NCBI GenBank assembly: GCA_965219095.1
Contig: CBDCMT010000001.1
Location: forward strand, 1,024,001 to 1,088,000
From: Bdellovibrionales bacterium
Lineage (GTDB): Bacteria; Bdellovibrionota; Bdellovibrionia; Bdellovibrionales; UBA1609
DNA: 64,000 nt
Direction of reading: 5' to 3'
Part shown: piece after piece, positions 1 to 64,000 of the stretch
Layout of the letters: the number at the start of each line of letters is the position of its first letter
Position numbering within the stretch: the stretch's first letter is position 1
Made by a program: the position numbers and the translations under genes
Notes under the pieces: model-generated
Told to the model about the DNA's origin: nothing
What the model saw: only the letters and a program-made list of their open reading frames with translations
The model's database searches: none

Positions 1-1043
1 TCATATGTCAGGGTTTCTATCAAAAAAAGAGCGAAAAGATTTACTCTATGAACTATCTCTAGAGAAAAATATTAAATACGTAAAAAGGATTATGACAATT
101 CTCCATTTAGATAAAGGTGAGTTGTGTAAAGATATTTCCCGTTTTCTTTTCATTGATGAGGGCACGATAAGAGCCTGTAGAGATCGTTATAACAAAGGTG
201 GGATAGAGTGCTTAATCAACGACAATTACAACCCTAAAAGGTCCTTTTTAACTAAAAAAGAGGAGAAAATGCTTTTAAAGGAGTTAGAAAAAAGAATTTT
301 TCCGTCATCACAGTCTGTTATTCAGTTCATTGAGGAGAATTTTGGTGTTACGTACTCAACAAGTGGTGCGATTGATCTTCTCCATCGCCTTGGTTTTTCT
401 TATAAAAAAGCCACAGCGATACCGGGTAAGGCAAAGAGAGAAGAGCAGAAAAAGTTTGTGCGTAAATACAAGAGAATTAAAAAGAAAGACGGTCCTGTTT
501 ACTTTGCTGATTCCACACATCCTGAGTGGGGCCCTACGATTTCATATGGTTGGATAAGAGAGGGTAAGAAGTTTGAAGTGAAGACCAATTCAGGCTGGAG
601 AAAAAGAGTGAATGTTTGTGGAGCTATTGAGATCAATAGTTTGAAGACGGTAGTCAGGAGTTATAAGACAGTTAACCATGTTTCCATATGTGATATGCTC
701 CATCATATTCGCAAGAAGCATCCCGATGAAAAAGAGATTCATCTTATCTTAGATGGGGCCGGATACAATAGATCGAAGTCTGTCAAGAAGTTAGCGAAAG
801 AGTTGAATATAAAACTTGTTTATCTTCCTCCGTACTCACCGAATTTAAATCCTATAGAAAGACTTTGGAAGTTTATGAAAAAAGAGGTCACGGCGAATCG
901 ATATTATGAAAACTATGACGATTTCAAGGGAAGTTTAAGTCAATTTTTTAGAGGAATACGAAAACACAGATCTAAATTAGAAACTTTGATAACTGATAAC
1001 TTCTCTATCTTAGGAAACTGAAAACCTAAACGGAAGCACTATA
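1..1043 (+). mobile_element. IS630-family element (left end outside window)
   Basis: Contains an IS630 transposase. Right end ctgaaaacctaaacggaagcacta|TA at 1018-1043 recurs as a terminal repeat at 49656-49681. Confidence 0.85.
5..1021 (+). CDS. IS630-family transposase
   Basis: N-terminal HTH; DDE motifs YFADSTH, LILDGA, LPPYSPNLNPIERLW. Confidence 0.95.
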   Translation: MSGFLSKKERKDLLYELSLEKNIKYVKRIMTILHLDKGELCKDISRFLFIDEGTIRACRDRYNKGGIECLINDNYNPKRSFLTKKEEKMLLKELEKRIFPSSQSVIQFIEENFGVTYSTSGAIDLLHRLGFSYKKATAIPGKAKREEQKKFVRKYKRIKKKDGPVYFADSTHPEWGPTISYGWIREGKKFEVKTNSGWRKRVNVCGAIEINSLKTVVRSYKTVNHVSICDMLHHIRKKHPDEKEIHLILDGAGYNRSKSVKKLAKELNIKLVYLPPYSPNLNPIERLWKFMKKEVTANRYYENYDDFKGSLSQFFRGIRKHRSKLETLITDNFSILGN

Positions 1044-1694
1044 TTTATCGGTTAAAAATTTGAGCTCATATATCGAAAAATTATTAAAAGTAGTCTCTAA
1101 ATCATCCATATCATTTACATCAGATGGTGATAGCTTGTCTAAAGACTCCTTGTATTGCTTTATTAGAAATTTTTCTTGTGTGCCTGCTATTTTCTGTAAG
1201 TTAGAAATATACTCATTCATAATACTGATTAGATTATCTTCGTTTAATTCACTCTCTTGTTTTGCATGAAAATAATTATTTCTTCTTTTAATAATTTTAG
1301 TAGAAGATTTTTCTAAAGAGTTGTCCTTTTCTGCAATGGTTCGAAATAGGCGAAAAACTGTCTTTTCATTAACTATAGAAAAGCTCGAAGGATGGATCTT
1401 CTCATCGCCTCCTACATACAGATCATTTTCTTCTCTAGAAAACCCACTTAAAGCAATAGAACGCTCCCTCTTCAGGGTATGATCATTTAATATACGGCTT
1501 AATTGATGATAAACTAAGGTCATGTAGAAAAGGTGGAGATAATAGAAAGCCCCCGTATAAATTTCAGATTCTATACATTTTGAAAAGCTTTTTAAATTAT
1601 ATTTTAAATATGTATTAGTTTTGCTATCAGATCTTATAGGAGTAAATTCGCATATTTGTGTTATTAAATTTTCCAAAACTACTTTGAATTCCAA
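1026..1694 (-). CDS. Hypothetical protein with HEPN-like RNxxxH motif; C-terminus runs into the IS630 end
   Basis: Helical 222-aa protein containing KRRNNYFH. Start overlaps the hsdMS stop; stop codon lies inside the IS630 terminal repeat. Confidence 0.55.
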   Translation of the reverse strand: MEFKVVLENLITQICEFTPIRSDSKTNTYLKYNLKSFSKCIESEIYTGAFYYLHLFYMTLVYHQLSRILNDHTLKRERSIALSGFSREENDLYVGGDEKIHPSSFSIVNEKTVFRLFRTIAEKDNSLEKSSTKIIKRRNNYFHAKQESELNEDNLISIMNEYISNLQKIAGTQEKFLIKQYKESLDKLSPSDVNDMDDLETTFNNFSIYELKFLTDKYSASV

Positions 1695-4162
1695 ACTTCT
1701 TCTATTTTTTTCTTAATTTTATTTTCGTTTATTTCGATTAGTTTTTTACAAGAACTGACACAGTCTTGCTCTTTTTCAATTTCAGCGACAATTTCTTTTT
1801 GAACTGAGAGAGGAGGGAGGGGGATTTGGATTTTTTCTAAATTACCTTTTGTTATATGGACTAAGCCCACTCCTCCATGTAAATTTTTTTCAACTTCAGA
1901 AACAACTTTTTTTAAGGATAAGTGTAAAAATTTTCTTATATACTTTGAAGAATGTTCAACCTTAAAAATATGTTGGTTCAATATCCCCATACCTTTATCC
2001 CATATATGAGAACCAAAGGAAGTTCCTTTTGAGCCAGACCATGAAAACAAAAGATCTCCTTTGTTGACTAGATACGTATCGTCAATTTTCTTAGAATAAT
2101 AATTGAAACTTGCATTAGGATTATTTAAATTCTGAATCCTTATTATAGGGATTCCAGATTCACTTTCTTTTTCCCAATCTGATGGCTTGAATGCCTTTCC
2201 ATTTATAAAATTACAAACATCCCCCAACTTCACCATAGGCCATTTGGGATCAATTTTAAAAGTCGGTTTCCAGTTTTCAACAACCTGTTTTGCACCATCA
2301 ATAATTTTTTGATAGCCGTCAATTTCAGCGACAATTTCTTTTTGGATTGAGAGAGGAGGGAGGGGGATTTGGAATGGGGATAGGTTTTGTCTAGTAATCT
2401 GAGGTTGTGCTGAACCTGAAATTATTTTAGATAAATCAGCTTCTATCAAGAGGTTAAATATAAATTTTTTATTTAACTCCTTTTCTTTTATTGGTTTTAT
2501 AACCATAGCATTACCAGTAATCCAAGATTGCTTTTCAGAAATATTGATATTTCCACAAGTTGCACCCCTACAAGTAACCAAAACCTCACTTTCTTCGTGA
2601 TTATATTTATCATATTTGCCAATAGGACCATTAGCACCAAAGACGACATATTTTCCAGACGAACTCATTTCTTTTTGCGAGATTGTTTTTGGTTGATAAA
2701 TCTCACACACATCCCCCAGCTTCACCATAGGCCATTTGGTAACAACCTTTTTCTGTGGTCTATAGAGATTCCCACTTAAATTCCAACTTCCTTCATCAAT
2801 AATCTTTTTCTTCTTACACCAAAAAGAAACCTCACTCTTTTCTTTGTTCTCCTTAGACCAAGATTTTAAAACTCGAAAAGCTTCTGGCAAATCATTTTCA
2901 TCAATCTTTCTTCGAGTAGCTCCAAGTTCAAAGCCATCATTTTGTACGTTCACAAATAAAATCTCATCGGACTTTTTAGCTCTTTTTCTATCTAAAAACA
3001 AAATAGAAGTTTTAACACCACTATAAGGCTCAAACACTTTAGCTGGAAGACTCACTACAGCCCAAAGGAAACTCCTTTCTACAAGCATTTTTCTTAAAGC
3101 CTTGTAAGCTTTGTCTGATTTAAAGATAATTCCCTCCGGCACAATAATACCTGCTCTTCCATTTAGCTTTAAGTGCTCTGCTATGTAATCTACAAATAAA
3201 ACTTCTGAGCGATTGGCTCGTACTGAAAACCTATTATGTGGCCTAATACCTCCTTTAGGCGTCATAAAGGGAGGGTTAGCTAATACGACATCAAAATCAT
3301 TTCCCCAACGATTATCACTTGTTAAGGTGTCGTATTCAAAAATTTTAGGCTCTTTAAACTTATGAAGGTACATATTAACTAATGCAAGCTTTACCATATC
3401 AGGAGATATATCATAACCTTCAAAGTTTTTCTGTAACTGTTTTCGCTCACTCAGCTTTAGCTTTTTACCTTCGTATCTGCCATTACTTTGAATTTGAATA
3501 GATAAACCGTCGTTTTCACTTCTTTCAAAACTGTGTTCAGGTTTTTTTGGATCATAATTCCTAGAGTTATTTTTAACAATATGTTTATAAGATGAAATTA
3601 AAAACCCTCCTGTCCCACAAGCTGGATCAAGCACTGATTCATTTTTCTTAGGATCTAAAACCTCCACAATAAAGTCGATAATATGTCTTGGCGTCCTAAA
3701 CTGCCCTGCATCTCCTTGGCTTCCTAAAATAGAAAGTAAATACTCAAAAGCATTGCCTAAATTTTCACTGTCATCATAGCTAAACCAGTCAATTTCTTTT
3801 AGGAATAAGCTTAAAGTTTCTGCATCTCTATAGGGGAGAAAAGCATTTTTAAAAACGTCTTTAAAAAGAGAGGGCAGTGTTTTATGTGTAGGGATTTGGT
3901 TAATAGCTTGAATGTAAAGATCAAGTCGTTCTTGGCCTGATAGCTTTTTTTCAATAATTTTAGGCCAACTGTATTTTTTAAACTCCCCTATAAAATAGGA
4001 AGCGTTTCCTCCATTCTCTCTAGACTCTTGATCTATGTCGTCCATAAATTTGTAAATTAAAGCTGTGGTAATTTGATCCACTTGAGCTTTGGGGTCGGGG
4101 ACTTTACCTACAAGGATGTTTCTCGCAGAGTCTATTCTTCTTTTTGTTTCTTGATCTAACAT
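1679..4162 (-). CDS. Type I restriction-modification fused N6-adenine methyltransferase + specificity subunit (HsdM-HsdS)
   Basis: GQFRTPRHI, DPACGTGGF and LANPPF motifs, followed by two TRD units each bounded by KWPMVKLGDVC ... IPLPPLS(I/V)QKEIVAEI. Confidence 0.93.
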   Translation of the reverse strand: MLDQETKRRIDSARNILVGKVPDPKAQVDQITTALIYKFMDDIDQESRENGGNASYFIGEFKKYSWPKIIEKKLSGQERLDLYIQAINQIPTHKTLPSLFKDVFKNAFLPYRDAETLSLFLKEIDWFSYDDSENLGNAFEYLLSILGSQGDAGQFRTPRHIIDFIVEVLDPKKNESVLDPACGTGGFLISSYKHIVKNNSRNYDPKKPEHSFERSENDGLSIQIQSNGRYEGKKLKLSERKQLQKNFEGYDISPDMVKLALVNMYLHKFKEPKIFEYDTLTSDNRWGNDFDVVLANPPFMTPKGGIRPHNRFSVRANRSEVLFVDYIAEHLKLNGRAGIIVPEGIIFKSDKAYKALRKMLVERSFLWAVVSLPAKVFEPYSGVKTSILFLDRKRAKKSDEILFVNVQNDGFELGATRRKIDENDLPEAFRVLKSWSKENKEKSEVSFWCKKKKIIDEGSWNLSGNLYRPQKKVVTKWPMVKLGDVCEIYQPKTISQKEMSSSGKYVVFGANGPIGKYDKYNHEESEVLVTCRGATCGNINISEKQSWITGNAMVIKPIKEKELNKKFIFNLLIEADLSKIISGSAQPQITRQNLSPFQIPLPPLSIQKEIVAEIDGYQKIIDGAKQVVENWKPTFKIDPKWPMVKLGDVCNFINGKAFKPSDWEKESESGIPIIRIQNLNNPNASFNYYSKKIDDTYLVNKGDLLFSWSGSKGTSFGSHIWDKGMGILNQHIFKVEHSSKYIRKFLHLSLKKVVSEVEKNLHGGVGLVHITKGNLEKIQIPLPPLSVQKEIVAEIEKEQDCVSSCKKLIEINENKIKKKIEEVWNSK
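1776..2373. repeat. 55-bp direct repeat pair (1776-1830 / 2319-2373) in HsdS conserved regions
   Basis: 53/55 identical by manual alignment. Confidence 0.9.
2217..2739. repeat. 31-bp direct repeat pair (2217-2247 / 2709-2739) in HsdS conserved regions
   Basis: 30/31 identical; encodes KWPMVKLGDV twice. Confidence 0.9.
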
Positions 4163-4171
4163 AATTAAAAT

Positions 4172-6697
4172 TTAATCCATATAAGTATTTAATGTCACAT
4201 AGTTTTTTACATACTCTGGGACTTTAGTCTGCCACTTAGTGTTGCCATTTAATGCCTTGAAATCCGTCATGCTAAAACCTGTGTAGTTGTGGAGATCCCC
4301 ATATTTCTTACTATCAATGATTTTCCTAAATTCACTATCTACAATATAAACACTCAAATAATTCTTAATAGGGAGAACGTGCTGATTTTCTGGCTTATAA
4401 ATAGAGACAAATTTCTCACACTCATCTTCTAAAAGTTCTTCTCTAGTTGGAAAACGATCAATAAAGCCAAAAGTTCGCTCTAAAACCTCTTTCCATGAAA
4501 GCCTTCTATCTAGATTTTCAGATATTCTTATCTTCTCTAAATTCAAATAAAGCTCTGGTTTATCCTCGTATTCATATCTTACAATATTTTCTGCCACTTG
4601 CCAATTCTCCTCTTCAACAGCCTTTTTGATTCGATTATCATTATAAAAAACCTCTTTAGCCTTACCCCATAATTCTCTATCAACTTTCATGCCAGCCTCA
4701 CCTACCTGTATTTCAGAGATAGTGCTTATTTTGTCCGGAACATGGATTTCAATCTCATCTATAGTTATGGGAGGACTTTCTTCTCCACTCCCGGCTTCTG
4801 CAGTTAATTGAGGTAGCTTTAAAGCTTCATCATAATTAAATTTTTCTTCAAAATACTCACAATTGGCAAAAAAATCAAAGAGTTTAAATTTTTCCTTTTC
4901 TATTTGGTGTTTTTTCTTGTTCTTGTCCTCATATTTAAATACAAACTTTCTCGTTCCTCGTCCTTTCATTTGCACAAAGTTAGTTGGAGAAAAAATTGGT
5001 CTCATTAAGCAGAGGTTTAAAATGTCTTGGCAGTCATAACCTGTTGTCATCATGCCTACTGTGACACAGACTCTTGTTTTACTGGTTTTATAGCCCTCTA
5101 AAAATTCTGTATAACCACTAAGTTTGTTGTTGGCAAAAAGAATAGTGTTTTGTTGAGAGTTTTCTGTATCAGAAGTGACTTGTCTAGCAAAATCTGAGTT
5201 GTATTTATCAGGCCACATCTTTTGAGCCATTTGATTTAAGATATGAGTGATTTTAGAAGCATGTTTTTGACTTACACAAAAAATGATAGATTTGCCAATT
5301 TCACCACTTATAGGATCTTTCAAGGCCTCTTCAAGGAAACTTTTACAAAAGACAATATTCGTTTTCTCGGAAAAGAACTTTTTCTCAAAATCCTTATTAA
5401 AAAAGGCTTGTTCTTCTTCACCCTCAGTATTTTCTATTTTAATGCTATATCCTTTTTCTGATAAAAGCTTTGTAGTAATTTCAGTTCTTGCATCGACAAC
5501 TATGGGGTTGATAAGATAGCCTTCGTTAACTCCGTCAACAGGACTATATTTAAAAGTAGGCTCACTGTTTTCACAGCCAAAGGTTGTATAGGTATCAAGC
5601 AAGAGTCTTCTCTCCCATTTTCTTTGGTCTTTTTCTGAAAGCTCCAGTTTATCTACATTTTTTAAATAGTCACGAGGAGTAGCGGTTAACCCCAACTTGT
5701 ATCCAATAAAGTACTCAAAGACAGAGCGACTGTTTCCGCTCATAGAGCGGTGAGCTTCATCTGAGATCAAAAGATCAAAGTCTGTTGGGGAAAAATGTTT
5801 CTTGTACTTATCCCCAGTTAAGAGGCTTTGAATTGTTGAAACAACAATTTCTGTTTTATTCCAATCGTCTTTATTTTGTTTATAGATTACACATTGGTAA
5901 TCTTTTTTTAAGTAATCTTGAAAATTTTTATAGGCTTGATCTTCAAGTTCTAGCCTATCTACTAAGAAAAGTACTCTTTTAGCATTTCCTGTTCTCAAAA
6001 AAAGTTTAATAATGGCAGCAGAAAGTAGAGTTTTACCTGTTCCTGTTGCCATTTCAAAAAGAAACCTTTGATTTCCTTTTTTTATTGACTCTTGAAGAGC
6101 TTTAACAGCATTTAACTGGTAGGGGCGTAAAATACGAACATTGCCCATTTCACAAATTTCTTTTCTGTATTGTGGATTACTCCAATTTGAATCCGCTAAA
6201 AGCTCAGGTTTCTGAGAAACAGCAATATAATCTTCCTCAACAGTTTCATTATGTAACAACTTAGGATTTGGCTGAAAATTCATTCTGTAAGTTAAAGACT
6301 CTTGGCTTGGAAGTTCTCTTATGATCTCAGGATTTCCTGTTTCTAAATCCCAAAAGTAATGAAGATTTCCATTTGATAAAATAACAAAACGAACGTTGAG
6401 ACCATGAGCATATTTTCTAGCCTGTTCTTTTCCGTCCAATGGATTTTTTTCTTCCTTTTTAGCCTCTAAAACCACAAGGGGAAAATTATTTTCATCGAGA
6501 AGTAAATAATCCACAAAACCATATTTTGTTTTTTCAAAGTCGTTTCCATGAGAAGCAATTTCACTTTGTGTGATTTTAACATTGGGTTCAAGCCTGATAT
6601 TAGCTTTACCATTGTTGTCGTCAGAAAATCGCCACCCTGCTTTTTCAAGGAGTTTGTTAATTTTTATGCGAGATTGGGCTTCTTTTTTGTTGGGCAT
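4172..6697 (-). CDS. hsdR: Type I restriction endonuclease R subunit (EcoEI/EcoAI-like)
   Basis: PD-(D/E)xK VDYLL..VLEAKK, Walker A MATGTGKT, DEAH, GLTATP, QMKGRGTR. Start set to ATG 6697 (MPNKK), just after the TIR stop. Confidence 0.92.
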   Translation of the reverse strand: MPNKKEAQSRIKINKLLEKAGWRFSDDNNGKANIRLEPNVKITQSEIASHGNDFEKTKYGFVDYLLLDENNFPLVVLEAKKEEKNPLDGKEQARKYAHGLNVRFVILSNGNLHYFWDLETGNPEIIRELPSQESLTYRMNFQPNPKLLHNETVEEDYIAVSQKPELLADSNWSNPQYRKEICEMGNVRILRPYQLNAVKALQESIKKGNQRFLFEMATGTGKTLLSAAIIKLFLRTGNAKRVLFLVDRLELEDQAYKNFQDYLKKDYQCVIYKQNKDDWNKTEIVVSTIQSLLTGDKYKKHFSPTDFDLLISDEAHRSMSGNSRSVFEYFIGYKLGLTATPRDYLKNVDKLELSEKDQRKWERRLLLDTYTTFGCENSEPTFKYSPVDGVNEGYLINPIVVDARTEITTKLLSEKGYSIKIENTEGEEEQAFFNKDFEKKFFSEKTNIVFCKSFLEEALKDPISGEIGKSIIFCVSQKHASKITHILNQMAQKMWPDKYNSDFARQVTSDTENSQQNTILFANNKLSGYTEFLEGYKTSKTRVCVTVGMMTTGYDCQDILNLCLMRPIFSPTNFVQMKGRGTRKFVFKYEDKNKKKHQIEKEKFKLFDFFANCEYFEEKFNYDEALKLPQLTAEAGSGEESPPITIDEIEIHVPDKISTISEIQVGEAGMKVDRELWGKAKEVFYNDNRIKKAVEEENWQVAENIVRYEYEDKPELYLNLEKIRISENLDRRLSWKEVLERTFGFIDRFPTREELLEDECEKFVSIYKPENQHVLPIKNYLSVYIVDSEFRKIIDSKKYGDLHNYTGFSMTDFKALNGNTKWQTKVPEYVKNYVTLNTYMD

Positions 6698-6699
6698 TT

Positions 6700-7194
6700 T
6701 TACCTTCCAGCTTGTTGAGCCGCTTTTTCGATCCAATCCCCTAAGCTTTGATGACCACTGTCAGTTATCCAGTTATAATAAGAACAACAAGGATATTCCA
6801 GAGTTCCACCATTATTGCTCTTGAAATTCATTGGTGGCTTGCTAAAAGGGTCTTCCCCCTTAGTTGATATATTACCATTTTGATCTTTTACATTATGAAT
6901 GTAAACCCCAAGTAAACCATTTTTTCTATCAAGACTCTTTCTTATTTCATAATTAACATATTGACTCTCAGAAGTACTGGAGCCAATTAAAACACAAGTA
7001 ACAGAAGTTCCTTTCAACTGCTCATCTATCCACTTTTCAATTGCTTCTTCTGTTCCTTTTTTAACCTTCTCAATATCAGAAGAGTCTATAAAGCCTGCGT
7101 TTTCATAGCTTCCTTTAGTAAGCCAGCTATGTCTAACTTGATTTATTCGCCAAACATCATCCCAATCAAAACTAAAAAATACTTTTCTTGCCAT
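6700..7194 (-). CDS. TIR-domain protein (MTH538/DUF1863, ThsB-like)
   Basis: MARKVFFSF.W.DVWR..QVR, SVTCVLIG, YVNYEI (catalytic Glu position), GLLGVYIH. Confidence 0.9.
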   Translation of the reverse strand: MARKVFFSFDWDDVWRINQVRHSWLTKGSYENAGFIDSSDIEKVKKGTEEAIEKWIDEQLKGTSVTCVLIGSSTSESQYVNYEIRKSLDRKNGLLGVYIHNVKDQNGNISTKGEDPFSKPPMNFKSNNGGTLEYPCCSYYNWITDSGHQSLGDWIEKAAQQAGR

Positions 7195-7212
7195 TTGTCA
7201 TACTCCTTTTAT

Positions 7213-7635
7213 TTAATAATTTGATTGCATTGTTATGAAGAAAACTAAAAATACAAATAATAACTGACCTATATAGAAAATGTTTAAAGTTAATGAAAAC
7301 ACAGATAAAATCCAATTACATTTTGATTTTTCAAAGTGTTTCGCCACATTCATTTCAAATTCAGTATCTTTTTGCACTCTCACATCATTATAAACTTTTC
7401 GAAATAATCGCTCCTGCCATAAAAAATACCCGTCTAAAATCCAAAAAAATATAACAGGAACAGAAAAAGATAAAATAATATATGGATTTTCCACATCAAA
7501 TCTTGCTATTAAAACAATAGAAGCAACAACCAAGGTCATACTCCAACCTTTTAAAAGAAAAGAGTTATGAGCTATTCGATTGACTACCTTTTGTATCATC
7601 TCTAAATGTCGAACTACCTTTTCTTCTGAATCCAT
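7213..7635 (-). CDS. Small ~3-TM membrane protein (HLEMIQ..NSFLLKGW family), candidate effector
   Basis: Three hydrophobic segments; motifs HLEMIQKVVNRIAHNSFLLKGW and FWILDGYFLWQERLFR; ends 18 bp before the TIR gene. Confidence 0.75.
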   Translation of the reverse strand: MDSEEKVVRHLEMIQKVVNRIAHNSFLLKGWSMTLVVASIVLIARFDVENPYIILSFSVPVIFFWILDGYFLWQERLFRKVYNDVRVQKDTEFEMNVAKHFEKSKCNWILSVFSLTLNIFYIGQLLFVFLVFFITMQSNY

Positions 7636-7785
7636 AAATAACCCTAACCTCTTTCTTTATACTTAAAATTCTAATAAAAAAGTAGTTCTAATCATTAGAC
7701 ACTCAACATCATTTTGTTGAGACTTTTCTCTAGAAACTGGGAGCCCTCTCATTTTGTAGGAGCATAACATAATTAAAGCATTTTT

Positions 7786-7858
7786 GCCTCCTCAAAAGAA
7801 TCTGTGGATTTCCGGAGGTTCTGGCAGTTTTCCAAGGTTATGATATAAGGCAATTTTT
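7786..7858 (-). mobile_element. Isolated ISL3 right-end remnant
   Basis: Near-identical to 18122-18195 (gcctcctcaaaagaatctgtgg...). Confidence 0.85.
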
Positions 7859-7922
7859 AGGAATGGTATTACTCATCCTCTCTCTCATCAAGCTCTTTTT
7901 TAGTCTCCCTTTTTTTGTGCTG

Positions 7923-8561
7923 TCAGTTATTTTGGTTCTCAAAATGTTCAAAGGTTTTACGGCTAAACTTTCCAAAAGTAATGATTTCTGTTCGTGGTAT
8001 AATGACTTCCATATCAATCAAATCAAAGTGGTTTTCATATTTAGGATAATAAGTGTTCCAGACTACCTCCTTTGTTTCTTTTTTTCTGTATCCACTCTTA
8101 AACGGTACTATAGAAATTGTTTGAGACTCATGTCTTGATTTTGGATTTTCTGGATATTTCCATAAAAGACCTTGATAGGTCTTTCCGTTTTTAAGAGTCA
8201 TTAAAACTTCTTTTTTGTCCCATTCAATACATTTTTTATAAAAGTTATCTTGTACTGGTAGAAATATCCACTTAGCAATGAATTCAATTTGAGCTAATAA
8301 TAGTAAAGCAGGCGTAAAAATTAATGATGCAATTAATAATATAAATAATTTCTTTTTTAGCCCCTCAAGACTACATGTTTCCATAATTAATTCAGCAGGA
8401 AGCCAAGTTAAAGCTGCTATCAAAACAAGGGTAAAAATATAAGGCCAGCCTGAAAGATTAACAGCTGTTGCTGCTAATCTTTTAGCAGGCCTATGTTTAT
8501 TATAAAAATGAATGAAAACTATTCCGGGAATAGCCCAAAGAATATTATGAAAGTCTAGCAT
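7923..8561 (-). CDS. Membrane protein with C-terminal soluble beta domain (DUF6338-like)
   Basis: Three N-terminal TM helices followed by VLMTLKNGKTYQG and EVIIPRTEI. Confidence 0.55.
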   Translation of the reverse strand: MLDFHNILWAIPGIVFIHFYNKHRPAKRLAATAVNLSGWPYIFTLVLIAALTWLPAELIMETCSLEGLKKKLFILLIASLIFTPALLLLAQIEFIAKWIFLPVQDNFYKKCIEWDKKEVLMTLKNGKTYQGLLWKYPENPKSRHESQTISIVPFKSGYRKKETKEVVWNTYYPKYENHFDLIDMEVIIPRTEIITFGKFSRKTFEHFENQNN

Positions 8562-8567
8562 CTGGTT

Positions 8568-8774
8568 TTATGAGCTTTGTTTTTTTGCAACTGATTTGTT
8601 ATGAGCTCTAATTGCTCGTTGTACTTCGGGATCATTCCAGAGCTCTTCTGCTGTTGGCCAAGGTTCTGCTGCTGTTCCTTTTTTACGGAAAAGCCAGTTT
8701 CCATAACCTAATTTTTGTTTTTTCTCTTTTGTTTTTTGTGTTGGTTTCACCCTATCTTTAATCCTTTTGGCCAT
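8568..8774 (-). CDS. Small basic hypothetical protein
   Basis: GAGG SD before ATG 8774; ends 6 bp before the next gene. Confidence 0.55.
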   Translation of the reverse strand: MAKRIKDRVKPTQKTKEKKQKLGYGNWLFRKKGTAAEPWPTAEELWNDPEVQRAIRAHNKSVAKKQSS

Positions 8775-8926
8775 AAATAAAAACCTCATTACCTAATTCT
8801 CATTTTACAGTCAAAAAAAGCAAAGAGCAAGTTAAAAAATCACGGAAATTTCTTGGTGTATTATAAAGGTGCCAAAAAAGAATACGTTGTCTTGTGACGT
8901 GGGCTTGGAGCTATCAACCATTTGAT

Positions 8927-9035
8927 GAGGATGTCCGTAATCCCGTTAGACTTTCCAGAAAGGGCATTTTTTGTACCCTGAGTTTAGCTCAGGGGAGTCC
9001 TTTTTTCCAATCCTAACGATTTTACGGACAATCTT
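8927..9035. repeat. ~109-bp nested inverted-repeat element (MITE-like or structured RNA/ssDNA)
   Basis: tgtccgtaa/ttacggaca, cgttag/ctaacg, aaagggc/gtccttt (one G-T) and ccctgag/ctcaggg pair concentrically. Confidence 0.7.
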
Positions 9036-9106
9036 GTCCTGGAAAAAGTGGAGTCAACATACAAGCCGTTATAAAAAACTATGTTAAGTACTAAGGAAGC
9101 CAGGGT

Positions 9107-9469
9107 TCAGGTCAGCTTCGAGTGAAACTGTAAGGGTAAGGACCCCGCACTTGTGCGGGGGGCATCTATTTTTTCCTGAGAATCATAGAACTTCTTTCTT
9201 AACCTTTCAAAAATAGCTCTATCGTAACGAGATGTTCTTTCGAATAAACTTTTGTAGTACATAATTTCATTAAGGTCGTTATCAGAGTATTGAGCTTTAT
9301 GAAGAGCAAAGTTTTTAAAAAAGTCACTTAGTTTTTTTTCTATGTATCCATTATCAAGACTTTCTATACTTACAGACACTCTGAAAGTAGAGCCACCACC
9401 TGCATAAACACTTTCAAGGAAACTGAAAGTAAGTAAGATTGATAAAATAATAATACTACCTTTTTTCAT
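9107..9469 (-). CDS. Hypothetical exported protein
   Basis: Signal peptide MKKGSIIILSILLTFSFLESVYA; start overlaps the upstream stop. Confidence 0.55.
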   Translation of the reverse strand: MKKGSIIILSILLTFSFLESVYAGGGSTFRVSVSIESLDNGYIEKKLSDFFKNFALHKAQYSDNDLNEIMYYKSLFERTSRYDRAIFERLRKKFYDSQEKIDAPRTSAGSLPLQFHSKLT

Positions 9470-9990
9470 TTTGCCTCCTTTAAACTTTTCATAGATGAAA
9501 TTTGGATTGCATTAAGTGTTATATTGTATATGTTACCGCTAGTGATTGGTTTTGACAAAGAAAATAGCTTATCAATAAGTTTTATATATTCCTCTCTAAA
9601 TGTTTCCATAGTGGTATCATTTGTAGCAACGACTGTATTTTCTCCATGCTTAAGATTATCTGTATCTGTTTTCAATAAAGCGTCCTTACTTTTAAGAATA
9701 TGACAATTCACGCTTTTGTTTCTTGAGAAGTTTTCTCCTGTAAGAATAAAGTTTAGCTTCCTAGCTCGATAAAAATCTCCATCTTTTACAAGAAGCCCTA
9801 ATTCTCTTAACCCTTCTATAGCCTCATTTGCTTCTTTAAGATTGACTTGAAAAATCTCTGCTACAACTTGAGGTGAGGATTTGAGTGATTTCATAGTTAA
9901 ATAAGCGTGGAGTGCTGTCCATAGGGTTAAAGACAGCCATTTGTCGTACAGTGTTTCTAGTTGAGTTTGTTTTTCTTTATTTATATTCAT
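9466..9990 (-). CDS. DUF4423/TIGR02147-like winged-helix protein
   Basis: W..ALH..L....SSPQVVAEIFQVNLKEANEAIEGLRELGLL and C-terminal IYNITLNAI pattern. Confidence 0.6.
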   Translation of the reverse strand: MNINKEKQTQLETLYDKWLSLTLWTALHAYLTMKSLKSSPQVVAEIFQVNLKEANEAIEGLRELGLLVKDGDFYRARKLNFILTGENFSRNKSVNCHILKSKDALLKTDTDNLKHGENTVVATNDTTMETFREEYIKLIDKLFSLSKPITSGNIYNITLNAIQISSMKSLKEAK

Positions 9991-10003
9991 TTTTCTCCTT
10001 TCT

Positions 10004-10426
10004 TTAACATTCTAGATAGTGTTTAAGCCTGTAATAAGATTCTCCTAATTTATTTTTTGAGGCTTTTCTTTCTGTTGTTTTTAGCACTTCTTTTAAAAGA
10101 ACTCGCTTTTCAAGTTCATTAAAATGATTCATAAGGTTTGTAACATCTCGTCCTATACGAATGTCACCTTCTTTTTGGCTAGAGGAGAGTTTTTCATCTA
10201 ATAGAGACTTTAAATCAATTCCTAAAATCTCTAAAAGACAAAAAAGATGTCTTGATTTCAAACTAGTCCTGCCATTTAAAAATTTACTTAGAGATGTATT
10301 ACTAATGCCCATAATTTTAGAAGCCTGACTGATACTCATTCCTCTTTCTTTCAGCAAAGAAGCCATTTTCATAGGAACTGGCCCATTGATTGCTTTTATT
10401 CTTAACATACAGGATAAGGCTATCAT
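10004..10426 (-). CDS. XRE-family HTH transcriptional regulator
   Basis: LKERGMSISQASKIMGISNTSLSKFLNG; divergent from the tra operon; true start may be 10372. Confidence 0.8.
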   Translation of the reverse strand: MIALSCMLRIKAINGPVPMKMASLLKERGMSISQASKIMGISNTSLSKFLNGRTSLKSRHLFCLLEILGIDLKSLLDEKLSSSQKEGDIRIGRDVTNLMNHFNELEKRVLLKEVLKTTERKASKNKLGESYYRLKHYLEC

Positions 10427-10497
10427 GGAACTTTCTAAAAGAAAACCCCTCTAAAATAAATTTATTTAGTTGTAAAATTTACAAGTATGATTTCTCT

Positions 10498-10609
10498 AAC
10501 AAACATAAACTTTAGTTAAAAAACTATCTTCTTTTTTAACTAAAGTTTATGTTTGTTGTCTAAAGTTCCCATCTTCTAACTAAAGATCAAAAGCCATGGT
10601 CTTTAGTTA
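10498..10609. promoter_or_regulatory. Palindromic operator-like region between the XRE gene and the tra operon
   Basis: Perfect 26-bp IR (10498-10523 / 10532-10557) and a 13-bp IR with one mismatch (10577-10589 / 10597-10609); all four arms carry ctttagtta/taactaaag. Confidence 0.7.
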
Positions 10610-10708
10610 AAATTTTCATTTTTTTTCAAAAAAAACAAAAAAATCCTTTTTTTTCATTTAATTTAAATTCTAGGAAAGAAAAATACCTTTTCTAGAAAGG
10701 AGGAAAAA

Positions 10709-10849
10709 ATGAAAAATAAAATAAAAAATGGAAGAAAGAGAAAGATCTCAAACAGAAGACCAAGTCCTGAACTTCTTGAGTTTTTGTGTGAATACAATGA
10801 AGACTTGAAAAAGTATATGGAATTAAAAAAATACATAGTCTATCACTAG
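10709..10849 (+). CDS. Small hypothetical protein (46 aa), first gene of the tra operon
   Basis: Strong SD aaaggagg; MKNKIKNGRKRKISNRRPSPELLEFLCEYNEDLKKYMELKKYIVYH*; absent from the ORF track (its shortest ORFs are 60 aa). Confidence 0.55.
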   Translation: MKNKIKNGRKRKISNRRPSPELLEFLCEYNEDLKKYMELKKYIVYH

Positions 10850-10861
10850 AAGGGAGTAAAA

Positions 10862-11668
10862 ATGACTTTAAAAACTACGATTTATTTTTTAAGCCTTACT
10901 CTGATGTCTTGTGCTGGGGGTTTAAATTTCAAAAATTTTGAAAAAGAGTTTAAAGAAATAAAAGATATTTCTTTCTTAAATGATGAGATAAAGGCTAGAA
11001 ACATTTTTTTCAAAAAAGGTGTGTTCGTAACTTATGGACAAAATGTTTTTGTCGAAGCTGAAACAATTTATTTTGATGACACAGTGATTGAGACTTTTCC
11101 TGAAGGGAAGAGAGCAGGTATAGGCTTTAAGGGACGAGATGGAGGGGTGATTGAGTTCAAAGCAAAAAAAATTGTGGGAAAACTCCATGTAATTTTACGT
11201 GGGGAAAATGGTGGTCAAGGGCTTAAGGCTCGTAATTTAGAAGCTTATGAAGGAATGGGAAGAAAAGGTCGTGACGGAAAAGCTTCAAGATATAGTTGCT
11301 CTCGCATGAGAGGAGAAAGAGAGTGTCACTGTATATTGGTTCGTCATGGGGAAGATGGTGGTCGTGGAAAAAGAGGACTTCAGGGTGGCAGTGGTTTTAG
11401 GGGCGGTGATGCTGGTGTTTTTCTTATCCGTGCAAAAGAAATGAGTGAGTTTGAGCTAAGTTATAAAAGTGTAGCAGGAGGTGGTGGTAAAGGTGGTTTT
11501 GGTGGAAAAGGCGGCAGAGGGGGAAAGGGTGGAAAGTCTGATCATTCAAAATTTTGCCACGCTTATGAAGGAAAACACGGAAAACAAGGTTTAAGAGGCC
11601 TGACAGGAGAAAAAGGAGAGAAAGGACAAGAGGGTCTGTTTAAAATTAGGAAAAAGTTTTACCAGTAG
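10862..11668 (+). CDS. Collagen-like (Gly-X-Y) lipoprotein
   Basis: Lipobox LMSC; several Gly-X-Y tracts interleaved with Cys-containing loops. Confidence 0.75.
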   Translation: MTLKTTIYFLSLTLMSCAGGLNFKNFEKEFKEIKDISFLNDEIKARNIFFKKGVFVTYGQNVFVEAETIYFDDTVIETFPEGKRAGIGFKGRDGGVIEFKAKKIVGKLHVILRGENGGQGLKARNLEAYEGMGRKGRDGKASRYSCSRMRGERECHCILVRHGEDGGRGKRGLQGGSGFRGGDAGVFLIRAKEMSEFELSYKSVAGGGGKGGFGGKGGRGGKGGKSDHSKFCHAYEGKHGKQGLRGLTGEKGEKGQEGLFKIRKKFYQ

Positions 11669-12201
11669 GTGCTATCTATGAAGACACTCATTATCTTAGC
11701 CTCTTTTTTTCTTGTATCTTGCTCTCATTTTTCAAACTCTCAAACCAAAAGAGATGTTTTCAAAAAAGTAGCTTTAAGTATCGTGGTTGGCGGTATTTAC
11801 GGCTCTACTTTGAAAGAAAACAAAAAGAAGAATGTTCTGCTCTTTTCCAGTCTTTTAGGTTTAGGGGTAGGAGTTTATGGTCTTTATCATCTTGATGAAA
11901 GTAAGCAACTTAAAGTCTTAAAAAACAACTTTCAGAATTAAAAGAAACAAAGGGTCTTACTTTTTTAGGGAAAAATAAAGCTCTCCTGCAACAAGGAGAA
12001 GTTCCTTTTTATAAAAAAGGACTTCCTTCTCATTTAAAGCACCTTGTTGTACCCAGCGAATGGAGTCTTTATGAGTTGGAAGAGGAAATAGGTGGAAAAG
12101 AATGGATACAAGTTGAAGTTTTGAAAGTTTTAAAAGGAAATAGGCTTTTTGAGTTAAAGCCTTCAAAAATCAACCCTTATTTACGAAAGGAGATGAAATG
12201 A
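11669..12201 (+). pseudogene. Lipoprotein with glycine-zipper-like segment, split by a -1 frameshift at an A6 run (11920-11925)
   Basis: Lipobox LVSC. One extra A joins ...KVLK to KQLSELKETKG...RKEMK*, whose TGA overlaps the pilin ATG. Confidence 0.65.
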
Positions 12202-12464
12202 AAAAGCATATAATCTTTATGTTCATTTTAATGATTTGTTTTTGTCTTGAGGCACGAGATTTAGAAGCCAGTTTAAGAGACATCAGTGAGACTGTAAGAA
12301 GTATAGGGATCATTTTAGGTGTTCTTTCTTTTTTGGTTTCAGGAGTTTGTTTTTACTTTTCAAAAAGTACAGGCATAGAGAGGTTTCAATCAGCAGCTGT
12401 AGGAACGCTTATTTTTGCCACCTCATCGACTATTTTTTCTATTATTTTTAATTCATTTAACTAG
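12198..12464 (+). CDS. VirB2/TrbC-like conjugative pilin
   Basis: Signal peptide plus two hydrophobic helices, 88 aa, upstream of virB3/virB4. Confidence 0.7.
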   Translation: MKKHIIFMFILMICFCLEARDLEASLRDISETVRSIGIILGVLSFLVSGVCFYFSKSTGIERFQSAAVGTLIFATSSTIFSIIFNSFN

Positions 12465-12476
12465 AGGAAGGAAGTT

Positions 12477-12749
12477 ATGCACAGTTCAAAGATATTAAAT
12501 AAGCAGTCAAATTTTTTAGGTCTAAGTACTTCTGATTTTCTTTTTTTAAGTGGGTTTTACATGCTCTCTCAAGCTTTGCTTTTCCCTTTAGGTTTTGAGT
12601 TTTTTGGATTGATCCTTGTTATTCTACTTTTGTTTTTCCTGATTCCTATAAGGTTAAAGTACAGAAAGAAAATTATAAGAAATACTCTTTTTTATCTTTT
12701 TATAAAAATTTTTAAACGAGGATTTGTGAATGTTTATAAAAAAGTATGA
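12477..12749 (+). CDS. VirB3/TraL-like membrane protein
   Basis: 90 aa, two TM segments, FLGLS motif, overlaps the virB4 start. Confidence 0.6.
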   Translation: MHSSKILNKQSNFLGLSTSDFLFLSGFYMLSQALLFPLGFEFFGLILVILLLFFLIPIRLKYRKKIIRNTLFYLFIKIFKRGFVNVYKKV

Positions 12750-14826
12750 GAAACTAAAGGACTACACTTGGCTTTCTAGAGGATTTTTAGGGAAAACCTT
12801 TAAGCTGTGTTTAAAAGATTTTGAAAGCCTTGAGAACGAAAACCTTTACAATTCTATAGAGAATTTTTTAAAGAACTTAAGAGTAGAAGACTACGCTAGC
12901 TTTTCTTTGTTTTCCAGTGTTTCTTATGACTCTAGCTTTGATAACAAGAGGAGAAATGATTTAAAAAAGGTTGGTTTTGTGAAAAAAAGACTTTTTTTCA
13001 ACATCTTCTCTCAAAAGAAAACCCCTCTTTTTTGTAAAAAAAGTGAGATTTTTGAGCAAATGGAAAGCATCAATCAGTTTTCTGATAGCTTTCTAGAACT
13101 AAAGCCTATTTTCATTAAATCCTTTTTTAAAAAACTATTTAATGTTGAAAGGTTAAAACTTGAACCTTTTGGCTTTTCTAACAAAGACGAGGTTTTAGGG
13201 ATTTTAAAACTTCATACTCTTTCTAGCTCTCTTTTAGATTTAAAAAATCTAATTTTTTTAACAGAAAGACTCCCTCTTCCTTTTGAGTATCATATAAAGA
13301 TCAAAAAAATTGATAAGTTCAAACAAAGAGCAAGCCTTTCAAGACAAACTAAGCAGGAGGCTAGAGAGGTCAGTCAAGAGAGTTTTTTACGCTATCAGGC
13401 TACTCAGGAAGCCTTGTGTGATATGGAGCTTAGAGGAAATGATTTTTTTCAGTTTGAGGTGCACGTTGTGTTAAGAAGGGATTCCAAAAGAGTTTTGAGA
13501 AATGACCTTCTTCTTTCTCAAAAAGAACTTACTTTACTTGGTGATTTTCACATGGAAACTGTGGGAGCTTTTTCTTCCTTTTTATCTTTATTACCAGCCC
13601 ATAGTTTCCATGTTCCTTTAATATGTCAGGATAGAGAACTGGGGTGTTTTCTCCCTCTTTTCACAAGAGGAGTAGGAGGGTTTCAAGCCTCAAAATCCTC
13701 TCTTATTTATCACAGAGTTGATCAATCTTTAGATGAATTTAATCCTTTCCACAAGGATTATGATAACTACTGCGGAGTGGTTATTGGAAAATCAGGACGG
13801 GGGAAGTCTGTTTTTACTAATCTTCTTCTTGGCAGTCTTTCTTATGACCAAAGCCTTAAAGTCATTTTGGTTGATGTAAAAGGTTCTTATCAAAAGAGAA
13901 TTAAAGAGCTTGAAGGACAAACTTATAACATATCGGTGGACAAGTCTTGTGCTCTTGACCCTTTTAGACAGCTTACAAACAAAAAAGAAAGTATTGAAAT
14001 CATTTTATCTTTTTTGAAATCTTTAATTGCAGAAAAGCTCTCACCTCGAGAAGAATCAAACCTTGAAAGAAGCCTTATAGAGTACGCAAGCCAAGCTCAA
14101 ACCCCAAGCCTAGAAGAGTTTGTAAAAACATTAAAGAGTTTTCAAAAAATACACATTTTAGAGAGGTGGACTAAAGGCTCTTTAAAAGAAAATATTTTTT
14201 CAAACTCAGACTCCAATTTTGAATTAAAAAATCTAAATTATTTTAACTTTAGTGAAATTATGACAGCTCAAGATAGGGACACCTCTTTAGCTGTCATGTC
14301 GGCTGTGATGAGTGAGTTCTCTCACCAGCTCTTAGAAAAAGAAGATCATGACAAACTCATTTTTATTGTGGATGAAACACCTTTTTTCATTCAGCACTCT
14401 TTTGAGACCTTTAAACTTTTGAGTAAAAACGTAAGAAAGCTTAACGCTTCTCTTCTTCTTATAGCTCAAGTTTCAAGTGATTTGATTTTAGGGGGTGACA
14501 GGTCTCTTATTGACAATAGTGAATTTAAAGTTCTTTTTTCCCTTGATGACCAAGAAAAGGTCTTTCAGCAAAGATTTTCTCTTAGAGAAGAGGAAATGGA
14601 GGTTTTAAAACAATTAAGGACAAAAAAAGGTGAATACTCTCAGTTTTTATTGAAAGACTCACTTTGTTCTAAAGTGGGGTTTTTACGATTAAGTGACAAA
14701 GAGTACATACAAGTCACAACAAACCCTAAAGAGTTTCAAAAACTAAACACTCTTAAAAAAATGTACCCTTTTTATAGTGATGAAACATTATCCCAAGCCT
14801 TTAGATTTTTAGAGAGGTTATCATGA
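12730..14826 (+). CDS. VirB4/TraC-family conjugative ATPase
   Basis: Walker A GKSGRGKS, ILVDVKGSY, Walker B IVDE, RKLNA, KKGEYSQFL. Confidence 0.88.
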   Translation: MFIKKYEKLKDYTWLSRGFLGKTFKLCLKDFESLENENLYNSIENFLKNLRVEDYASFSLFSSVSYDSSFDNKRRNDLKKVGFVKKRLFFNIFSQKKTPLFCKKSEIFEQMESINQFSDSFLELKPIFIKSFFKKLFNVERLKLEPFGFSNKDEVLGILKLHTLSSSLLDLKNLIFLTERLPLPFEYHIKIKKIDKFKQRASLSRQTKQEAREVSQESFLRYQATQEALCDMELRGNDFFQFEVHVVLRRDSKRVLRNDLLLSQKELTLLGDFHMETVGAFSSFLSLLPAHSFHVPLICQDRELGCFLPLFTRGVGGFQASKSSLIYHRVDQSLDEFNPFHKDYDNYCGVVIGKSGRGKSVFTNLLLGSLSYDQSLKVILVDVKGSYQKRIKELEGQTYNISVDKSCALDPFRQLTNKKESIEIILSFLKSLIAEKLSPREESNLERSLIEYASQAQTPSLEEFVKTLKSFQKIHILERWTKGSLKENIFSNSDSNFELKNLNYFNFSEIMTAQDRDTSLAVMSAVMSEFSHQLLEKEDHDKLIFIVDETPFFIQHSFETFKLLSKNVRKLNASLLLIAQVSSDLILGGDRSLIDNSEFKVLFSLDDQEKVFQQRFSLREEEMEVLKQLRTKKGEYSQFLLKDSLCSKVGFLRLSDKEYIQVTTNPKEFQKLNTLKKMYPFYSDETLSQAFRFLERLS

Positions 14827-15434
14827 CAAAATTTTTCACCCCCTTAATTTTATTATTTTGTCATGATGCCTCTTGTTTTATCGATGCTTTTTTTAAGCCT
14901 GTAGAAAAGGTAGCTGACAAGGCTTTAATTTTAGATTCTCTTTCTGATCTGTTAAACGAGTTAAAGGGTAACAAAGACCTTGAGAAAGAACTCAAGCTTT
15001 TAAGCCAAGACATTTCTGATTTTGAACATGAAGCAAGAAGCTACAAGTACCTTTCAAAAGACCTTAGAAATATCTTAAACCCTTCTTTCAACTCTCTTCA
15101 AAGCCTTCACCAGAAGATCAGATATTCTACAAACTATATGAGAAGAGTAAAAAATTTCAAGAAAAGACTTCTTAACAAGTTCGGATCTTCGTCTTCTGCA
15201 GTAACAGCTAGTGAACAGATGAATACCAACTCTCTTTTGAACGAAACTTTAAGAAATCAGCACCTTTCAGAGATAAGAAGAGAGAGAAAAAGAATCGCTA
15301 AACAAAGACAAAAATTAAAGTCTTTGAGAGATGAAAAACAGTTTTTAAAAAAGCAATTTCACGAGATCAATAGACATTCTAAACATTATGGTTTTGGAGC
15401 CTTCTTTCCTTTTAAGAACAGGAGTGAGAAATGA
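14823..15434 (+). CDS. Exported coiled-coil T4SS-associated protein (VirB5/TrbJ position)
   Basis: Signal peptide, helical, located between virB4 and virB6-like genes. Confidence 0.5.
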   Translation: MTKFFTPLILLFCHDASCFIDAFFKPVEKVADKALILDSLSDLLNELKGNKDLEKELKLLSQDISDFEHEARSYKYLSKDLRNILNPSFNSLQSLHQKIRYSTNYMRRVKNFKKRLLNKFGSSSSAVTASEQMNTNSLLNETLRNQHLSEIRRERKRIAKQRQKLKSLRDEKQFLKKQFHEINRHSKHYGFGAFFPFKNRSEK

Positions 15435-16543
15435 CAGATTTCCCTTTTCATTATGATATTTTCTTAAAAATGCTTGATGTTTTTAAGTCTTTTAGAGGTG
15501 AGCTTATAAAGTTCTTCCCTCTAGTTTTTCTTTTCAGAGTTATTTTTAGTTTTATAACTTTTAAAAATACTAATGATTTTATGACTCTTTTGAAAGACAC
15601 TTTTATTTTATGGGGTTTATTTTACTTTTTTTACGATTTTGTCATTTTTTCAGTTCAGATTCCTTCTTTTTTAAGCTCTACGTTTCAAACAGATGAAATC
15701 TTTGAAGTCATTTTAGAAGATAACAGTTGGTTTACCTTTTTTACAGCAAGGTTAGGCAGTTGGTTTGCTGTTTTATCTTATTGGATCAGTTTTGGGCTTT
15801 ATATTTTTATGATCTCTCTTTTTATTCTCTTTAGCCCCTTTGTGTTTTTTATGAGTTCAAGTCTTTCTTCTTATGGAGCGTTCAAAGTTTTCTTAAGCTC
15901 ATTTATTTTCATTCTTCTTTGGCCTATTTTTTGGTATGGGATCAACTTTACTTTAGTTGAAATTCTCTTAGGAGAAAATGCTTTTGTAAATCATGTTATT
16001 TTGATCTTAGGAAATTTCTTAAAGGTTATTTTTCCTTTATTTTTTATAGGTTTTATAGCCAAGTTTTCATTAGTCAGTAAGCTAGGCTCTGTTGCAAAAG
16101 GAGTTGGTCTTGTAGGAGCTTCAAAGTTTGCAAACAATAAAACTGTGCAAACTATAAAAGCTGTAGGAGGTGATCATTACCTCACCCAAGCCTCTAAAAC
16201 TTTTCATCAAGCTAAGAAGAATCTTTATAAAAAACTAGGAGGTAATCCTTTCCATATGAAAAATGACATCACTCATACCTATAACCACAATAAAAAAGAC
16301 TCTATAGCAACTCATTCTCACTTCTTACAAAAACAAAGCTCTTCTTCTCACGACAAAAAAACTCACCTTAAACACAAAAGCAAAACTCAAGATTTCTATG
16401 AAAAAAACCTCGTCCTTAGAGATAGACCAATGATAAACTCTCAAGACATAGGTTCAAAGAATTTTGAACCTCAAAATTCACAAAAAAAATCACTAAACGA
16501 AAGGAGACAAAATGAGAACATTTCTAAAACTCATCAAAGATGA
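15431..16543 (+). CDS. VirB6/TrbL-like polytopic membrane protein
   Basis: 5-6 TM segments plus a low-complexity hydrophilic tail. Confidence 0.6.
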   Translation: MTDFPFHYDIFLKMLDVFKSFRGELIKFFPLVFLFRVIFSFITFKNTNDFMTLLKDTFILWGLFYFFYDFVIFSVQIPSFLSSTFQTDEIFEVILEDNSWFTFFTARLGSWFAVLSYWISFGLYIFMISLFILFSPFVFFMSSSLSSYGAFKVFLSSFIFILLWPIFWYGINFTLVEILLGENAFVNHVILILGNFLKVIFPLFFIGFIAKFSLVSKLGSVAKGVGLVGASKFANNKTVQTIKAVGGDHYLTQASKTFHQAKKNLYKKLGGNPFHMKNDITHTYNHNKKDSIATHSHFLQKQSSSSHDKKTHLKHKSKTQDFYEKNLVLRDRPMINSQDIGSKNFEPQNSQKKSLNERRQNENISKTHQR

Positions 16544-17051
16544 ATTTGTGTTTTATACATTGATTCTTTCTCTGTTCTTATGGGGCTTTTCTTCAAGCCT
16601 TTACTTAATTTTTAAAGAAGATAGGAGTTTTGTTATAGAAAAAGACTCTCAAGGGTTTTTAAAGATTCTAGGAACTAAAGACCTTTCTTCTAGAAGAGAG
16701 GTGTTTTTAAGGTTGTTTGTCATACTAAGTTTTAACTACGATACAAGTTCTTTTAAAAAGAACCTGTCTATGGCAGGAGAGCTTATGAGTGATGAGTTTT
16801 GGAGAAAAAAGAGAGCTTATTTTCTTAAAGTCTTTGAAGAGGTGAGGATGAAAAAAATCTCTCAATTTGCAGAGATTTCAAAACTCATAGAAACTTCAAA
16901 CAATACTTATAAAGCTCATTTGAACATCATTATCTTTCAAGGCAAACAAAAGACTGAAAAAAAGGGAAAACTTCTCATCAAGCTGCAAAGTGCAGAAATG
17001 AGAGCTCAAAATTTATATGGATTCGAGGTGTATGATGTTCAAATTTTATAG
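16512..17051 (+). CDS. TraE/VirB8-like protein
   Basis: Single N-terminal TM, NTF2-like pattern, C-terminal R..NLYGFEV motif. Confidence 0.65.
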   Translation: MRTFLKLIKDEFVFYTLILSLFLWGFSSSLYLIFKEDRSFVIEKDSQGFLKILGTKDLSSRREVFLRLFVILSFNYDTSSFKKNLSMAGELMSDEFWRKKRAYFLKVFEEVRMKKISQFAEISKLIETSNNTYKAHLNIIIFQGKQKTEKKGKLLIKLQSAEMRAQNLYGFEVYDVQIL

Positions 17052-18121
17052 TATATTGGTGCTTCTGTTTTTGTAACTGCTCACTCTCGTAAGTTTTTAT
17101 TTAAAGCCATAGAGATGGCTTCTAAAGAAGAATACCCTCTATTTCTCATTGTTTTAACATAGCTGGTAATACGACAAAAATATTTCGCCATTTCTTCTGT
17201 TCTGAAACACCCTGACACTTTCTTTTTCACTTTAGTCATTCTTAGATCTCTTTCAGCTCTGTTATTAGTAGGATCTACGTTCTTTCTTTTAGCAAAGCAC
17301 AGTATTTCTGCTTCATACTTTTTAAATCGCACCAAAGGTTTTGAGCTTGTGTATGCTTTATTCGTCCTTTCTTGCCATTTTTCTTAGGAAATTCTGGAAG
17401 CTCTTTTAAGCCTTTTGTAAGAATACTCCTATACCTTCTCTGAAGAGTTTCGTACTCTTTTTGAGTCAGAACTCTTGACTCTTTTTTATGAACTAACTCC
17501 ACAGTCTCTTTAAGAAGTTTTTTGAGATTTGTAGCCCATTTGAATCCATTGCTTTCTTCTATAAATTTAAGCTCTCTCAAAAGGTGAGCCACACACAAAG
17601 CATGAGTTATCTTATCATAACAAAAGTAAGGACTCCAACAATCATGCACAAGCACTCCTCCATATCTATCCAAGAGACCAATATCTTTTATGGCTTCCCT
17701 TCCACCTGAAAGGTGGAGAAACTGCAAGACTAATTCTCCTGAACTATAAGTATGAATCCAGTAGTTTTTACCCTTAACCCTCATAGAGGTCTCATCAACA
17801 TGAATGACCTCTGATTCAAGTATCTTTTCTTTCATCTGCTCTTCCCAACTTTTAAGAAACTCTCCTAATTCAGCAATGTATCTCAACATAACTGCAGGAG
17901 AAATCATTCGACCTATAAGCCCCATGTAATGTTCCCCAACACGCTCTAAAAGACAGCATCTGAACTATAATGAAATTGATGATGGAAGCTCTAATGCCTA
18001 TACCATACTGAAGAGGACCACTCATACCTTTAGGGAATTGACCTTTATTTCTAGCTCCACATGAGGGACAATCCTTAACTTCAGAAGTTACAGTATGGGT
18101 CTGAATTTCATAAAAAATATC

Positions 18122-19641
18122 GCCTCCTCAAAAGAATCTGTGGGTTCCCGGAGGTTCTGGCAGTTTTCCAAGGTTATGATATAAGGCGATTTTTATAGCT
18201 TTAGAGGTTCTAAAGCCGTAAGATTTTCTCATAGTGAGTTTTACTTTGTTGTTTAAACCCTCTACAATCCCTGAGGAGAAGGTTTTTTTAGCCTTGAAGT
18301 AATTAAGAATAAGTAGCTTATGTCTTCGTATGGTTTTTGCTTCTCTTTTCATAGGTTCAATTTTTGAAAGCATGACTCGTTTCGTCCAACTGTCTATAAA
18401 TTTACCAGCCCAAGTTGGTGAAACATAGGTCCATAACTGTCGGAAGTCTTCTTTTAAAAAATAACAGCGGATACTTTTTAAATTGTACTGTATTAAATGC
18501 CTTAATTTTACTTTTTCATAAGATTTTAAATTTTCTGCATTTTTTAACAAGGGCCATCTAGCTTTTGTTAAAAGGGGTTCATACCCGTCTTCTTTCATTT
18601 TTTTGTGTTCTGAAGCTCTCACTTCATCTAAAGCCTTATTGAGTCTTGCTACGATATGAAACCGATCTAATATATTCAAAGCTTGACTTGCCCTTTCCTT
18701 TATTACTTTTAAATAGGGCTTCCACATATCAGAACACACAAACTGTATATCTTTTGACTTCTCTCCTAGTAAATCAAAGAATTTTCTAAAACTCTTTTCT
18801 GTTCTTTTTTCTCCTATCCATAGCAAACGAACACTTTCTTTGCTTATTTCATAGACTAAGGTGAGATACTGATGGTTCTTTTTCCATTGTATTTCATCTA
18901 CACCTATAGCTTGTATTCCCTTTAAAACCCTTTGTTTTAAACCATATTCTACGACCCATTCTACCGAAGCATAGACCTGATTCCAACTGACATGAAACTT
19001 ACAAGAAACCTCTTTCCAAGACAGGTGACGACACCAGTCAGCTAAGTACTTCATGTAAAAAATTGTTAGGTTTTTCTTCCCATCTGCCCAAGGTAAATAC
19101 TCAACTTTTACTCCACAGCAAGAACAATTAACTCTTCTTACAAAATAAACAAAAAACACCCTGTAACTTAAAATAGGAAGGGATTCAAAGTCCCGTGATG
19201 ATTTACTGCTGTCATACACTGAACAGGGCTTCTTACAAACACTACAAAAAGCTTGGCCATTTTTACGAGCCTTAATAGGAACATTAATTGACTTTCTATC
19301 TTTTGAAAAATAAATGTCTCCGTATACAAAAGACTTCCATCTTAAACAATCATTTAGTATAGTCTTCAAAAGCATCTCTTCCCTCCTTTTTTTTTTTTTT
19401 GAATAACATTTTAAGGCATCTGGGAAGTAGGTGCTTCTTTTTTAAAATTTTAATGTAACACAGCAAATAAAAGCAAATAAAATGAATGTTTTTGAGTTCA
19501 ATCACCGGAGGTGATAGAGGCCAGTAAGGGCCTCAAAGAACTCAAAAATACAAGATAGAATGTCTTACTCTTACTTTGATTAATATGAGCTCTTTTGGGG
19601 GATTTCTACTACTTTTCACCCACAGATTCCCGGGAGGAGCC
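18122..19641 (-). mobile_element. ISL3-family element (copy 1)
   Basis: Imperfect TIRs ggctcctcccgggaatctgtggg / gcctcctcaaaagaatctgtggg; 8-bp TSD aaaatatc at 18114-18121 and 19642-19649. Confidence 0.93.
18128..19375 (-). CDS. ISL3-family transposase
   Basis: Zn finger CxxC..CxxC, IGVDE, CSDMWKPY, LDRFH, VEGLNNKVK..RKSYGFR. Confidence 0.95.
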   Translation of the reverse strand: MLLKTILNDCLRWKSFVYGDIYFSKDRKSINVPIKARKNGQAFCSVCKKPCSVYDSSKSSRDFESLPILSYRVFFVYFVRRVNCSCCGVKVEYLPWADGKKNLTIFYMKYLADWCRHLSWKEVSCKFHVSWNQVYASVEWVVEYGLKQRVLKGIQAIGVDEIQWKKNHQYLTLVYEISKESVRLLWIGEKRTEKSFRKFFDLLGEKSKDIQFVCSDMWKPYLKVIKERASQALNILDRFHIVARLNKALDEVRASEHKKMKEDGYEPLLTKARWPLLKNAENLKSYEKVKLRHLIQYNLKSIRCYFLKEDFRQLWTYVSPTWAGKFIDSWTKRVMLSKIEPMKREAKTIRRHKLLILNYFKAKKTFSSGIVEGLNNKVKLTMRKSYGFRTSKAIKIALYHNLGKLPEPPGTHRFF

Positions 19642-20519
19642 AAAATATCAATCTTTTTACGCTTTTCAAGGCTTTTTACCTCTGCTGTCTTTAAAAACAT
19701 CCCACACTGAGAACACTCTGAGGGAGAGACAGTCTCCTCGCTGTTTTGTATCTTTACTGATAAGCCTAGAGCCCTTTTTTTGACTCTCCCTAGCCTTCTT
19801 ATTACGATTCCCTTGACGACTAAAATCTTGCGAAGGAGGAAGACCGCTGTTGCTGGAATTTTTTCGAACCTGTTTTTCTAAAAGCACAACAATCAGAATG
19901 TTCACAACCTTAAAGAGAGATTCAACAATCACAGAAATCTCAGTAGGCACAGAACCTTTCTTTGCAAACTTATCAAAGTCACTTCTTATATTTTCAATCT
20001 CATTTCTGATGGAGGTCTTATTTATTGTCATTTGAAAAAAGTATTTAAAAGAAAATCTGTAAGAGCAAGACTTTTATCTTAAAACAGGTCTAAAGTTAGG
20101 GATAACTGAACAATGTAGGTGAGCAGTTACCTGTTTTTTTCTGAGCTTACTTTAGCTAAAGTTCAAAGGCTTTCCAGTCAGTTTGTTAATTTATCAAAGC
20201 CTTTGAAGGTTTATGTTCATCCTGGAAGAGTGAGTCTTTTAGAGTTTCCTTGTCATATTGAAAAAACAGTTATGGGTTCATCTTCTGATCTAAAAGTTCA
20301 TATAGTAGAAAAGTATCCTAAACAGATTTTTTTATGGTTAAAAAATTACAAAGCTCAATCAACCAATCTTATTATCAACTGTGAGAAAAAAGTTTTTATC
20401 ATAGATATTTTAGCTTCTCATACTAACCACCAGGACTATGTTAAAATTTTATCTAGTTTTGAAGTCCCTAAGATAAAAGCAAAGAAGATTGACGGATCAA
20501 GAATGAAAGGACGTTCAAA

Positions 20520-21227
20520 GTGAGGTGGTTTTTCTTTTTAGTTGTTTTTCATCATTATGTTTTAGCTTTTCAAGGGGTGAAAGTGAAAATTTCCCCTTTG
20601 CCCCAAGAAAAAAGAAGGAAAATTCGCTCTCTAGAAGATTTGCCCTCTCGTAAAAACATGAGGGGAAATCTTTCAAGAGAGCTTTTAAGACATTCTTCAA
20701 AGCTGACTCAAGGTGAGGTCATTTATGTGAAAGAAACAATTCCTCGGTTAGGTGATGTTTTATCTCTTAAAATCTCTTTTGACCTTTTCACTTCGTCCTT
20801 ATTCTCGCAACCTGTCGTAGCTCAAGTGATAGGGGGAAAGTTTCAAGGCTCAAGACTTGTAGGAAAAGCAACTCTTAATACCTCTACAAAACAAGTTCTT
20901 ATTGTTTTTGAAAAAATGAAGCTTTTTAACTCAGAAAAAGAGATAAGTCTAAAGGCTCAAGTTTTTTTCAAGGATAAAAAATTTGATATGAGAAAAGTTC
21001 AGCACAGAGACTCTCAGGAGATCTTAAATTATCTTTTAGAAAGAGCCTCTTATCTTCTTAAAGAAGAGAATAAAACTCTTTCAGAAAGTCTTTTAGAGGC
21101 TAAAAACTTTCAAAGTTATTTAAAAACTGTAATAAAAAAAGGAGGTTACCTTGTTTATCTCAAAGCCCCTCTTTTTGTAAAAGCTGTTGTGCTGAAAACT
21201 CATCAAACGAAAGGAGAAAATAAGTGA
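20520..21227 (+). CDS. VirB10/TrbI/TraB-like protein
   Basis: Signal peptide; PVVAQV..G.FQGSRLVGKA...VLIVFEKM beta pattern; follows TraK. Confidence 0.55.
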   Translation: MRWFFFLVVFHHYVLAFQGVKVKISPLPQEKRRKIRSLEDLPSRKNMRGNLSRELLRHSSKLTQGEVIYVKETIPRLGDVLSLKISFDLFTSSLFSQPVVAQVIGGKFQGSRLVGKATLNTSTKQVLIVFEKMKLFNSEKEISLKAQVFFKDKKFDMRKVQHRDSQEILNYLLERASYLLKEENKTLSESLLEAKNFQSYLKTVIKKGGYLVYLKAPLFVKAVVLKTHQTKGENK

Positions 21228-21499
21228 AAACTATCAAAATCAAAGTTAAAGAAAATCAATTTGAAAGAATAAAACAGTTAAAACTTAAGCTCAAAAAAAG
21301 AGGTTTGTCTAAAGAAGGTTTAAGCCTTGTTTTCAGCCTTATTTTTCAAAAAGCCCTAGACAAGCTAGGTGATGAGTTTTTTAGAGAGGTTTTAAATGAA
21401 CTGACCCCTATTAGTTATAAGATAGAGTGTCTTTCCCAAAATGAAGACAACAAACGTAAACTTTTAGATATGGTTGAACAAATGGAGAAAGAATTATGA
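21224..21499 (+). CDS. Small hypothetical protein, possibly a ribbon-helix-helix relaxosome accessory factor
   Basis: MKTIKIKV beta-ribbon start followed by helices; precedes the relaxase. Confidence 0.45.
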   Translation: MKTIKIKVKENQFERIKQLKLKLKKRGLSKEGLSLVFSLIFQKALDKLGDEFFREVLNELTPISYKIECLSQNEDNKRKLLDMVEQMEKEL

Positions 21500-22233
21500 A
21501 AAAAAACATATCTCTTCAAAAAAGAGATATAGAGATTATAGAGTTTTTAGAAGCTCAAAGGTTTGCCACATTAAAGCAAATTAGAAATCTCTTTTTTTCT
21601 TCTTCCAGCTCTTGTTATAAACGACTCTCTTATCTTCTTAACCAAGGCTTTGTTTCTTCTTTTTCAGTCAAAGACATTTTAAGACATTCTTTTAGAAAGA
21701 GAAGTCTTGTCAATTTAAAAAAAATAGGAGTTCAAAATAACATCAAAATCTACACCCCTAAAAATAGGAAAAAAAAGCTTATGTTTGACAAGTTTCTCTT
21801 ACATCAGCTTATTGTCAACGAAGTAGCTCTGAAGTTAAAAGAGGAGTTTTCCAGTCTTTTCATCTTGTTTGAAAAGGATTTTTATAAGTTTTCTTCTTAT
21901 TACTTAAAATCATTAAGAAAACTCAGGCCTGATTTTAGCTTAGAGGGTGAAGGCATGAAGATTGCTGTAGAGGTAGAAACAAGCCTCAAGTCAAAGAGAA
22001 GGTATTTTGAAAAAATCCATGAATATAAGCACTCTATCTATACTCATGTGCTTTATATTTATCTTACTGAACATCATAGGTGCTTTTTACAGGAAATTTT
22101 AAGACGAGCTTATTTCATAGCTCTTGCTAAACATTCAAACCCTATGAAAGTAGAAAATTATTTTTTTGGATATTTGCCTTTAAAAGATTGGATCAAAAAA
22201 ACAAATGAAAGGAGAAAGAATGAAAAAAAATGA
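21496..22233 (+). CDS. Replication-relaxation (Replic_Relax / MOBC-like) protein
   Basis: N-terminal wHTH RDIEII..L..QRFAT..QI; H.L..NEV; RPDF...IAVEVETSLKSKRRY PD-(D/E)xK motif. Confidence 0.75.
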   Translation: MKKNISLQKRDIEIIEFLEAQRFATLKQIRNLFFSSSSSCYKRLSYLLNQGFVSSFSVKDILRHSFRKRSLVNLKKIGVQNNIKIYTPKNRKKKLMFDKFLLHQLIVNEVALKLKEEFSSLFILFEKDFYKFSSYYLKSLRKLRPDFSLEGEGMKIAVEVETSLKSKRRYFEKIHEYKHSIYTHVLYIYLTEHHRCFLQEILRRAYFIALAKHSNPMKVENYFFGYLPLKDWIKKTNERRKNEKK

Positions 22234-23092
22234 AGATTTTGATGTAGAAAAAAGTTTCAATATACTTTTTATGATTTTCTTTTTAGGGGGAGTGGTTGCA
22301 CATAAAGAGATTAAAAAAGCTCCTTATGCTTCTAAAAGGCTTGCGAAAAACTATAAATTTATAATTTGTATTTTTATTGGCCTTGTCATTTTAGAGACTC
22401 TTTTTCATTTATTTGTTTTAGACCTTTTGTTTTTCTGGTTAGCACAGCTTTTTGTATTTTGGATCTTTCAGGCTTTTTTACTTTTTATAACTTGTAATTT
22501 TTGGCTTAAGGATGAGAACATAAAATCCAAAAAACGCATTACAGTGGATCATTTGGAGGGAGAAGAAGTTGATTTCAAAACTTTTGAGAAGGCTCTTGAG
22601 TCTAAAGACTCAGCTCCTATAGGAGCCAATTTTGTCAAAAAAGAGCTTGTAAGTTTACCTGTCAGTTCTAGAACAGAACATTTACTTGTTACAGGAGCGA
22701 CAGGCACAGGAAAAACAACCTTGATGATGAATTTACTGAGGCACAGTTTTTTGCATAAACACCCTCTTGTGATCCTTGATCCTAAGGGGGAAATAAAGGA
22801 CATAGAGATGATAAAATTCCTTTTTTGTGAGTTAGGAAGAAAAGAGGAAGACTTTAAGCTTTTTTCTCTTGCACAGCCTGAAAAGAGCTTGTCCTACGAT
22901 CCTTTGAAGTATGGAACAAGTGAACAAGTGAGGTCGAAACTGATGCTTGGCCTTAGTTTTACTCATGATTATTATGCTTCACAAGCCAGTCAGTATCTTT
23001 CTATCTTGCTTTCTTGTTTTGAAGCTCTAAAAAAGAAAATGAATCTTAAAGAATTAAAAGGCTCCTCCCGGGAATCTGTGGGTGAAAAGTAG
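22205..23092 (+). pseudogene. Type IV coupling protein (VirD4/TraD-like), C-terminally truncated by ISL3
   Basis: N-terminal TMs, HLLVTGATGTGKT, ILDPKG, YDPL; frame runs into ISL3 at 23060. Confidence 0.82.
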
Positions 23093-24580
23093 TAGAAATC
23101 CCCCAAAAAGGCTCATATTAATCAAAGTAAGAGTAAGACATCCTATCTTGTATTTTTGAGTTCTTTGAGGCCCTTACTGGCCTCTATCACCTCCGGTGAT
23201 TGAACTCAAAAACATTCATTTTATTTGCTTTTATTTGCTGTGTTACATTAAAATTTTAAAAAAGAAGCACCTACTTCCCAGATGCCTTAAAATGTTATTC
23301 AAAAAAAAAAAAAAAGGAGGGAAGAGATGCTTTTGAAGACTATACTAAATGATTGTTTAAGATGGAAGTCTTTTGTGTACGAAGACATTTATTTTTCAAA
23401 AGATAGAAAGTCAATTAATGTTCCTATTAAGGCTCGTAAAAATGGCCAAGCTTTTTGTAGTGTTTGTAAGAAGCCCTGTTCAGTGTATGACAGCAGTAAA
23501 TCATCACGGGACTTTGAATCCCTTCCTATTTTAAGTTACAGGGTGTTTTTTGTTTATTTTGTAAGAAGAGTTAATTGTTCTTGCTGTGGAGTAAAAGTTG
23601 AGTATTTACCTTGGGCAGATGGGAAGAAAAACCTAACAATTTTTTACATGAAGTACTTAGCTGACTGGTGTCGTCACCTGTCTTGGAAAGAGGTTTCTTG
23701 TAAGTTTCAGGTCAGTTGGAATCAGGTCTATGCTTCGGTAGAATGGGTCGTAGAATATGGTTTAAAACAAAGGGTTTTAAAGGGAATACAAGCTATAGGT
23801 GTAGATGAAATACAATGGAAAAAGAACCATCAGTATCTCACCTTAGTCTATGAAATAAGCAAAGAAAGTGTTCGTTTGCTATGGATAGGAGAAAAAAGAA
23901 CAGAGGAGAGTTTCAACAAGTTTTTTGATTTACTAGGAGAGAAGTCAAAAGATATACAGTTTGTGTGTTCTGATATGTGGAAGCCCTATTTAAAAGTAAT
24001 AAAGGAAAGGGCAAGTCAAGCTTTGAATATATTAGATCGGTTTCATATCGTAGCAAGACTCAATAAGGCTTTAGACGAAGTGAGAGCTTCAGAACACAAA
24101 AAAATGAAAGAAGACGGGTATGAACCCCTTTTAACAAAAGCTAGATGGCCCTTGTTAAAAAATGCAGAAAATTTAAAATCTTATGAAAAAGTAAAATTAA
24201 GGCATTTAATACAGTACAATTTAAAAAGTATCCGCTGTTATTTTTTAAAAGAAGACTTCCGACAGTTATGGACCTATGTTTCACCAACTTGGTCTGGTAA
24301 ATTTATAGACAGTTGGACGAGACGAGTCATGCTTTCAAAAATTGAACCTATGAAAAGAGAAGCAAAAACCATACGAAGACATAAGCTACTTATTCTTAAT
24401 TACTTCAAGGCTAAAAAAACCTTCTCCTCAGGGATTGTAGAGGGTTTAAACAACAAAGTAAAACTCACTATGAGAAAATCTTACGGCTTTAGAACCTCTA
24501 AAGCTATAAAAATCGCCTTATATCATAACCTTGGAAAACTGCCAGAACCTCCGGGAACCCACAGATTCTTTTGAGGAGGC
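23060..24580 (+). mobile_element. ISL3-family element (copy 2), no TSD
   Basis: Near-identical to 18122-19641; flanks aattaaaa and gttttttt do not match. Confidence 0.92.
23327..24574 (+). CDS. ISL3-family transposase
   Basis: Differs from 18128-19375 by a few residues. Confidence 0.95.
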   Translation: MLLKTILNDCLRWKSFVYEDIYFSKDRKSINVPIKARKNGQAFCSVCKKPCSVYDSSKSSRDFESLPILSYRVFFVYFVRRVNCSCCGVKVEYLPWADGKKNLTIFYMKYLADWCRHLSWKEVSCKFQVSWNQVYASVEWVVEYGLKQRVLKGIQAIGVDEIQWKKNHQYLTLVYEISKESVRLLWIGEKRTEESFNKFFDLLGEKSKDIQFVCSDMWKPYLKVIKERASQALNILDRFHIVARLNKALDEVRASEHKKMKEDGYEPLLTKARWPLLKNAENLKSYEKVKLRHLIQYNLKSIRCYFLKEDFRQLWTYVSPTWSGKFIDSWTRRVMLSKIEPMKREAKTIRRHKLLILNYFKAKKTFSSGIVEGLNNKVKLTMRKSYGFRTSKAIKIALYHNLGKLPEPPGTHRFF

Positions 24581-24668
24581 GTTTTTTTAATGAGGCTTTT
24601 GTTTTTTTTCCGAACAGCTTTTTCGCATTTTTTAGGAAGACATAGATTGCTGTCAACAGTTACTTCTA

Positions 24669-25028
24669 TTAAACCCTTAGAGCATTTATATGAGTATGTT
24701 GAGTATGCTTTTTTCCAACCCTTTCTCTCTTACGTGTTTCTATCCGGCTCTCTATCTTTGTTTTATCTTTAGAAACACAAAGAAATCTTGCACTCGAAAA
24801 AGTTGAAGGACATGCTTTCTGCCTAAAGCCTGTGCCTATTATTTCCCATGGTTTAGGAACAATTTGTACTTCACATCTAGAACATATACTTCCCCTCTGA
24901 AGTATTGTATATTCCTTAGTTTGATGATTAATAGCTATTACATCTTGGGCTTTTATTCCTAAAACCTCTTTAGTAGCACAGCTAAAAATAAAAAAACTAA
25001 TAACTACAGCTATTTTTTTACAACTCAT
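24669..25028 (-). CDS. Hypothetical Cys-containing lipoprotein
   Basis: Lipobox IFSC; CSRC and further Cys residues. Confidence 0.55.
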   Translation of the reverse strand: MSCKKIAVVISFFIFSCATKEVLGIKAQDVIAINHQTKEYTILQRGSICSRCEVQIVPKPWEIIGTGFRQKACPSTFSSARFLCVSKDKTKIESRIETRKRERVGKKHTQHTHINALRV

Positions 25029-25201
25029 AGCTTAACTATAGAGATTGAAGCAATAAAAAACAATCTTTTTGGCTTTCTTGCTAAAGACAAATCTTTTGAG
25101 CAAAGCAATTGCCACGAAGCATTATTTTTCTTAGAGTCTTGAGACTTCTAAGAAGAAAATAGAAAATAGAAAGTAGAAAGTAGAGAATTGTAAGGAGGTT
25201 T

Positions 25202-26191
25202 ATGGTTTTGGATTTTACAGAAAAAAACAAAGCGATTTCAGAAGATTGTCAATTAGCAAGAAATGTGATTAAGGAAGTCTCTAAAGTGATCGTTGGTCAA
25301 AAGTCTATGGTGGAAGGTCTTATGATAGGTTTGTTAACTAATGGACATATTTTGCTTGAGGGTTTACCGGGTTTAGCTAAGACTTTGACCATTTCTACTT
25401 TAGCCAAAGTGACTTCCCTTAATTTTCAGAGGATTCAGTTCACGCCTGACCTTTTACCAACAGATTTGATTGGGACTATGGTATTTCATCCTAAGACAGG
25501 TGATTTTTATCCTAAAAAGGGGCCTATTTTTTCTCATATTGTTTTAGCTGATGAGATCAATAGAGCAGCAGCGAAAGTACAAAGTGCTTTGTTAGAAGCC
25601 ATGGCAGAAAAGCAGGTAACTATTGGAGAGGTCTCCTATGAGTTGGAAAGGCCCTTTTTAGTTTTAGCTACGCAAAATCCTATTGAACAAGAAGGTACTT
25701 ACCCTCTTCCAGAAGCTCAGATGGATCGTTTCATGATGAAAGTAGTTGTGGCTTATCCTAACAGAAAAGAAGAGCTTGAAATTTTGAAGTCTATGGTTGT
25801 TGAGGAGGAAAAGAAAGTGAACGTGGTGATGGGTAGGGAGGATGTGTTTCGCCTTAAAAAGACCGTTGAGTCTGTTTATGTAGACGAAAAGCTCAACACT
25901 TACATTGTGGATCTTGTTTTAGCGACAAGAGAACCTGAAAAGTATGGGCTTAGCCGCTTGAAGCCTTTTATCAATGTGGGAGGTTCTCCTCGTGCTACCA
26001 TCAACCTTTCTCGAGCAGCTAAGGCTTATGCTTTTTTAAATCAAAGAGCTTACGTGACAGCAGAAGACATAAAAGCCATTTTGTGTGAAGTTTTAGGACA
26101 TCGTTTGGTTTTAAGTTATGAAGCAGAGGCTGAGGGTGTTACTGACTACGAAATTATTAAAGAGTTAGTCCAGCAAGTTGAGGTACCTTAG
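25202..26191 (+). CDS. moxR: MoxR-family AAA+ ATPase
   Basis: GLPGLAKT, RIQFTPDLLP, LADEINRA, ATQNPIEQEGTYPLPEAQ.DRF. Confidence 0.95.
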   Translation: MVLDFTEKNKAISEDCQLARNVIKEVSKVIVGQKSMVEGLMIGLLTNGHILLEGLPGLAKTLTISTLAKVTSLNFQRIQFTPDLLPTDLIGTMVFHPKTGDFYPKKGPIFSHIVLADEINRAAAKVQSALLEAMAEKQVTIGEVSYELERPFLVLATQNPIEQEGTYPLPEAQMDRFMMKVVVAYPNRKEELEILKSMVVEEEKKVNVVMGREDVFRLKKTVESVYVDEKLNTYIVDLVLATREPEKYGLSRLKPFINVGGSPRATINLSRAAKAYAFLNQRAYVTAEDIKAILCEVLGHRLVLSYEAEAEGVTDYEIIKELVQQVEVP

Positions 26192-27078
26192 TGGGTGAGG
26201 GCAAATTTGATCGTGATCTGATTCAAAAGGCCAAAAAGATTGAAGTTTACGCTAGAAAAAAAATTACAGACACTTTCTTAGCTGATTATCAATCTGTGTT
26301 TAGGGGCCAGGGAATGAGTTTTAGAGACTTTAGGGAGTACTCTCCTGGAGATGACATTAGAAACATCTCTTGGCCTTTAACAGCTCGTACGGGAAAGCCT
26401 TTTATTAAAACATTTGAAGAGGATAGGGAGCAGACCCTTATGTTTGTTGTGGATGTGAGTGGTTCTCAGTTTTTTGGGACCAAAAACAAAATGAAGTTTG
26501 ATTCTATTTGTCAATTTGTTGCTCTTATTGGTTTTGCAGGAGTGTTTCATCGCAACAATGTAGGACTTTGCCTTTTTAGCGATAAAGTAGAACATTTAGT
26601 CCCGCCTAAAAGAACGGTCCATCAGGTACAAAGGTTTTTATTGGATCTTTATTCCTATGAGTTCTCCCATAAGAAAACATCTCTTGTGTCTGTTTTAGGG
26701 TATTTAAGAAACTATTTGAAAAAAAAGACTTATGTGATCTTATGTAGTGATTTTATGGATCGAGATTTTGAAAAGGATTTAAAGCTTTTAGGGACAAAGC
26801 ATTCTGTTTTAAGCGTTTTTGTAGAAGATGAGGGAGAGGTTAACCTCCCTTATCTAGGACTTGTGGATTTTGAAGATCGAGAAACAGGTGAGATTTATAC
26901 TGTAGATACATCTTCTCCTTTTTTTAGAAAAGATTATAAAAAAGCCTTTTTAAAAAAAAGTTTTGAGAGGCTTGAAGCTCTTAAAAAATCTCACTGTGAT
27001 GTTTTAAAGCTTTCTACAAAAGATGATATTTTTAAAACAGTGAATCATTTTTTTCAGAAAAGGAGATCTTCGCATTGA
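26191..27078 (+). CDS. DUF58 domain protein
   Basis: G.GMSF..FREY.PGDDIRNISW..TAR, VDVSGS, CSDF. Confidence 0.9.
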   Translation: MGEGKFDRDLIQKAKKIEVYARKKITDTFLADYQSVFRGQGMSFRDFREYSPGDDIRNISWPLTARTGKPFIKTFEEDREQTLMFVVDVSGSQFFGTKNKMKFDSICQFVALIGFAGVFHRNNVGLCLFSDKVEHLVPPKRTVHQVQRFLLDLYSYEFSHKKTSLVSVLGYLRNYLKKKTYVILCSDFMDRDFEKDLKLLGTKHSVLSVFVEDEGEVNLPYLGLVDFEDRETGEIYTVDTSSPFFRKDYKKAFLKKSFERLEALKKSHCDVLKLSTKDDIFKTVNHFFQKRRSSH

Positions 27079-27896
27079 GTTTATGGAAATGTGAAATCAA
27101 ACCTCTTAAAAAGCCTTTGGATCAGTTAAGAGTAGGAGATAAATTTGATCTCCTTTGTTCTAACTCTGAAGGGTTTAAAAAGAAATTTGTAAAAAAGCCT
27201 TATGTTGTATTTAAGAATAAAAAAAAAGAGTTTGCTTTGCATTTGTTAGAGACAAAGCTGGATGATCATCAGAAAGCTCATTTTGAAGCTACAAGCTATA
27301 GGGCTGAAGCTCATAAAGATCTTAAATTTCAAATTACCGATGGAGAGGTTTTTTTTAACTCTCGCCTTACGTTCCAAGTCAAAAGTGTTCTTAAGCCTGA
27401 TTCTCAAATGATAGGCCCTGTAGGTCCTCTGAAAATGTCTTACGCACCTTATTTGTGGTGGGGGCTTGGTTTTATGAGTTTTGTGATTTTTGCATACATC
27501 TGTTATTTTTTTTACAGAAAGTTCAAATGGAAAAAATCTTTAGAAGACATTCAGTTTGGAAAAGAAAGAGCCTATAAGGATTTTTATAAAAAGACAAGAA
27601 AACTTTTAAAAGAACGCAAAGAAGAAAACAACAATTTCAAAGAACTTCAAAAAGAGTTCAAAGTTTTTTTAGCCTGTTGTTTTCGTATGCCTTTTCATAA
27701 AGATATTTGGAATTTATCCCATTTAAAAAGAAAACTTTATAGGAGAAATAAAAGTTATTATCAAACCAATAGTTTAGAGCTTTTTCAGCTTTTGTCGGAG
27801 CTTTCTTATGAGGGAGACTGCTCCTACGATGCTTTCTCAAATATGGTGTACCGATGTTATCATGTTTCAGAGAAGATTTTAAAGGACTGGAAATGA
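27075..27896 (+). CDS. Single-TM hypothetical protein of the MoxR/Bat operon
   Basis: One central TM; overlaps both neighbours. Confidence 0.65.
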   Translation: MSLWKCEIKPLKKPLDQLRVGDKFDLLCSNSEGFKKKFVKKPYVVFKNKKKEFALHLLETKLDDHQKAHFEATSYRAEAHKDLKFQITDGEVFFNSRLTFQVKSVLKPDSQMIGPVGPLKMSYAPYLWWGLGFMSFVIFAYICYFFYRKFKWKKSLEDIQFGKERAYKDFYKKTRKLLKERKEENNNFKELQKEFKVFLACCFRMPFHKDIWNLSHLKRKLYRRNKSYYQTNSLELFQLLSELSYEGDCSYDAFSNMVYRCYHVSEKILKDWK

Positions 27897-28882
27897 TCTT
27901 TCTTTGGCCTCTTTGTTTTCTGCTTCTTATTCCTTATGTGCTTTTACTCTTCTTTTTTAAAAAAAAGAAGGCTTTTCCATTTAGTTCTGTAGAAGCTTTC
28001 TCTAAAGTCACTCCTAGTTTAAAAGTAAAGCTATCCTTTCTCCCACAGGTTTTACTACATTTCTCTTTTATATTTCTTGTTATAGCTCTTGCACGTCCGC
28101 AAGAACGTTCTGAAATGGTACAAAGACAAATTAAAGGCTTAGATATTATGATTGTTCTGGATGTGTCAGAGAGTATGTTGATTGAGGATATGAAACCTCA
28201 AAACCGTTTAGAGGCTTCAAAGCTTATGATTGAGGAATTTATTAAAAAGAAGGTTTCAGCTCGTATAGGTTTGGTTGTGTTTTCTGGAGAAAGTTTTTCT
28301 CCTGTGCCCATGACTTTAGATTATCCTTTTTTGATTCAAAAATTAAAAGAAGTCAATAGCTCGATACGAATCAAACAGGGGACAGCTATTGGTTTATCTT
28401 TACTTAACGCTGTGGATCGTTTGAAAAATTCCAAGGCGAAGACCCGTGTTGTTATTTTCTTAACTGATGGTGAGAACAATTCAGGCAACATTGCCCCAGA
28501 AGTGGCTTTGGATATTGCACAAAAGTATGACTTAAAAATTTATACCATTGCTATGGGAAAAGCAGGACCTGCTCGTATTCCTACTTATATGAAAGTTCCC
28601 GGAGGGAAAGTTATAAAAAGGTATCGTCCCTATGTAAGTCGGGTGAACAAGGGTTTACTTAAAAAAATGGCTGATACGACAGATGGACGGTTTTTTGAAG
28701 CTCAAGATAGTAGTGTGTTAAGAGAAATTTTTAAAACCATAAACTCTCTTGAGAAGTCAAAAATTAAAGTAGAAAATAAAATTCGTATTGAAGAGAAATT
28801 TCATAAATTTTTACTTTTCTCTTTTTTCTTGTATCTTATTTCATTCTTGCTTCAGGAAACTGTTTTTAGGAGGCTGAGTTAA
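27893..28882 (+). CDS. batA: BatA-like VWA protein
   Basis: IALARPQ, MIDAS DVSES, GTAIG, LTDGENN; start set to ATG 27893. Confidence 0.85.
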   Translation: MIFLWPLCFLLLIPYVLLLFFFKKKKAFPFSSVEAFSKVTPSLKVKLSFLPQVLLHFSFIFLVIALARPQERSEMVQRQIKGLDIMIVLDVSESMLIEDMKPQNRLEASKLMIEEFIKKKVSARIGLVVFSGESFSPVPMTLDYPFLIQKLKEVNSSIRIKQGTAIGLSLLNAVDRLKNSKAKTRVVIFLTDGENNSGNIAPEVALDIAQKYDLKIYTIAMGKAGPARIPTYMKVPGGKVIKRYRPYVSRVNKGLLKKMADTTDGRFFEAQDSSVLREIFKTINSLEKSKIKVENKIRIEEKFHKFLLFSFFLYLISFLLQETVFRRLS

Positions 28883-29922
28883 TGTTTCGTTGGGCAGAGC
28901 CATTTTATTTTTGGTTTTTTGGTTTTTTGGTTTTTATGATTTTTTTGTATCTTTATAGTTGGAAAGCACAACAGAGGGTCTTAAGGAATCAGATAGGAGA
29001 TGAAATTTTGAAAAGCTATATGAAAACATTTTTAATAAAAAACAAAAAGCTTAAGAATTTGTTTCAAATCCTTTGTCTTTTAGGGATGGTGTTGGCTCTT
29101 TGTCGCCCCCAATGGGGACAGAAAGAGATGTTAGTGGATAGCACTGGAGCTGAAGTAGTTGTTCTTTTCGATGTATCAAAAAGTATGTTAGCTGAAGATT
29201 TAAGCCCTAGCCGGTTAGAAGCTGCTAAAAAAGAAGTAGCTAAGTGGGCTGTTAGTTCCCATGTTCAGAATAGGTTTGCTTTGATTGCCTTTGCAGGCTC
29301 TGCTGTTACCGTTTCTCCCTTAACTCAAGATGAAGATGCTTTTAAAAGTTATCTTGAGTTTTTGAGTGAGAATGTCATCACTTATCAGGGAACAAGCTTT
29401 TCTGAAGCTTTAAAGGAGGCTGAAGGAGTCTTTAAAAGAGGGGGGTTGATTGGCTCGGGAAATAAAATTGCAGGAGTGAGGCTTGTTTTACTTGTTTCTG
29501 ATGGAGAAATTCATGACAGTCTTCCAAAAGAAGCTTTAAAGTTTTTTAAGGACAATAAAATTCCTATTTTTACTCTTGGTGTGGGAACTAAAAAAGGAGG
29601 ACTCATTCCTATAAGAAATTCACAAGGTGGTTTTATTAATTATTTGCAAGATTCTAAAGGAGAGGTTGTGTTAAGCATTTTTCACAGTCAGGGGTTAAAA
29701 AGACTTGCTAAAGAAACAGGAGGAAGCTTTATTCCTCTTACGCAAGACGGCAGTCTAAAGCGAAAAATCAACGAACAGATGAACAAGCTAAAAAAATCTC
29801 AACTTAAGAGCCAAGAGGTGTTTTTAGACTTTGATGAAAAGTATTTTTGGTTTCTAATCATGTCTTCTGCTTTCTTTTTTCTCCAAAACGCTTTAAGATT
29901 AAGAAAGGAGGTCAAAGGGTGA
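28882..29922 (+). CDS. batB: BatB-like VWA protein
   Basis: LALCRPQWG, DVSKSMLAED.PSRL, VSDGE, GVGT..GG.IP. Confidence 0.85.
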   Translation: MFRWAEPFYFWFFGFLVFMIFLYLYSWKAQQRVLRNQIGDEILKSYMKTFLIKNKKLKNLFQILCLLGMVLALCRPQWGQKEMLVDSTGAEVVVLFDVSKSMLAEDLSPSRLEAAKKEVAKWAVSSHVQNRFALIAFAGSAVTVSPLTQDEDAFKSYLEFLSENVITYQGTSFSEALKEAEGVFKRGGLIGSGNKIAGVRLVLLVSDGEIHDSLPKEALKFFKDNKIPIFTLGVGTKKGGLIPIRNSQGGFINYLQDSKGEVVLSIFHSQGLKRLAKETGGSFIPLTQDGSLKRKINEQMNKLKKSQLKSQEVFLDFDEKYFWFLIMSSAFFFLQNALRLRKEVKG

Positions 29923-30665
29923 GAGACTTTGTCTTTTTCGTTTTCAGTTTCTTTTTTGTATTTCATGTCTTATCAGAAGATGGACCAAAAAAACTACTAG
30001 AAAAGAAAAAAAAGAGGCCCTCTCCTTCTTTTTCTACAGTTTATTACAATAACAAAGCCCTTTCTAAGCTGAAATCCCTTTTAGAAAAAAAACAAAAAGA
30101 ACCTAAAAAACCCATTGACTATGAGCTTTTAAGCAAAGCTGAAGGCCATCTTTATAAAGCTTTGAAATATGATAGTGAAAGTCCTGTTTTACATTTTAAT
30201 TTAGGAGTTTTTCTTGCTTTAAAAAACAAAGCTTCTACAGCTTTAAAGGAATGGGATTTTTCTTTGAAAAACTGGCTTCCAAAAGAACTTTTAGAAAAGT
30301 TTATGACTTTGTTTAACAAGGCTTTTTTAGAGGGGCTTTTAGGACAAAAGAAGAAGTCTTTAGAGCTTTATCAGAAAAGTTTAGAAATAACACCTGAGTC
30401 TTTAGAAGTGAGAACTAATATTGAACTTTTGTTCCAACAGCAAAAAAATCAAAAAGGAGGAAAAGAAGGAGGAGAATCAGAAGGAGAACCTTCGCAAGGA
30501 CAGGGACAAAATCCTCATGAGCAAAAACAAAAACAAAACCCCTCTCAACTTAACAAGCAACAAATCAAACAGCTCTTTAATGAGATCAAACAACAGGACC
30601 AGAACATTAAAGAAAAAAATCTTAAAAGAAACCAAAAAGGACATCACCGTGATAAGAATTGGTAG
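29919..30665 (+). CDS. batC: BatC-like TPR protein
   Basis: TPR helices, Q/E-rich linker, C-terminal KNW; likely GTG start at 29919 after aaggagg. Confidence 0.75.
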   Translation: MRDFVFFVFSFFFVFHVLSEDGPKKLLEKKKKRPSPSFSTVYYNNKALSKLKSLLEKKQKEPKKPIDYELLSKAEGHLYKALKYDSESPVLHFNLGVFLALKNKASTALKEWDFSLKNWLPKELLEKFMTLFNKAFLEGLLGQKKKSLELYQKSLEITPESLEVRTNIELLFQQQKNQKGGKEGGESEGEPSQGQGQNPHEQKQKQNPSQLNKQQIKQLFNEIKQQDQNIKEKNLKRNQKGHHRDKNW

Positions 30666-32469
30666 TTTTTTTCTTTGCTTTTTGTTTTCATTTTTAGCTT
30701 TGTCTGAAGTGAAAAATTATGTAGATCGAAATAAAATTTATGAAAACGAAAGTGTTAGAATGACGATTTCTGTTGATGTTTCTGATAAAGAAGTGGAGTT
30801 TCCCTCTCAGTTTCAATTCAAAAACTTTCGTATTTTAAGTCGCTCCTCAAGTCAACAGATGAGTATGAGTTTTATTCAAGGAAAGATGATTCGTAAAAAG
30901 ACCAAAACTTTAGATTTAAGCCTTCAACCTAAAAGTACAGGTCAACTTACTATTGAGTCTATCAAGATCAAAGTAGGCTCGCATAACACCTTCACAAAAG
31001 CTTTAAAGATCGTAGTTTTAAAAGGAAAAAACCCTCACTCTCAAAGAACACAAAGGAGAGGGGGAACGTTTTTTTCTCCTCCTCCCTTAGGTAGATTTCT
31101 CCGCTCCCGGCCCTTTGACAATCTTGATCAGATGATTTCTAAGTCTCCTCCTGAACTTGTTTTTGAAGTGGATCAAACGAAAGCCTATGTGGGCCAAAGG
31201 ATCTTAGGACGTCTGATTCTATACTCTTCAACTCCTGTGAGAAGCACTCAGTTTGGTCAAATTCCCAACCTTAAAGAGTTTTGGAGACAGGATTTAGAAA
31301 TTTTCAATCTCTCGCGCACAGAGACTGTCATAAGAAAGGGAGAGCGTAAGTTTAAAACAGCTCTTACTTCTATGGCCTTATTTCCTTTAAGATCAGGAAA
31401 CTTTACGATTGGTTCTTTTGAAGCTGTTGTGAGTTTTTCTAGTTTTTTTGATTCAAAAAGCCTGAGGCTTTCAAGTCAGAAAAAACGTGTTCAAATCAAA
31501 GAAGTTCCTAAAGGCACTCAGCCAGAAAATTTCTCACAATTAGTCGGTGAACTTGAACTCAAAGCTGAGTTGGGTCAAAAAGAAGTGACTCAAAACAAAC
31601 CTTTTCTTTTTCACTTAACCATCGAAGGGGTTGGAGCTCTTCATACTTTTAGTCTCCCTCCTCTTGTTTGGCCTAAAGAGATTCAAGTCTATGATATAAA
31701 ATCTGTATCGGATATTTCTAGAAAGGGAGTCTCTAGGAAAGTTTTTAAAATCTATCTTGTGTCTAAGAATTCAAAAACTCTTAAGATTCCTCCCTTAACT
31801 CTTGTTGTTTTTAATCCTTATCAGAATCTTTATGAAGAACTTCGTACAAAAGAAGTTGAAGTTTATGTTAAAAAAAACATGGATCAAAAAAACACACCAT
31901 CTGTAAGTTCTTTCGTAGAAGAGGGAGAGAATAAGAAGAATTCGAGGTATGTTTTTAAACTAGATTCTAAAAATATGAAAGTGTTTTCTTTGAAAGAACT
32001 TCTGGTCATTTATTCTGTAACATTTTTATTAGCTTTTGTTTTAGGCTTAGGTTTTATGAGAATGAAAAGACAAAAGCAGGAAAATCTTCTAGAGGTTTTT
32101 AAAGGAAAACTTTTGCAAGCACAAAAGCAATTAGAGAAAGAGCGACGTAAAGGAGCTTTGAAAGTTCTAAGACTTATAGAGGAGAGTGTTAATCATTTAG
32201 CTCAAAACAGAAGTTTTTCCACTTCCTTTCGTCATCGCCTAACACTTGATCAAAGAATTTCTATGTGTTCTTTGAAAATACAAAAAATCTTATCTCCTGA
32301 ATTAGAAAAAATAAATGAAAAGTGGGAGGCTTTAGCTTTTGCTCCAGAAGATTCTGTTTTAGAAAATCAAAGTAGCAAGGAAGATTTGGTACAATTAGCT
32401 CATCAAACCTGGGCTGTCTTAGAGAAGTCTTTTGAAGTTAAAAGAGAGGAAATAAACTATGGTGCTTAA
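30649..32469 (+). CDS. batD: BatD-family protein
   Basis: Repeated Ig-like BatD segments (AYVGQ, ALFP..SG), C-terminal TM; likely GTG start at 30649. Confidence 0.75.
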   Translation: MIRIGSFFLCFLFSFLALSEVKNYVDRNKIYENESVRMTISVDVSDKEVEFPSQFQFKNFRILSRSSSQQMSMSFIQGKMIRKKTKTLDLSLQPKSTGQLTIESIKIKVGSHNTFTKALKIVVLKGKNPHSQRTQRRGGTFFSPPPLGRFLRSRPFDNLDQMISKSPPELVFEVDQTKAYVGQRILGRLILYSSTPVRSTQFGQIPNLKEFWRQDLEIFNLSRTETVIRKGERKFKTALTSMALFPLRSGNFTIGSFEAVVSFSSFFDSKSLRLSSQKKRVQIKEVPKGTQPENFSQLVGELELKAELGQKEVTQNKPFLFHLTIEGVGALHTFSLPPLVWPKEIQVYDIKSVSDISRKGVSRKVFKIYLVSKNSKTLKIPPLTLVVFNPYQNLYEELRTKEVEVYVKKNMDQKNTPSVSSFVEEGENKKNSRYVFKLDSKNMKVFSLKELLVIYSVTFLLAFVLGLGFMRMKRQKQENLLEVFKGKLLQAQKQLEKERRKGALKVLRLIEESVNHLAQNRSFSTSFRHRLTLDQRISMCSLKIQKILSPELEKINEKWEALAFAPEDSVLENQSSKEDLVQLAHQTWAVLEKSFEVKREEINYGA

Positions 32470-34696
32470 TGTTGTGCTATTGGTGTTGAGCTTTTTTAGC
32501 TTTTTTGTGGAAGCATCTGTTGTGAAAGTTTATATTTCTCCTCATATTCATTCTCAGTCTAGATGGTTTTCTAAAGAAACTAAAATATTTCAAAAAACTA
32601 AGGTAAGTTATAATTTTTATAAGGTGAAAAAAGATTATCTTTCGAAAAAATTTATGTCATGCCTAAGTTTGACGAAAGCCATGAAAGGCTATCATAGTTT
32701 TTATAGAAAATGGATTTTAAACTATCGGCTCAAGTGTGCTCTCGGTTCGAACAACATAGCTCGTATGAGAGCTGTTTTAAAAGAGGTCCATATAAAAAAA
32801 ATAAAAAACTCCTCTGTGTATCATATAATGGCTCCTTCTTACATAGAAGCTGGCTTGAGAGTTTTAGAGTATCTTCTCTCTAAGAACAGAAGAGAGGCTT
32901 GGGTATTAGGTGAAACTCTTTTGCAACTTAAGGAACGTATGAAAAAAGATGAGAAGTTTAAATTTTATCTTCTTATGGGAGAACTTGCTTTTATTGAGCA
33001 AAAAAATGATTTAGCTCTTAGCTATCTTCATAGAGTGTCAGACGTAAAGGTAAAAGAGATTTTTTTAAAAAACTTAAAGAAGTTTGAGGGGCTTTTAAAA
33101 AGCTATTTTCCTCAAGGGTATGATTTTTTTACCTTAAAACAAAGAGAAGAAGTTGTTTTTTACTCTGAAAAAGAAAGAGAGATTTTTGAAGCTTTTCTGA
33201 AGTACTTACAGCAAAAAAATTACGTTGATTCTCTTCAGGAAGGACTTTCTTTTTTAGAAAATTTTCCTGAGTCTCAAAATGGAAAAAAAATTTCAAAAGA
33301 AATGTTAAAGATTTATTTTAAAGCTCCTAAATCTTATGAGGCTAAAATTTTAAAGCTTTTCTCTAAAGCCTATCCTCATTGGAGGCTTCAATGGGCTTAT
33401 GAAATTTACCTTAAAGGAGACTTTAAATCAACTTTGACTTTGATAGAGGGCTTGAGGTCTTCTTTAGAGGAAACTACTTTACTGAAGAAGGCTCTCTTTA
33501 TTTTAGCAAGATCTTACTATCATTTAGGCCACTATAGGAAGAGCCTAAGAGTTTATAAAGATCTTATTAATTTAGAATCTCAGAAGTACATTTTTGACAG
33601 TCTATTTAAAGCAGGGCTTCTTCATTACCGTTTAAAGGAATACGAAGAGGCTGTGAATTATTTTGAAAGGTTAAGTCAGTTGGCTGAGAAAAAAAAGAGA
33701 GTTCACCTAGAAGATAAAGCTTTTTATTGGCTCTGGAAAAGTCTAGGAAAAATGAAGTCAAGAGCTGTCTTTGAGAGAAGGAATAGAATAAAAAAATCTC
33801 TTTTAGAAAAATATCCTCTTAGTTACTATTCTCTTTTAGTAAAAGGGCTGACTTCTCAGGATAAAAGGCTTAAGAAAGAGGATCTTCTTCAAATTAAAAA
33901 ACAGAAATTAAGTTTATGGCTTTTAAGCGGACAGTCAAAAGATTGGAGTAAAATACAGTTTTTAATAAAAGTGGGTTGGTTTGAAGAAGCTCAAGCTGAA
34001 CTTAATGCCTGGCCTAAACCCTTTTTAGATCAAGAAAAAATTGCAAGAGGGATTTTAAGGGCTCAGGCCTTTGATTACACAAAGACTTCTAAGTATTTTT
34101 ACGATGTTTTTTATAAGAACCCTTCTTTTATCTCTTTGGAGCTTGTGAGTTTAATCTACCCTGAAGAGTATAAAAAAACATTTCAGAAAATGAGTCGAAA
34201 GTATGACCTTCCTTATGTCTGGCTTTTAAGTCTTGTCAGACAGGAGAGCCATTTTGACAGAAAAGCTGTCAGTTCTTCTCAAGCTGTAGGCCTTACTCAA
34301 ATGATTAAAATGACTGCTTATGAGGTAAAAAAGGATTTAAAACTAAAATCCTTTCAGTTTCCTGAAGATCTGACAGATTACAAAATCAGCCTAAACTTTG
34401 GAGCTTATTATTTAAAAAAACTTTTAAAAGCTCAGAAAGGCTATCTTCCTTTTGCTGTTATGGCTTACAATGCAGGTTTAGGGCGTGTGAGAAACTGGTT
34501 AAAAGCAAGAAAAAACCTTTGGGGGGATTTTCAGAGACAAACTATCTCTTTTGATCAGATGGAGTTGTTGATAGAGGAAATTCCATGGAAACAGACCAGA
34601 GGTTATACAAAGTCTATTTTAAAAAACATCATCTTATACAAGTTGATTTATAAGGGGTATGTGGATTTTAAAAAACCCATATGGACTGAAGTATAG
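32459..34696 (+). CDS. Soluble lytic transglycosylase (Slt70-like) with TPRs
   Basis: RQES.F...AVS...AVGL.Q, AYNAG, IEEIPW.QTRGY. Confidence 0.9.
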   Translation: MVLNVVLLVLSFFSFFVEASVVKVYISPHIHSQSRWFSKETKIFQKTKVSYNFYKVKKDYLSKKFMSCLSLTKAMKGYHSFYRKWILNYRLKCALGSNNIARMRAVLKEVHIKKIKNSSVYHIMAPSYIEAGLRVLEYLLSKNRREAWVLGETLLQLKERMKKDEKFKFYLLMGELAFIEQKNDLALSYLHRVSDVKVKEIFLKNLKKFEGLLKSYFPQGYDFFTLKQREEVVFYSEKEREIFEAFLKYLQQKNYVDSLQEGLSFLENFPESQNGKKISKEMLKIYFKAPKSYEAKILKLFSKAYPHWRLQWAYEIYLKGDFKSTLTLIEGLRSSLEETTLLKKALFILARSYYHLGHYRKSLRVYKDLINLESQKYIFDSLFKAGLLHYRLKEYEEAVNYFERLSQLAEKKKRVHLEDKAFYWLWKSLGKMKSRAVFERRNRIKKSLLEKYPLSYYSLLVKGLTSQDKRLKKEDLLQIKKQKLSLWLLSGQSKDWSKIQFLIKVGWFEEAQAELNAWPKPFLDQEKIARGILRAQAFDYTKTSKYFYDVFYKNPSFISLELVSLIYPEEYKKTFQKMSRKYDLPYVWLLSLVRQESHFDRKAVSSSQAVGLTQMIKMTAYEVKKDLKLKSFQFPEDLTDYKISLNFGAYYLKKLLKAQKGYLPFAVMAYNAGLGRVRNWLKARKNLWGDFQRQTISFDQMELLIEEIPWKQTRGYTKSILKNIILYKLIYKGYVDFKKPIWTEV

Positions 34697-34738
34697 TCAT
34701 GTTTGGTAAAGTAGTCATTAGGGATCAAAAAAGTTAGA

Positions 34739-36304
34739 ATGTTAGGAGGGGATGAAAGCATGAAGAATTTAAGGGGAATGTTTTTGAGCATATTTTTAAG
34801 GCACAGATGTAGTATTTTTTTTATTTTGTTTTTGTTTTTTCTTTCATGCATATCATGCAGTTCAAACCCGTATAGAGAAAATTTAAGCCGTTATTATCAG
34901 CTTGATGGGCATCCTAGTCGAGGTAATGAAGATATCGATGTAATGTTGGGACCTGTTCCTGTAGAAGAGAACAAAGAGGTGGCCAGGTGGATCGATTACT
35001 TTCAAAACAGAGGTTACAGGCATATGGTTTTGTATTTAGAGCGTTCTACAAGATACAGGCTTCTTATGAAAAGAATTTTAAAAGAGGAGGGAATGCCTGA
35101 AGATTTGGTTTATATTGCTTTGATTGAATCAGGCTTTAGCCCTAGAGCTTATAGTCGTGCTTCTGCTGTAGGCTACTGGCAGTTTGTGAGAGATACAGGG
35201 CGACGTTATGGCTTAAAAATCAATGCTTATGTTGATGAAAGAAGAGACTTTATTGCAGCCACAAGAGCAGCAGCTAATTACTTTAAGTCGCTTTACAATC
35301 TTTTTGGGAATTGGTACTTAGCTATGGCCTCTTATAATGCGGGGGAGAATCGTATTAAAAACATTGTTATGAAATATCAGACAAGAGATTTTTGGTACTT
35401 AGCAAGAAATAAAAAATTACCTAAAGAGACTATGAACTATATTCCTAAATTTTTAGCAGCAACTCTTATAGCTAAGCATCCTAAAAAGTATGGATTTAAC
35501 AATTTAAACTATCAACCTCCTATTTCCTTTGATATGGTTCCTTTAACTCACTCTACTGACCTTCAAAAATTAGCTATTCATATGAACATTTCTTATGAAA
35601 CTTTAAGGCGTTTGAATCCTGCTTTCTTAAGCCGTTATGCTCCCGCTTATCGCACAGGAGGAACGATTTTAAAAGTTCCTAAAAATCGTAAACTTATGGC
35701 AACTGTAGCTTTGCAAAAAGCAAGAGTAAAATTTCGTTACACAAAAGATTATGCTTATTATAGAGTTAAAAGAGGAGACACTCTTTCTGAAATTGCAAGA
35801 AATTATAGAGCTTCTATAAGGCAGCTTCAAAGGATCAATGGACTTTCTTCCCGTTCTTTTATAAGAGTAGGACAACGTCTAAAAGTTCCCACAGCTTCAC
35901 CTTACAGGAACCGAAAAAAACGCCTTCATTCAAAAAACAAGATTGCTATAAAAAACATCTCTAAGAGATATTATAGAGTTAAAAAAAGAGATACTTTGTG
36001 GGAAATAGCCTCTCGTTTAAAGATATCTTACAAAAAACTTGCAAGGTATAATAACATTTCTTTACGCTCTAAACTTAAAGTAGGACAACTGTTAAAGATC
36101 CCTAGAAAGAAAATAAAAAACATTAAAAAAAGATCTCTTTCCCAATCTAAGAAATATAAGTATCACTCTGTAAAAAAAGGGGAATCTCTTTATTTAATTG
36201 CAAGAAAATATAACACCACTGTCAGTCGTTTAAAAGAACTCAACGATCTTTCTGAAAATCATATCTCTATAGGACAATCCTTGATTGTTAACTTTTTTCC
36301 TTAA
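34739..36304 (+). CDS. mltD: MltD-like lytic transglycosylase with three LysM domains
   Basis: IALIESGF, A.GYWQF, LAMASYNAG, ETMNYIPK; three VK.GDTL-type LysM repeats; exact start uncertain. Confidence 0.88.
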   Translation: MLGGDESMKNLRGMFLSIFLRHRCSIFFILFLFFLSCISCSSNPYRENLSRYYQLDGHPSRGNEDIDVMLGPVPVEENKEVARWIDYFQNRGYRHMVLYLERSTRYRLLMKRILKEEGMPEDLVYIALIESGFSPRAYSRASAVGYWQFVRDTGRRYGLKINAYVDERRDFIAATRAAANYFKSLYNLFGNWYLAMASYNAGENRIKNIVMKYQTRDFWYLARNKKLPKETMNYIPKFLAATLIAKHPKKYGFNNLNYQPPISFDMVPLTHSTDLQKLAIHMNISYETLRRLNPAFLSRYAPAYRTGGTILKVPKNRKLMATVALQKARVKFRYTKDYAYYRVKRGDTLSEIARNYRASIRQLQRINGLSSRSFIRVGQRLKVPTASPYRNRKKRLHSKNKIAIKNISKRYYRVKKRDTLWEIASRLKISYKKLARYNNISLRSKLKVGQLLKIPRKKIKNIKKRSLSQSKKYKYHSVKKGESLYLIARKYNTTVSRLKELNDLSENHISIGQSLIVNFFP

Positions 36305-36355
36305 CCTAGCACTTTAATCAGTTAGCTAGAAAAAAAAGGGATTTTTGAAGTGCAG

Positions 36356-37828
36356 TCAGTATAAATACCTTCTTTCAATATGTCTCTTAAAAGCTTCCAC
36401 CTTTAAAGGAGAGTTTGTTACTTTATTAATCAGTTCAGAAGCTTTATAAAAACAACCCCATTTCCATACATTCTCTTCAAGCCAGACTAATAAAGCTTCG
36501 AAATTTCCTTTGGAAAAATCTTCTTTGAGACTCTCTATCTTGTCAGAAGCTTTGAAAAAAAACTGAGCGGCAGACAAAGCTCCTAAAGTATACATAGGGA
36601 AATAACCAAAAGCTCCATAAGACCAATGAGGATCTTGCAGACACCCTAGATCATCTCTACCTTTTGTTGATAGGCCAAAATACTCTTCCATCTTCATATT
36701 CCATAGCTCAGGGATATCAGATACCTTGATCTTATCTTCTATAAGTTCTTTTTCAATTTCATATCTTAAAATCACATGAAGAGGATAAGTCATCTCATCA
36801 GACTGTACACGACTGCAACCCCTTTCCACTTTAAGAACCTTTTTACAAACATCCTCTAAAGACCATTTTTCGGTTTCAGAAAAATGTTTTTTGATTAACT
36901 TTAACATGAAAGAAAGAAACTCTTTGCTTCTACCAACTTGCATTTCAAACAAAAGACTTTGGCTTTCATGAACAGACATGCCAAGAGAATTACCCACAGG
37001 TTGTCCTGTCCAAGCTTCAGGAAGACCTAACTGATAACTGGCATGCCCTGTTTCATGAACCGTTGCCAAAAGCCCTTGAAACAAATCATGCTCTTTATAA
37101 AATGTTGTGATGCGGGCTTCTCTTTTATAAGCTGAACAAAAAGGGTGTATGGCTTCATCAAGACGTCCCTTTTCAAAATCAAACATAAGATATGACATAA
37201 CTTCTTTAAACAGCCTCTCTTGTTGTAAAGGCTCAAAATAAATATCTTTATGATTCGGTCTAGCTTCTGGGAAAGCACTTACTTTAGGCATTAAAAATTC
37301 TTTAAGTTCTAAAAAAAGCTTATCAATGTGTTCCACTGTTTCCCCCTCTTCAAAAGAGTCAATGCATGCATTGTAGCGGGTTGTATTTTTCAATTCAGCT
37401 TTTAGATCTGCCTTCTTTTTTACGTATTCAACAGTCTTTTCTAAAGCATGAGAGAAGCTTTTCCAATCATTGTTCTTCTTTGCGTCTATCCAAACGTTAT
37501 GAGAATGAGAACTGGCTAAAGAGAACTTTCTTACAAAATCATCATCAAGAAGATTTGCCTTTTGAAAAATATCGTACATAACTTCTAAGTTTCTTTTTTG
37601 CCAAACTTTTAAATCTTTCTCCTCAAAGGCCTTTTCAAATAAATTCTCTAGCCTTTTATCTGTTAATCTTTCATGGATTACAGAAGATAGCTCAGACATT
37701 TGTTCTGAACGGCAAGGTAGAGCTTTTTTTCCCGTAAGAACGTTTTTATCCCAATTTAAGAGGCCTTGGATGGTTGTTAAATGAGATAGACCCTCAAAAT
37801 GTTTTTCTAATTTTTTGTATTCTTTCAT
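36356..37828 (-). CDS. M32 carboxypeptidase (Taq family)
   Basis: HPF, HETGH, HESQS, GCLQD.HW, GYFP.Y. Confidence 0.93.
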   Translation of the reverse strand: MKEYKKLEKHFEGLSHLTTIQGLLNWDKNVLTGKKALPCRSEQMSELSSVIHERLTDKRLENLFEKAFEEKDLKVWQKRNLEVMYDIFQKANLLDDDFVRKFSLASSHSHNVWIDAKKNNDWKSFSHALEKTVEYVKKKADLKAELKNTTRYNACIDSFEEGETVEHIDKLFLELKEFLMPKVSAFPEARPNHKDIYFEPLQQERLFKEVMSYLMFDFEKGRLDEAIHPFCSAYKREARITTFYKEHDLFQGLLATVHETGHASYQLGLPEAWTGQPVGNSLGMSVHESQSLLFEMQVGRSKEFLSFMLKLIKKHFSETEKWSLEDVCKKVLKVERGCSRVQSDEMTYPLHVILRYEIEKELIEDKIKVSDIPELWNMKMEEYFGLSTKGRDDLGCLQDPHWSYGAFGYFPMYTLGALSAAQFFFKASDKIESLKEDFSKGNFEALLVWLEENVWKWGCFYKASELINKVTNSPLKVEAFKRHIERRYLY

Positions 37829-37830
37829 AA

Positions 37831-38238
37831 TTACTCCTCCTTTTTTTTGACTTCTTTTGAGGAAATTAAATTTCCTGTAATAGCATGAGAAGCTCCTTCT
37901 TCTCTCACACCTGCTTTTTTTCTTTTTCTTAAAGCTTCGTTCTTTTCTTTTTCTACCTGTTCTGAAAGATCAATGACTACATCTCCGTAACACTTCAATT
38001 GACAAGATAAACGTCTTTGATCTAAAAAATAACCTGTGCCAATAAGATCTTTTTCATGGCTGAGAGGAGGAAGAACACAGTTTTCTCCTTCTAAGATACG
38101 TACACGACACTCTGTGCAAGAAGGCTCTCCATTACAAATGGACTTAATATAAATACCTTTCGAATGGGCTAATTCCATTACAGATTGATGAGGTTTTATT
38201 TCAAATTCTACATTTTGAGGTAAAAACTTAACTTTCAT
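37831..38238 (-). CDS. 2Fe-2S ferredoxin-like protein
   Basis: C-x4-C-x2-C (CNGEPSCTEC) and RLSCQ. Confidence 0.88.
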   Translation of the reverse strand: MKVKFLPQNVEFEIKPHQSVMELAHSKGIYIKSICNGEPSCTECRVRILEGENCVLPPLSHEKDLIGTGYFLDQRRLSCQLKCYGDVVIDLSEQVEKEKNEALRKRKKAGVREEGASHAITGNLISSKEVKKKEE

Positions 38239-38239
38239 T

Positions 38240-39523
38240 TTAATCCACCTTTACTCGTATAAAATTTTTTTTTCCTACTTTCAAAGTAAAATAATTCCCC
38301 GATCGAAGTGATAAACATTTTTTGTAATCCAAAATTTTTTCATTGGTTTTTACAAGATGACCTTCTTTAGATTTAACCTCTCCTTCTAAAATCAAAACAG
38401 CTCCTCCTTGAATGAGACGTCTTGCTTCCGAATTAGAAGAGGCTAGCTCTAAGAATGATAGAAGTTGGCAGATGTTTAAGTCTTTAGGTTTTACATTCAC
38501 AACCCTTACTTCCTTAGGCACTCCCTTTTTTTGAAAGATGGTCTCAAACTCCTCTTCGGCCTTCAAAGCTTCCTTTTTTCCATAAAATCTTGTTACAAAA
38601 AATTTTGCTAAATTCACTTTGACCTTTCGTGGATGCAATTGTGATGAGTTAAGGCCCCTTTTTAACTCTTCTAATTCCTTCACTGTTTTATCAGTTAAAA
38701 GCTCATAATAGCACAACATAAGGTCATCGGAAAGCTTCATAGTTTTTCCAAACATCTCTTTAGGAGGGTCGTTAAGAGCTATATAGTTGTCGTAGCTTTT
38801 TGACATCTTTCTTATACCATCTAGACCTTCTAGCAAAGGAACTGTCATAATACACTGTGAGCTTTGTCCATAATGTTTTTGTAAAACTCGTCCTACGAGA
38901 AGATTAAAAATCTGATCCCCTCCCCCTAATTCCACATCAGCTTTTAAAATCACAGAATCATAGCCTTGCACTAAGGGATAGAGAAATTCGTGAATTGATA
39001 TAGGGATTTCGTTTTCAAAACGTCTTTTGAAATCCTCTCTTTCTAACATACGGGCTACTGTGTACTGACTAGTTAAGTGAATCATATCTTTTAAATTCAT
39101 TTTTGAGAACCACTCAGAATTATAACATGTTTTTGTTTTTTTGCGATCTAAAACTTTAAATACTTGATCTTCATAAGTTTGAGAATTTTTTTTTAAAATT
39201 TCTTTAGTTAAAAGAGGGCGGGTTTTGTTTCTTCCTGTGGGATCACCTATGAGAGCTGTAAAATCTCCGATAAGAAAGATTGCTTCATGACCTAAGTCTT
39301 GCCAAACTTTCATTTTTTGTAATAAAACGACATGGCCTAAATGAAGATCGGGATTAGAAGGATCAAAACCTGCTTTAATTCTTAATGGTCTTTTTTCTTT
39401 ATAACTTTTTTTTAATTTATCAAGAAGTTCTTTTTCTGAAACAACATCGAGAATTCCTTTTTTAAGTTCTTTGAGTTGGTCTTCAGGTCTTAGTTTAAAC
39501 ATACTATCTTGCAAACTCGACAA
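38240..39523 (-). CDS. tyrS: Tyrosine--tRNA ligase
   Basis: GFDP...LHLGH, GGGDQ.FN, KMSKS, C-terminal S4; true start may be 39502. Confidence 0.96.
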
Positions 39524-41102
39524 TACGATTTTCTCTCAAAACAGAGATCTTGATTTCTTTAGAGTAATTTAATTGTTTTTCAATTTTCTTAGCAATATCG
39601 TAGCTTAAAACAACAATCTGTTCATCCGTTACAACCCCGCTATCTACGATCACACGAATCTCTTTTCCTGCTTGAATGGCATACGTTTTTTCAACACCGT
39701 CAAAACTATTACCTATGGATTCTAAATCTTGTAATCTTTTAACAAATTGCTGAAACTGGGAGCGTCTAGCTCCGGGGCGGTTTTTTGAAAGGTTATTGGC
39801 TACTTGAACAATATGGGCTAATAAAGTGTCAGGATTTTCCATAGAGAGTAAAGAATCGTCTTCATGATAGGCTATAGCATAACAAACTTCAGGAGTTTCT
39901 CCTTGTTTAGAGGCAAAGTCAGATCCTGCTTGAGGGTGGCTTCCTTCATAAGTGTGATCTAAAGCATGCCCTATGTCGTGAAAAAGACCTGCTCTTTTAG
40001 CTAAAGCTTCTTTATAACCTAATTCTTTAGCAATTAAACCGGAAATAAAAGCCACCTCTATGCTATGTTCTAAAAGGTTTTGTGTTTCACGATGGCGGTA
40101 TTTTAAAGTTCCCAACAACTCAGAGATCGCAACAGGCACATCTAAAACTCCTAATTCAAAAGACGCTTGCTCCCCTTCTTGTTTGATGTCGGAAATAAGC
40201 TTGCCTTTGACCTTGTTAACAACCTCTTCTATACGAGCTGGATGAACTCTACCGTCTGCAATTAAAGTATCTAAGGCCAAACGAGCCACTTCTCTGCGAA
40301 CAGGATCAAAACTAGAAATGATCACACTATCAGTGGTCTCATCCAAAAACATATCCACACCACAAGAGGCTTCCATGGCTCTTATGTTACGTCCTTCTCG
40401 ACCAATAATGCGTCCTTTCACTTCACTTTCCCTAGAAATGGGTACTGTGGTTGAGGTTCTTTCAATACACACATCAGCCGAATAACGGGAGATGCTTTTA
40501 GTTAAGATATCCAAGGCTTTCTTACGAGCTTCTTGTTTGATTTTTATTTCATCTTCGAGCATCTTTTGACTTGCCATCTGTTTAGCGTCTTTTTCGACAA
40601 GTTGCCTTAACTCTCTCATAGCTTCTTCTTTCGTAAGGTTAGCTCTTTTTTCAAGTTTATCTTGCAGATCTTGAATCATTTTTTCAGCTTGTTGGTTGAG
40701 TTTTTGTACATAGGCTTCGGTTTGTTTAGCTTTTTGCTGTCTTTCCGAAAGGGCTTCGTGTTTTTGTTCAAGCTCTTGTTCTTTTCTCTTATAGTTTTTT
40801 TCTAAACGAATCTCTTTTTCTTTCAAATTTGTTTGTAGGTTTTTTACTTTTTGCCTTTCAGCTTGTGCTTCTTGTTCTATATTGCGACGAATGCGTCTAT
40901 CAAAGTCTTTGGCCTTTTTCTCAGCATTTTTTTCAATTCTCAAAGCTTGAGAGCGGGCTTTATCTATAACTCGATTAAACTCTTTACGTACTTTTCTGGA
41001 GCGTTTTTTAGACTGTATGCGATCATAAAAGAAAAACATAACTGCACAAAACAAAACACCTAGAAAAAATCCCAACTGAGAAAACCAACTTAAGAAATCC
41101 AT
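39504..41102 (-). CDS. rny: Ribonuclease Y
   Basis: N-terminal TM, coiled coil, [18 protein letters not shown] domain HDIG. Confidence 0.95.
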
Positions 41103-41677
41103 CTTTTTTCTCTTCCATTTTCTTTTTCTATTTTGAGCAGATAATTCTCTGTTACAAGATAATCCATAAGAACGTCATGAGTTTCAAAGGGTAAGTCTTC
41201 TTCTGAAACCTGATCCGAAAAACAAAAACCTGCTTTAAGTCCTTTGTAATGTTCTAAGGCCCTGTCATAAAAACCTTGCCCATTTCCTAAACGACGCCCC
41301 TTTTTGTCAAAAGCTATCCCTGGGACTACCACCAAATAACAATTCTTCACATCTATAAGAGAGCCTGTATGAAGGGCGGGCTCTTTGAATCCTAGTTTAT
41401 TCTTTTCTAACTTAGAGTGAATGTAAAAATCAAGATTTTGAGCCTTTCTTCTAGGGTAGGCCCAAATGATAGAGGAATCTAAGGAGGATACCATAAGCTT
41501 AGCTTCTATATCTTTAGGACAGTAGGTCGCACATATGAGTTCTTTTTCAGAAGGTAGAAGCTTGGATAAAAACTGAGTTAAGGAGAGATGAATCGATTCT
41601 AGACAGCTTTTATGGCTTTCTATAAAACTCATTCGCTTTTTTAAAAAACTCTTTCTAACAGATTCTTTTTCTGCCAT
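41090..41677 (-). CDS. 5-formyltetrahydrofolate cyclo-ligase
   Basis: VVPGIAFD..G.RLG.G.GFYDR, HDV.MD. Confidence 0.92.
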   Translation of the reverse strand: MAEKESVRKSFLKKRMSFIESHKSCLESIHLSLTQFLSKLLPSEKELICATYCPKDIEAKLMVSSLDSSIIWAYPRRKAQNLDFYIHSKLEKNKLGFKEPALHTGSLIDVKNCYLVVVPGIAFDKKGRRLGNGQGFYDRALEHYKGLKAGFCFSDQVSEEDLPFETHDVLMDYLVTENYLLKIEKENGREKRWIS

Positions 41678-41713
41678 AGATGATTTTCCTCATTTTAAAA
41701 AAAGAAGAGATCA

Positions 41714-42019
41714 TTAAATTTCTACTTCTTTTTCTAAAGGGGCTTTTTCTATTTGTGACAGAATTTCTAGAGTTTGTTTTTGAAGGTTTTGTAATTCAGC
41801 TTTTGTGGAGGTTTTTAAAAGAAAATACTCTTCTGCTAAGTGAAGAGCAGCTAAAGTTAAGGCATTTTGGTAGGAAACACCAGACGCCTGTGCTTGCTGA
41901 ACTTTATCATTAACAAGCTGAACCATTTTATTAACCGTCCTTTCATCATGAGATGAACGTAGAGAAAAATGTAAATCTCCTATTTTAACTTCATAAACTT
42001 TTTTATTCCCAGAAGGCAT
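41714..42019 (-). CDS. zapA: Cell division protein ZapA
   Basis: V.I....SL, LAALHLAEE, coiled coil; conserved zapA-cyclo-ligase-rny order. Confidence 0.85.
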   Translation of the reverse strand: MPSGNKKVYEVKIGDLHFSLRSSHDERTVNKMVQLVNDKVQQAQASGVSYQNALTLAALHLAEEYFLLKTSTKAELQNLQKQTLEILSQIEKAPLEKEVEI

Positions 42020-42361
42020 AAATTAACCTCAATTTGAATTCTGAAAACAAGTAGGACTCCTAGCCCCGCTTTTTTCTTATATCATATGTTACTTACCTCT
42101 TTAAAGACTAAATGAATTTCTAAAAAAAATCAACAAACAGCTTTAAGCTCCCTACTTTTGTAAGACTTTAGAGCTTTTTTAGCTTCTAGAAGGAGAAGAG
42201 GGTTTTTCGAGAAAAGCATGACATTGAGCGAAATGTATCAAATTGAGATGTCGCACAAAATTTTAACGACTGTCTAAAGTCTAAGTGCTTAAAATAAAAT
42301 AAACCCCCTTCTAGCTAGGAATAAAACTTGCAGGTAATAAAAGAAAGAAGAGGGGATAGTT

Positions 42362-43351
42362 ATGAAACAAGAACAAGCACTGATTATAATTTTAGCTGTA
42401 ATCATAAGCCTTCTTTTCTTTCAAAACTGCTCAAGCTCTTATCCTGTAGGAGAAAGTAGTCATCTCTCAGAGGTTGAAATTACTCCTGGTCCTGATACTG
42501 ATGAGAATAATGAGGATGATTTTAGCATTGATATTGATGATATTGGTGATGGTCCTATAACAGATAAGGGGGTTTCATTACTTCCTAAAGATTTGAAAAA
42601 TTTAACAGCTACTCTTCTTTTAGAATCTCCCGAAGATTGCGAAAGAACTTGTAAAGAACAACAATGTCTCGGTACTGTTGATGAAAACAGTGAGCAACTC
42701 CTTCAAGCTTGCTTAGCTAATGTTGAGAATTGTGAAAACAATCTTATCAAAACCTGCATCCAAGAAAGCATAACTACTTGTAGTAGAGATAAGGGTTTAT
42801 GCCGTCCTTTAAAAATTCACCCTGATCCTTATACACTAGAGAGTTTTACAGTTCCTGGTGGTTACAGAAAAGCACAAGTCGTAGTAGAACATTGTACAGA
42901 CCGTAATGATGTGTTGGTTATTGAAGGTCCTTATTTTTATTTTAAAACTCTTAACTCTGGAGATCTTTGGAACGCTCGTTTTGGAGCTAATGTAGGACGA
43001 GGCCCTCGCTGTAAAAAAGAAGGGCTTTTAGATATTGCAAAAGTGAGAATACGAACTACGGATACTAATGGCAAATTTCATTCTGAAAAAGAATACATAT
43101 GGAAGTCTCCTGCTTATCTATCTTTTCCTATGACAAACAGAATGATTACTGATATGGACGATTCAGAACCTGTATTTGCTCATTATAAGGGTGCAGTAGG
43201 CCCTGGAGCAAAACTTCATAAAATCTATGACAACTATCATCTTAAAGGACAGCTTTCTTTTATTATGGAATACATCTTTTGGTATGATCCTAAATACACA
43301 ACAATCTTTGATTTTTACTACAAGAAAAAATCTAATACCGTTTCTAACTAA
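42362..43351 (+). CDS. Cys-rich lipoprotein with FQNC lipobox
   Basis: LLFFQNCS, acidic linker, Cys-rich block. Confidence 0.7.
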   Translation: MKQEQALIIILAVIISLLFFQNCSSSYPVGESSHLSEVEITPGPDTDENNEDDFSIDIDDIGDGPITDKGVSLLPKDLKNLTATLLLESPEDCERTCKEQQCLGTVDENSEQLLQACLANVENCENNLIKTCIQESITTCSRDKGLCRPLKIHPDPYTLESFTVPGGYRKAQVVVEHCTDRNDVLVIEGPYFYFKTLNSGDLWNARFGANVGRGPRCKKEGLLDIAKVRIRTTDTNGKFHSEKEYIWKSPAYLSFPMTNRMITDMDDSEPVFAHYKGAVGPGAKLHKIYDNYHLKGQLSFIMEYIFWYDPKYTTIFDFYYKKKSNTVSN

Positions 43352-43594
43352 TTGTAAAAAACTTCATAAAGCATCTATGAAAAGGTATGCAAGAGAAAAC
43401 AGCTCTCCATTTACAAAAAAGACATTTTTTTTCATACGGTCACAGAACTGTCTAGATCACCAAGGCTGTCTTTCTGACACTAACTCTTTTTTTATTGATT
43501 GTCTATAATCTATTCCTATTATTCGTCTATTTTAACTCTCTGGGCTTTAAGAGCATAAAAATTAAGAAAGAAGCATTTCATGGCGAGTGGAATT

Positions 43595-43788
43595 ATAAAA
43601 TACTATCCCACTAAAAGTGTCTAAGTTATTTTTTAACAGTTACTTACTGGCTTTAGAGAGATTAACGTTGAGAACGGAGTTACACGATTTAGTTTACCCA
43701 TTTTATGGAGTTGGTGGAGTATCACATTTTAACGTTCCATTAGGTTCAAAACCCTTTACAAATTTACCTGGGGCACAGTCTCCTCCCT
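43595..43788. repeat. Left copy (194 bp) of long direct repeat flanking IS1634
   Basis: Matches 48726-48928 except for one 9-bp unit. Confidence 0.93.
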
Positions 43789-45322
43789 CCTGACTTCGAC
43801 ACAACACAGTGAGTTAAAAAAAAATATTTCCGTTCTTTTGCCTCTAGTTTTTAGTTGAAGGAGTTATACACAGGTTTTAGGTTGTTTCTGTGGCCCCGGC
43901 CCATTTTACAAGTTTGCAAAAGTTGTTTAGCCTTTTTAAAGAATGTTTGTAAAAGTAACATCAAAGTCTAAGGGTAAAAAAAGTGTACGGATTGTAGAGT
44001 CTGTTTGGCTTAAGGGGAAGTGTGTACAAAAGACCATTCGTTCTATGGGTATTTTTGCAAGCGATAAGGAAGTTAAAAAAGCTAAGAAGTTAGCAGAAGA
44101 GTTGATCATAGACATTAAGAATCAAAGAAATCCTGTGCTTCCAGGTTGTGAGAAGCTAGTTTATGGTAGAAGGCCTAAGGAGAAGAAGAAAGAGAAGAAA
44201 AGAAAGAGTGAGAAAGATTTCCAGTTTTCAGGCAGTATTTTAGAGGAGAAAAAGCGTGTTGTTTGTGGTATTGAGAAAGTTTTTAATGAGCTTTATGCTG
44301 AGTTAGGTTTTGGAAATTTGATTGAGGGTACAAAGAAAGATTTAGAGTGGAATGATATTTTAAAGCACTGTGTTTTATCAAGAGTTTTTAATCCAGAATC
44401 AAAAAGAGGTAGTGTAGAAACACTTTTTGAAGATTTTAACCGACAGATTCCTTTAGAGAAAGTTTATAGGGCTATGGATCGGTTTCATCCTTTCATTGAG
44501 ACATCGAAGAAAAAGGTATCTGAGAACACGAGGATGTCCCATTTCTCGGTGGAATTAGTTAGAGGGCGATTTCATGTTTAAGCGACCTTTCTTTGTTTAA
44601 CAATGAGGTGGATGTTTTGCTTTATGATGTGACGACCTTGTATTTTGAGAGCTTCTCAGAGGATGAGATTCGCAGGTTTGGTTTTAGTAAAGATTGTAAA
44701 TTTAAAGAGACACAGGTTGTTTTGGCACTTATGACAAACTCACAAGGCCATCCTATAAGCTATGAACTTTTTCCGGGCAATACAAGTGAGGGGGCTACAC
44801 TGGTAGAGTCTATAAATAAGCTAAAGACTCGTTTTAATGTAAGAAGAGCTGTTTTAGTAGCTGATAGAGCTATGTTTGTAAGAAAGAATTTAGAGACTAT
44901 GGATAAGATGGGGATAGAGTATGTTGTGGCTGCAAAGTTAAAATCCCTTTCTAGCAAGAAAAAAGAAGAGGTTTTAAGTTATAAAAACTATAAGCCCACC
45001 CAAGTGGCTTGTGATACATCTCATCTTTTTTGGGTGAAAGAGCTAGAGCATGAAGGAAAAAGATTGATAGTCAGTTATTCAAACAAAAGAGCCAAAAGAG
45101 ATCAAAATCAAAGAGAGCGTTTGATCAATCGTTTGATGAAGAAAGTAAGAAACAAGGAGATTCCTGTGAGTCATACCATTTCCAAAAATTAATTCGACAT
45201 TCTTTTAACGCATAGCGTCCTGGCTTTTTGATCAAACTCTGTTAAATTTTTAGAGTGTCGAAAAAAGATTTAGTTACACAAATTCAAGGGTATGATTTTC
45301 TAGCTACTTACAAAGTAGAAAG

Positions 45323-46855
45323 GTAACTGCTCACTCTCGTAAGTTTTTATTTAAAGCCATAGAGATGGCTTCTAAAGAAGAATACCCTCTATTTCTCATT
45401 GTTTTAACATAGCTGGTAATACGACAAAAATATTTCGCCATTTCTTCTGTTCTGAAACACCCTGACACTTTCTTTTTCACTTTAGTCATTCTTAGATCTC
45501 TTTCAGCTCTGTTATTAGTAGGATCTACGTTCTTTCTTTTAGCAAAGCACAGTATTTCTGCTTCATACTTTTTAAATCGCAGCCAAAGGTTTTGAGCTTG
45601 TGTATGCTTTATTCGTCCTTTCTTGCCATTTTTCTTAGGAAATTCTGGAAGCTCTTTTAAGCCTTTTGTAAGAATACTCCTATACCTTCTCTGAAGAGTT
45701 TCGTACTCTTTTTGAGTCAGAACTCTTGACTCTTTTTTATGAACTAACTCCACAGTCTCTTTAAGAAGTTTTTTGAGATTTGTAGCCCATTTGAATCCAT
45801 TGCTTTCTTCTATAAATTTAAGCTCTCTCAAAAGGTGAGCCACACACAAAGCATGAGTTATCTTATCATAACAAAAGTAAGGACTCCAACAATCATGCAC
45901 AAGCACTCCTGCATATCTATCCAAGAGACCAATATCTTTTATGGCTTCCCTTCCACCTGAAAGGTGGAGAAACTGCAAGACTAATTCTCCTGAACTATAA
46001 GTATGAATCCAGTAGTTTTTACCCTTAACCCTCATAGAGGTCTCATCAACATGAATGACCTCTGATTCAAGTATCTTTTCTTTCATCTGCTCTTCCCAAC
46101 TTTTAAGAAACTCTCCTAATTCAGCAATGTATCTCAACATAACTGCAGGAGAAATCATTCGACCTATAAGCCCCATGTAATGTTCCCCAACACGCTCTAA
46201 AAGACAGCATCTGAACTATAATGAAATTGATGATGGAAGCTCTAATGCCTACACCATACTGAAGAGGACCACTCATACCTTTAGGGAATTGACCTTTATT
46301 TCTAGCTCCACATGAGGGACAATCCTTAACCTCAGAAGTTACAGTATGGGTCTGAATTTCATAAAAAATATCAATCTTTTTACGCTTCTCAAGGCTTTTT
46401 ACCTCTGCTGTCTTTAAAAACATCCCACACTGAGAACACTCTGAGGGAGAGACAGTCTCCTCACTGTTTGTATCTTTACTGTTATCAAGTCTAGAACCCT
46501 TTTTCTGACTCCCACTAGCTTTCTTATTACGATTCCCTTGACGACTAAAATCTTGCGAAGGAGGAAGACCGCTGTTGCTGGAATTTTTTCGAACCTGTTT
46601 TTCTAAAAACACAACAATCAGAATGTTCACAACCTTAAAGAGAGATTCAACAATCACAGAAATCTCAGTAGGCACAGAACCTTTCTTTGCAAACTTATCA
46701 AAGTCACTTCTTATATTTTTAATCTCATTTCTGATGGAGGTCTTATTTATTGTCATTTGAAAAAAGTATTTAAAAGAAAATCTGTAAGAGCAAGACTTTT
46801 ATCTTAAAACAGGTCTAAAGTTAGGGATAACTGAACAATGTAGGTGAGCAGTTAC
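45323..46855 (-). mobile_element. IS66-family element (copy 2)
   Basis: Termini gtaactgctcac/gtgagcagttac; 8-bp TSD gtagaaag at 45315-45322 and 46856-46863. Confidence 0.93.
45331..46756 (-). CDS. IS66 transposase in two overlapping frames (46121-46756 and 45331-46176)
   Basis: KNSSNSGLPPSQD, Zn finger, DDE_Tnp_IS66 motifs; frameshift at tctttt-aga near 46200. Confidence 0.85.
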
Positions 46856-48725
46856 GTAGAAAGAAGTGCCAACATCAAGATAAAACTCCAAGCTTTGCAG
46901 CATATGCAAGAAGGAAAATCGATTCAAGAAACAGCAAGTATAGTTTTCTATCACCGTCACAGTATCAAATCCTGGTTACAGTCTTTTTTTGTAGACTTTG
47001 ATTACGAGGGATTGATAGATCGAGAAGGCAGAGGGCGCAAGCCTCGTTTACCAGTGACAGAAGAAGAGAACTTCAAAATCAAGTTAGATGAAATTCAAGA
47101 CAAGAGAGAAGGAGGAAGCATAGGAGCAAAGGGAATACAGGAACTTTTAGCAAATGAATTTGACTGTTGCTATTCTCTTTCTGGGGTTTATGTTTCTTTA
47201 GACCGTCTTAATATTGTATGGATCAGTGGTCGTTCTCTTCATCCTAAAAGTTCACAAGAAGCTATGGAACAGTTTAAGGAACATTTTCCAGAAGAGGTGG
47301 AGAAAATAAAGGAAAAGATTCAGACTAATAAAATAGAGATTTGGTGGCAGGATGAATGCAGAATAAGCTCAGCAAGGTTCTTTAAGCAGGATTTGGGCAA
47401 GAAAAGGCACACGGCCTAGAGTTGTGAGGCAAAGACAATTTTTATCCACTTATATTTTTGGAGCAGTTTGTCCGGATAGAGATAAAGGCTGTGCTTGGAT
47501 CTTACCGGAATGTAATTCAGGGATGATGCAAATTCACTTAGATGAGATATCTAAAAATATTCAAGAAAACTATCATGGAATTGTTTTAATGGACAGAGCC
47601 AGTTGGCATACCACAGAGACTTTGATAGTTCCTAAGAATTTATCCCTGATGCCTTTACCTCCTTATAGTCCAGAATTAAATCCCATGGAACAAGTCTGGC
47701 AACAATTACGAAGGATCAAATTATCGAATGCATGTTTTAAAAACTATGACCATATAGTGAATACTTGTTGTGAGGCCTGGAATACTTTTTGCGATCAGGA
47801 GGGCAGGATTAAAAAATTATGCACTCGATCTTGGGCAAAACAACAAGATGAATCAAGCTTGTAAATTAATTTGAACCTATAAATTAAATTGCGTAACTGA
47901 TTTTTTTCATTTTACATCTTAACCTCACTTTTTTACACTTATTTTAACCCATCAATCGATTCACACAACAATAGATATACATAAAATAAACATATCTTAT
48001 GAAAACTCAACCTCCCTTCAAAAAAAACTTTTTTAAAGCCTCCTAATTGAAACTTTTCCTTAAGTCAATTTTAAAATTTTAAATTTGAACATAAAAATGT
48101 CGAATTAATTTCTGTAATTGGTATCAGTTGATCTCCAATCATGGGACCAAACGTTTTATTAAAGTTGACAATGTGAAAGTGAGCATAGATGAGGAGAAAA
48201 TAGAAAAAGAAGCTTTGTGGGACGGTCTTCACGGAATTATAACAAATGTTCAAAACAAGACAGCCAGTGAGCTTTTAAGTCGTTACAGAAGTCTTTGGAG
48301 AATAGAAGAGGCTTTTAGAGTGAATAAGACGACGTTAAAGATGAGGCCTGTTTATCATTGGAAAAAAAGAAGAATAGAAACTCACATTGCCATTTGTTTT
48401 TTAGCCTATGCGATCTCTTACACAATGGTTTATAAACTCAAACAAGCAGGACTTAATTTAAGCTTTGAAAGAATGAGAAAGATCTTAAAAAGAGATCAGT
48501 ACAGTATTTTAGAAGAAAAAAAGACGAAAAAACTTTATCGCCTTCCCTCAGGTTGTACAAAGGAAGTAGAAGAAATTTATAGTGCTTTTTCGCTTAAAAG
48601 AAACTCTTCTATGAGCCTCATTCCCACAACATCTGTCGACCTTTAAAAAACCCTTTCCTGTGGCCCCAAAAATTGTAACTATTTGAAATTATTCACTTGT
48701 TGCAGTGTGTTGTGTCGAAGTCAGG

Positions 48726-48928
48726 ATAAAATACTATCCCACTAAAAGTGTCTAAGTTATTTTTTAACAGTTACTTACTGGCTTTAGAGAGATTAACGTT
48801 GAGAACGGAGTTACACGATTTAGTTTACCCATTTTATGGAGTTGGTGGAGTTGGTGGAGTATCACATTTTAACGTTCCATTAGGTTCAAAACCCTTTACA
48901 AATTTACCTGGGGCACAGTCTCCTCCCT
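48726..48928. repeat. Right copy (203 bp) of long direct repeat flanking IS1634
   Basis: Begins immediately after the right TIR; has one extra ggagttggt unit. Confidence 0.93.
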
Positions 48929-49529
48929 GTAGTCCGCAATGGATGATCACTCCGTTGGAGTCTGTTGTCACAAATAGTCGTATATCATTGTTTACTACTT
49001 TATTTCCCCCACCTACTTTTAGATATTTTATTTTAAGTCTAAGCCTTACTGTTCCTCTTGCAAAAGATGGTGGAGTGGAATGAGGGAAAGTGTCAGAGGA
49101 GTTTATTGTACGAATGTTCATAACGTCGATCAAAAGAATATTGTTATTACCACCATGCCTTGATCCTGTAACAATGACTGGTCGGTTTTCCCTATCTCTA
49201 ATTCCGTCTATTTTTCTGTTATCGTAGTCACCACTCTGAGGTATAACATATTGCTCTAGACTCTCGATGTCGTTAGGGTTGTTGGTATCCTTTCTTCTTT
49301 TTGTAAATGTTTTTGTACATGCCTCTGGTTCCATCAGATATGAAAGAACTTCTCTTTTAAGATCTATTTGAGCCAACCTTGCTTCTAAAAAGTTAATGGC
49401 TATTTGCTGATTGTTCATCATTGTCATAAAGCCTGAAGTCAAAATAGAGAGGATGACTAAAGCAACCATCACTTCAATAAGAGAGAAGCCTTTAAAAGAG
49501 GTGCATTGATCTTTGATACTTGCGTTCAT
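48834..49529 (-). CDS. Prepilin-type N-methylation domain protein
   Basis: KG|FSLIEVMVAL type III signal; C-terminal Cys loop and TPP repeats. Confidence 0.88.
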   Translation of the reverse strand: MNASIKDQCTSFKGFSLIEVMVALVILSILTSGFMTMMNNQQIAINFLEARLAQIDLKREVLSYLMEPEACTKTFTKRRKDTNNPNDIESLEQYVIPQSGDYDNRKIDGIRDRENRPVIVTGSRHGGNNNILLIDVMNIRTINSSDTFPHSTPPSFARGTVRLRLKIKYLKVGGGNKVVNNDIRLFVTTDSNGVIIHCGLQGGDCAPGKFVKGFEPNGTLKCDTPPTPPTP

Positions 49530-49607
49530 TAGCTTACTTATACTATACTATAAATCAAGAAAAAATAAAAATAAAAAAAGTAATTTTTGAAATAAGTACG
49601 TTTGGTA

Positions 49608-49681
49608 TATAGTGAATACGCTTAGATTTTCCTGTCGATTTTCTAGAGAAAAACCCTGAAGACCTAAACGGAAGCACTATA
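49608..49681. mobile_element. 74-bp IS630-derived MITE (including TA flanks)
   Basis: Right end 25/26 identical to 1018-1043; left end tatagtgaatacgcttagattttc is its imperfect inverted copy. Confidence 0.8.
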
Positions 49682-49706
49682 TAATCTTTTAATGTGTATG
49701 ATACGC

Positions 49707-49945
49707 TTTAAAAATTATACCCTGGAGCTTTTTGGAACGTTTATTTTTGAGACAAACATAAAGCGATCCTTGCTTTAAAAAAAAATTTGAACTCTTAGAG
49801 ATTGTAAAAGTGAAAATATAAACTTATGGATATTAAGGGCAATTTTCTTCTTGAAAAAGAGTACACATGGAAGTCTCCTGCTTATCTTGTCATAAGGATA
49901 GCTTTCTTTTATTATGGAGTATATCTTTTGGTATGATCCTAAATA
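49707..49945 (+). pseudogene. Degenerate, internally deleted paralog fragment of the 42362-43351 lipoprotein gene
   Basis: Shares gaaaaaga.tac..atggaagtctcctgcttatct and gctttcttttattatgga.ta.atcttttggtatgatcctaaata with 43085-43119 and 43252-43295. Confidence 0.75.
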
Positions 49946-50134
49946 GTCGAATCGTGAAAAATTGCCAAAAGTCTAGGTTAGTCGAACGTAAAAAAGTGTT
50001 TTTATGATTTTTTTAGATGTCATTCGGTGGAAGTTTTTTTAATCCCTAAGAAAATATCATAAAGGCTATTGACAAAAAGCTTCTCAAAGAAATGAAAACC
50101 AGTAGTGATCATTTTTAACGTGGAATTTGGGTAG

Positions 50135-50545
50135 TTAAGGCTTCTGAGTTGTAATAGCAAAACGTTTAGCACCACCTAACTTTATAACATCCATAACACT
50201 TATCACTTGTCCATGGGAGGCACGGCGGTCAGCTGAAATAATAGCTTGAATACGAGGCTTGGTCTTCACTAAAGCTTTAACATGATTTTGAAGTTGTTTT
50301 AAGTGTTTCATTCTTTTGCCGTTGAGAAACACTCTTCCACTGCGATGAATGGATACGGAAAGGGAAGAAGGGGTTAAAGTTTCGCCACTACTGGCTTTAG
50401 GGAGATCAACATTGAGAGCTGGCCTTAAGATAAGGGGTGTTGTTACCATAAAAATAATTAAAATGACTAGTATAATGTCAACAAAAGGAACAATGTTGAT
50501 TTCAGAAAGAAGTTCTTCTTGGGAAGATGAAAGTTTATAAGCCAT
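50135..50545 (-). CDS. ExbD/TolR-family protein
   Basis: EINIVPFVDIILVILIIFMVT, VDLPKA, ISADR...HG.V..VMD. Confidence 0.92.
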   Translation of the reverse strand: MAYKLSSSQEELLSEINIVPFVDIILVILIIFMVTTPLILRPALNVDLPKASSGETLTPSSLSVSIHRSGRVFLNGKRMKHLKQLQNHVKALVKTKPRIQAIISADRRASHGQVISVMDVIKLGGAKRFAITTQKP

Positions 50546-51176
50546 GAGATCTTACATCTTTCTTAGACAAAACAGAGGCTAAGCAGATATCCTTTGTGCT
50601 GTTAAGACCTTGTAAAATGTATTTGACTTGTTTTTGAAAGTAATTGTAAAAGATTCCTGCAGGAATAGCTACAAGCAATCCAAAAGCAGTTGCAACTAAA
50701 GCTTTTGAAATTCCTATCATAACAATCGTTGCCTCCCCTTGGCTTGTAGCAAGACCTTGAAAGGCCTCCATGACTCCAAAAACCGTTCCTAGAAGGCCTA
50801 TAAAAGGAGCATTAGAAGCTGTAGAGGCTAGAAAGGTAAGGTTTTTTTCTAAGAAAGGCCTTTCTTCTAAAACAAAAGAAGAAAGAAGTTCTTCTAACCC
50901 CTTTGATCCATATTGAGATGCATGCTTTAAGCCTAGATCTAAAAAACGTCCCTCTAGAGATTCCCAGTCTTTTGAAATCTTATCTAAAGACTTAAAGTCA
51001 GCTTGCCTCACACTCTCTCTAATATGGTAGTGGCTTTTTTGGCTGGATTTTTTGATTTTTTTAAGAAAGAAGTAGCGCTCAATGATAAAAGAAAGGCTGA
51101 ACACACTTATGATAAGAAGTATAATAAGGGTGAAATCATGACCATATTTAGAGATTTCAAAGAACGCTTGATTCAC
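50535..51176 (-). CDS. MotA/TolQ/ExbB proton-channel protein
   Basis: APFIGLLGTVFG, GISKALVATAFGLLVAIPA. Confidence 0.92.
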   Translation of the reverse strand: MNQAFFEISKYGHDFTLIILLIISVFSLSFIIERYFFLKKIKKSSQKSHYHIRESVRQADFKSLDKISKDWESLEGRFLDLGLKHASQYGSKGLEELLSSFVLEERPFLEKNLTFLASTASNAPFIGLLGTVFGVMEAFQGLATSQGEATIVMIGISKALVATAFGLLVAIPAGIFYNYFQKQVKYILQGLNSTKDICLASVLSKKDVRSHGL

Positions 51177-51560
51177 TATAACTTAATTATCTCCAACCTT
51201 AAAATGCTTCGTCAAGCTATGATAAAAATGAGGGTTTAGTTTAGACTTTTATCGAGATTTTTTAAAGCCTATAATGTGAAGAGCCTGTTAAATTAAATTG
51301 TGTAATGAACTTTTTTAATTTTAATTTTAATTTTATGAATTTCTCTTGATTTTTGCTTTCATTTCAAAATAAATGCTCTAATGAATCCATGTTGTGCTTT
51401 CCGTTACCTCCTACTGAAGAAAGTTCCTATCAAAAAATCACTATTTTAGCACTATTTTATGCCATCAATAAATCAATGAGCCCTCCTTTTATGCTATGAC
51501 CCTTTATTTTTCAAAAAAATCTTGATTTTCTTCCGATTTTCCTTCATAAGTGAGGGTGTT

Positions 51561-54254
51561 ATGAAGACTATAGGTGGCTTGAGGCCTGTTTTTTGGTTTA
51601 TAGCATTTAGCTTTGTTTTTCCCCTCTCTTCTGTGTCTTTAAAAAAAGACAGCTATCTTTTTAATATTCATCAATTTCTATTTAGAGGAAAGCGCTCAGG
51701 AGAGGCCTACTTTAATAGAGATGGGTCTCAGATGGTGTTTCAAGCTGAGGGAGAAGAAGATAATCCTTTTTATCAAATCTATACCCGTGATATGAAGACT
51801 GGTGAAGTAAGGCGAATCTCTTTGGGTTGGGCAAAGACCACTTGTGCTTGGCCCCATTACCAGTCTACAGCTGAAAAACCTTATGTTTTATTTGCTTCTA
51901 CTCATGGAGAAGGTAAAAAGCTTTCTTTGGAAAAACAAAAAAACTTTCAGGCAAAAAAAAACTATGCTTGGGATTATGATTCAGCCTTTGATTTGTATGA
52001 GTATAGAAAAGGATCTTATAAGAGATTAACTTCAGGCTTAGGTTATGATGCTGAAGGGAGTTATTCACCTGATGGAAGGTTTGTTGTTTTTTCCTCTAAT
52101 GCTTGGGCTTATAGAAAGTTTTCTCGCTCCAAAGTTGATAAAAATCCTTCTTTTTATTTAGATCTTTTTCTTATGGAGCTTTCTAACAAAAAAGTATTAA
52201 GGCTTACTCATACTTTAGGCTATGATGGGGGTGCTTTTTTTAGTCCCGATGGGAAGTCTATTGTGTGGCGCAGGTTTTCTCCTAAAGGTAGAGAGTCTGA
52301 AATTTTTAATATGAAAATTGATGGTTCTGAGGTGAAACAGTTAACCCATCTCAAGACTATGAGTTGGGCACCTTTTTATCATCCTTCAGGTGAGTATATT
52401 ATTTTTACAACAGCTTTGCATGGTCATAGAAATTTTGAACTTTATGTTGTGGATGTAGAAGGAGTAAGACAACCTCTTCGCATTACTTATAATAAAGTTT
52501 TTGATGGTCTTCCTGTTTTTCATCCTAATGGAAAAGAGCTTTTCTGGGTGCAGAAAAGAAAACAAGCCCATGTTTATAAAGCGATTTGGAATCATAGAAA
52601 AGTTCAAAAAGATTTAAGATCTTCTCCTTACCGCAGAAAAAAAAAGATAAGCCAAAAAAAATTAAAAGAGTGGGTTTATTATCTAGCTTCAAAAAAGCTT
52701 AGAGGTAGAAATACAGGAAGCCTTGAGGAGAAAATCTATTCCCAAAAATTAAAAGAAACTTTTAAATCTTATGGTCTTCAAATTTTCCCCTCATCCCAAA
52801 GTGCTTTTGATGTTGTTAGAGAAAGAAAGGTTCTATCCGAAAGCTTTCTTAAATTGGAAGGAAAGGCTTTGAGACTTAAAAAACAGTGGATGCCTATAAG
52901 TGCAAGTGATTCTGTGGTTCAAGCTAAGGTGGTTTTTTCTGGTTATGGTTTAGATATTCCAAAGACTAATAAGACAAAAGCCTACCGATCCTATAAGCAT
53001 AAGGTCAAGGGCCACTGGGCTTTAATTTTAGACGGGTTACCTGAAAACTTAAGTTCAAGGCAAAGAAGTCAACTTTACCCTTACTCTCATATAGAGCAAA
53101 AGATGCTAACAGCTCGTAAGAAAGGGGCAAAAGGGCTTCTTGTGGCAACAAAAAAAGAGTTTTTTTCTCAGGCTCCTTTACACTCTGATTCTTTTCCTGT
53201 GGTCTTTATGCCACATAGCTTGATAGAAAAGTTAAAAGGAAAAAAGGTATCCTTTTATGCTAAGTTTAAAGACAAAATCACAAAGGCTCACAACACTTTA
53301 GCCTTCCTGAAAGTTAAAGGAGCTCAAAACACTGTTATTGTAGGAGCTCATGGGGATCATTTAGGCCATGGAGCTCATCCTTCGTCTTTTGACGGAGGGC
53401 TTCATTATGGAGCTGATGATAACGCTTCAGGAGTGGCTGGGTTAATGGAGTTAGCTTTTTATTTTTCAAGACCTGAGCTAAAAAATCATTTAAAGCAGAA
53501 CATTTTATTTGCCGTATGGAGCGGGGAGGAATTAGGGCTTCTTGGTTCTAGAAGTTTTGTAGAAAAGGGTTTAGTAAAGAATGTTTCTGCTTATGTGAAT
53601 ATGGATATGATAGGGCGTATGAAAGATAAACTTTATGTGCAAGGCTTAGGTTCAAGCTCTGATTGGAAGAAGATTTTAAAAAAAATAAGAATCCCTTATG
53701 CGAAGTTTTCCCTTTCCTATCATGATGATGTGTTTTTACCTACAGATACGATGAGTTTTTATGATCATGGAATTTGTATTTTAAATTTTTTCACAGGAGT
53801 TCATGAGGATTATCATAAAGAAAGTGATCAAGCTTCGAAGATCAACTTTCAAGGCCTCCTTTTTGTGACCGAAACGGTAAGGCAGGTTGTGGAAGCAATT
53901 GCTAAAAGCCCTCAAATTTTAAAATATGAAAAAAAAGAACCTATAAGACCTTACAGGTCTCAAAGACGAGTTCGTAGAAATATGGCCTTTCAAGTCTCTT
54001 TAGGAACAGTTCCTGACTATGCATATAAAAAAGCTCTTAAAATCTCATTAGTTCGCAAAAAAAGTCCCGCCTCTAAAGCAGGACTTCAAAAAGGAGATAT
54101 TATTGTAAAGTTAGGATCTGTTCAGGTAAAAAACCTTTATGATTATGTTTACGCACTGTCTCAATTAAAACCCCTTCAAAAAGTCCCTATTGAATGGTTA
54201 AGAGGTGAGTCAAAAAAGACAGCCTCCATTTTTCCAGAGCCTCGTCAGCACTAA
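51561..54254 (+). CDS. TolB-like beta-propeller + PA + M28 peptidase + PDZ protein
   Basis: PD40 repeats (YDAEGSYSPDG, YDGGAFFSPDG), VGAH.DHLG, GADDNASG, SGEELGLLGS, NMDMIGR, SPA.KAGL..GD; start likely ATG 51561. Confidence 0.9.
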   Translation: MKTIGGLRPVFWFIAFSFVFPLSSVSLKKDSYLFNIHQFLFRGKRSGEAYFNRDGSQMVFQAEGEEDNPFYQIYTRDMKTGEVRRISLGWAKTTCAWPHYQSTAEKPYVLFASTHGEGKKLSLEKQKNFQAKKNYAWDYDSAFDLYEYRKGSYKRLTSGLGYDAEGSYSPDGRFVVFSSNAWAYRKFSRSKVDKNPSFYLDLFLMELSNKKVLRLTHTLGYDGGAFFSPDGKSIVWRRFSPKGRESEIFNMKIDGSEVKQLTHLKTMSWAPFYHPSGEYIIFTTALHGHRNFELYVVDVEGVRQPLRITYNKVFDGLPVFHPNGKELFWVQKRKQAHVYKAIWNHRKVQKDLRSSPYRRKKKISQKKLKEWVYYLASKKLRGRNTGSLEEKIYSQKLKETFKSYGLQIFPSSQSAFDVVRERKVLSESFLKLEGKALRLKKQWMPISASDSVVQAKVVFSGYGLDIPKTNKTKAYRSYKHKVKGHWALILDGLPENLSSRQRSQLYPYSHIEQKMLTARKKGAKGLLVATKKEFFSQAPLHSDSFPVVFMPHSLIEKLKGKKVSFYAKFKDKITKAHNTLAFLKVKGAQNTVIVGAHGDHLGHGAHPSSFDGGLHYGADDNASGVAGLMELAFYFSRPELKNHLKQNILFAVWSGEELGLLGSRSFVEKGLVKNVSAYVNMDMIGRMKDKLYVQGLGSSSDWKKILKKIRIPYAKFSLSYHDDVFLPTDTMSFYDHGICILNFFTGVHEDYHKESDQASKINFQGLLFVTETVRQVVEAIAKSPQILKYEKKEPIRPYRSQRRVRRNMAFQVSLGTVPDYAYKKALKISLVRKKSPASKAGLQKGDIIVKLGSVQVKNLYDYVYALSQLKPLQKVPIEWLRGESKKTASIFPEPRQH

Positions 54255-54354
54255 CTTAAACACCATTTTTTTAGTTTTTTAGCCTATGGTCTAGGATAAG
54301 AGATTTTGATTTGAGTCCTTTTTTAAAGAAATTTATAATGGTTTTAAGGAGTTA

Positions 54355-54642
54355 GTGGTTATGAACCGATCAGATCTTGTCAGAAATATTTCTGAAACAG
54401 CAGACATTACTTTAGTCAAAGCTGAAAAATTAGTGGATCTTATTTTTGATTCTATGATAGAGGTTTTAGAAAACAATCATCGTGTTGAGATAAGGGGTTT
54501 TGGCACTTTTGTTAATCGTTATTATAAGTCTTACGAAGGACGCAACCCTTACTCCGGTAAAATTGTTTATGTTAAGGATAAGAGAGTTCCTTTTTTTAAA
54601 GCAGGGAAAAAACTTAGGGACTTGATCAATTCTAAAAGATAA
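54355..54642 (+). CDS. HU/IHF-family DNA-binding protein (IHF-beta-like)
   Basis: MNRSDLV, RVEIRGFGTF, GRNP.SG, PFFKAGK.LR. Confidence 0.92.
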   Translation: MVMNRSDLVRNISETADITLVKAEKLVDLIFDSMIEVLENNHRVEIRGFGTFVNRYYKSYEGRNPYSGKIVYVKDKRVPFFKAGKKLRDLINSKR

Positions 54643-54655
54643 TCTTAATGCTTTC

Positions 54656-54940
54656 GTGTCTCTTATTTACGAAGTAAACATCAATGTGGAAAAACAAAAG
54701 GCCGTTAGGAATTGGCTTAAAGAGCATATGGAAGAGATGTTGGAGTGTGAGGGCTTTAAAAAGGCCTTTCTTTTTGAGCATTCTGAAGGCTATGTGGTTC
54801 ACTACTTTGTGGATTCTCAGAAAAGCCTTCAAAATTATCTTCATGGCCCTAAGAAAGAGGCTATGAGGGCTTTAGGCTTGAAATTTTTCGAAAGTAGAAA
54901 AGTTGAAATCAATCGACGTATTTTAGTTGAAATTTTCTGA
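54656..54940 (+). CDS. DUF4286-like small protein
   Basis: LIYEVN..V, WL..H..EML...GF, L..YL pattern. Confidence 0.6.
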   Translation: MSLIYEVNINVEKQKAVRNWLKEHMEEMLECEGFKKAFLFEHSEGYVVHYFVDSQKSLQNYLHGPKKEAMRALGLKFFESRKVEINRRILVEIF

Positions 54941-54995
54941 AATATAATCTATAGTTTTTTGCAGTCACTTATCAAACAAATAAAAGGAGGATGTT

Positions 54996-55436
54996 ATGGG
55001 ACAGACAAAGAAAAGTTCAAAAGTATCAGATTCTCTTGTGAAAGAGATTCGAAAAATAGGAAAAAGGTTAGGAAATATTGAAAAGATTGAATTGGCTGCT
55101 ATTGCTAAAGATCTTTTAAGGTTAGGTAAAGGAAAAAAAGCTCAGGCTAAAGAATCTCTACAGCTTTATGCTATTGTTAAAGATCTTCTGAAGGTAGGAA
55201 AAAGCCTCAATAAAGAGAAGATTGAAGCGTTAGGAAACGAAGGGTTAAACATGTTGTTAAAATTGCAGCCTAAACTTGAAAAAGAATGGAATAAGATCAA
55301 AAAAGATATAGATAAGGAACTTCTCAAAGTAGAGGGCCTTTTTAAAAAACTCAGAACGTCTATGAAAAAACACAATAGAAAAACAACAAGAACAAGAAAG
55401 CGTAAAACTAAAAGAAAAGTTGGTAAGAAAAAATAG
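54996..55436 (+). CDS. Basic helical hypothetical protein
   Basis: SD aaaggagg; internal repeat; K/R-rich tail. Confidence 0.65.
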   Translation: MGQTKKSSKVSDSLVKEIRKIGKRLGNIEKIELAAIAKDLLRLGKGKKAQAKESLQLYAIVKDLLKVGKSLNKEKIEALGNEGLNMLLKLQPKLEKEWNKIKKDIDKELLKVEGLFKKLRTSMKKHNRKTTRTRKRKTKRKVGKKK

Positions 55437-55444
55437 TTGATCCT

Positions 55445-58276
55445 ATGAAGCTTTTTTATGAAGAGAGCTTTGTGAGACGTCATATAGGCCCTGATGAAAA
55501 ACAGATAGGGCGGATGTTGTCTTTGCTTTGTTTTAAGAGCTTAGATGATATGGTGTCTCATGTTGTACCTGAAAAGATACTAAGTTCTTTTTCTTGTAAA
55601 AAAAATGAGGCTTTAAGTGAAAGAGGGTTAAAAGATTATGTAAGCCTTCTTGCTTCTATGAATCATATTTATAGGAGCTATATTGGTCACGGCTATTACG
55701 GAACAATAACTCCTAGTGTTCTTCAGAGAAATATTTTAGAGAATCCTAGCTGGTACACAGCTTATACGCCTTATCAGGCTGAGATATCTCAAGGACGTCT
55801 AGAAGCTTTGATTAACTTCCAAAACATGGTTTGTGATCTAACAGGAATGGAGATTGCTAACAGCTCTCTTTTAGATGAGGCTACAGCAGCTAGTGAAGCT
55901 ATGAGTTTGTGTTACTCTCTAAAGTCAAATCAGGATGGTTCTTTATTTTTTATTGATAAAAACATTTTTCCTGCAACTCGTTCTATTTTGTTAACAAGGG
56001 CGGAGTCCTTAGGAATTAAGTGCGTGGAAGGAGATATAAATAAGTTAGATCATAAAAGTAGAGCTGGTTGTTTTGCTGTGTTCGTTCAGTATCCTTCTAA
56101 GAGTGGGATTCTTCGAAAGCAGGCTAAGGGTAAGTCTAAGCTCATTGTTTCTAGTGACCTTTTAAGCTTGACTCTTTTAGAACCTCCTGGAGAGTGGGGT
56201 GCTGATGTGGTAGTAGGGAGCACGCAACGTTTGGGAGTTCCTATGGGTTATGGAGGGCCTCATGCGGCTTATTTAGCAACAAAAAAAATTTATAAAAGAC
56301 GTCTTCCGGGACGTCTTGTAGGAGTGTCTAAGGATGTTTATGAGAGAACAGCTTATCGCTTAGCTTTGCAAACCCGTGAACAGCATATTAGAAGAGAAAA
56401 AGCTACAAGCAATATTTGTACAGCACAAGTTTTACTAGCGGTTATGGCTTCTTGTTATGCTGTTTACCATGGCCCTAAAGGGCTTAAGGCCATTGCTTCT
56501 CAGATTCATGAGAAAACAAAACTCTTAGTCTCTGAGCTTTTAAAACAAGGACTTAAAATTCCTCAAGATACGTATTTTGATACTTTTGAAATCTTTATGG
56601 CTCAAGATCAGATTGATGAAGTGAAAAAAAGGGCTGAATATGAAAGAGTTAATTTATTTTATTCTCTTGACCGCATCCGGTTATCTTTAGATGAAACTGT
56701 AACGAAAAAAGATATAGAGGATCTTATTTTCATTTTTACAGGTAGCAGACAAAATCTTCCCGAAGATCTTAAAGTGGATCTGTCTTATGAACCTCTATGT
56801 TTTAAAAGAAAGAGTGAGTTTCTTACTCATAAGATCTTTAACAGTTATCACTCAGAAACGGAGATGATGAGATATCTTCATAGTTTGGCGAAAAAAGATC
56901 TAGCTTTAAATCAATCTATGATTCCTTTAGGTTCTTGCACTATGAAGTTAAACAGTGCTACGGAAATGGAGGCTATCACAGATATTCGTTGGTCTAACTT
57001 ACATCCCTTTGTTCCGCACTATCAAGCTAAAGGTTATGAAGTGATGATGAGAGAATTAGAAGATATTTTAAAAAAGCTTACAGGTTTTTCTGCTTTTTCT
57101 TTTCAACCCAATGCAGGCTCTCAAGGTGAGTATGCCGGTCTTTTAGCTATTAGACAGTATCATAAAAGCCGTGGTGATGAGAAAAGAAATATCTGTTTAA
57201 TACCTACATCAGCTCATGGTACGAATCCTTCTAGTGCTGTTTTAGCTGGTATGGAAGTTATTCCTGTAGCTTGTGATGAAAAAGGCAATATTGATTTAGA
57301 AAACTTAAAATTGAAACTTAAAAAATATAAAGAAAGGATTTCATGTTTTATGATAACTTACCCCTCAACTCATGGAGTTTTCGAAGAGAGTGTGAAGGAA
57401 ATATGTGCTTGGGTGCATGAGTATGGAGGACAAGTTTATATGGATGGAGCTAATTTTAATGCTATTGTAGGTCTTTGTCGTCTTCTAGATTTAGGATGTG
57501 ATGTGGCTCATTTGAATTTACATAAAACCTTTTGCATTCCTCATGGTGGTGGGGGACCGGGAGTCGGACCTATTGGTATTGCAGAACATTTAAAAAATTA
57601 CCTACCCTCCCATGATGTAGTGGATTTAGGTTTTAAAGGTAAACCTGTATCTCAAGCTCCTTGGGGAAGTGCAAGTATCTTGCTTATTTCTTGGAGTTAT
57701 TGTCGTATGATGGGTTTTGAAGGATTGAAAAAAGCCACACAAGTAGCTATTTTGAATGCTAATTATTTACGTCATCGGTTAAAGGATCATTACGAAGTGC
57801 TTTTTACAGGTCAAGGAGGTTTTGTAGCTCATGAATGTATTTTAGATTTTAGGTCCTTTCAATTAAAACATGATATCACTGTAGACGATATAGCCAAAAG
57901 ACTTATGGATTATGGTTTTCATGCTCCCACACAGAGTTGGCCCCTTCAGGGAACTCTTATGATAGAGCCTACAGAAAGTGAAACAAAAGGTGAATTAGAT
58001 AGGTTTTGTGAAGCTTTGATCGCCATTCGAGAGGAGATTAGAGAGATTGAGACAAAAAAAATCAAGAAAGAAGATAGTGTTTTAGCTAAAGCACCTCATA
58101 CTATAGAGGATCTTATGCAGAAAAACTGGGATAGAGCTTACTCTAAAAACAAAGCTTTTTATCCTCTGCCATGGCTTAAAGATAAAAAATTCTTAATTCC
58201 TGTGAATCGTATTGATAACGTTTATGGTGACAGAAATTTATTTTGTACTTGTGTTCCTTTAGAGGAATATACTTAA
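55445..58276 (+). CDS. gcvP: Glycine dehydrogenase (decarboxylating), single-chain P protein
   Basis: F..RHIGP, YTPYQAEISQGRLEAL, QTREQHIRREKATSNICTAQ, HLNLHKTF, EPTESE. Confidence 0.97.
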   Translation: MKLFYEESFVRRHIGPDEKQIGRMLSLLCFKSLDDMVSHVVPEKILSSFSCKKNEALSERGLKDYVSLLASMNHIYRSYIGHGYYGTITPSVLQRNILENPSWYTAYTPYQAEISQGRLEALINFQNMVCDLTGMEIANSSLLDEATAASEAMSLCYSLKSNQDGSLFFIDKNIFPATRSILLTRAESLGIKCVEGDINKLDHKSRAGCFAVFVQYPSKSGILRKQAKGKSKLIVSSDLLSLTLLEPPGEWGADVVVGSTQRLGVPMGYGGPHAAYLATKKIYKRRLPGRLVGVSKDVYERTAYRLALQTREQHIRREKATSNICTAQVLLAVMASCYAVYHGPKGLKAIASQIHEKTKLLVSELLKQGLKIPQDTYFDTFEIFMAQDQIDEVKKRAEYERVNLFYSLDRIRLSLDETVTKKDIEDLIFIFTGSRQNLPEDLKVDLSYEPLCFKRKSEFLTHKIFNSYHSETEMMRYLHSLAKKDLALNQSMIPLGSCTMKLNSATEMEAITDIRWSNLHPFVPHYQAKGYEVMMRELEDILKKLTGFSAFSFQPNAGSQGEYAGLLAIRQYHKSRGDEKRNICLIPTSAHGTNPSSAVLAGMEVIPVACDEKGNIDLENLKLKLKKYKERISCFMITYPSTHGVFEESVKEICAWVHEYGGQVYMDGANFNAIVGLCRLLDLGCDVAHLNLHKTFCIPHGGGGPGVGPIGIAEHLKNYLPSHDVVDLGFKGKPVSQAPWGSASILLISWSYCRMMGFEGLKKATQVAILNANYLRHRLKDHYEVLFTGQGGFVAHECILDFRSFQLKHDITVDDIAKRLMDYGFHAPTQSWPLQGTLMIEPTESETKGELDRFCEALIAIREEIREIETKKIKKEDSVLAKAPHTIEDLMQKNWDRAYSKNKAFYPLPWLKDKKFLIPVNRIDNVYGDRNLFCTCVPLEEYT

Positions 58277-58326
58277 ATTCGATGTGAGAAATATACACTA
58301 TATTTTTCATTTTAAGAGGTTCTTAT

Positions 58327-58695
58327 CTGTAACTCGGTTTCTTAACAACCCTTGACTCTTACGAAGACGGATGTTTCTTAGATTTTAAAGGAGAAGTTTT
58401 TATTGATCTTGTTGTAAAACGAGAACCTGTAAGACGTTTTCCTAAGGCTTTCCTCATTATAAAAATATAGAGAAGTTCTTCCAGAATAATTCCTAGTTTT
58501 TTTCCGTATTGTGATTTGCTTTGTGTTTTCTTCTTTAAGAACGAAGTTCTCTTGTATAATCGAGAGGCGTTTTAATAGGTATCTTTTTGATAGACTTTTT
58601 TAAATTAATCCCTTCTTCCATAAAATCCTCCCTCTAAGAAAAACTTATAAGAGAAATTTAAGCTTGGATAGGGCGGTCAGATAACCGAGTTACAG
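58327..58695. repeat. 369-bp segment bounded by a 13-bp inverted repeat (MITE-like)
   Basis: ctgtaactcggtt (58327-58339) / aaccgagttacag (58683-58695); related copy at 62812-62828. Confidence 0.5.
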
Positions 58696-59054
58696 CTTTC
58701 CTAACTAGTCGAACGTGAAAAATGCACAAACAGCTAAAAACACTTGTTTTTTTGTAATTTTTGCATAAAAATAATTGCAAGGAAGTGGAAAAACAGATAA
58801 AAAACCTTGCAAAACAGAAAGGAAAAAAGATGAGGCCAAAAGACATGTTCAGCACACAAAAGAGAAGCCCTCTTAATTTTAGAGTAAACGACATTGTTCA
58901 TAAGAAGCATCCGCTTGTCATTTTAGCTAATAAAATAGACTGGGATCGTTTTGATAAAGATTTTGGTTCGAAGTATGATGAAAAAAAAGGTCGTCCAGGT
59001 CTTTCAACTCGTTTAATGGTGGGACTTCAGTGCTTGAAATACATTTATAATTCA

Positions 59055-60753
59055 CCTAAATTCGTGACCAAAAATGTACACTACAAAGCTATAATTTCCC
59101 ATTTTCCATAAAAATCTCAGTTTTCATAGGGGAATTTTCGATTTTTAGATAAAATCACAAAAAATAACTTGCCTTGCATTTTCCTTTGTAGTGTAATATA
59201 TTACACTATAGGAGGGAGAAATATGAGCTTTATCAGAAGAATAAAAAGAGGAAAGGTAACATATCTTGCAGAAGTAGAGAACAAAAGGGTTGATGGAAAA
59301 GTTATCCAAAAGCATATTCGGTACATCGGGAAGAAAGAGAATGGTGAAACTGTAATTTCAATGAGTTCATCTGATCTTGAAATAGAAAAGGTCAAGGTTT
59401 ATGGTCCTTTGCTTGTTTTAGATAAAATAGCTAGGGAAATAGATTTGCAAAAATCTCTTGGCCAATACTCCAATGAAATATTAAGCATGGTCTATGCTCA
59501 CTGTTTAGATTACAAAAGCCTTAGAAAAATGCCAAAATGGTATGAGAGAACAGATTTAAACACTTTGCTAAATTTAGAGGATCTAACCGAAAGTCGTTTG
59601 CTTTCTGCTCTAGATTCTTTAGAGAGTGATCCAGAAAATTTACAGAAGAAAATATTTCAAGGTGTTCAGAAAAGGTACAATCTTGAGCTAAAAGGGTTGG
59701 TGTACGATGTTACCAATACATACCTTTATGGTAGCAAATGTCAGCTTGGAAAATTAGGAAAGAGTAAGGATGGGAAACGTGGAAATCCTTTGATTCAAAT
59801 TGGTTTGGTGACAACTCAAAAAGAAGGAATACCAGTGTTTCATAAAACTTTTAGTGGAAACATACACGATAGCAGGACTCTACTAAGTTTATCCGATGGA
59901 TTTGCAAACTATGGACTAAGTGGAGGAATGTTTGTTTACGACAGAGGCATTTTCTCAGAGAGAAACCTCAATGAAATCAATGAATTGGGCTGGAATACGC
60001 TTTGTGGGATTGCTCTCAGAAAAAAAGAGAAGGATTTGATTAGAAAAATGATAAGGCTAGACTCTATTGTTGATGTATCCCATCGCATCAGGTTATCAAG
60101 TGGTACCTTGTATGCTCAGAGCATTAATCACAATGTTGGAAAAATCAAAGGACGTTTAGTTGTTTGTTACAATCAAAGGAGAGCTTTAGATATAAGAGAA
60201 TCTCGTTTGGACGAAATTGCAAACGCACAAATTCTTTTGTCTAAAAATAAAAATATAAAACCAGGTTTGGAAAAATACCTTACTCCAACAGGAAGATTAA
60301 GGAGAGATCGGTTGAATTTAGAATCTGAGTTTGATGGTTACTCTTGTATATTTTCTACAAAAAAGATCTCTACAAAAGATATTGTTAATTTGTACTATAA
60401 GAAAGAGATAATTGAAAAATCTTTTAGGACCTTAAAGGGAATAACAAATTTGAGACCAATTCGTCATTGGCTTTACAACAGAGTTCAATCACATGTCTTT
60501 ATATGCTATTTATCTTGTCTGATACTTTCAATTCTAAAAATGAAGCTTGAAAAGATGCAGATGTCTCCAGAGGAAGCTCTTGAAGAACTCGGTAGCATGT
60601 ATAATGTCTATCTTTATGACCGAAAAAATAAAACTAGACTTATCAAAACAGTAGCTTTGAATAAAGTTCAAGAAAAAATACTAAGATCTATTGGAAAAAG
60701 TCTTGTCAAAAAAACGTCCGTCTGTAGTGTACATTTTTGAGCACGAACTCAGG
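59055..60753 (+). mobile_element. IS1634-family element (second type)
   Basis: TIRs cctaaattcgtgaccaaaaatgtacactaca / tgtagtgtacatttttgagcacgaactcagg; 7-bp flanks taattca / taattta. Confidence 0.9.
59223..60740 (+). CDS. IS1634-family transposase
   Basis: YDVTNTY..G, GKSKDG, VYDRG, Y..K..IEKSFR.LK....RPIRHW...RV..HVFIC; ATG 59223 after an SD. Confidence 0.92.
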   Translation: MSFIRRIKRGKVTYLAEVENKRVDGKVIQKHIRYIGKKENGETVISMSSSDLEIEKVKVYGPLLVLDKIAREIDLQKSLGQYSNEILSMVYAHCLDYKSLRKMPKWYERTDLNTLLNLEDLTESRLLSALDSLESDPENLQKKIFQGVQKRYNLELKGLVYDVTNTYLYGSKCQLGKLGKSKDGKRGNPLIQIGLVTTQKEGIPVFHKTFSGNIHDSRTLLSLSDGFANYGLSGGMFVYDRGIFSERNLNEINELGWNTLCGIALRKKEKDLIRKMIRLDSIVDVSHRIRLSSGTLYAQSINHNVGKIKGRLVVCYNQRRALDIRESRLDEIANAQILLSKNKNIKPGLEKYLTPTGRLRRDRLNLESEFDGYSCIFSTKKISTKDIVNLYYKKEIIEKSFRTLKGITNLRPIRHWLYNRVQSHVFICYLSCLILSILKMKLEKMQMSPEEALEELGSMYNVYLYDRKNKTRLIKTVALNKVQEKILRSIGKSLVKKTSVCSVHF

Positions 60754-61725
60754 TAATTTAAGTGACGAGAAGACAATAGAAATGTTCAAAGAGAGTCCTT
60801 AATGGCAGTATTTTTGTGGTCAGCCTTTTTATTCTTATGAAGATCCCTGTGATAGAAGTTCATTGACTAACTGGAGAAAGAGGATGGGGGCTGAGAAGAT
60901 AGAAGTTCTCTTAGAGGAAACCATTGATTTAGCTTTGAGAGAGGATTTTGTAAAAAAAAAAGAGTTTGAGAATGTAGTTGTTGATACAACTGTTCAAGAG
61001 AAAGCAATAGCTTTTCCTACAGACAGCCGTCTTTATTACAAAGCTTTAAAGACTTTAGTTCACAGGGCTAAAAAAGAGGGTTTAGTTTTACGTCAAAGCT
61101 ATAAAAGAAAGGCCAAGGAGTGTTTGTTTAAGAATGCTCGTTATGCTCATACAAGAAAAATACGTTTAGCAAGAAAACAGCAAAGAAAGCTTCATACTTA
61201 TCTAGGTCGTGTGATAAGAGATGTTACAAGAAAAGGAGGTCCTAAGTTCTTGGAAGAGAATACATCTTTAAAAAGATGTTTATCTTTATGTGTAAGAATT
61301 TATAACCAAAAAAGAGGGGATAAGAACAAGGTGTATAGTGTTCATGCTCCTGAGGTTTATTGCATAGGGAAGGGCAAAGCCCATAAAAAATATGAATTTG
61401 TCAATAAGGTGAGTGTGGCAACTTCATCAAAAAAATGCTGGGTTTTAGGGGTAAAGTCATTTGAAAAAAATGTATCAGATGTTCACAGTTTAAAGCCAGC
61501 CTTATCTCAAGTTGAATCCTTAACAAAGGTTAAGGCAAAAAATTTGTATGTAGATAAAGGTTATCGTGGCAAAGAGCATCATCCTTCGGGAGTTAATGTT
61601 CATATTGGGGGAATGAGTAAAACATTAAGTCCCTACAAAAGAAAACTTCACAGAAGAAGAAGTTAAGTTGCGACTATTACATCCTCATTTCTAAGCTGTC
61701 TGATATTCGTTATCGTCAAGGCGTT

Positions 61726-62739
61726 TTGCTTGGTAGAATGGAAAGTCTAGGCTTTCAATTAAAGCGTGAAGCTAGTCTTAGTATTCTGACAAGTGATGTG
61801 GTGAAATCCTCAGCTATTGAAGGAAAAAACCTTAATTCAGAGCAAGTACGTTCATCCCTTGCTCGTCGACTAGGCATTGAAATAGCTGGACTTCTACCAG
61901 CTAGTCGTGATGTCGAGGGTGTTGTTGAGATGATGCTCGATGCTTCCCAGCACTTCTCAAAGCCTTTGACAAAAGATCGTCTTTTTAACTGGCATGCAGC
62001 ACTGTTTCCAACAGGAAGAAGTAATATGCACCAGATTACAGTTGGTGGTTGGCGTACCCTTGATGCAGGACCAATGCAGGTGGTATCAGGTCCTATAGGA
62101 AGTAAGAAGATTCACTTTGAAGCACCCAGTGCTGATAAGCTGGAAAATGAAATGCAGACCTTTTTGGCATGGTTTGATAATGGTGGTGGTATTGATCCAG
62201 TTCTGAAAGCCGGTATTTCTCATCTCTGGTTTGTAACAATTCACCCTTTTGAAGATGGAAATGGTCGTATTGCCAGAGCGATTGGTGATATGGTGCTTGC
62301 ACGTGCTGACGGCACACAAGATCGTTTCTATAGTTTATCTACCCAAATTGAATCTGAACGCAAAGATTATTACGATCAACTAGAAAAACAGCAAACTAGT
62401 TCACTGGAAATTACTTGCTGGTTAGAGTGGTTTTTAGATTGTTTAGGGCGCACACTTTCGAGTACGGAGATAAGGCTTAGTAAAGTTTTCTTCAAGGCAC
62501 AGCTTTGGGATAAGATCAACAAGAAGCCTGTTAATGATCGGCAAAGCTTTATCATCAACCGGATGCTGGAAGATGACTTTAAAGGACATATGAATACGTC
62601 TAAATATGCTAAGCTGGTAAAATGCTCAAACGATACAGCATTGCGCGATATACAAGACTTAAAAAAGCGATATATCTTGATTCAAAACCCCTCTGCTGGA
62701 CGTAGCACAAGTTATAGGCTGACTGATAAGGTTAAATAG
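61726..62739 (+). CDS. Fic-family protein (DUF4172-Fic-HTH type), probably 5'-truncated
   Basis: HPFEDGNGRIAR; in-frame upstream ...KLSDIRYRQGVLLGRME with no good start, abutting the truncated IS5. Confidence 0.85.
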   Translation: MLGRMESLGFQLKREASLSILTSDVVKSSAIEGKNLNSEQVRSSLARRLGIEIAGLLPASRDVEGVVEMMLDASQHFSKPLTKDRLFNWHAALFPTGRSNMHQITVGGWRTLDAGPMQVVSGPIGSKKIHFEAPSADKLENEMQTFLAWFDNGGGIDPVLKAGISHLWFVTIHPFEDGNGRIARAIGDMVLARADGTQDRFYSLSTQIESERKDYYDQLEKQQTSSLEITCWLEWFLDCLGRTLSSTEIRLSKVFFKAQLWDKINKKPVNDRQSFIINRMLEDDFKGHMNTSKYAKLVKCSNDTALRDIQDLKKRYILIQNPSAGRSTSYRLTDKVK

Positions 62740-63605
62740 TCGTTGCTTTCCATAAATGTAAAATGATTTGAGATCGGTATTTATGAAAATCAGTTACAAA
62801 AAACCTACTTACAGATAACCGAATTACACTATAACCATAATCTAAAAGAAGAATGATATGGAGCCGATAAGCATATCTTTTCTTATCTTCTCATTTTAAT
62901 ATAAAAGCTCTTAACATCTTTTTTGATAATAAGGCTTCCATAAAAGATATTGTTTACATAGAATATTTTGACAAAAACTAGATCCCACTCTTTGTGTGTA
63001 GATTTTGAAGTGCAATTTAGTATATTTTTTGTAAAAGGAGAAGTGTTTTTTCTTTTTATAGGTAAATCTAAATTCTTTCCCATTTTTGTTTTCACCACGA
63101 TTGTTGCTCCTTCGTTTGTTTTTTCTATGTTCGCTTTTCCCTACAGTTAGCCTTTGACATATTACATCATTGTATTACAATTGTATCTTATTTTTGAGTT
63201 CACTTTTTTAGCGCAGTCTAGTTTGTCAATTCAAATAAAGGGTTTTGCATAAAAAGAAAAAGAGTTTAAAAAAAATTATAATGAGGAAAGTATTTTCACA
63301 GGATGTTTTTCTTGATCTTTAACCGCCCGTCATGGTATTTTCCTACTGGAGGTTTTATGAGAACTTCGCACTCTCAGAAGAACAGGTGGGGTAGAGATCA
63401 AACAACAAAGTGTAGCTTATTTTTTATAGGGTTGTGGATAGGAGAATGACCTTAAATGGCTTTAAGTGATTAACTTAGAAGCCAGTGAAAAACTAAAGCC
63501 GAAAGAGGGGGATAAGAGTTTTTTCCCAGTAAGTAGAACTCAAAACGAATTAATAACAGAAGGATCTTACTTTTTAAGTTTGACATCTTTCATTAGGAGT
63601 ACGAT

Positions 63606-64000
63606 ATGGAAAGAGAAGACTATATTAATGATTTTTTTTCATCTAACAAAGGAAAAAAACTTTTAAATTTAGATAAAAAAGTTCTTGCTGAAGCCCTTTA
63701 TAAAGCCTCTCTTAGAAATGGGAATGTTCACCTTGTTTTGGAAAGACTAACATCAAGTGACAGTGAAAAATGTTGTGCGTTTTAGAGAAAGGCTGAAAGA
63801 ATACAAACGTTCAGATAGATTTATTAGATATTATACGGGTGAATTCTTTTCTGAACTAGAAGACCTATTGATTGATCTAAAAGAATCAACTTTCACTCCT
63901 GAAGAGGGTTTGTCTTTAGTAAAAGAATTCTTTGAGGTGGACGGTGACATTATGGAATCTTGTAATGACTCCGATGGAGAGGTTGGAGACATTTTTCACT
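63606..64000 (+). pseudogene. Frameshifted hypothetical protein (DUF6880-like), runs off window
   Basis: Two +1 shifts (near 63698 and 63768) rejoin MEREDY...LAEALYK..LERL...RFRERL...SCNDSDGEVGDIF. Confidence 0.45.

Follow-up and report, generated by a model that had tools for sequence, protein, structure and literature searches.

A defence-island composite that stacks a TIR and membrane-protein pair on a type I restriction locus carrying a candidate HEPN guard gene

To our knowledge, only a handful of toxins are known to act as a back-up for restriction enzymes (PrrC, Ronin, PARIS and some retrons). The precedent for this guard logic is PrrC of EcoprrI, a HEPN anticodon nuclease that guards a type Ic restriction-modification (RM) system. 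The accessible text of two sources ties this HEPN-motif gene almost exclusively to type I RM systems (PMC3632139; bioRxiv 10.1101/2024.01.29.577857). In Ronin, as the accessible part of its preprint describes it, the small toxin RonA is always linked to hsdM/hsdS and silenced by HsdMS until anti-restriction proteins set it free (Silas et al., bioRxiv 10.1101/2023.04.06.535777). Thoeris type V, according to the accessible text of its preprint, combines a TIR protein with a three-helix transmembrane (3-TM) DUF2270 effector, ThsF, that is activated by 3′cADPR (Yirmiya et al., bioRxiv 10.64898/2025.12.03.692087). PDC systems, as the main text of their preprint introduces them, are candidates that were initially detected inside BREX, DISARM or type I RM systems (Payne et al. 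2024, bioRxiv 10.1101/2024.01.29.577857).

We compared these systems with a locus in a 64,000-nt stretch of DNA, hereafter the window (C2:1024001-1088000), whose source genome has a size of 3.1 Mb and is 94% complete. An earlier note had described five minus-strand open reading frames (ORFs), of which the first four lie 18, 2 and 9 bp apart and the last two overlap by 16 bp, and had named their products as a TM protein, a TIR protein, HsdR, a fused HsdM-S and a HEPN-like protein. Both the layout and the identities were confirmed, the latter by Pfam and PADLOC matches together with motifs; the first (TM) and last (HEPN-like) genes have no significant Pfam match. A Pfam match to AvrM_N (E = 0.012) was below the cut-off and was discarded as noise. 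An IS630 element, absent from that description, overlaps the 3′ end of the HEPN-like gene. The features of the locus are:

7213..7635, minus strand: TM protein, 140 aa; 3-TM, Thoeris-type effector candidate of the PDC-M50A family
6700..7194, minus strand: TIR protein, 164 aa; ThsB-type, PDC-M50B, predicted signal-making enzyme with Glu83
4172..6697, minus strand: HsdR, 841 aa, with an ATG start at 6697; compact type I
1679..4162, minus strand: fused HsdM-HsdS, 827 aa; two TRDs
1026..1694, minus strand: HEPN-like protein, 222 aa in the present reading frame; the end of IS630 takes the place of its 3′ end
1..1044 (beginning 99 bp left of the window), plus strand: IS630 element with its transposase at 5-1021, inserted in the 3′ end of the HEPN gene
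7780..7859, no strand assigned: multicopy repeat of ~80 bp, just upstream of the TM gene

The ~80-bp repeat extends over at least 65 nt in 121 of its 143 genome matches. Predicted promoter and terminator counts are at the level of shuffled sequence (34 versus 27.5 ± 4.9 and 7 versus 4.3 ± 1.9, respectively). For the HEPN-like gene, the starts of homologues point to the next in-frame TTG, at 1676, which leaves a 2-bp gap after hsdMS. Past the IS630 element and converging on the plus strand lie an HNH gene and an IetA-IetS pair, and because of these genes we regard the region as a defence island. The five genes are a composite of this island, in which two separately travelling anti-phage modules are stacked on one strand.

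The upstream module is already catalogued. The TM protein matches PADLOC family PDC-M50A (E = 2.1e-38), and the TIR protein matches Pfam ThsB_TIR (PF08937, E = 1.7e-23) as well as the PADLOC models ThsB1 (E = 2.6e-59) and PDC-M50B (E = 9.5e-55); it is the sole ThsB_TIR match in the genome. The two PDC-M50 matches are adjacent, with 18 bp between them, and we found no difference between this pair and the PADLOC candidate PDC-M50. PDC-M50 is a computational candidate only: the string M50 is absent from the main text of the PDC preprint (bioRxiv 10.1101/2024.01.29.577857), and our literature search found no paper on 'PDC-M50'.

The pair also has the general layout of Thoeris, a ThsB-type TIR with a catalytic glutamate adjoining a separate effector gene. 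The closest solved relative of the TIR protein is PDB 9B7D/6LHY, named ThsB1 (E = 2.5e-28), with the glutamate of the YEI motif (E83) aligned, and we take this structure to be the B. cereus type I enzyme that makes 3′cADPR. The TM protein has three hydrophobic segments (25-44, 51-72 and 109-138). Its structure model is poor (pLDDT 64), the fold search from this model yielded nothing usable, and its profile has no match among PDB sequences. We propose that phage infection would lead the TIR to make an ADPR-type signal, for which 3′cADPR is the best guess because the TIR is close to type I ThsB; in response to this signal, the TM protein may open as an oligomeric pore and arrest the cell, independently of RM.

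Among the Thoeris types, the ThsB-clade TIR beside a small protein with three TM helices resembles type V as its accessible text describes it, but none of the 31 TM homologues matches DUF2270 (PF10028) at E ≤ 1 in what was a sequence-to-profile comparison only, and a search for DUF2270 seeds in five genomes returned none. The SIR2-SLOG, Macro-TM or caspase effectors of types I, II and IV do not adjoin the TIR gene, whose neighbours are the 140-aa TM gene and hsdR. The same pairing of a ThsB-clade TIR with a small 3-TM protein is seen in E. coli TIR-IV, as presented in the accessible text of Wang et al. (PMC11350192). The genera listed there for TIR-IV (Priestia, Lactiplantibacillus, Levilactobacillus, Campylobacter, Klebsiella, Providencia and Erwinia) overlap with the plasmid matches of the TM family, an overlap at the level of genera in which no accession was matched.

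The TM protein has 1405 homologues, and no match was found in the viral contigs scanned with it. Of 31 genome loci with the TM gene, 18 have a ThsB TIR nearby (a close homologue within 9 kb in 17, and a distant ThsB_TIR in one); in the other 13, none was detected. All four plasmid TM loci have an annotated TIR next door, which belongs to another ThsB clade in the three that were scanned. The pair occurs on Terribacillus, E. coli and Klebsiella plasmids, where the stretches retrieved carry no annotated RM gene, and it recurs across phyla. The TM and TIR pair is thus a known PADLOC candidate that travels by itself.

The RM core is intact by its motifs. HsdR contains the Pfam domains HSDR_N, ResIII and Helicase_C, and combines a PD-(D/E)xK nuclease (D..EAK and QxxxY) with the SF2 motor motifs (ATGTGKT, DEAH, TAT and QxxGRxxR) expected of type I RM; it is EcoAI/FtnUII-like with E = 5e-73, a match below the curated cut-off. 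HsdM-S contains N6_Mtase and two Methylase_S domains, so that N6-methyltransferase motifs I and IV (DPACGTGGF and NPPF, both intact) are fused to two TRDs in one chain. This compact two-gene layout is shared with natural 'type IMS' RM (E. coli plasmids, Paracoccus, Bacteroidota and others), from which the window locus differs by having two TRDs and being flanked by the TM-TIR pair and the HEPN-like gene. Homologues of HsdR and fused HsdMS were found in 56 plasmid records, in 2 of 400 other genomes of the source phylum and in 11 of 31 TM-carrying genomes; a metagenome scan with HsdR gave two loci, and the viral contigs scanned with it gave no match. Type I systems built from HsdR and a fused HsdMS are widespread.

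The genes beside or within homologous RM loci vary and include a Ppl/TrlF ATPase (on an E. coli plasmid), DUF3644, TIR_2, PDC-M30, AbiL-like, Fic and DarTG genes. The majority of loci of this HsdR-HsdMS family have no HEPN gene and instead carry such other genes, so the slot downstream of hsdMS is a general hotspot. A second hsdR-hsdMS copy is present in the same genome (C2:1140780-1144547), with 97.3% nucleotide identity to window positions 2699-5449 (2.75 kb) and an MS protein that is 71% identical overall to that of the window. This copy is IS-damaged and has no TM, TIR or HEPN gene beside it. A short IS630-cut ORF follows it, which by eye resembles the N-terminus of IetA.

The new element of the locus is the HEPN-like gene. 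A word-index search for its homologues returned only the query itself, while a full HMMER scan returned 51 proteins at E ≤ 0.001, of which we aligned the 33 mostly full-length ones and excluded 18 that were mostly short or weak. Residues H54, M58, E110, R138 and H143 are invariant in the 33 aligned homologues, and E110, R138 and H143 are also invariant in a 36-sequence set. The RxxxxH motif pointed out earlier is present (R138-H143) and conserved throughout; such a motif by itself arises in 19% of shuffles, and here it is accompanied by a conserved upstream acidic residue, as in the Rx4-6H signature of the HEPN superfamily.

Structural comparison gives middling evidence for a HEPN fold. The model of the HEPN-like protein is confident (pLDDT 88.8). 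Foldseek returned no match at E ≤ 0.001; the third- and fourth-ranked matches are HEPN proteins. The top VIA-align match is the C-terminal HEPN region of AbiA (residues 488-628; Z = 8.1, rmsd 4.0, 129 residues aligned), a middling Z of the kind that helical bundles reach by chance; lower matches include the sacsin HEPN domain, AF0298, HepS, LsoA, RnlA and Csm6, and many HEPN chains are among the top 45. A Pfam HEPN domain (HEPN_RiboL-PSP) is matched in only 3 of 33 members, at best with 4.4e-6, and the HEPN profile has a single match among PDB sequences (E = 0.43). Neighbours in the ESM Atlas are unnamed or AF_1680/DUF4145-like. On conserved residues and a predicted fold, the protein probably belongs to the HEPN superfamily.

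The family is covered by no Pfam, NCBIfam or PADLOC model, and no PADLOC 2.0 family fits it well. Among 6752 candidates we found no longer or fused forms, which is weak evidence that none exist. Our search of literature listings and openly accessible text found no description of it. We conclude that this is probably an undescribed family of RM satellites.

In the window genome, the HEPN-like gene has been damaged. The IS630 element spans window positions -99..1044, its ends and inverted repeats are identified, and its transposase matches NF033545 (E = 2.4e-67); the genome holds 42 near-full copies of it among 126 matches. Only 650 bases of the HEPN ORF lie outside the element, which provides its final codons and the stop. 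As a result, 12 residues follow E210 in the window protein, compared with 20-55 in 31 of 35 homologues. The element has removed the last helix and left the catalytic motif and core fold intact upstream of it, and because of this loss the window copy may be dead or weakened. A short, basic open stretch lies past the other end of IS630. We found no IS-free allele in contigs of three DNA runs, where two contigs cross the junction towards the IS.

We surveyed the linkage of the HEPN family with whole-genome HMM searches, using family profiles that are blind to gene context. The family was found in 0 of 400 other genomes of the source phylum, in 6 of 381 genomes of the phylum of a Bacteroidales genome and in 1 of 381 in each of two further phyla, as well as in 1 of 72,556 plasmids, 1 of 50,697 phage records and one IMG/VR locus. 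Two of the 11 loci (L084 and L085) break off on the 5′ side of the gene, leaving nine that are informative. In all nine, which span a plasmid, a prophage and chromosomes of several phyla, the HEPN gene lies on the same strand and at most 2.7 kb downstream of a methylase-specificity fusion; it directly abuts the fusion in six (with spacings from an overlap to 11 bp), and one or two genes intervene in three. The chance of such linkage is ~5e-4 per locus even if every genome had such a fusion, although the six Bacteroidota loci are related. Compact, intact three-gene loci (hsdR, hsdMS and HEPN) are found on the Paracoccus plasmid NZ_CP025432.1 and in L043.

The fusion belongs to the window HsdMS family in eight of the nine loci, with 35-62% identity. 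In the ninth, L057, a distantly related single chain takes this role, with a nuclease-like N-terminus, methyltransferase motif I and TRDs. Since this partner has no helicase motif, the M-S portion is the element common to all HEPN partners. In the trees of both HsdM and HEPN, the main split places the window and L043 on one side and the rest on the other, and pairwise identities in the two proteins are correlated (rho = 0.91, Mantel 2/5040 permutations; seven taxa, reflecting mainly one deep split), also when a near-duplicate is removed (rho = 0.86, Mantel 4/720). Judging from these distributions, the HEPN gene appears to need RM, and RM appears not to need the HEPN gene. The linkage and the co-divergence with HsdM are co-inheritance, and not a demonstration of guarding.

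Like PrrC, the HEPN family is a HEPN-motif gene that is optional for, and nearly exclusive to, type I RM, given its position behind an M-S fusion in nine of nine informative loci. Unlike PrrC and RloC, its members have no N-terminal ABC NTPase: they are all-helical proteins of 222-260 aa, comprising a HEPN domain and helical extensions, with no ATPase match and, for the window protein, no PrrC match in PADLOC. The HEPN gene also follows a fused hsdMS, whereas the PrrC gene sits among separate hsd genes. The likeness to Ronin, as far as its accessible text goes, is a toxin linked to hsdM/hsdS, here a candidate toxin behind the M-S fusion; the differences are that RonA is a 61-aa membrane peptide in a locus usually without hsdR, whereas the window has a soluble HEPN-like protein and an intact hsdR.

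Because this one-way dependence on RM resembles that of PrrC and Ronin, we lean by a small margin of belief towards a role as an RM-guard RNase. In such a mechanism, HsdR-(HsdMS) would restrict unmethylated DNA, and the HEPN protein, which itself contains neither a sensor nor an ATPase domain, would be held inactive by the M-S subunit. A phage anti-restriction protein of the Ocr, ArdA or Stp kind would engage or destroy the RM complex and release the HEPN protein, which, in parallel to PrrC and Ronin, would dimerize and cut tRNA or mRNA through RxxxxH. In the window genome, this layer may be weakened or off after the loss of the last helix to IS630.

A different arrangement, implied when two abortive-infection layers were said to bracket the RM core, is a single integrated system of five genes, with the TIR-TM pair and the HEPN protein both guarding that core. 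Its tight same-strand spacing would fit, as would the more distantly related type I genes that neighbour TM in 7 of 31 genome loci, the occurrence of HsdR ~40 kb from the TM-TIR locus in G416 (the nearest unlinked case) and the definition of PDC systems, in the accessible text of their preprint, as embedded in RM I, BREX or DISARM (bioRxiv 10.1101/2024.01.29.577857). The distribution of the modules argues against it: none of 35 TM loci (31 genome and 4 plasmid) carries a window-type HsdR, a fused hsdMS or a HEPN gene, and none of 29 RM/HEPN loci carries the TM gene or a close TIR homologue. Window-type HsdR is present but unlinked in 11 of 31 TM-carrying genomes, and the 12 stretches around those genes contain no TM gene, close TIR homologue or HEPN gene. 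The second hsdR-hsdMS copy likewise lacks all three, though it is IS-damaged. We rejected the five-gene system because its layout was found nowhere else among these loci and the TM-TIR and RM/HEPN modules are distributed separately; the integrated model is largely refuted by distribution, and we hold it to be highly improbable. Co-occurrence of the accessory genes with hsdR/hsdMS therefore stands for the HEPN gene and falls for the TM-TIR pair, and the guard idea survives, as our inference, for the HEPN gene only.

For the HEPN gene itself, the strongest competitor is an autonomous abortive-infection RNase or addiction toxin that has long ridden behind hsdMS by shared expression and transfer, and that senses a phage protein directly or stabilizes the RM locus, with no guard coupling. 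The downstream slot does host many unrelated stand-alone systems, up to two other genes separate hsdMS from HEPN in three of nine loci, and the fold matches include HepS (218 aa, 9oik, Z = 5.9), which the title of PDB entry 9oik describes as a single-gene HEPN that senses a phage protein directly. Yet the HEPN family is behind an M-S fusion in every informative locus and co-diverges with HsdM, in contrast to other genes of this slot, which also occur or are described apart from RM, and we judge the autonomous reading less likely. Still less credible, and improbable in our estimate, is the reading that the protein serves RM without being toxic, for instance by cutting RNA to regulate RM expression, or that the gene of the window genome is simply a decaying pseudogene. 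The truncation by IS630, with its shortened tail past E210, is in keeping with decay, and the gene is broken in two of nine other loci (frameshifted in L082 and a fragment in L083); against it, the catalytic motif and core fold upstream of the IS are intact, and most HEPN domains that occur in defence loci act as toxic RNases according to the accessible text of PMC3632139.

The guard reading can be extended, tentatively and with slightly less than even belief, from the locus to the family. Its members (220-260 aa) would then be an undescribed, minimal guard of fused-HsdMS type I and type IIG-like enzymes: a sensor-less RNase with the M-S subunit as antitoxin, co-evolved across phyla and fired by phage DNA mimics or other inhibitors that hit the RM enzyme, and so a third way of guarding RM, next to those of PrrC and Ronin. 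The locus illustrates that genes of a defence island may be packed as tightly as an 'operon' and yet be stacked by chance, with the TIR-TM arm a known candidate travelling alone, and it presents a small HEPN family, seen only behind M-S fusions, as a directly testable new RM-guard candidate.

The HNH gene and the IetA-IetS pair lie on the plus strand and point toward the five-gene operon, with an IS630 element between them. The features that surround the operon in its source genome (G000, contig C2), together with a second hsdR-hsdMS copy, are:

C2:1019764-1023700 (locus L032:11764-15700), plus strand, just outside the window's left edge: HNH gene and IetA (AAA ATPase)/IetS (S8 protease) pair
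window 7780-7859, directly upstream of the TM gene: repeat of ~80 bp, with 121 long copies in G000
window 7852-9516: block with two unknown ORFs (212 and 73 aa), duplicated at C2:1240585-1242268
window 9466-10426: DUF4423 and HTH regulator genes
window 12198-14826, after the regulator genes: pilin-like small genes and TraG/VirB4-like ATPase
C2:1140780-1144547 (locus L087): second copy of hsdR (3′ half)-hsdMS

The ~80-bp repeat may represent a MITE or act as a promoter donor, and the neighboring block is 95% identical to its duplicate. The regulator, pilin-like and TraG/VirB4-like genes suggest that an integrative conjugative element adjoins the defence island.

Homologues of the operon's outer genes occur in other arrangements. 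At three loci from Latescibacterota genomes (L018, L022 and L023), the TM effector gene lies directly behind a small DnaJ-domain gene; no TIR was detected at these loci, of which L018 was scanned against Pfam. At two further loci (L028:8269-8946 and L029:8000-8944), an ORF matching no Pfam family is found upstream of the TM homologue in place of the TIR, and this ORF is possibly another signal enzyme. At L057:3871-7586, the gene ahead of the HEPN family member encodes a nuclease-MTase-TRD protein in one chain, which has no helicase motif. On a prophage-like viral contig, hsdR-hsdMS-HEPN is followed by a DUF3644 (PDC-S19) gene (L043:3542-9974).

The IS load of G000 is very high (42 near-full IS630 copies and other transposases), and many of its loci are fragmented by IS elements. 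The second hsdMS copy is followed by an IS630-cut ORF, whose sequence appears by eye to resemble the IetA N-terminus. The target recognition domains of this second copy differ from those of the window copy, and the two copies could exchange these domains via the repeats common to both.

Follow-up and report, generated by a model that had tools for sequence, protein, structure and literature searches.

A 64,000-nt stretch of a Bdellovibrionales genome (hereafter the window) carries a gene for a Thoeris-like TIR protein next to a gene for a very small membrane protein, instead of next to a SIR2 or Macro ThsA. This arrangement raises the question of whether the two genes form an immune signalling pair of a new kind, as the first-pass annotation had proposed, or belong to a system that has already been described.

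The pair and its genomic setting

Both genes lie on the minus strand (6700..7635) as unbroken ORFs, the membrane gene first and the TIR gene second, and together they head a minus-strand type I restriction-modification (RM) run:

7213..7635, minus strand: gene for a 140-aa effector with three transmembrane segments (PADLOC PDC-M50A); probable ThsF (DUF2270-like fold)
7203..7207, minus strand: Shine-Dalgarno-like AGGAG read from the sequence, 8 nt ahead of the TIR start and within the intergenic gap
6700..7194, minus strand: ThsB-type TIR gene, 164 aa, with Glu83 at the catalytic position and Tyr79 at the tryptophan position of WxxxE (PF08937, PADLOC ThsB1, PDC-M50B)
4172..6697, minus strand: hsdR, type I restriction subunit, likely ATG start (PADLOC REase_I, E 6.8e-60)
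1679..4162, minus strand: hsdM-hsdS fusion (methyltransferase plus specificity subunit), 827 aa (Pfam/PADLOC)

The gap between the membrane gene and the TIR gene is 18 nt, and the TIR stop is separated by 2 nt from the ATG of hsdR, after which comes the hsdM-hsdS fusion. The first-pass annotation had made the membrane protein the only partner of the TIR; to this it should be added that the pair leads directly into the type I RM genes. Judging from the spacing, the pair and hsdR are probably carried on one transcript; a promoter scan performed at chance level (8 promoters found, 8.5 expected). A 222-aa ORF of no known family overlaps the 3' side of hsdM-hsdS (region 1026–4162, minus strand). 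Two ORFs stand just upstream of the pair on the same strand (7923–8789), one of 73 aa that is basic and one of 212 aa whose N-terminal part contains membrane segments. Neither gave a Pfam or PADLOC match and their NCBIfam match was weak; the two are possibly another defence-island pair. Insertion sequences are abundant in the window, and conjugation-like genes for a TraG/VirB4-type ATPase, a replication-relaxation protein and a TrwB-like coupling protein are found at 12198–23092. Transposases break up these genes, and the element that carries the defence genes is probably an integrative one in decay.

The membrane protein family and its TIR neighbours

Each of the four PDC-M50A models listed from PADLOC matched the 140-aa protein (best E 2.1e-38, residues 5–134 on model positions 3–131 of 134). 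Pfam, DUF2270 included, gave no match for it, and NCBIfam gave none for either member of the pair. Hydropathy placed three hydrophobic segments at approximately residues 25–46, 49–73 and 109–139, and the structure model is all-helical and confident (pLDDT 94.8), with a long hairpin (helices 3–46 and 58–86) followed by a C-terminal helix (115–139). The three transmembrane segments annotated from the letters alone were thus confirmed, and the polar motifs quoted in the same reading proved to be conserved across 119 relatives, in which R20 is invariant and H10, Q15, S25, F26, K29, W31, D68, E75 and R79 are each kept in at least 90%. The conserved charged residues are found mostly on the parts of the hairpin outside the hydrophobic segments, where they may face the cytoplasm and build a pocket. 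A four-copy complex prediction of the membrane protein gave a median of 0.23 (mark, 0.42). No solved relative was found in a PDB sequence search with the alignment, Foldseek on the PDB gave no match at E 0.001, and the best VIA-align match (Z 10) was to generic helical bundles.

The protein is the sole copy of its family in its own genome. The family as a whole comprises 3,686 clusters at 50% identity and is present in 142 plasmid records; it was found in 2 of 201 genomes of the window's phylum and, the seed genome aside, in 6 of 300 Bacteroidota. To characterize its neighbours we used 127 loci, none selected for a TIR: 4 hand-picked plasmid loci, 43 genome loci (AT-biased motif) and the best 80 of 252 metagenome matches, with 112 distinct membrane-protein sequences among them. 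A TIR neighbour within 700 bp and on the same strand was present in 102 of the 127 (64 via a profile of the window TIR's relatives, 38 via Pfam at E up to 0.01). Three further loci had a CAP12-type TIR (one locus) or a DUF4062 protein (two loci), and in nine the TIR match was partial, more distant or on the opposite strand. The remaining 13 had no TIR, and in 4 of these the contig extended <330 bp on one side. The Pfam scan of neighbours covered 90 of 92 ORFs, all but an annotated dcm and a further membrane-gene copy, and no cyclase or CD-NTase family was among the matches listed for these 90. On these counts, the comparison proposed in the first-pass annotation, of TIR genes with other signal synthases as neighbours, speaks for its reading. 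The link was less clear-cut among six unselected Bacteroidota loci, in which a TIR neighbour was confirmed by Pfam in two, a TIR-like start could be seen by eye in two, and two were without.

When the loci were centred on ThsB instead, 60 genome loci contained the membrane family four times, TM-Macro four times, 8xMP four times and SLATT twice, and the membrane family was present in seven of eight viral ThsB-centred loci. In the only other match of the phylum sample (locus L220, genome G105), a different TIR precedes the membrane gene and a SIR2 gene comes after it, an arrangement that fits independent acquisition. Loci L004 and L059 each have the membrane gene in two divergent copies, and in L004 each copy adjoins its own TIR.

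Relation to type V Thoeris

The pair corresponds to PDC-M50 of PADLOC: both window proteins match over nearly their full length, and the genes are adjacent. The PDC set was built from genes embedded in RM, BREX and DISARM loci (Payne et al., bioRxiv 10.1101/2024.01.29.577857), and the window pair likewise abuts a type I RM cluster; we found no difference between the pair and PDC-M50, which is a prediction only. From the PDC name we infer that PDC-M50 belongs to the set of Payne et al.; the name PDC-M50 itself appears neither in the accessible part of that text nor elsewhere in the literature searched.

A tested counterpart is described in the accessible part of a preprint in which 29 putative Thoeris types are annotated and seven new ones verified (Yirmiya et al., bioRxiv 10.64898/2025.12.03.692087). 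There, the type V effector ThsF is annotated as DUF2270, is predicted to cross the membrane with three helices, and is modelled as a heptameric ring whose subunits have basic pockets between them. Type V was shown to defend against phage, and Tad1 weakened this defence. Its TIRs make 3'cADPR upon infection, and the addition of 3'cADPR had a toxic effect with the B. thuringiensis system and none with that of Bacillus sp. 1NLA3E. Type V is present in approximately 1.2% of genomes, and 122 DUF2270-linked TIRs cluster with the type I and type IV TIRs. The accessible text of this preprint contains no mention of PADLOC or PDC. It was the only relevant source in a literature search on types V and IX, ThsF, DUF2270 and 8xMP, and the accessible parts of PMC13232231, PMC13728456 and 10.64898/2026.04.20.719644 hold nothing on type V.

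The window pair resembles type V in having two genes, a ThsB TIR of the cluster that serves type I, three membrane helices with a weak likeness to DUF2270, conserved basic residues (here H10, R20, K29, R76 and R79) and a frequency of approximately 1–2% of genomes. It differs in that the window effector falls below the Pfam DUF2270 model and the window TIR belongs to the FSFDWD subfamily, with Tyr in WxxxE. Going by the description of ThsF, we consider it likely that the membrane protein is ThsF and that the pair is a type V Thoeris. One system probably goes by both names, PDC-M50 and type V Thoeris. Counted against the assignment to type V are the missing Pfam match, the subthreshold DUF2270 links, the nearness to 8xMP, the absence of the preprint's strains from the matches listed, the second type V system with its lack of response to added 3'cADPR, the loci of the family without a TIR (13/127), the Bacteroidota loci, of which only two of six were Pfam-confirmed, and Tyr79.

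Several weak tests point towards a link to DUF2270, and each of them is below the usual thresholds. In a Foldseek search against viral models, the top match of the membrane protein was a DUF2270 protein (probability 1.00, query TM 0.76, E 0.16), aligned as a helical hairpin with an rmsd of 5.6 and 9% identity; such hairpins match easily. The matched model (BFVD A0A3G4ZN31) is annotated to a giant virus (Terrestrivirus sp.). A structure model of strict DUF2270 opens with the same two long helices as the window protein. At E up to 0.1, PF10028 matched 9 of 119 relatives of the membrane protein versus 1 of 98 for 8xMP; at the strict cut-off (25 bits) the window protein had no match, and the best relative reached E 0.0043. 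On a local DUF2270 profile, at least 5 bits were reached by 51 of 391 family sequences versus 0 of 49 unrelated membrane ORFs, and the best alignments shown are in register (GW on NW, LD on LE). Among the ORFs of 68 TIR-centred loci, the three highest DUF2270-profile scores (7.7, 7.4 and 5.6 bits) belonged to the membrane family, with the next score close behind (5.5 bits). The profile-profile probability to DUF2270, against a strict profile that is shallow (10 sequences), was 12.5%, or 0.6% with close relatives only, compared with 1.0% for 8xMP. Iterating the family profile did not raise DUF2270 to significance. A strict DUF2270 gene was present in one Bacteroidota genome out of 301 and in nine Pseudomonadota genomes out of 201; the 151 genomes sampled from the window's phylum had none, nor did the window's own genome, and no TIR was among 13 neighbours from 8 of 10 strict DUF2270 loci. 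Because strict DUF2270 genes were without TIR neighbours in this sample, the effector that the preprint labels "DUF2270" beside TIRs probably comes from a remote family of the kind seen in the window. Housekeeping and transport genes surround the strict DUF2270 genes (L128, L139–L147). The strains that the preprint names were absent from the 43 named-genome matches (AT-biased motif) and from the plasmid matches listed (60 of 142).

The pair might work in the same way and yet belong to another Thoeris type, either type IX (ThsJ) or a membrane-effector type that is so far a prediction within the set of 29, possibly with another ADP-ribose product; we regard this as rather improbable. What speaks for it is mainly 8xMP (RipA-family octameric membrane protein, PF24838), another small membrane family that stands beside ThsB TIRs in the four genome loci mentioned above (L192, L194, L201 and L202). 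The window family is nearer to 8xMP (profile 48%, a weak likeness; ESM Atlas 0.87, the nearest clusters there with a common Pfam family) than to the shallow DUF2270 profile. 8xMP is distantly related to both the window family and DUF2270, so that a remote DUF2270 label could fit either, and the accessible preprint text leaves the type IX effector without description. On the other side, the window family is nearer to DUF2270 than 8xMP is, both in Pfam matches and in profile-profile probability; it holds the top three DUF2270 scores, thin as their margin is, and DUF2270 is the top viral structure match. The two families also differ in that the window protein has no PF24838 match and three 8xMP proteins tested had no PDC-M50A match. 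These three had no PADLOC match at all, and 8xMP may be the effector of one of the other Thoeris types.

Type I Thoeris of Bacillus cereus MSX-D12 provides the closest solved TIR, with an aligned catalytic Glu and likely the same messenger, but its effector is ThsA, a SIR2-SLOG NADase, whereas the window effector is a small membrane protein. No match to SIR2_2 (PF13289) or STALD (PF18185) was found in the window's own genome, which is 94% complete, the STALD negative being the weaker one as its control was without signal. For type II (TM-Macro), the 140-aa protein has no Macro domain and the genome no PF20016 (again a weaker negative, with a silent control). For the caspase-like type IV, the genome has no Peptidase_C14 (PF00656), in a search whose control gave signal. 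TIR_2 likewise had no match in the genome. The lack of a SIR2, Macro or caspase gene, annotated for the window, extends to the genome as far as it is assembled, with the STALD and Macro searches as its softer parts. For type VII, the membrane protein had no SLATT match in a library that detected SLATT beside other TIRs. Finally, PycTM and PucTM of Pycsar and Pucsar are also effectors with three transmembrane segments below a nucleotide messenger, PucTM being a hexameric channel according to the accessible part of bioRxiv 10.64898/2026.08.12.744502. Their partner is a nucleotide cyclase, whereas that of the window protein is a TIR. No Pycsar effector model matched, and the neighbours of the membrane gene in the window are the TIR and the 212-aa gene, with no cyclase or CD-NTase.

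As a PDC-M50 pair and very probably a Thoeris of type V, a type with proven phage defence, the pair is not new; it is of a common and already catalogued kind. A match to a characterised system was what the first-pass annotation had named as evidence against its proposal, and such a match is largely what we found. The locus adds one more member to a Thoeris type reported in approximately 1% of genomes. As a Pfam scan overlooks these effectors, cases of a "TIR without a known ThsA" will go on seeming new.

Variants, catalytic residues and proposed working

Among the 150 best representatives and the plasmid matches, fused forms of the membrane family surfaced. P0221 (378 aa) is a C-terminal fusion of the membrane family to a SLOG cluster 2 domain; P0268 (362 aa) looks similar by eye and has no Pfam match. 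The SLOG domain is a sensor of cADPR, and for this reason the fusion may be a version that carries its own receptor. On the Gordonia terrae plasmid CP049837.1 (L150:2542–3564), a fusion of HIT with the membrane family directly follows a ThsB TIR, and its HIT part matches PADLOC ThsC2; HIT annotations were also seen under matches in Mycolicibacterium and Rhodococcus plasmids. In addition, the effector adjoins large proteins of TIR-NACHT, TIR-beta-propeller (TIR-WD40), LRR-Roc-TIR and DUF4062-NB-ARC-TPR architecture (L008, L031, L013, L022, L110 and L122), which suggests that NLR-like sensors signal to the same pore. Such sensor-linked and fused variants may already be in the supplements of the type V preprint. 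It is conceivable, and in our view unlikely, that the PDC-M50A/ThsF family is a general messenger-gated pore with branch-specific signals and that the window branch uses an undescribed ADP-ribose product. An undescribed messenger could also account for the type V system that, of the two tested, did not respond to added 3'cADPR. Were this so, the pair would yield an immune messenger not known before, along with a receptor-pore of 140 aa suited to studying changes of ligand specificity.

The TIR itself matched Pfam ThsB_TIR (PF08937, E 1.7e-23), PADLOC ThsB1 (E 2.6e-59) and PDC-M50B (E 9.5e-55, residues 1–161), and a profile search found no second ThsB_TIR match in its genome. Its closest solved relative is PDB 9b7d/6lhy (E 2.5e-28, residues 1–126), the ThsB of the B. 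cereus MSX-D12 Thoeris (Manik et al., bioRxiv 10.1101/2022.05.07.491051, accessible part). Glu83 was invariant in 65 of 65 aligned TIR relatives (chosen among the 120 matches listed out of 375), and so the intact TIR with a catalytic-position Glu that had been annotated stands. Within YVNYEI, this residue stands opposite the Glu in the RWVRYEI motif of B. cereus ThsB, a Glu that we take to be catalytic E85. The tryptophan position of WxxxE is occupied by Tyr79 in the window protein, the relatives having Trp in 60, Tyr in 4 and Phe in 1 of the 65, and Gln78 stands in place of the usual Lys/Arg.

These two substitutions, together with the richness of the window in insertion sequences, could mean that the pair is a decaying copy, of the defence family still but with a TIR that has drifted and no longer signals. 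We hold this to be very unlikely: both frames are complete and unbroken, none of the invariant columns has been lost, Glu83 included, and Tyr is found at the WxxxE position not only in the four relatives but also, according to the accessible text of Manik et al., in two of the twelve enzymes proven to be cyclases, so that Tyr79 is no mark of a dead enzyme. Least probable of all is a reversal of roles, in which the membrane protein senses or anchors and the TIR is an NAD+-depleting toxin with no diffusible messenger: the accessible preprint text does caution that the TIR may be the effector in unverified pairs (bioRxiv 10.64898/2025.12.03.692087), and the CAP12-type TIR in one locus is of an effector type and the DUF4062 neighbours in two are NADases, but the window TIR falls into the signalling clade as a stand-alone ThsB, and its cyclisation position is occupied by an aromatic residue. 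Moreover, the one membrane family occurs with very different TIR proteins, upstream or downstream, which fits small-molecule coupling, and in some proteins it is fused to SLOG or HIT nucleotide-binding domains.

We thus favour the reading of the locus as a two-gene type V Thoeris anti-phage system, identical to the PADLOC PDC-M50 pair and acting by a 3'cADPR-gated breach of the membrane, and consider it likely. Phage infection would switch on the ThsB TIR, which would cleave NAD+ at Glu83 and cyclise ADP-ribose, most likely to 3'cADPR. The messenger would bind between the subunits of a ring of the membrane protein, in basic pockets located where its two long helices reach into the cytoplasm; there the conserved H10, R20, K29, E75, R76 and R79 are candidate pocket residues. 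The ring would then breach the inner membrane, and the infected cell would stop or die, aborting the infection. Phage defence, the production of 3'cADPR, its toxicity (in one of two systems) and the predicted ring are carried over by analogy from the members studied in the preprint, and pore formation is a model even for those. The gating of a membrane effector by a TIR product, as proposed in the first-pass annotation, is the best reading and probably right; the novelty attached to it is unsupported. The same is true of the "different messenger" suggested there, given the nearness of the TIR to B. cereus type I ThsB and the production of 3'cADPR by the TIRs of type V. At this locus the pair would provide a second line of defence, probably co-expressed with the downstream restriction-modification genes.
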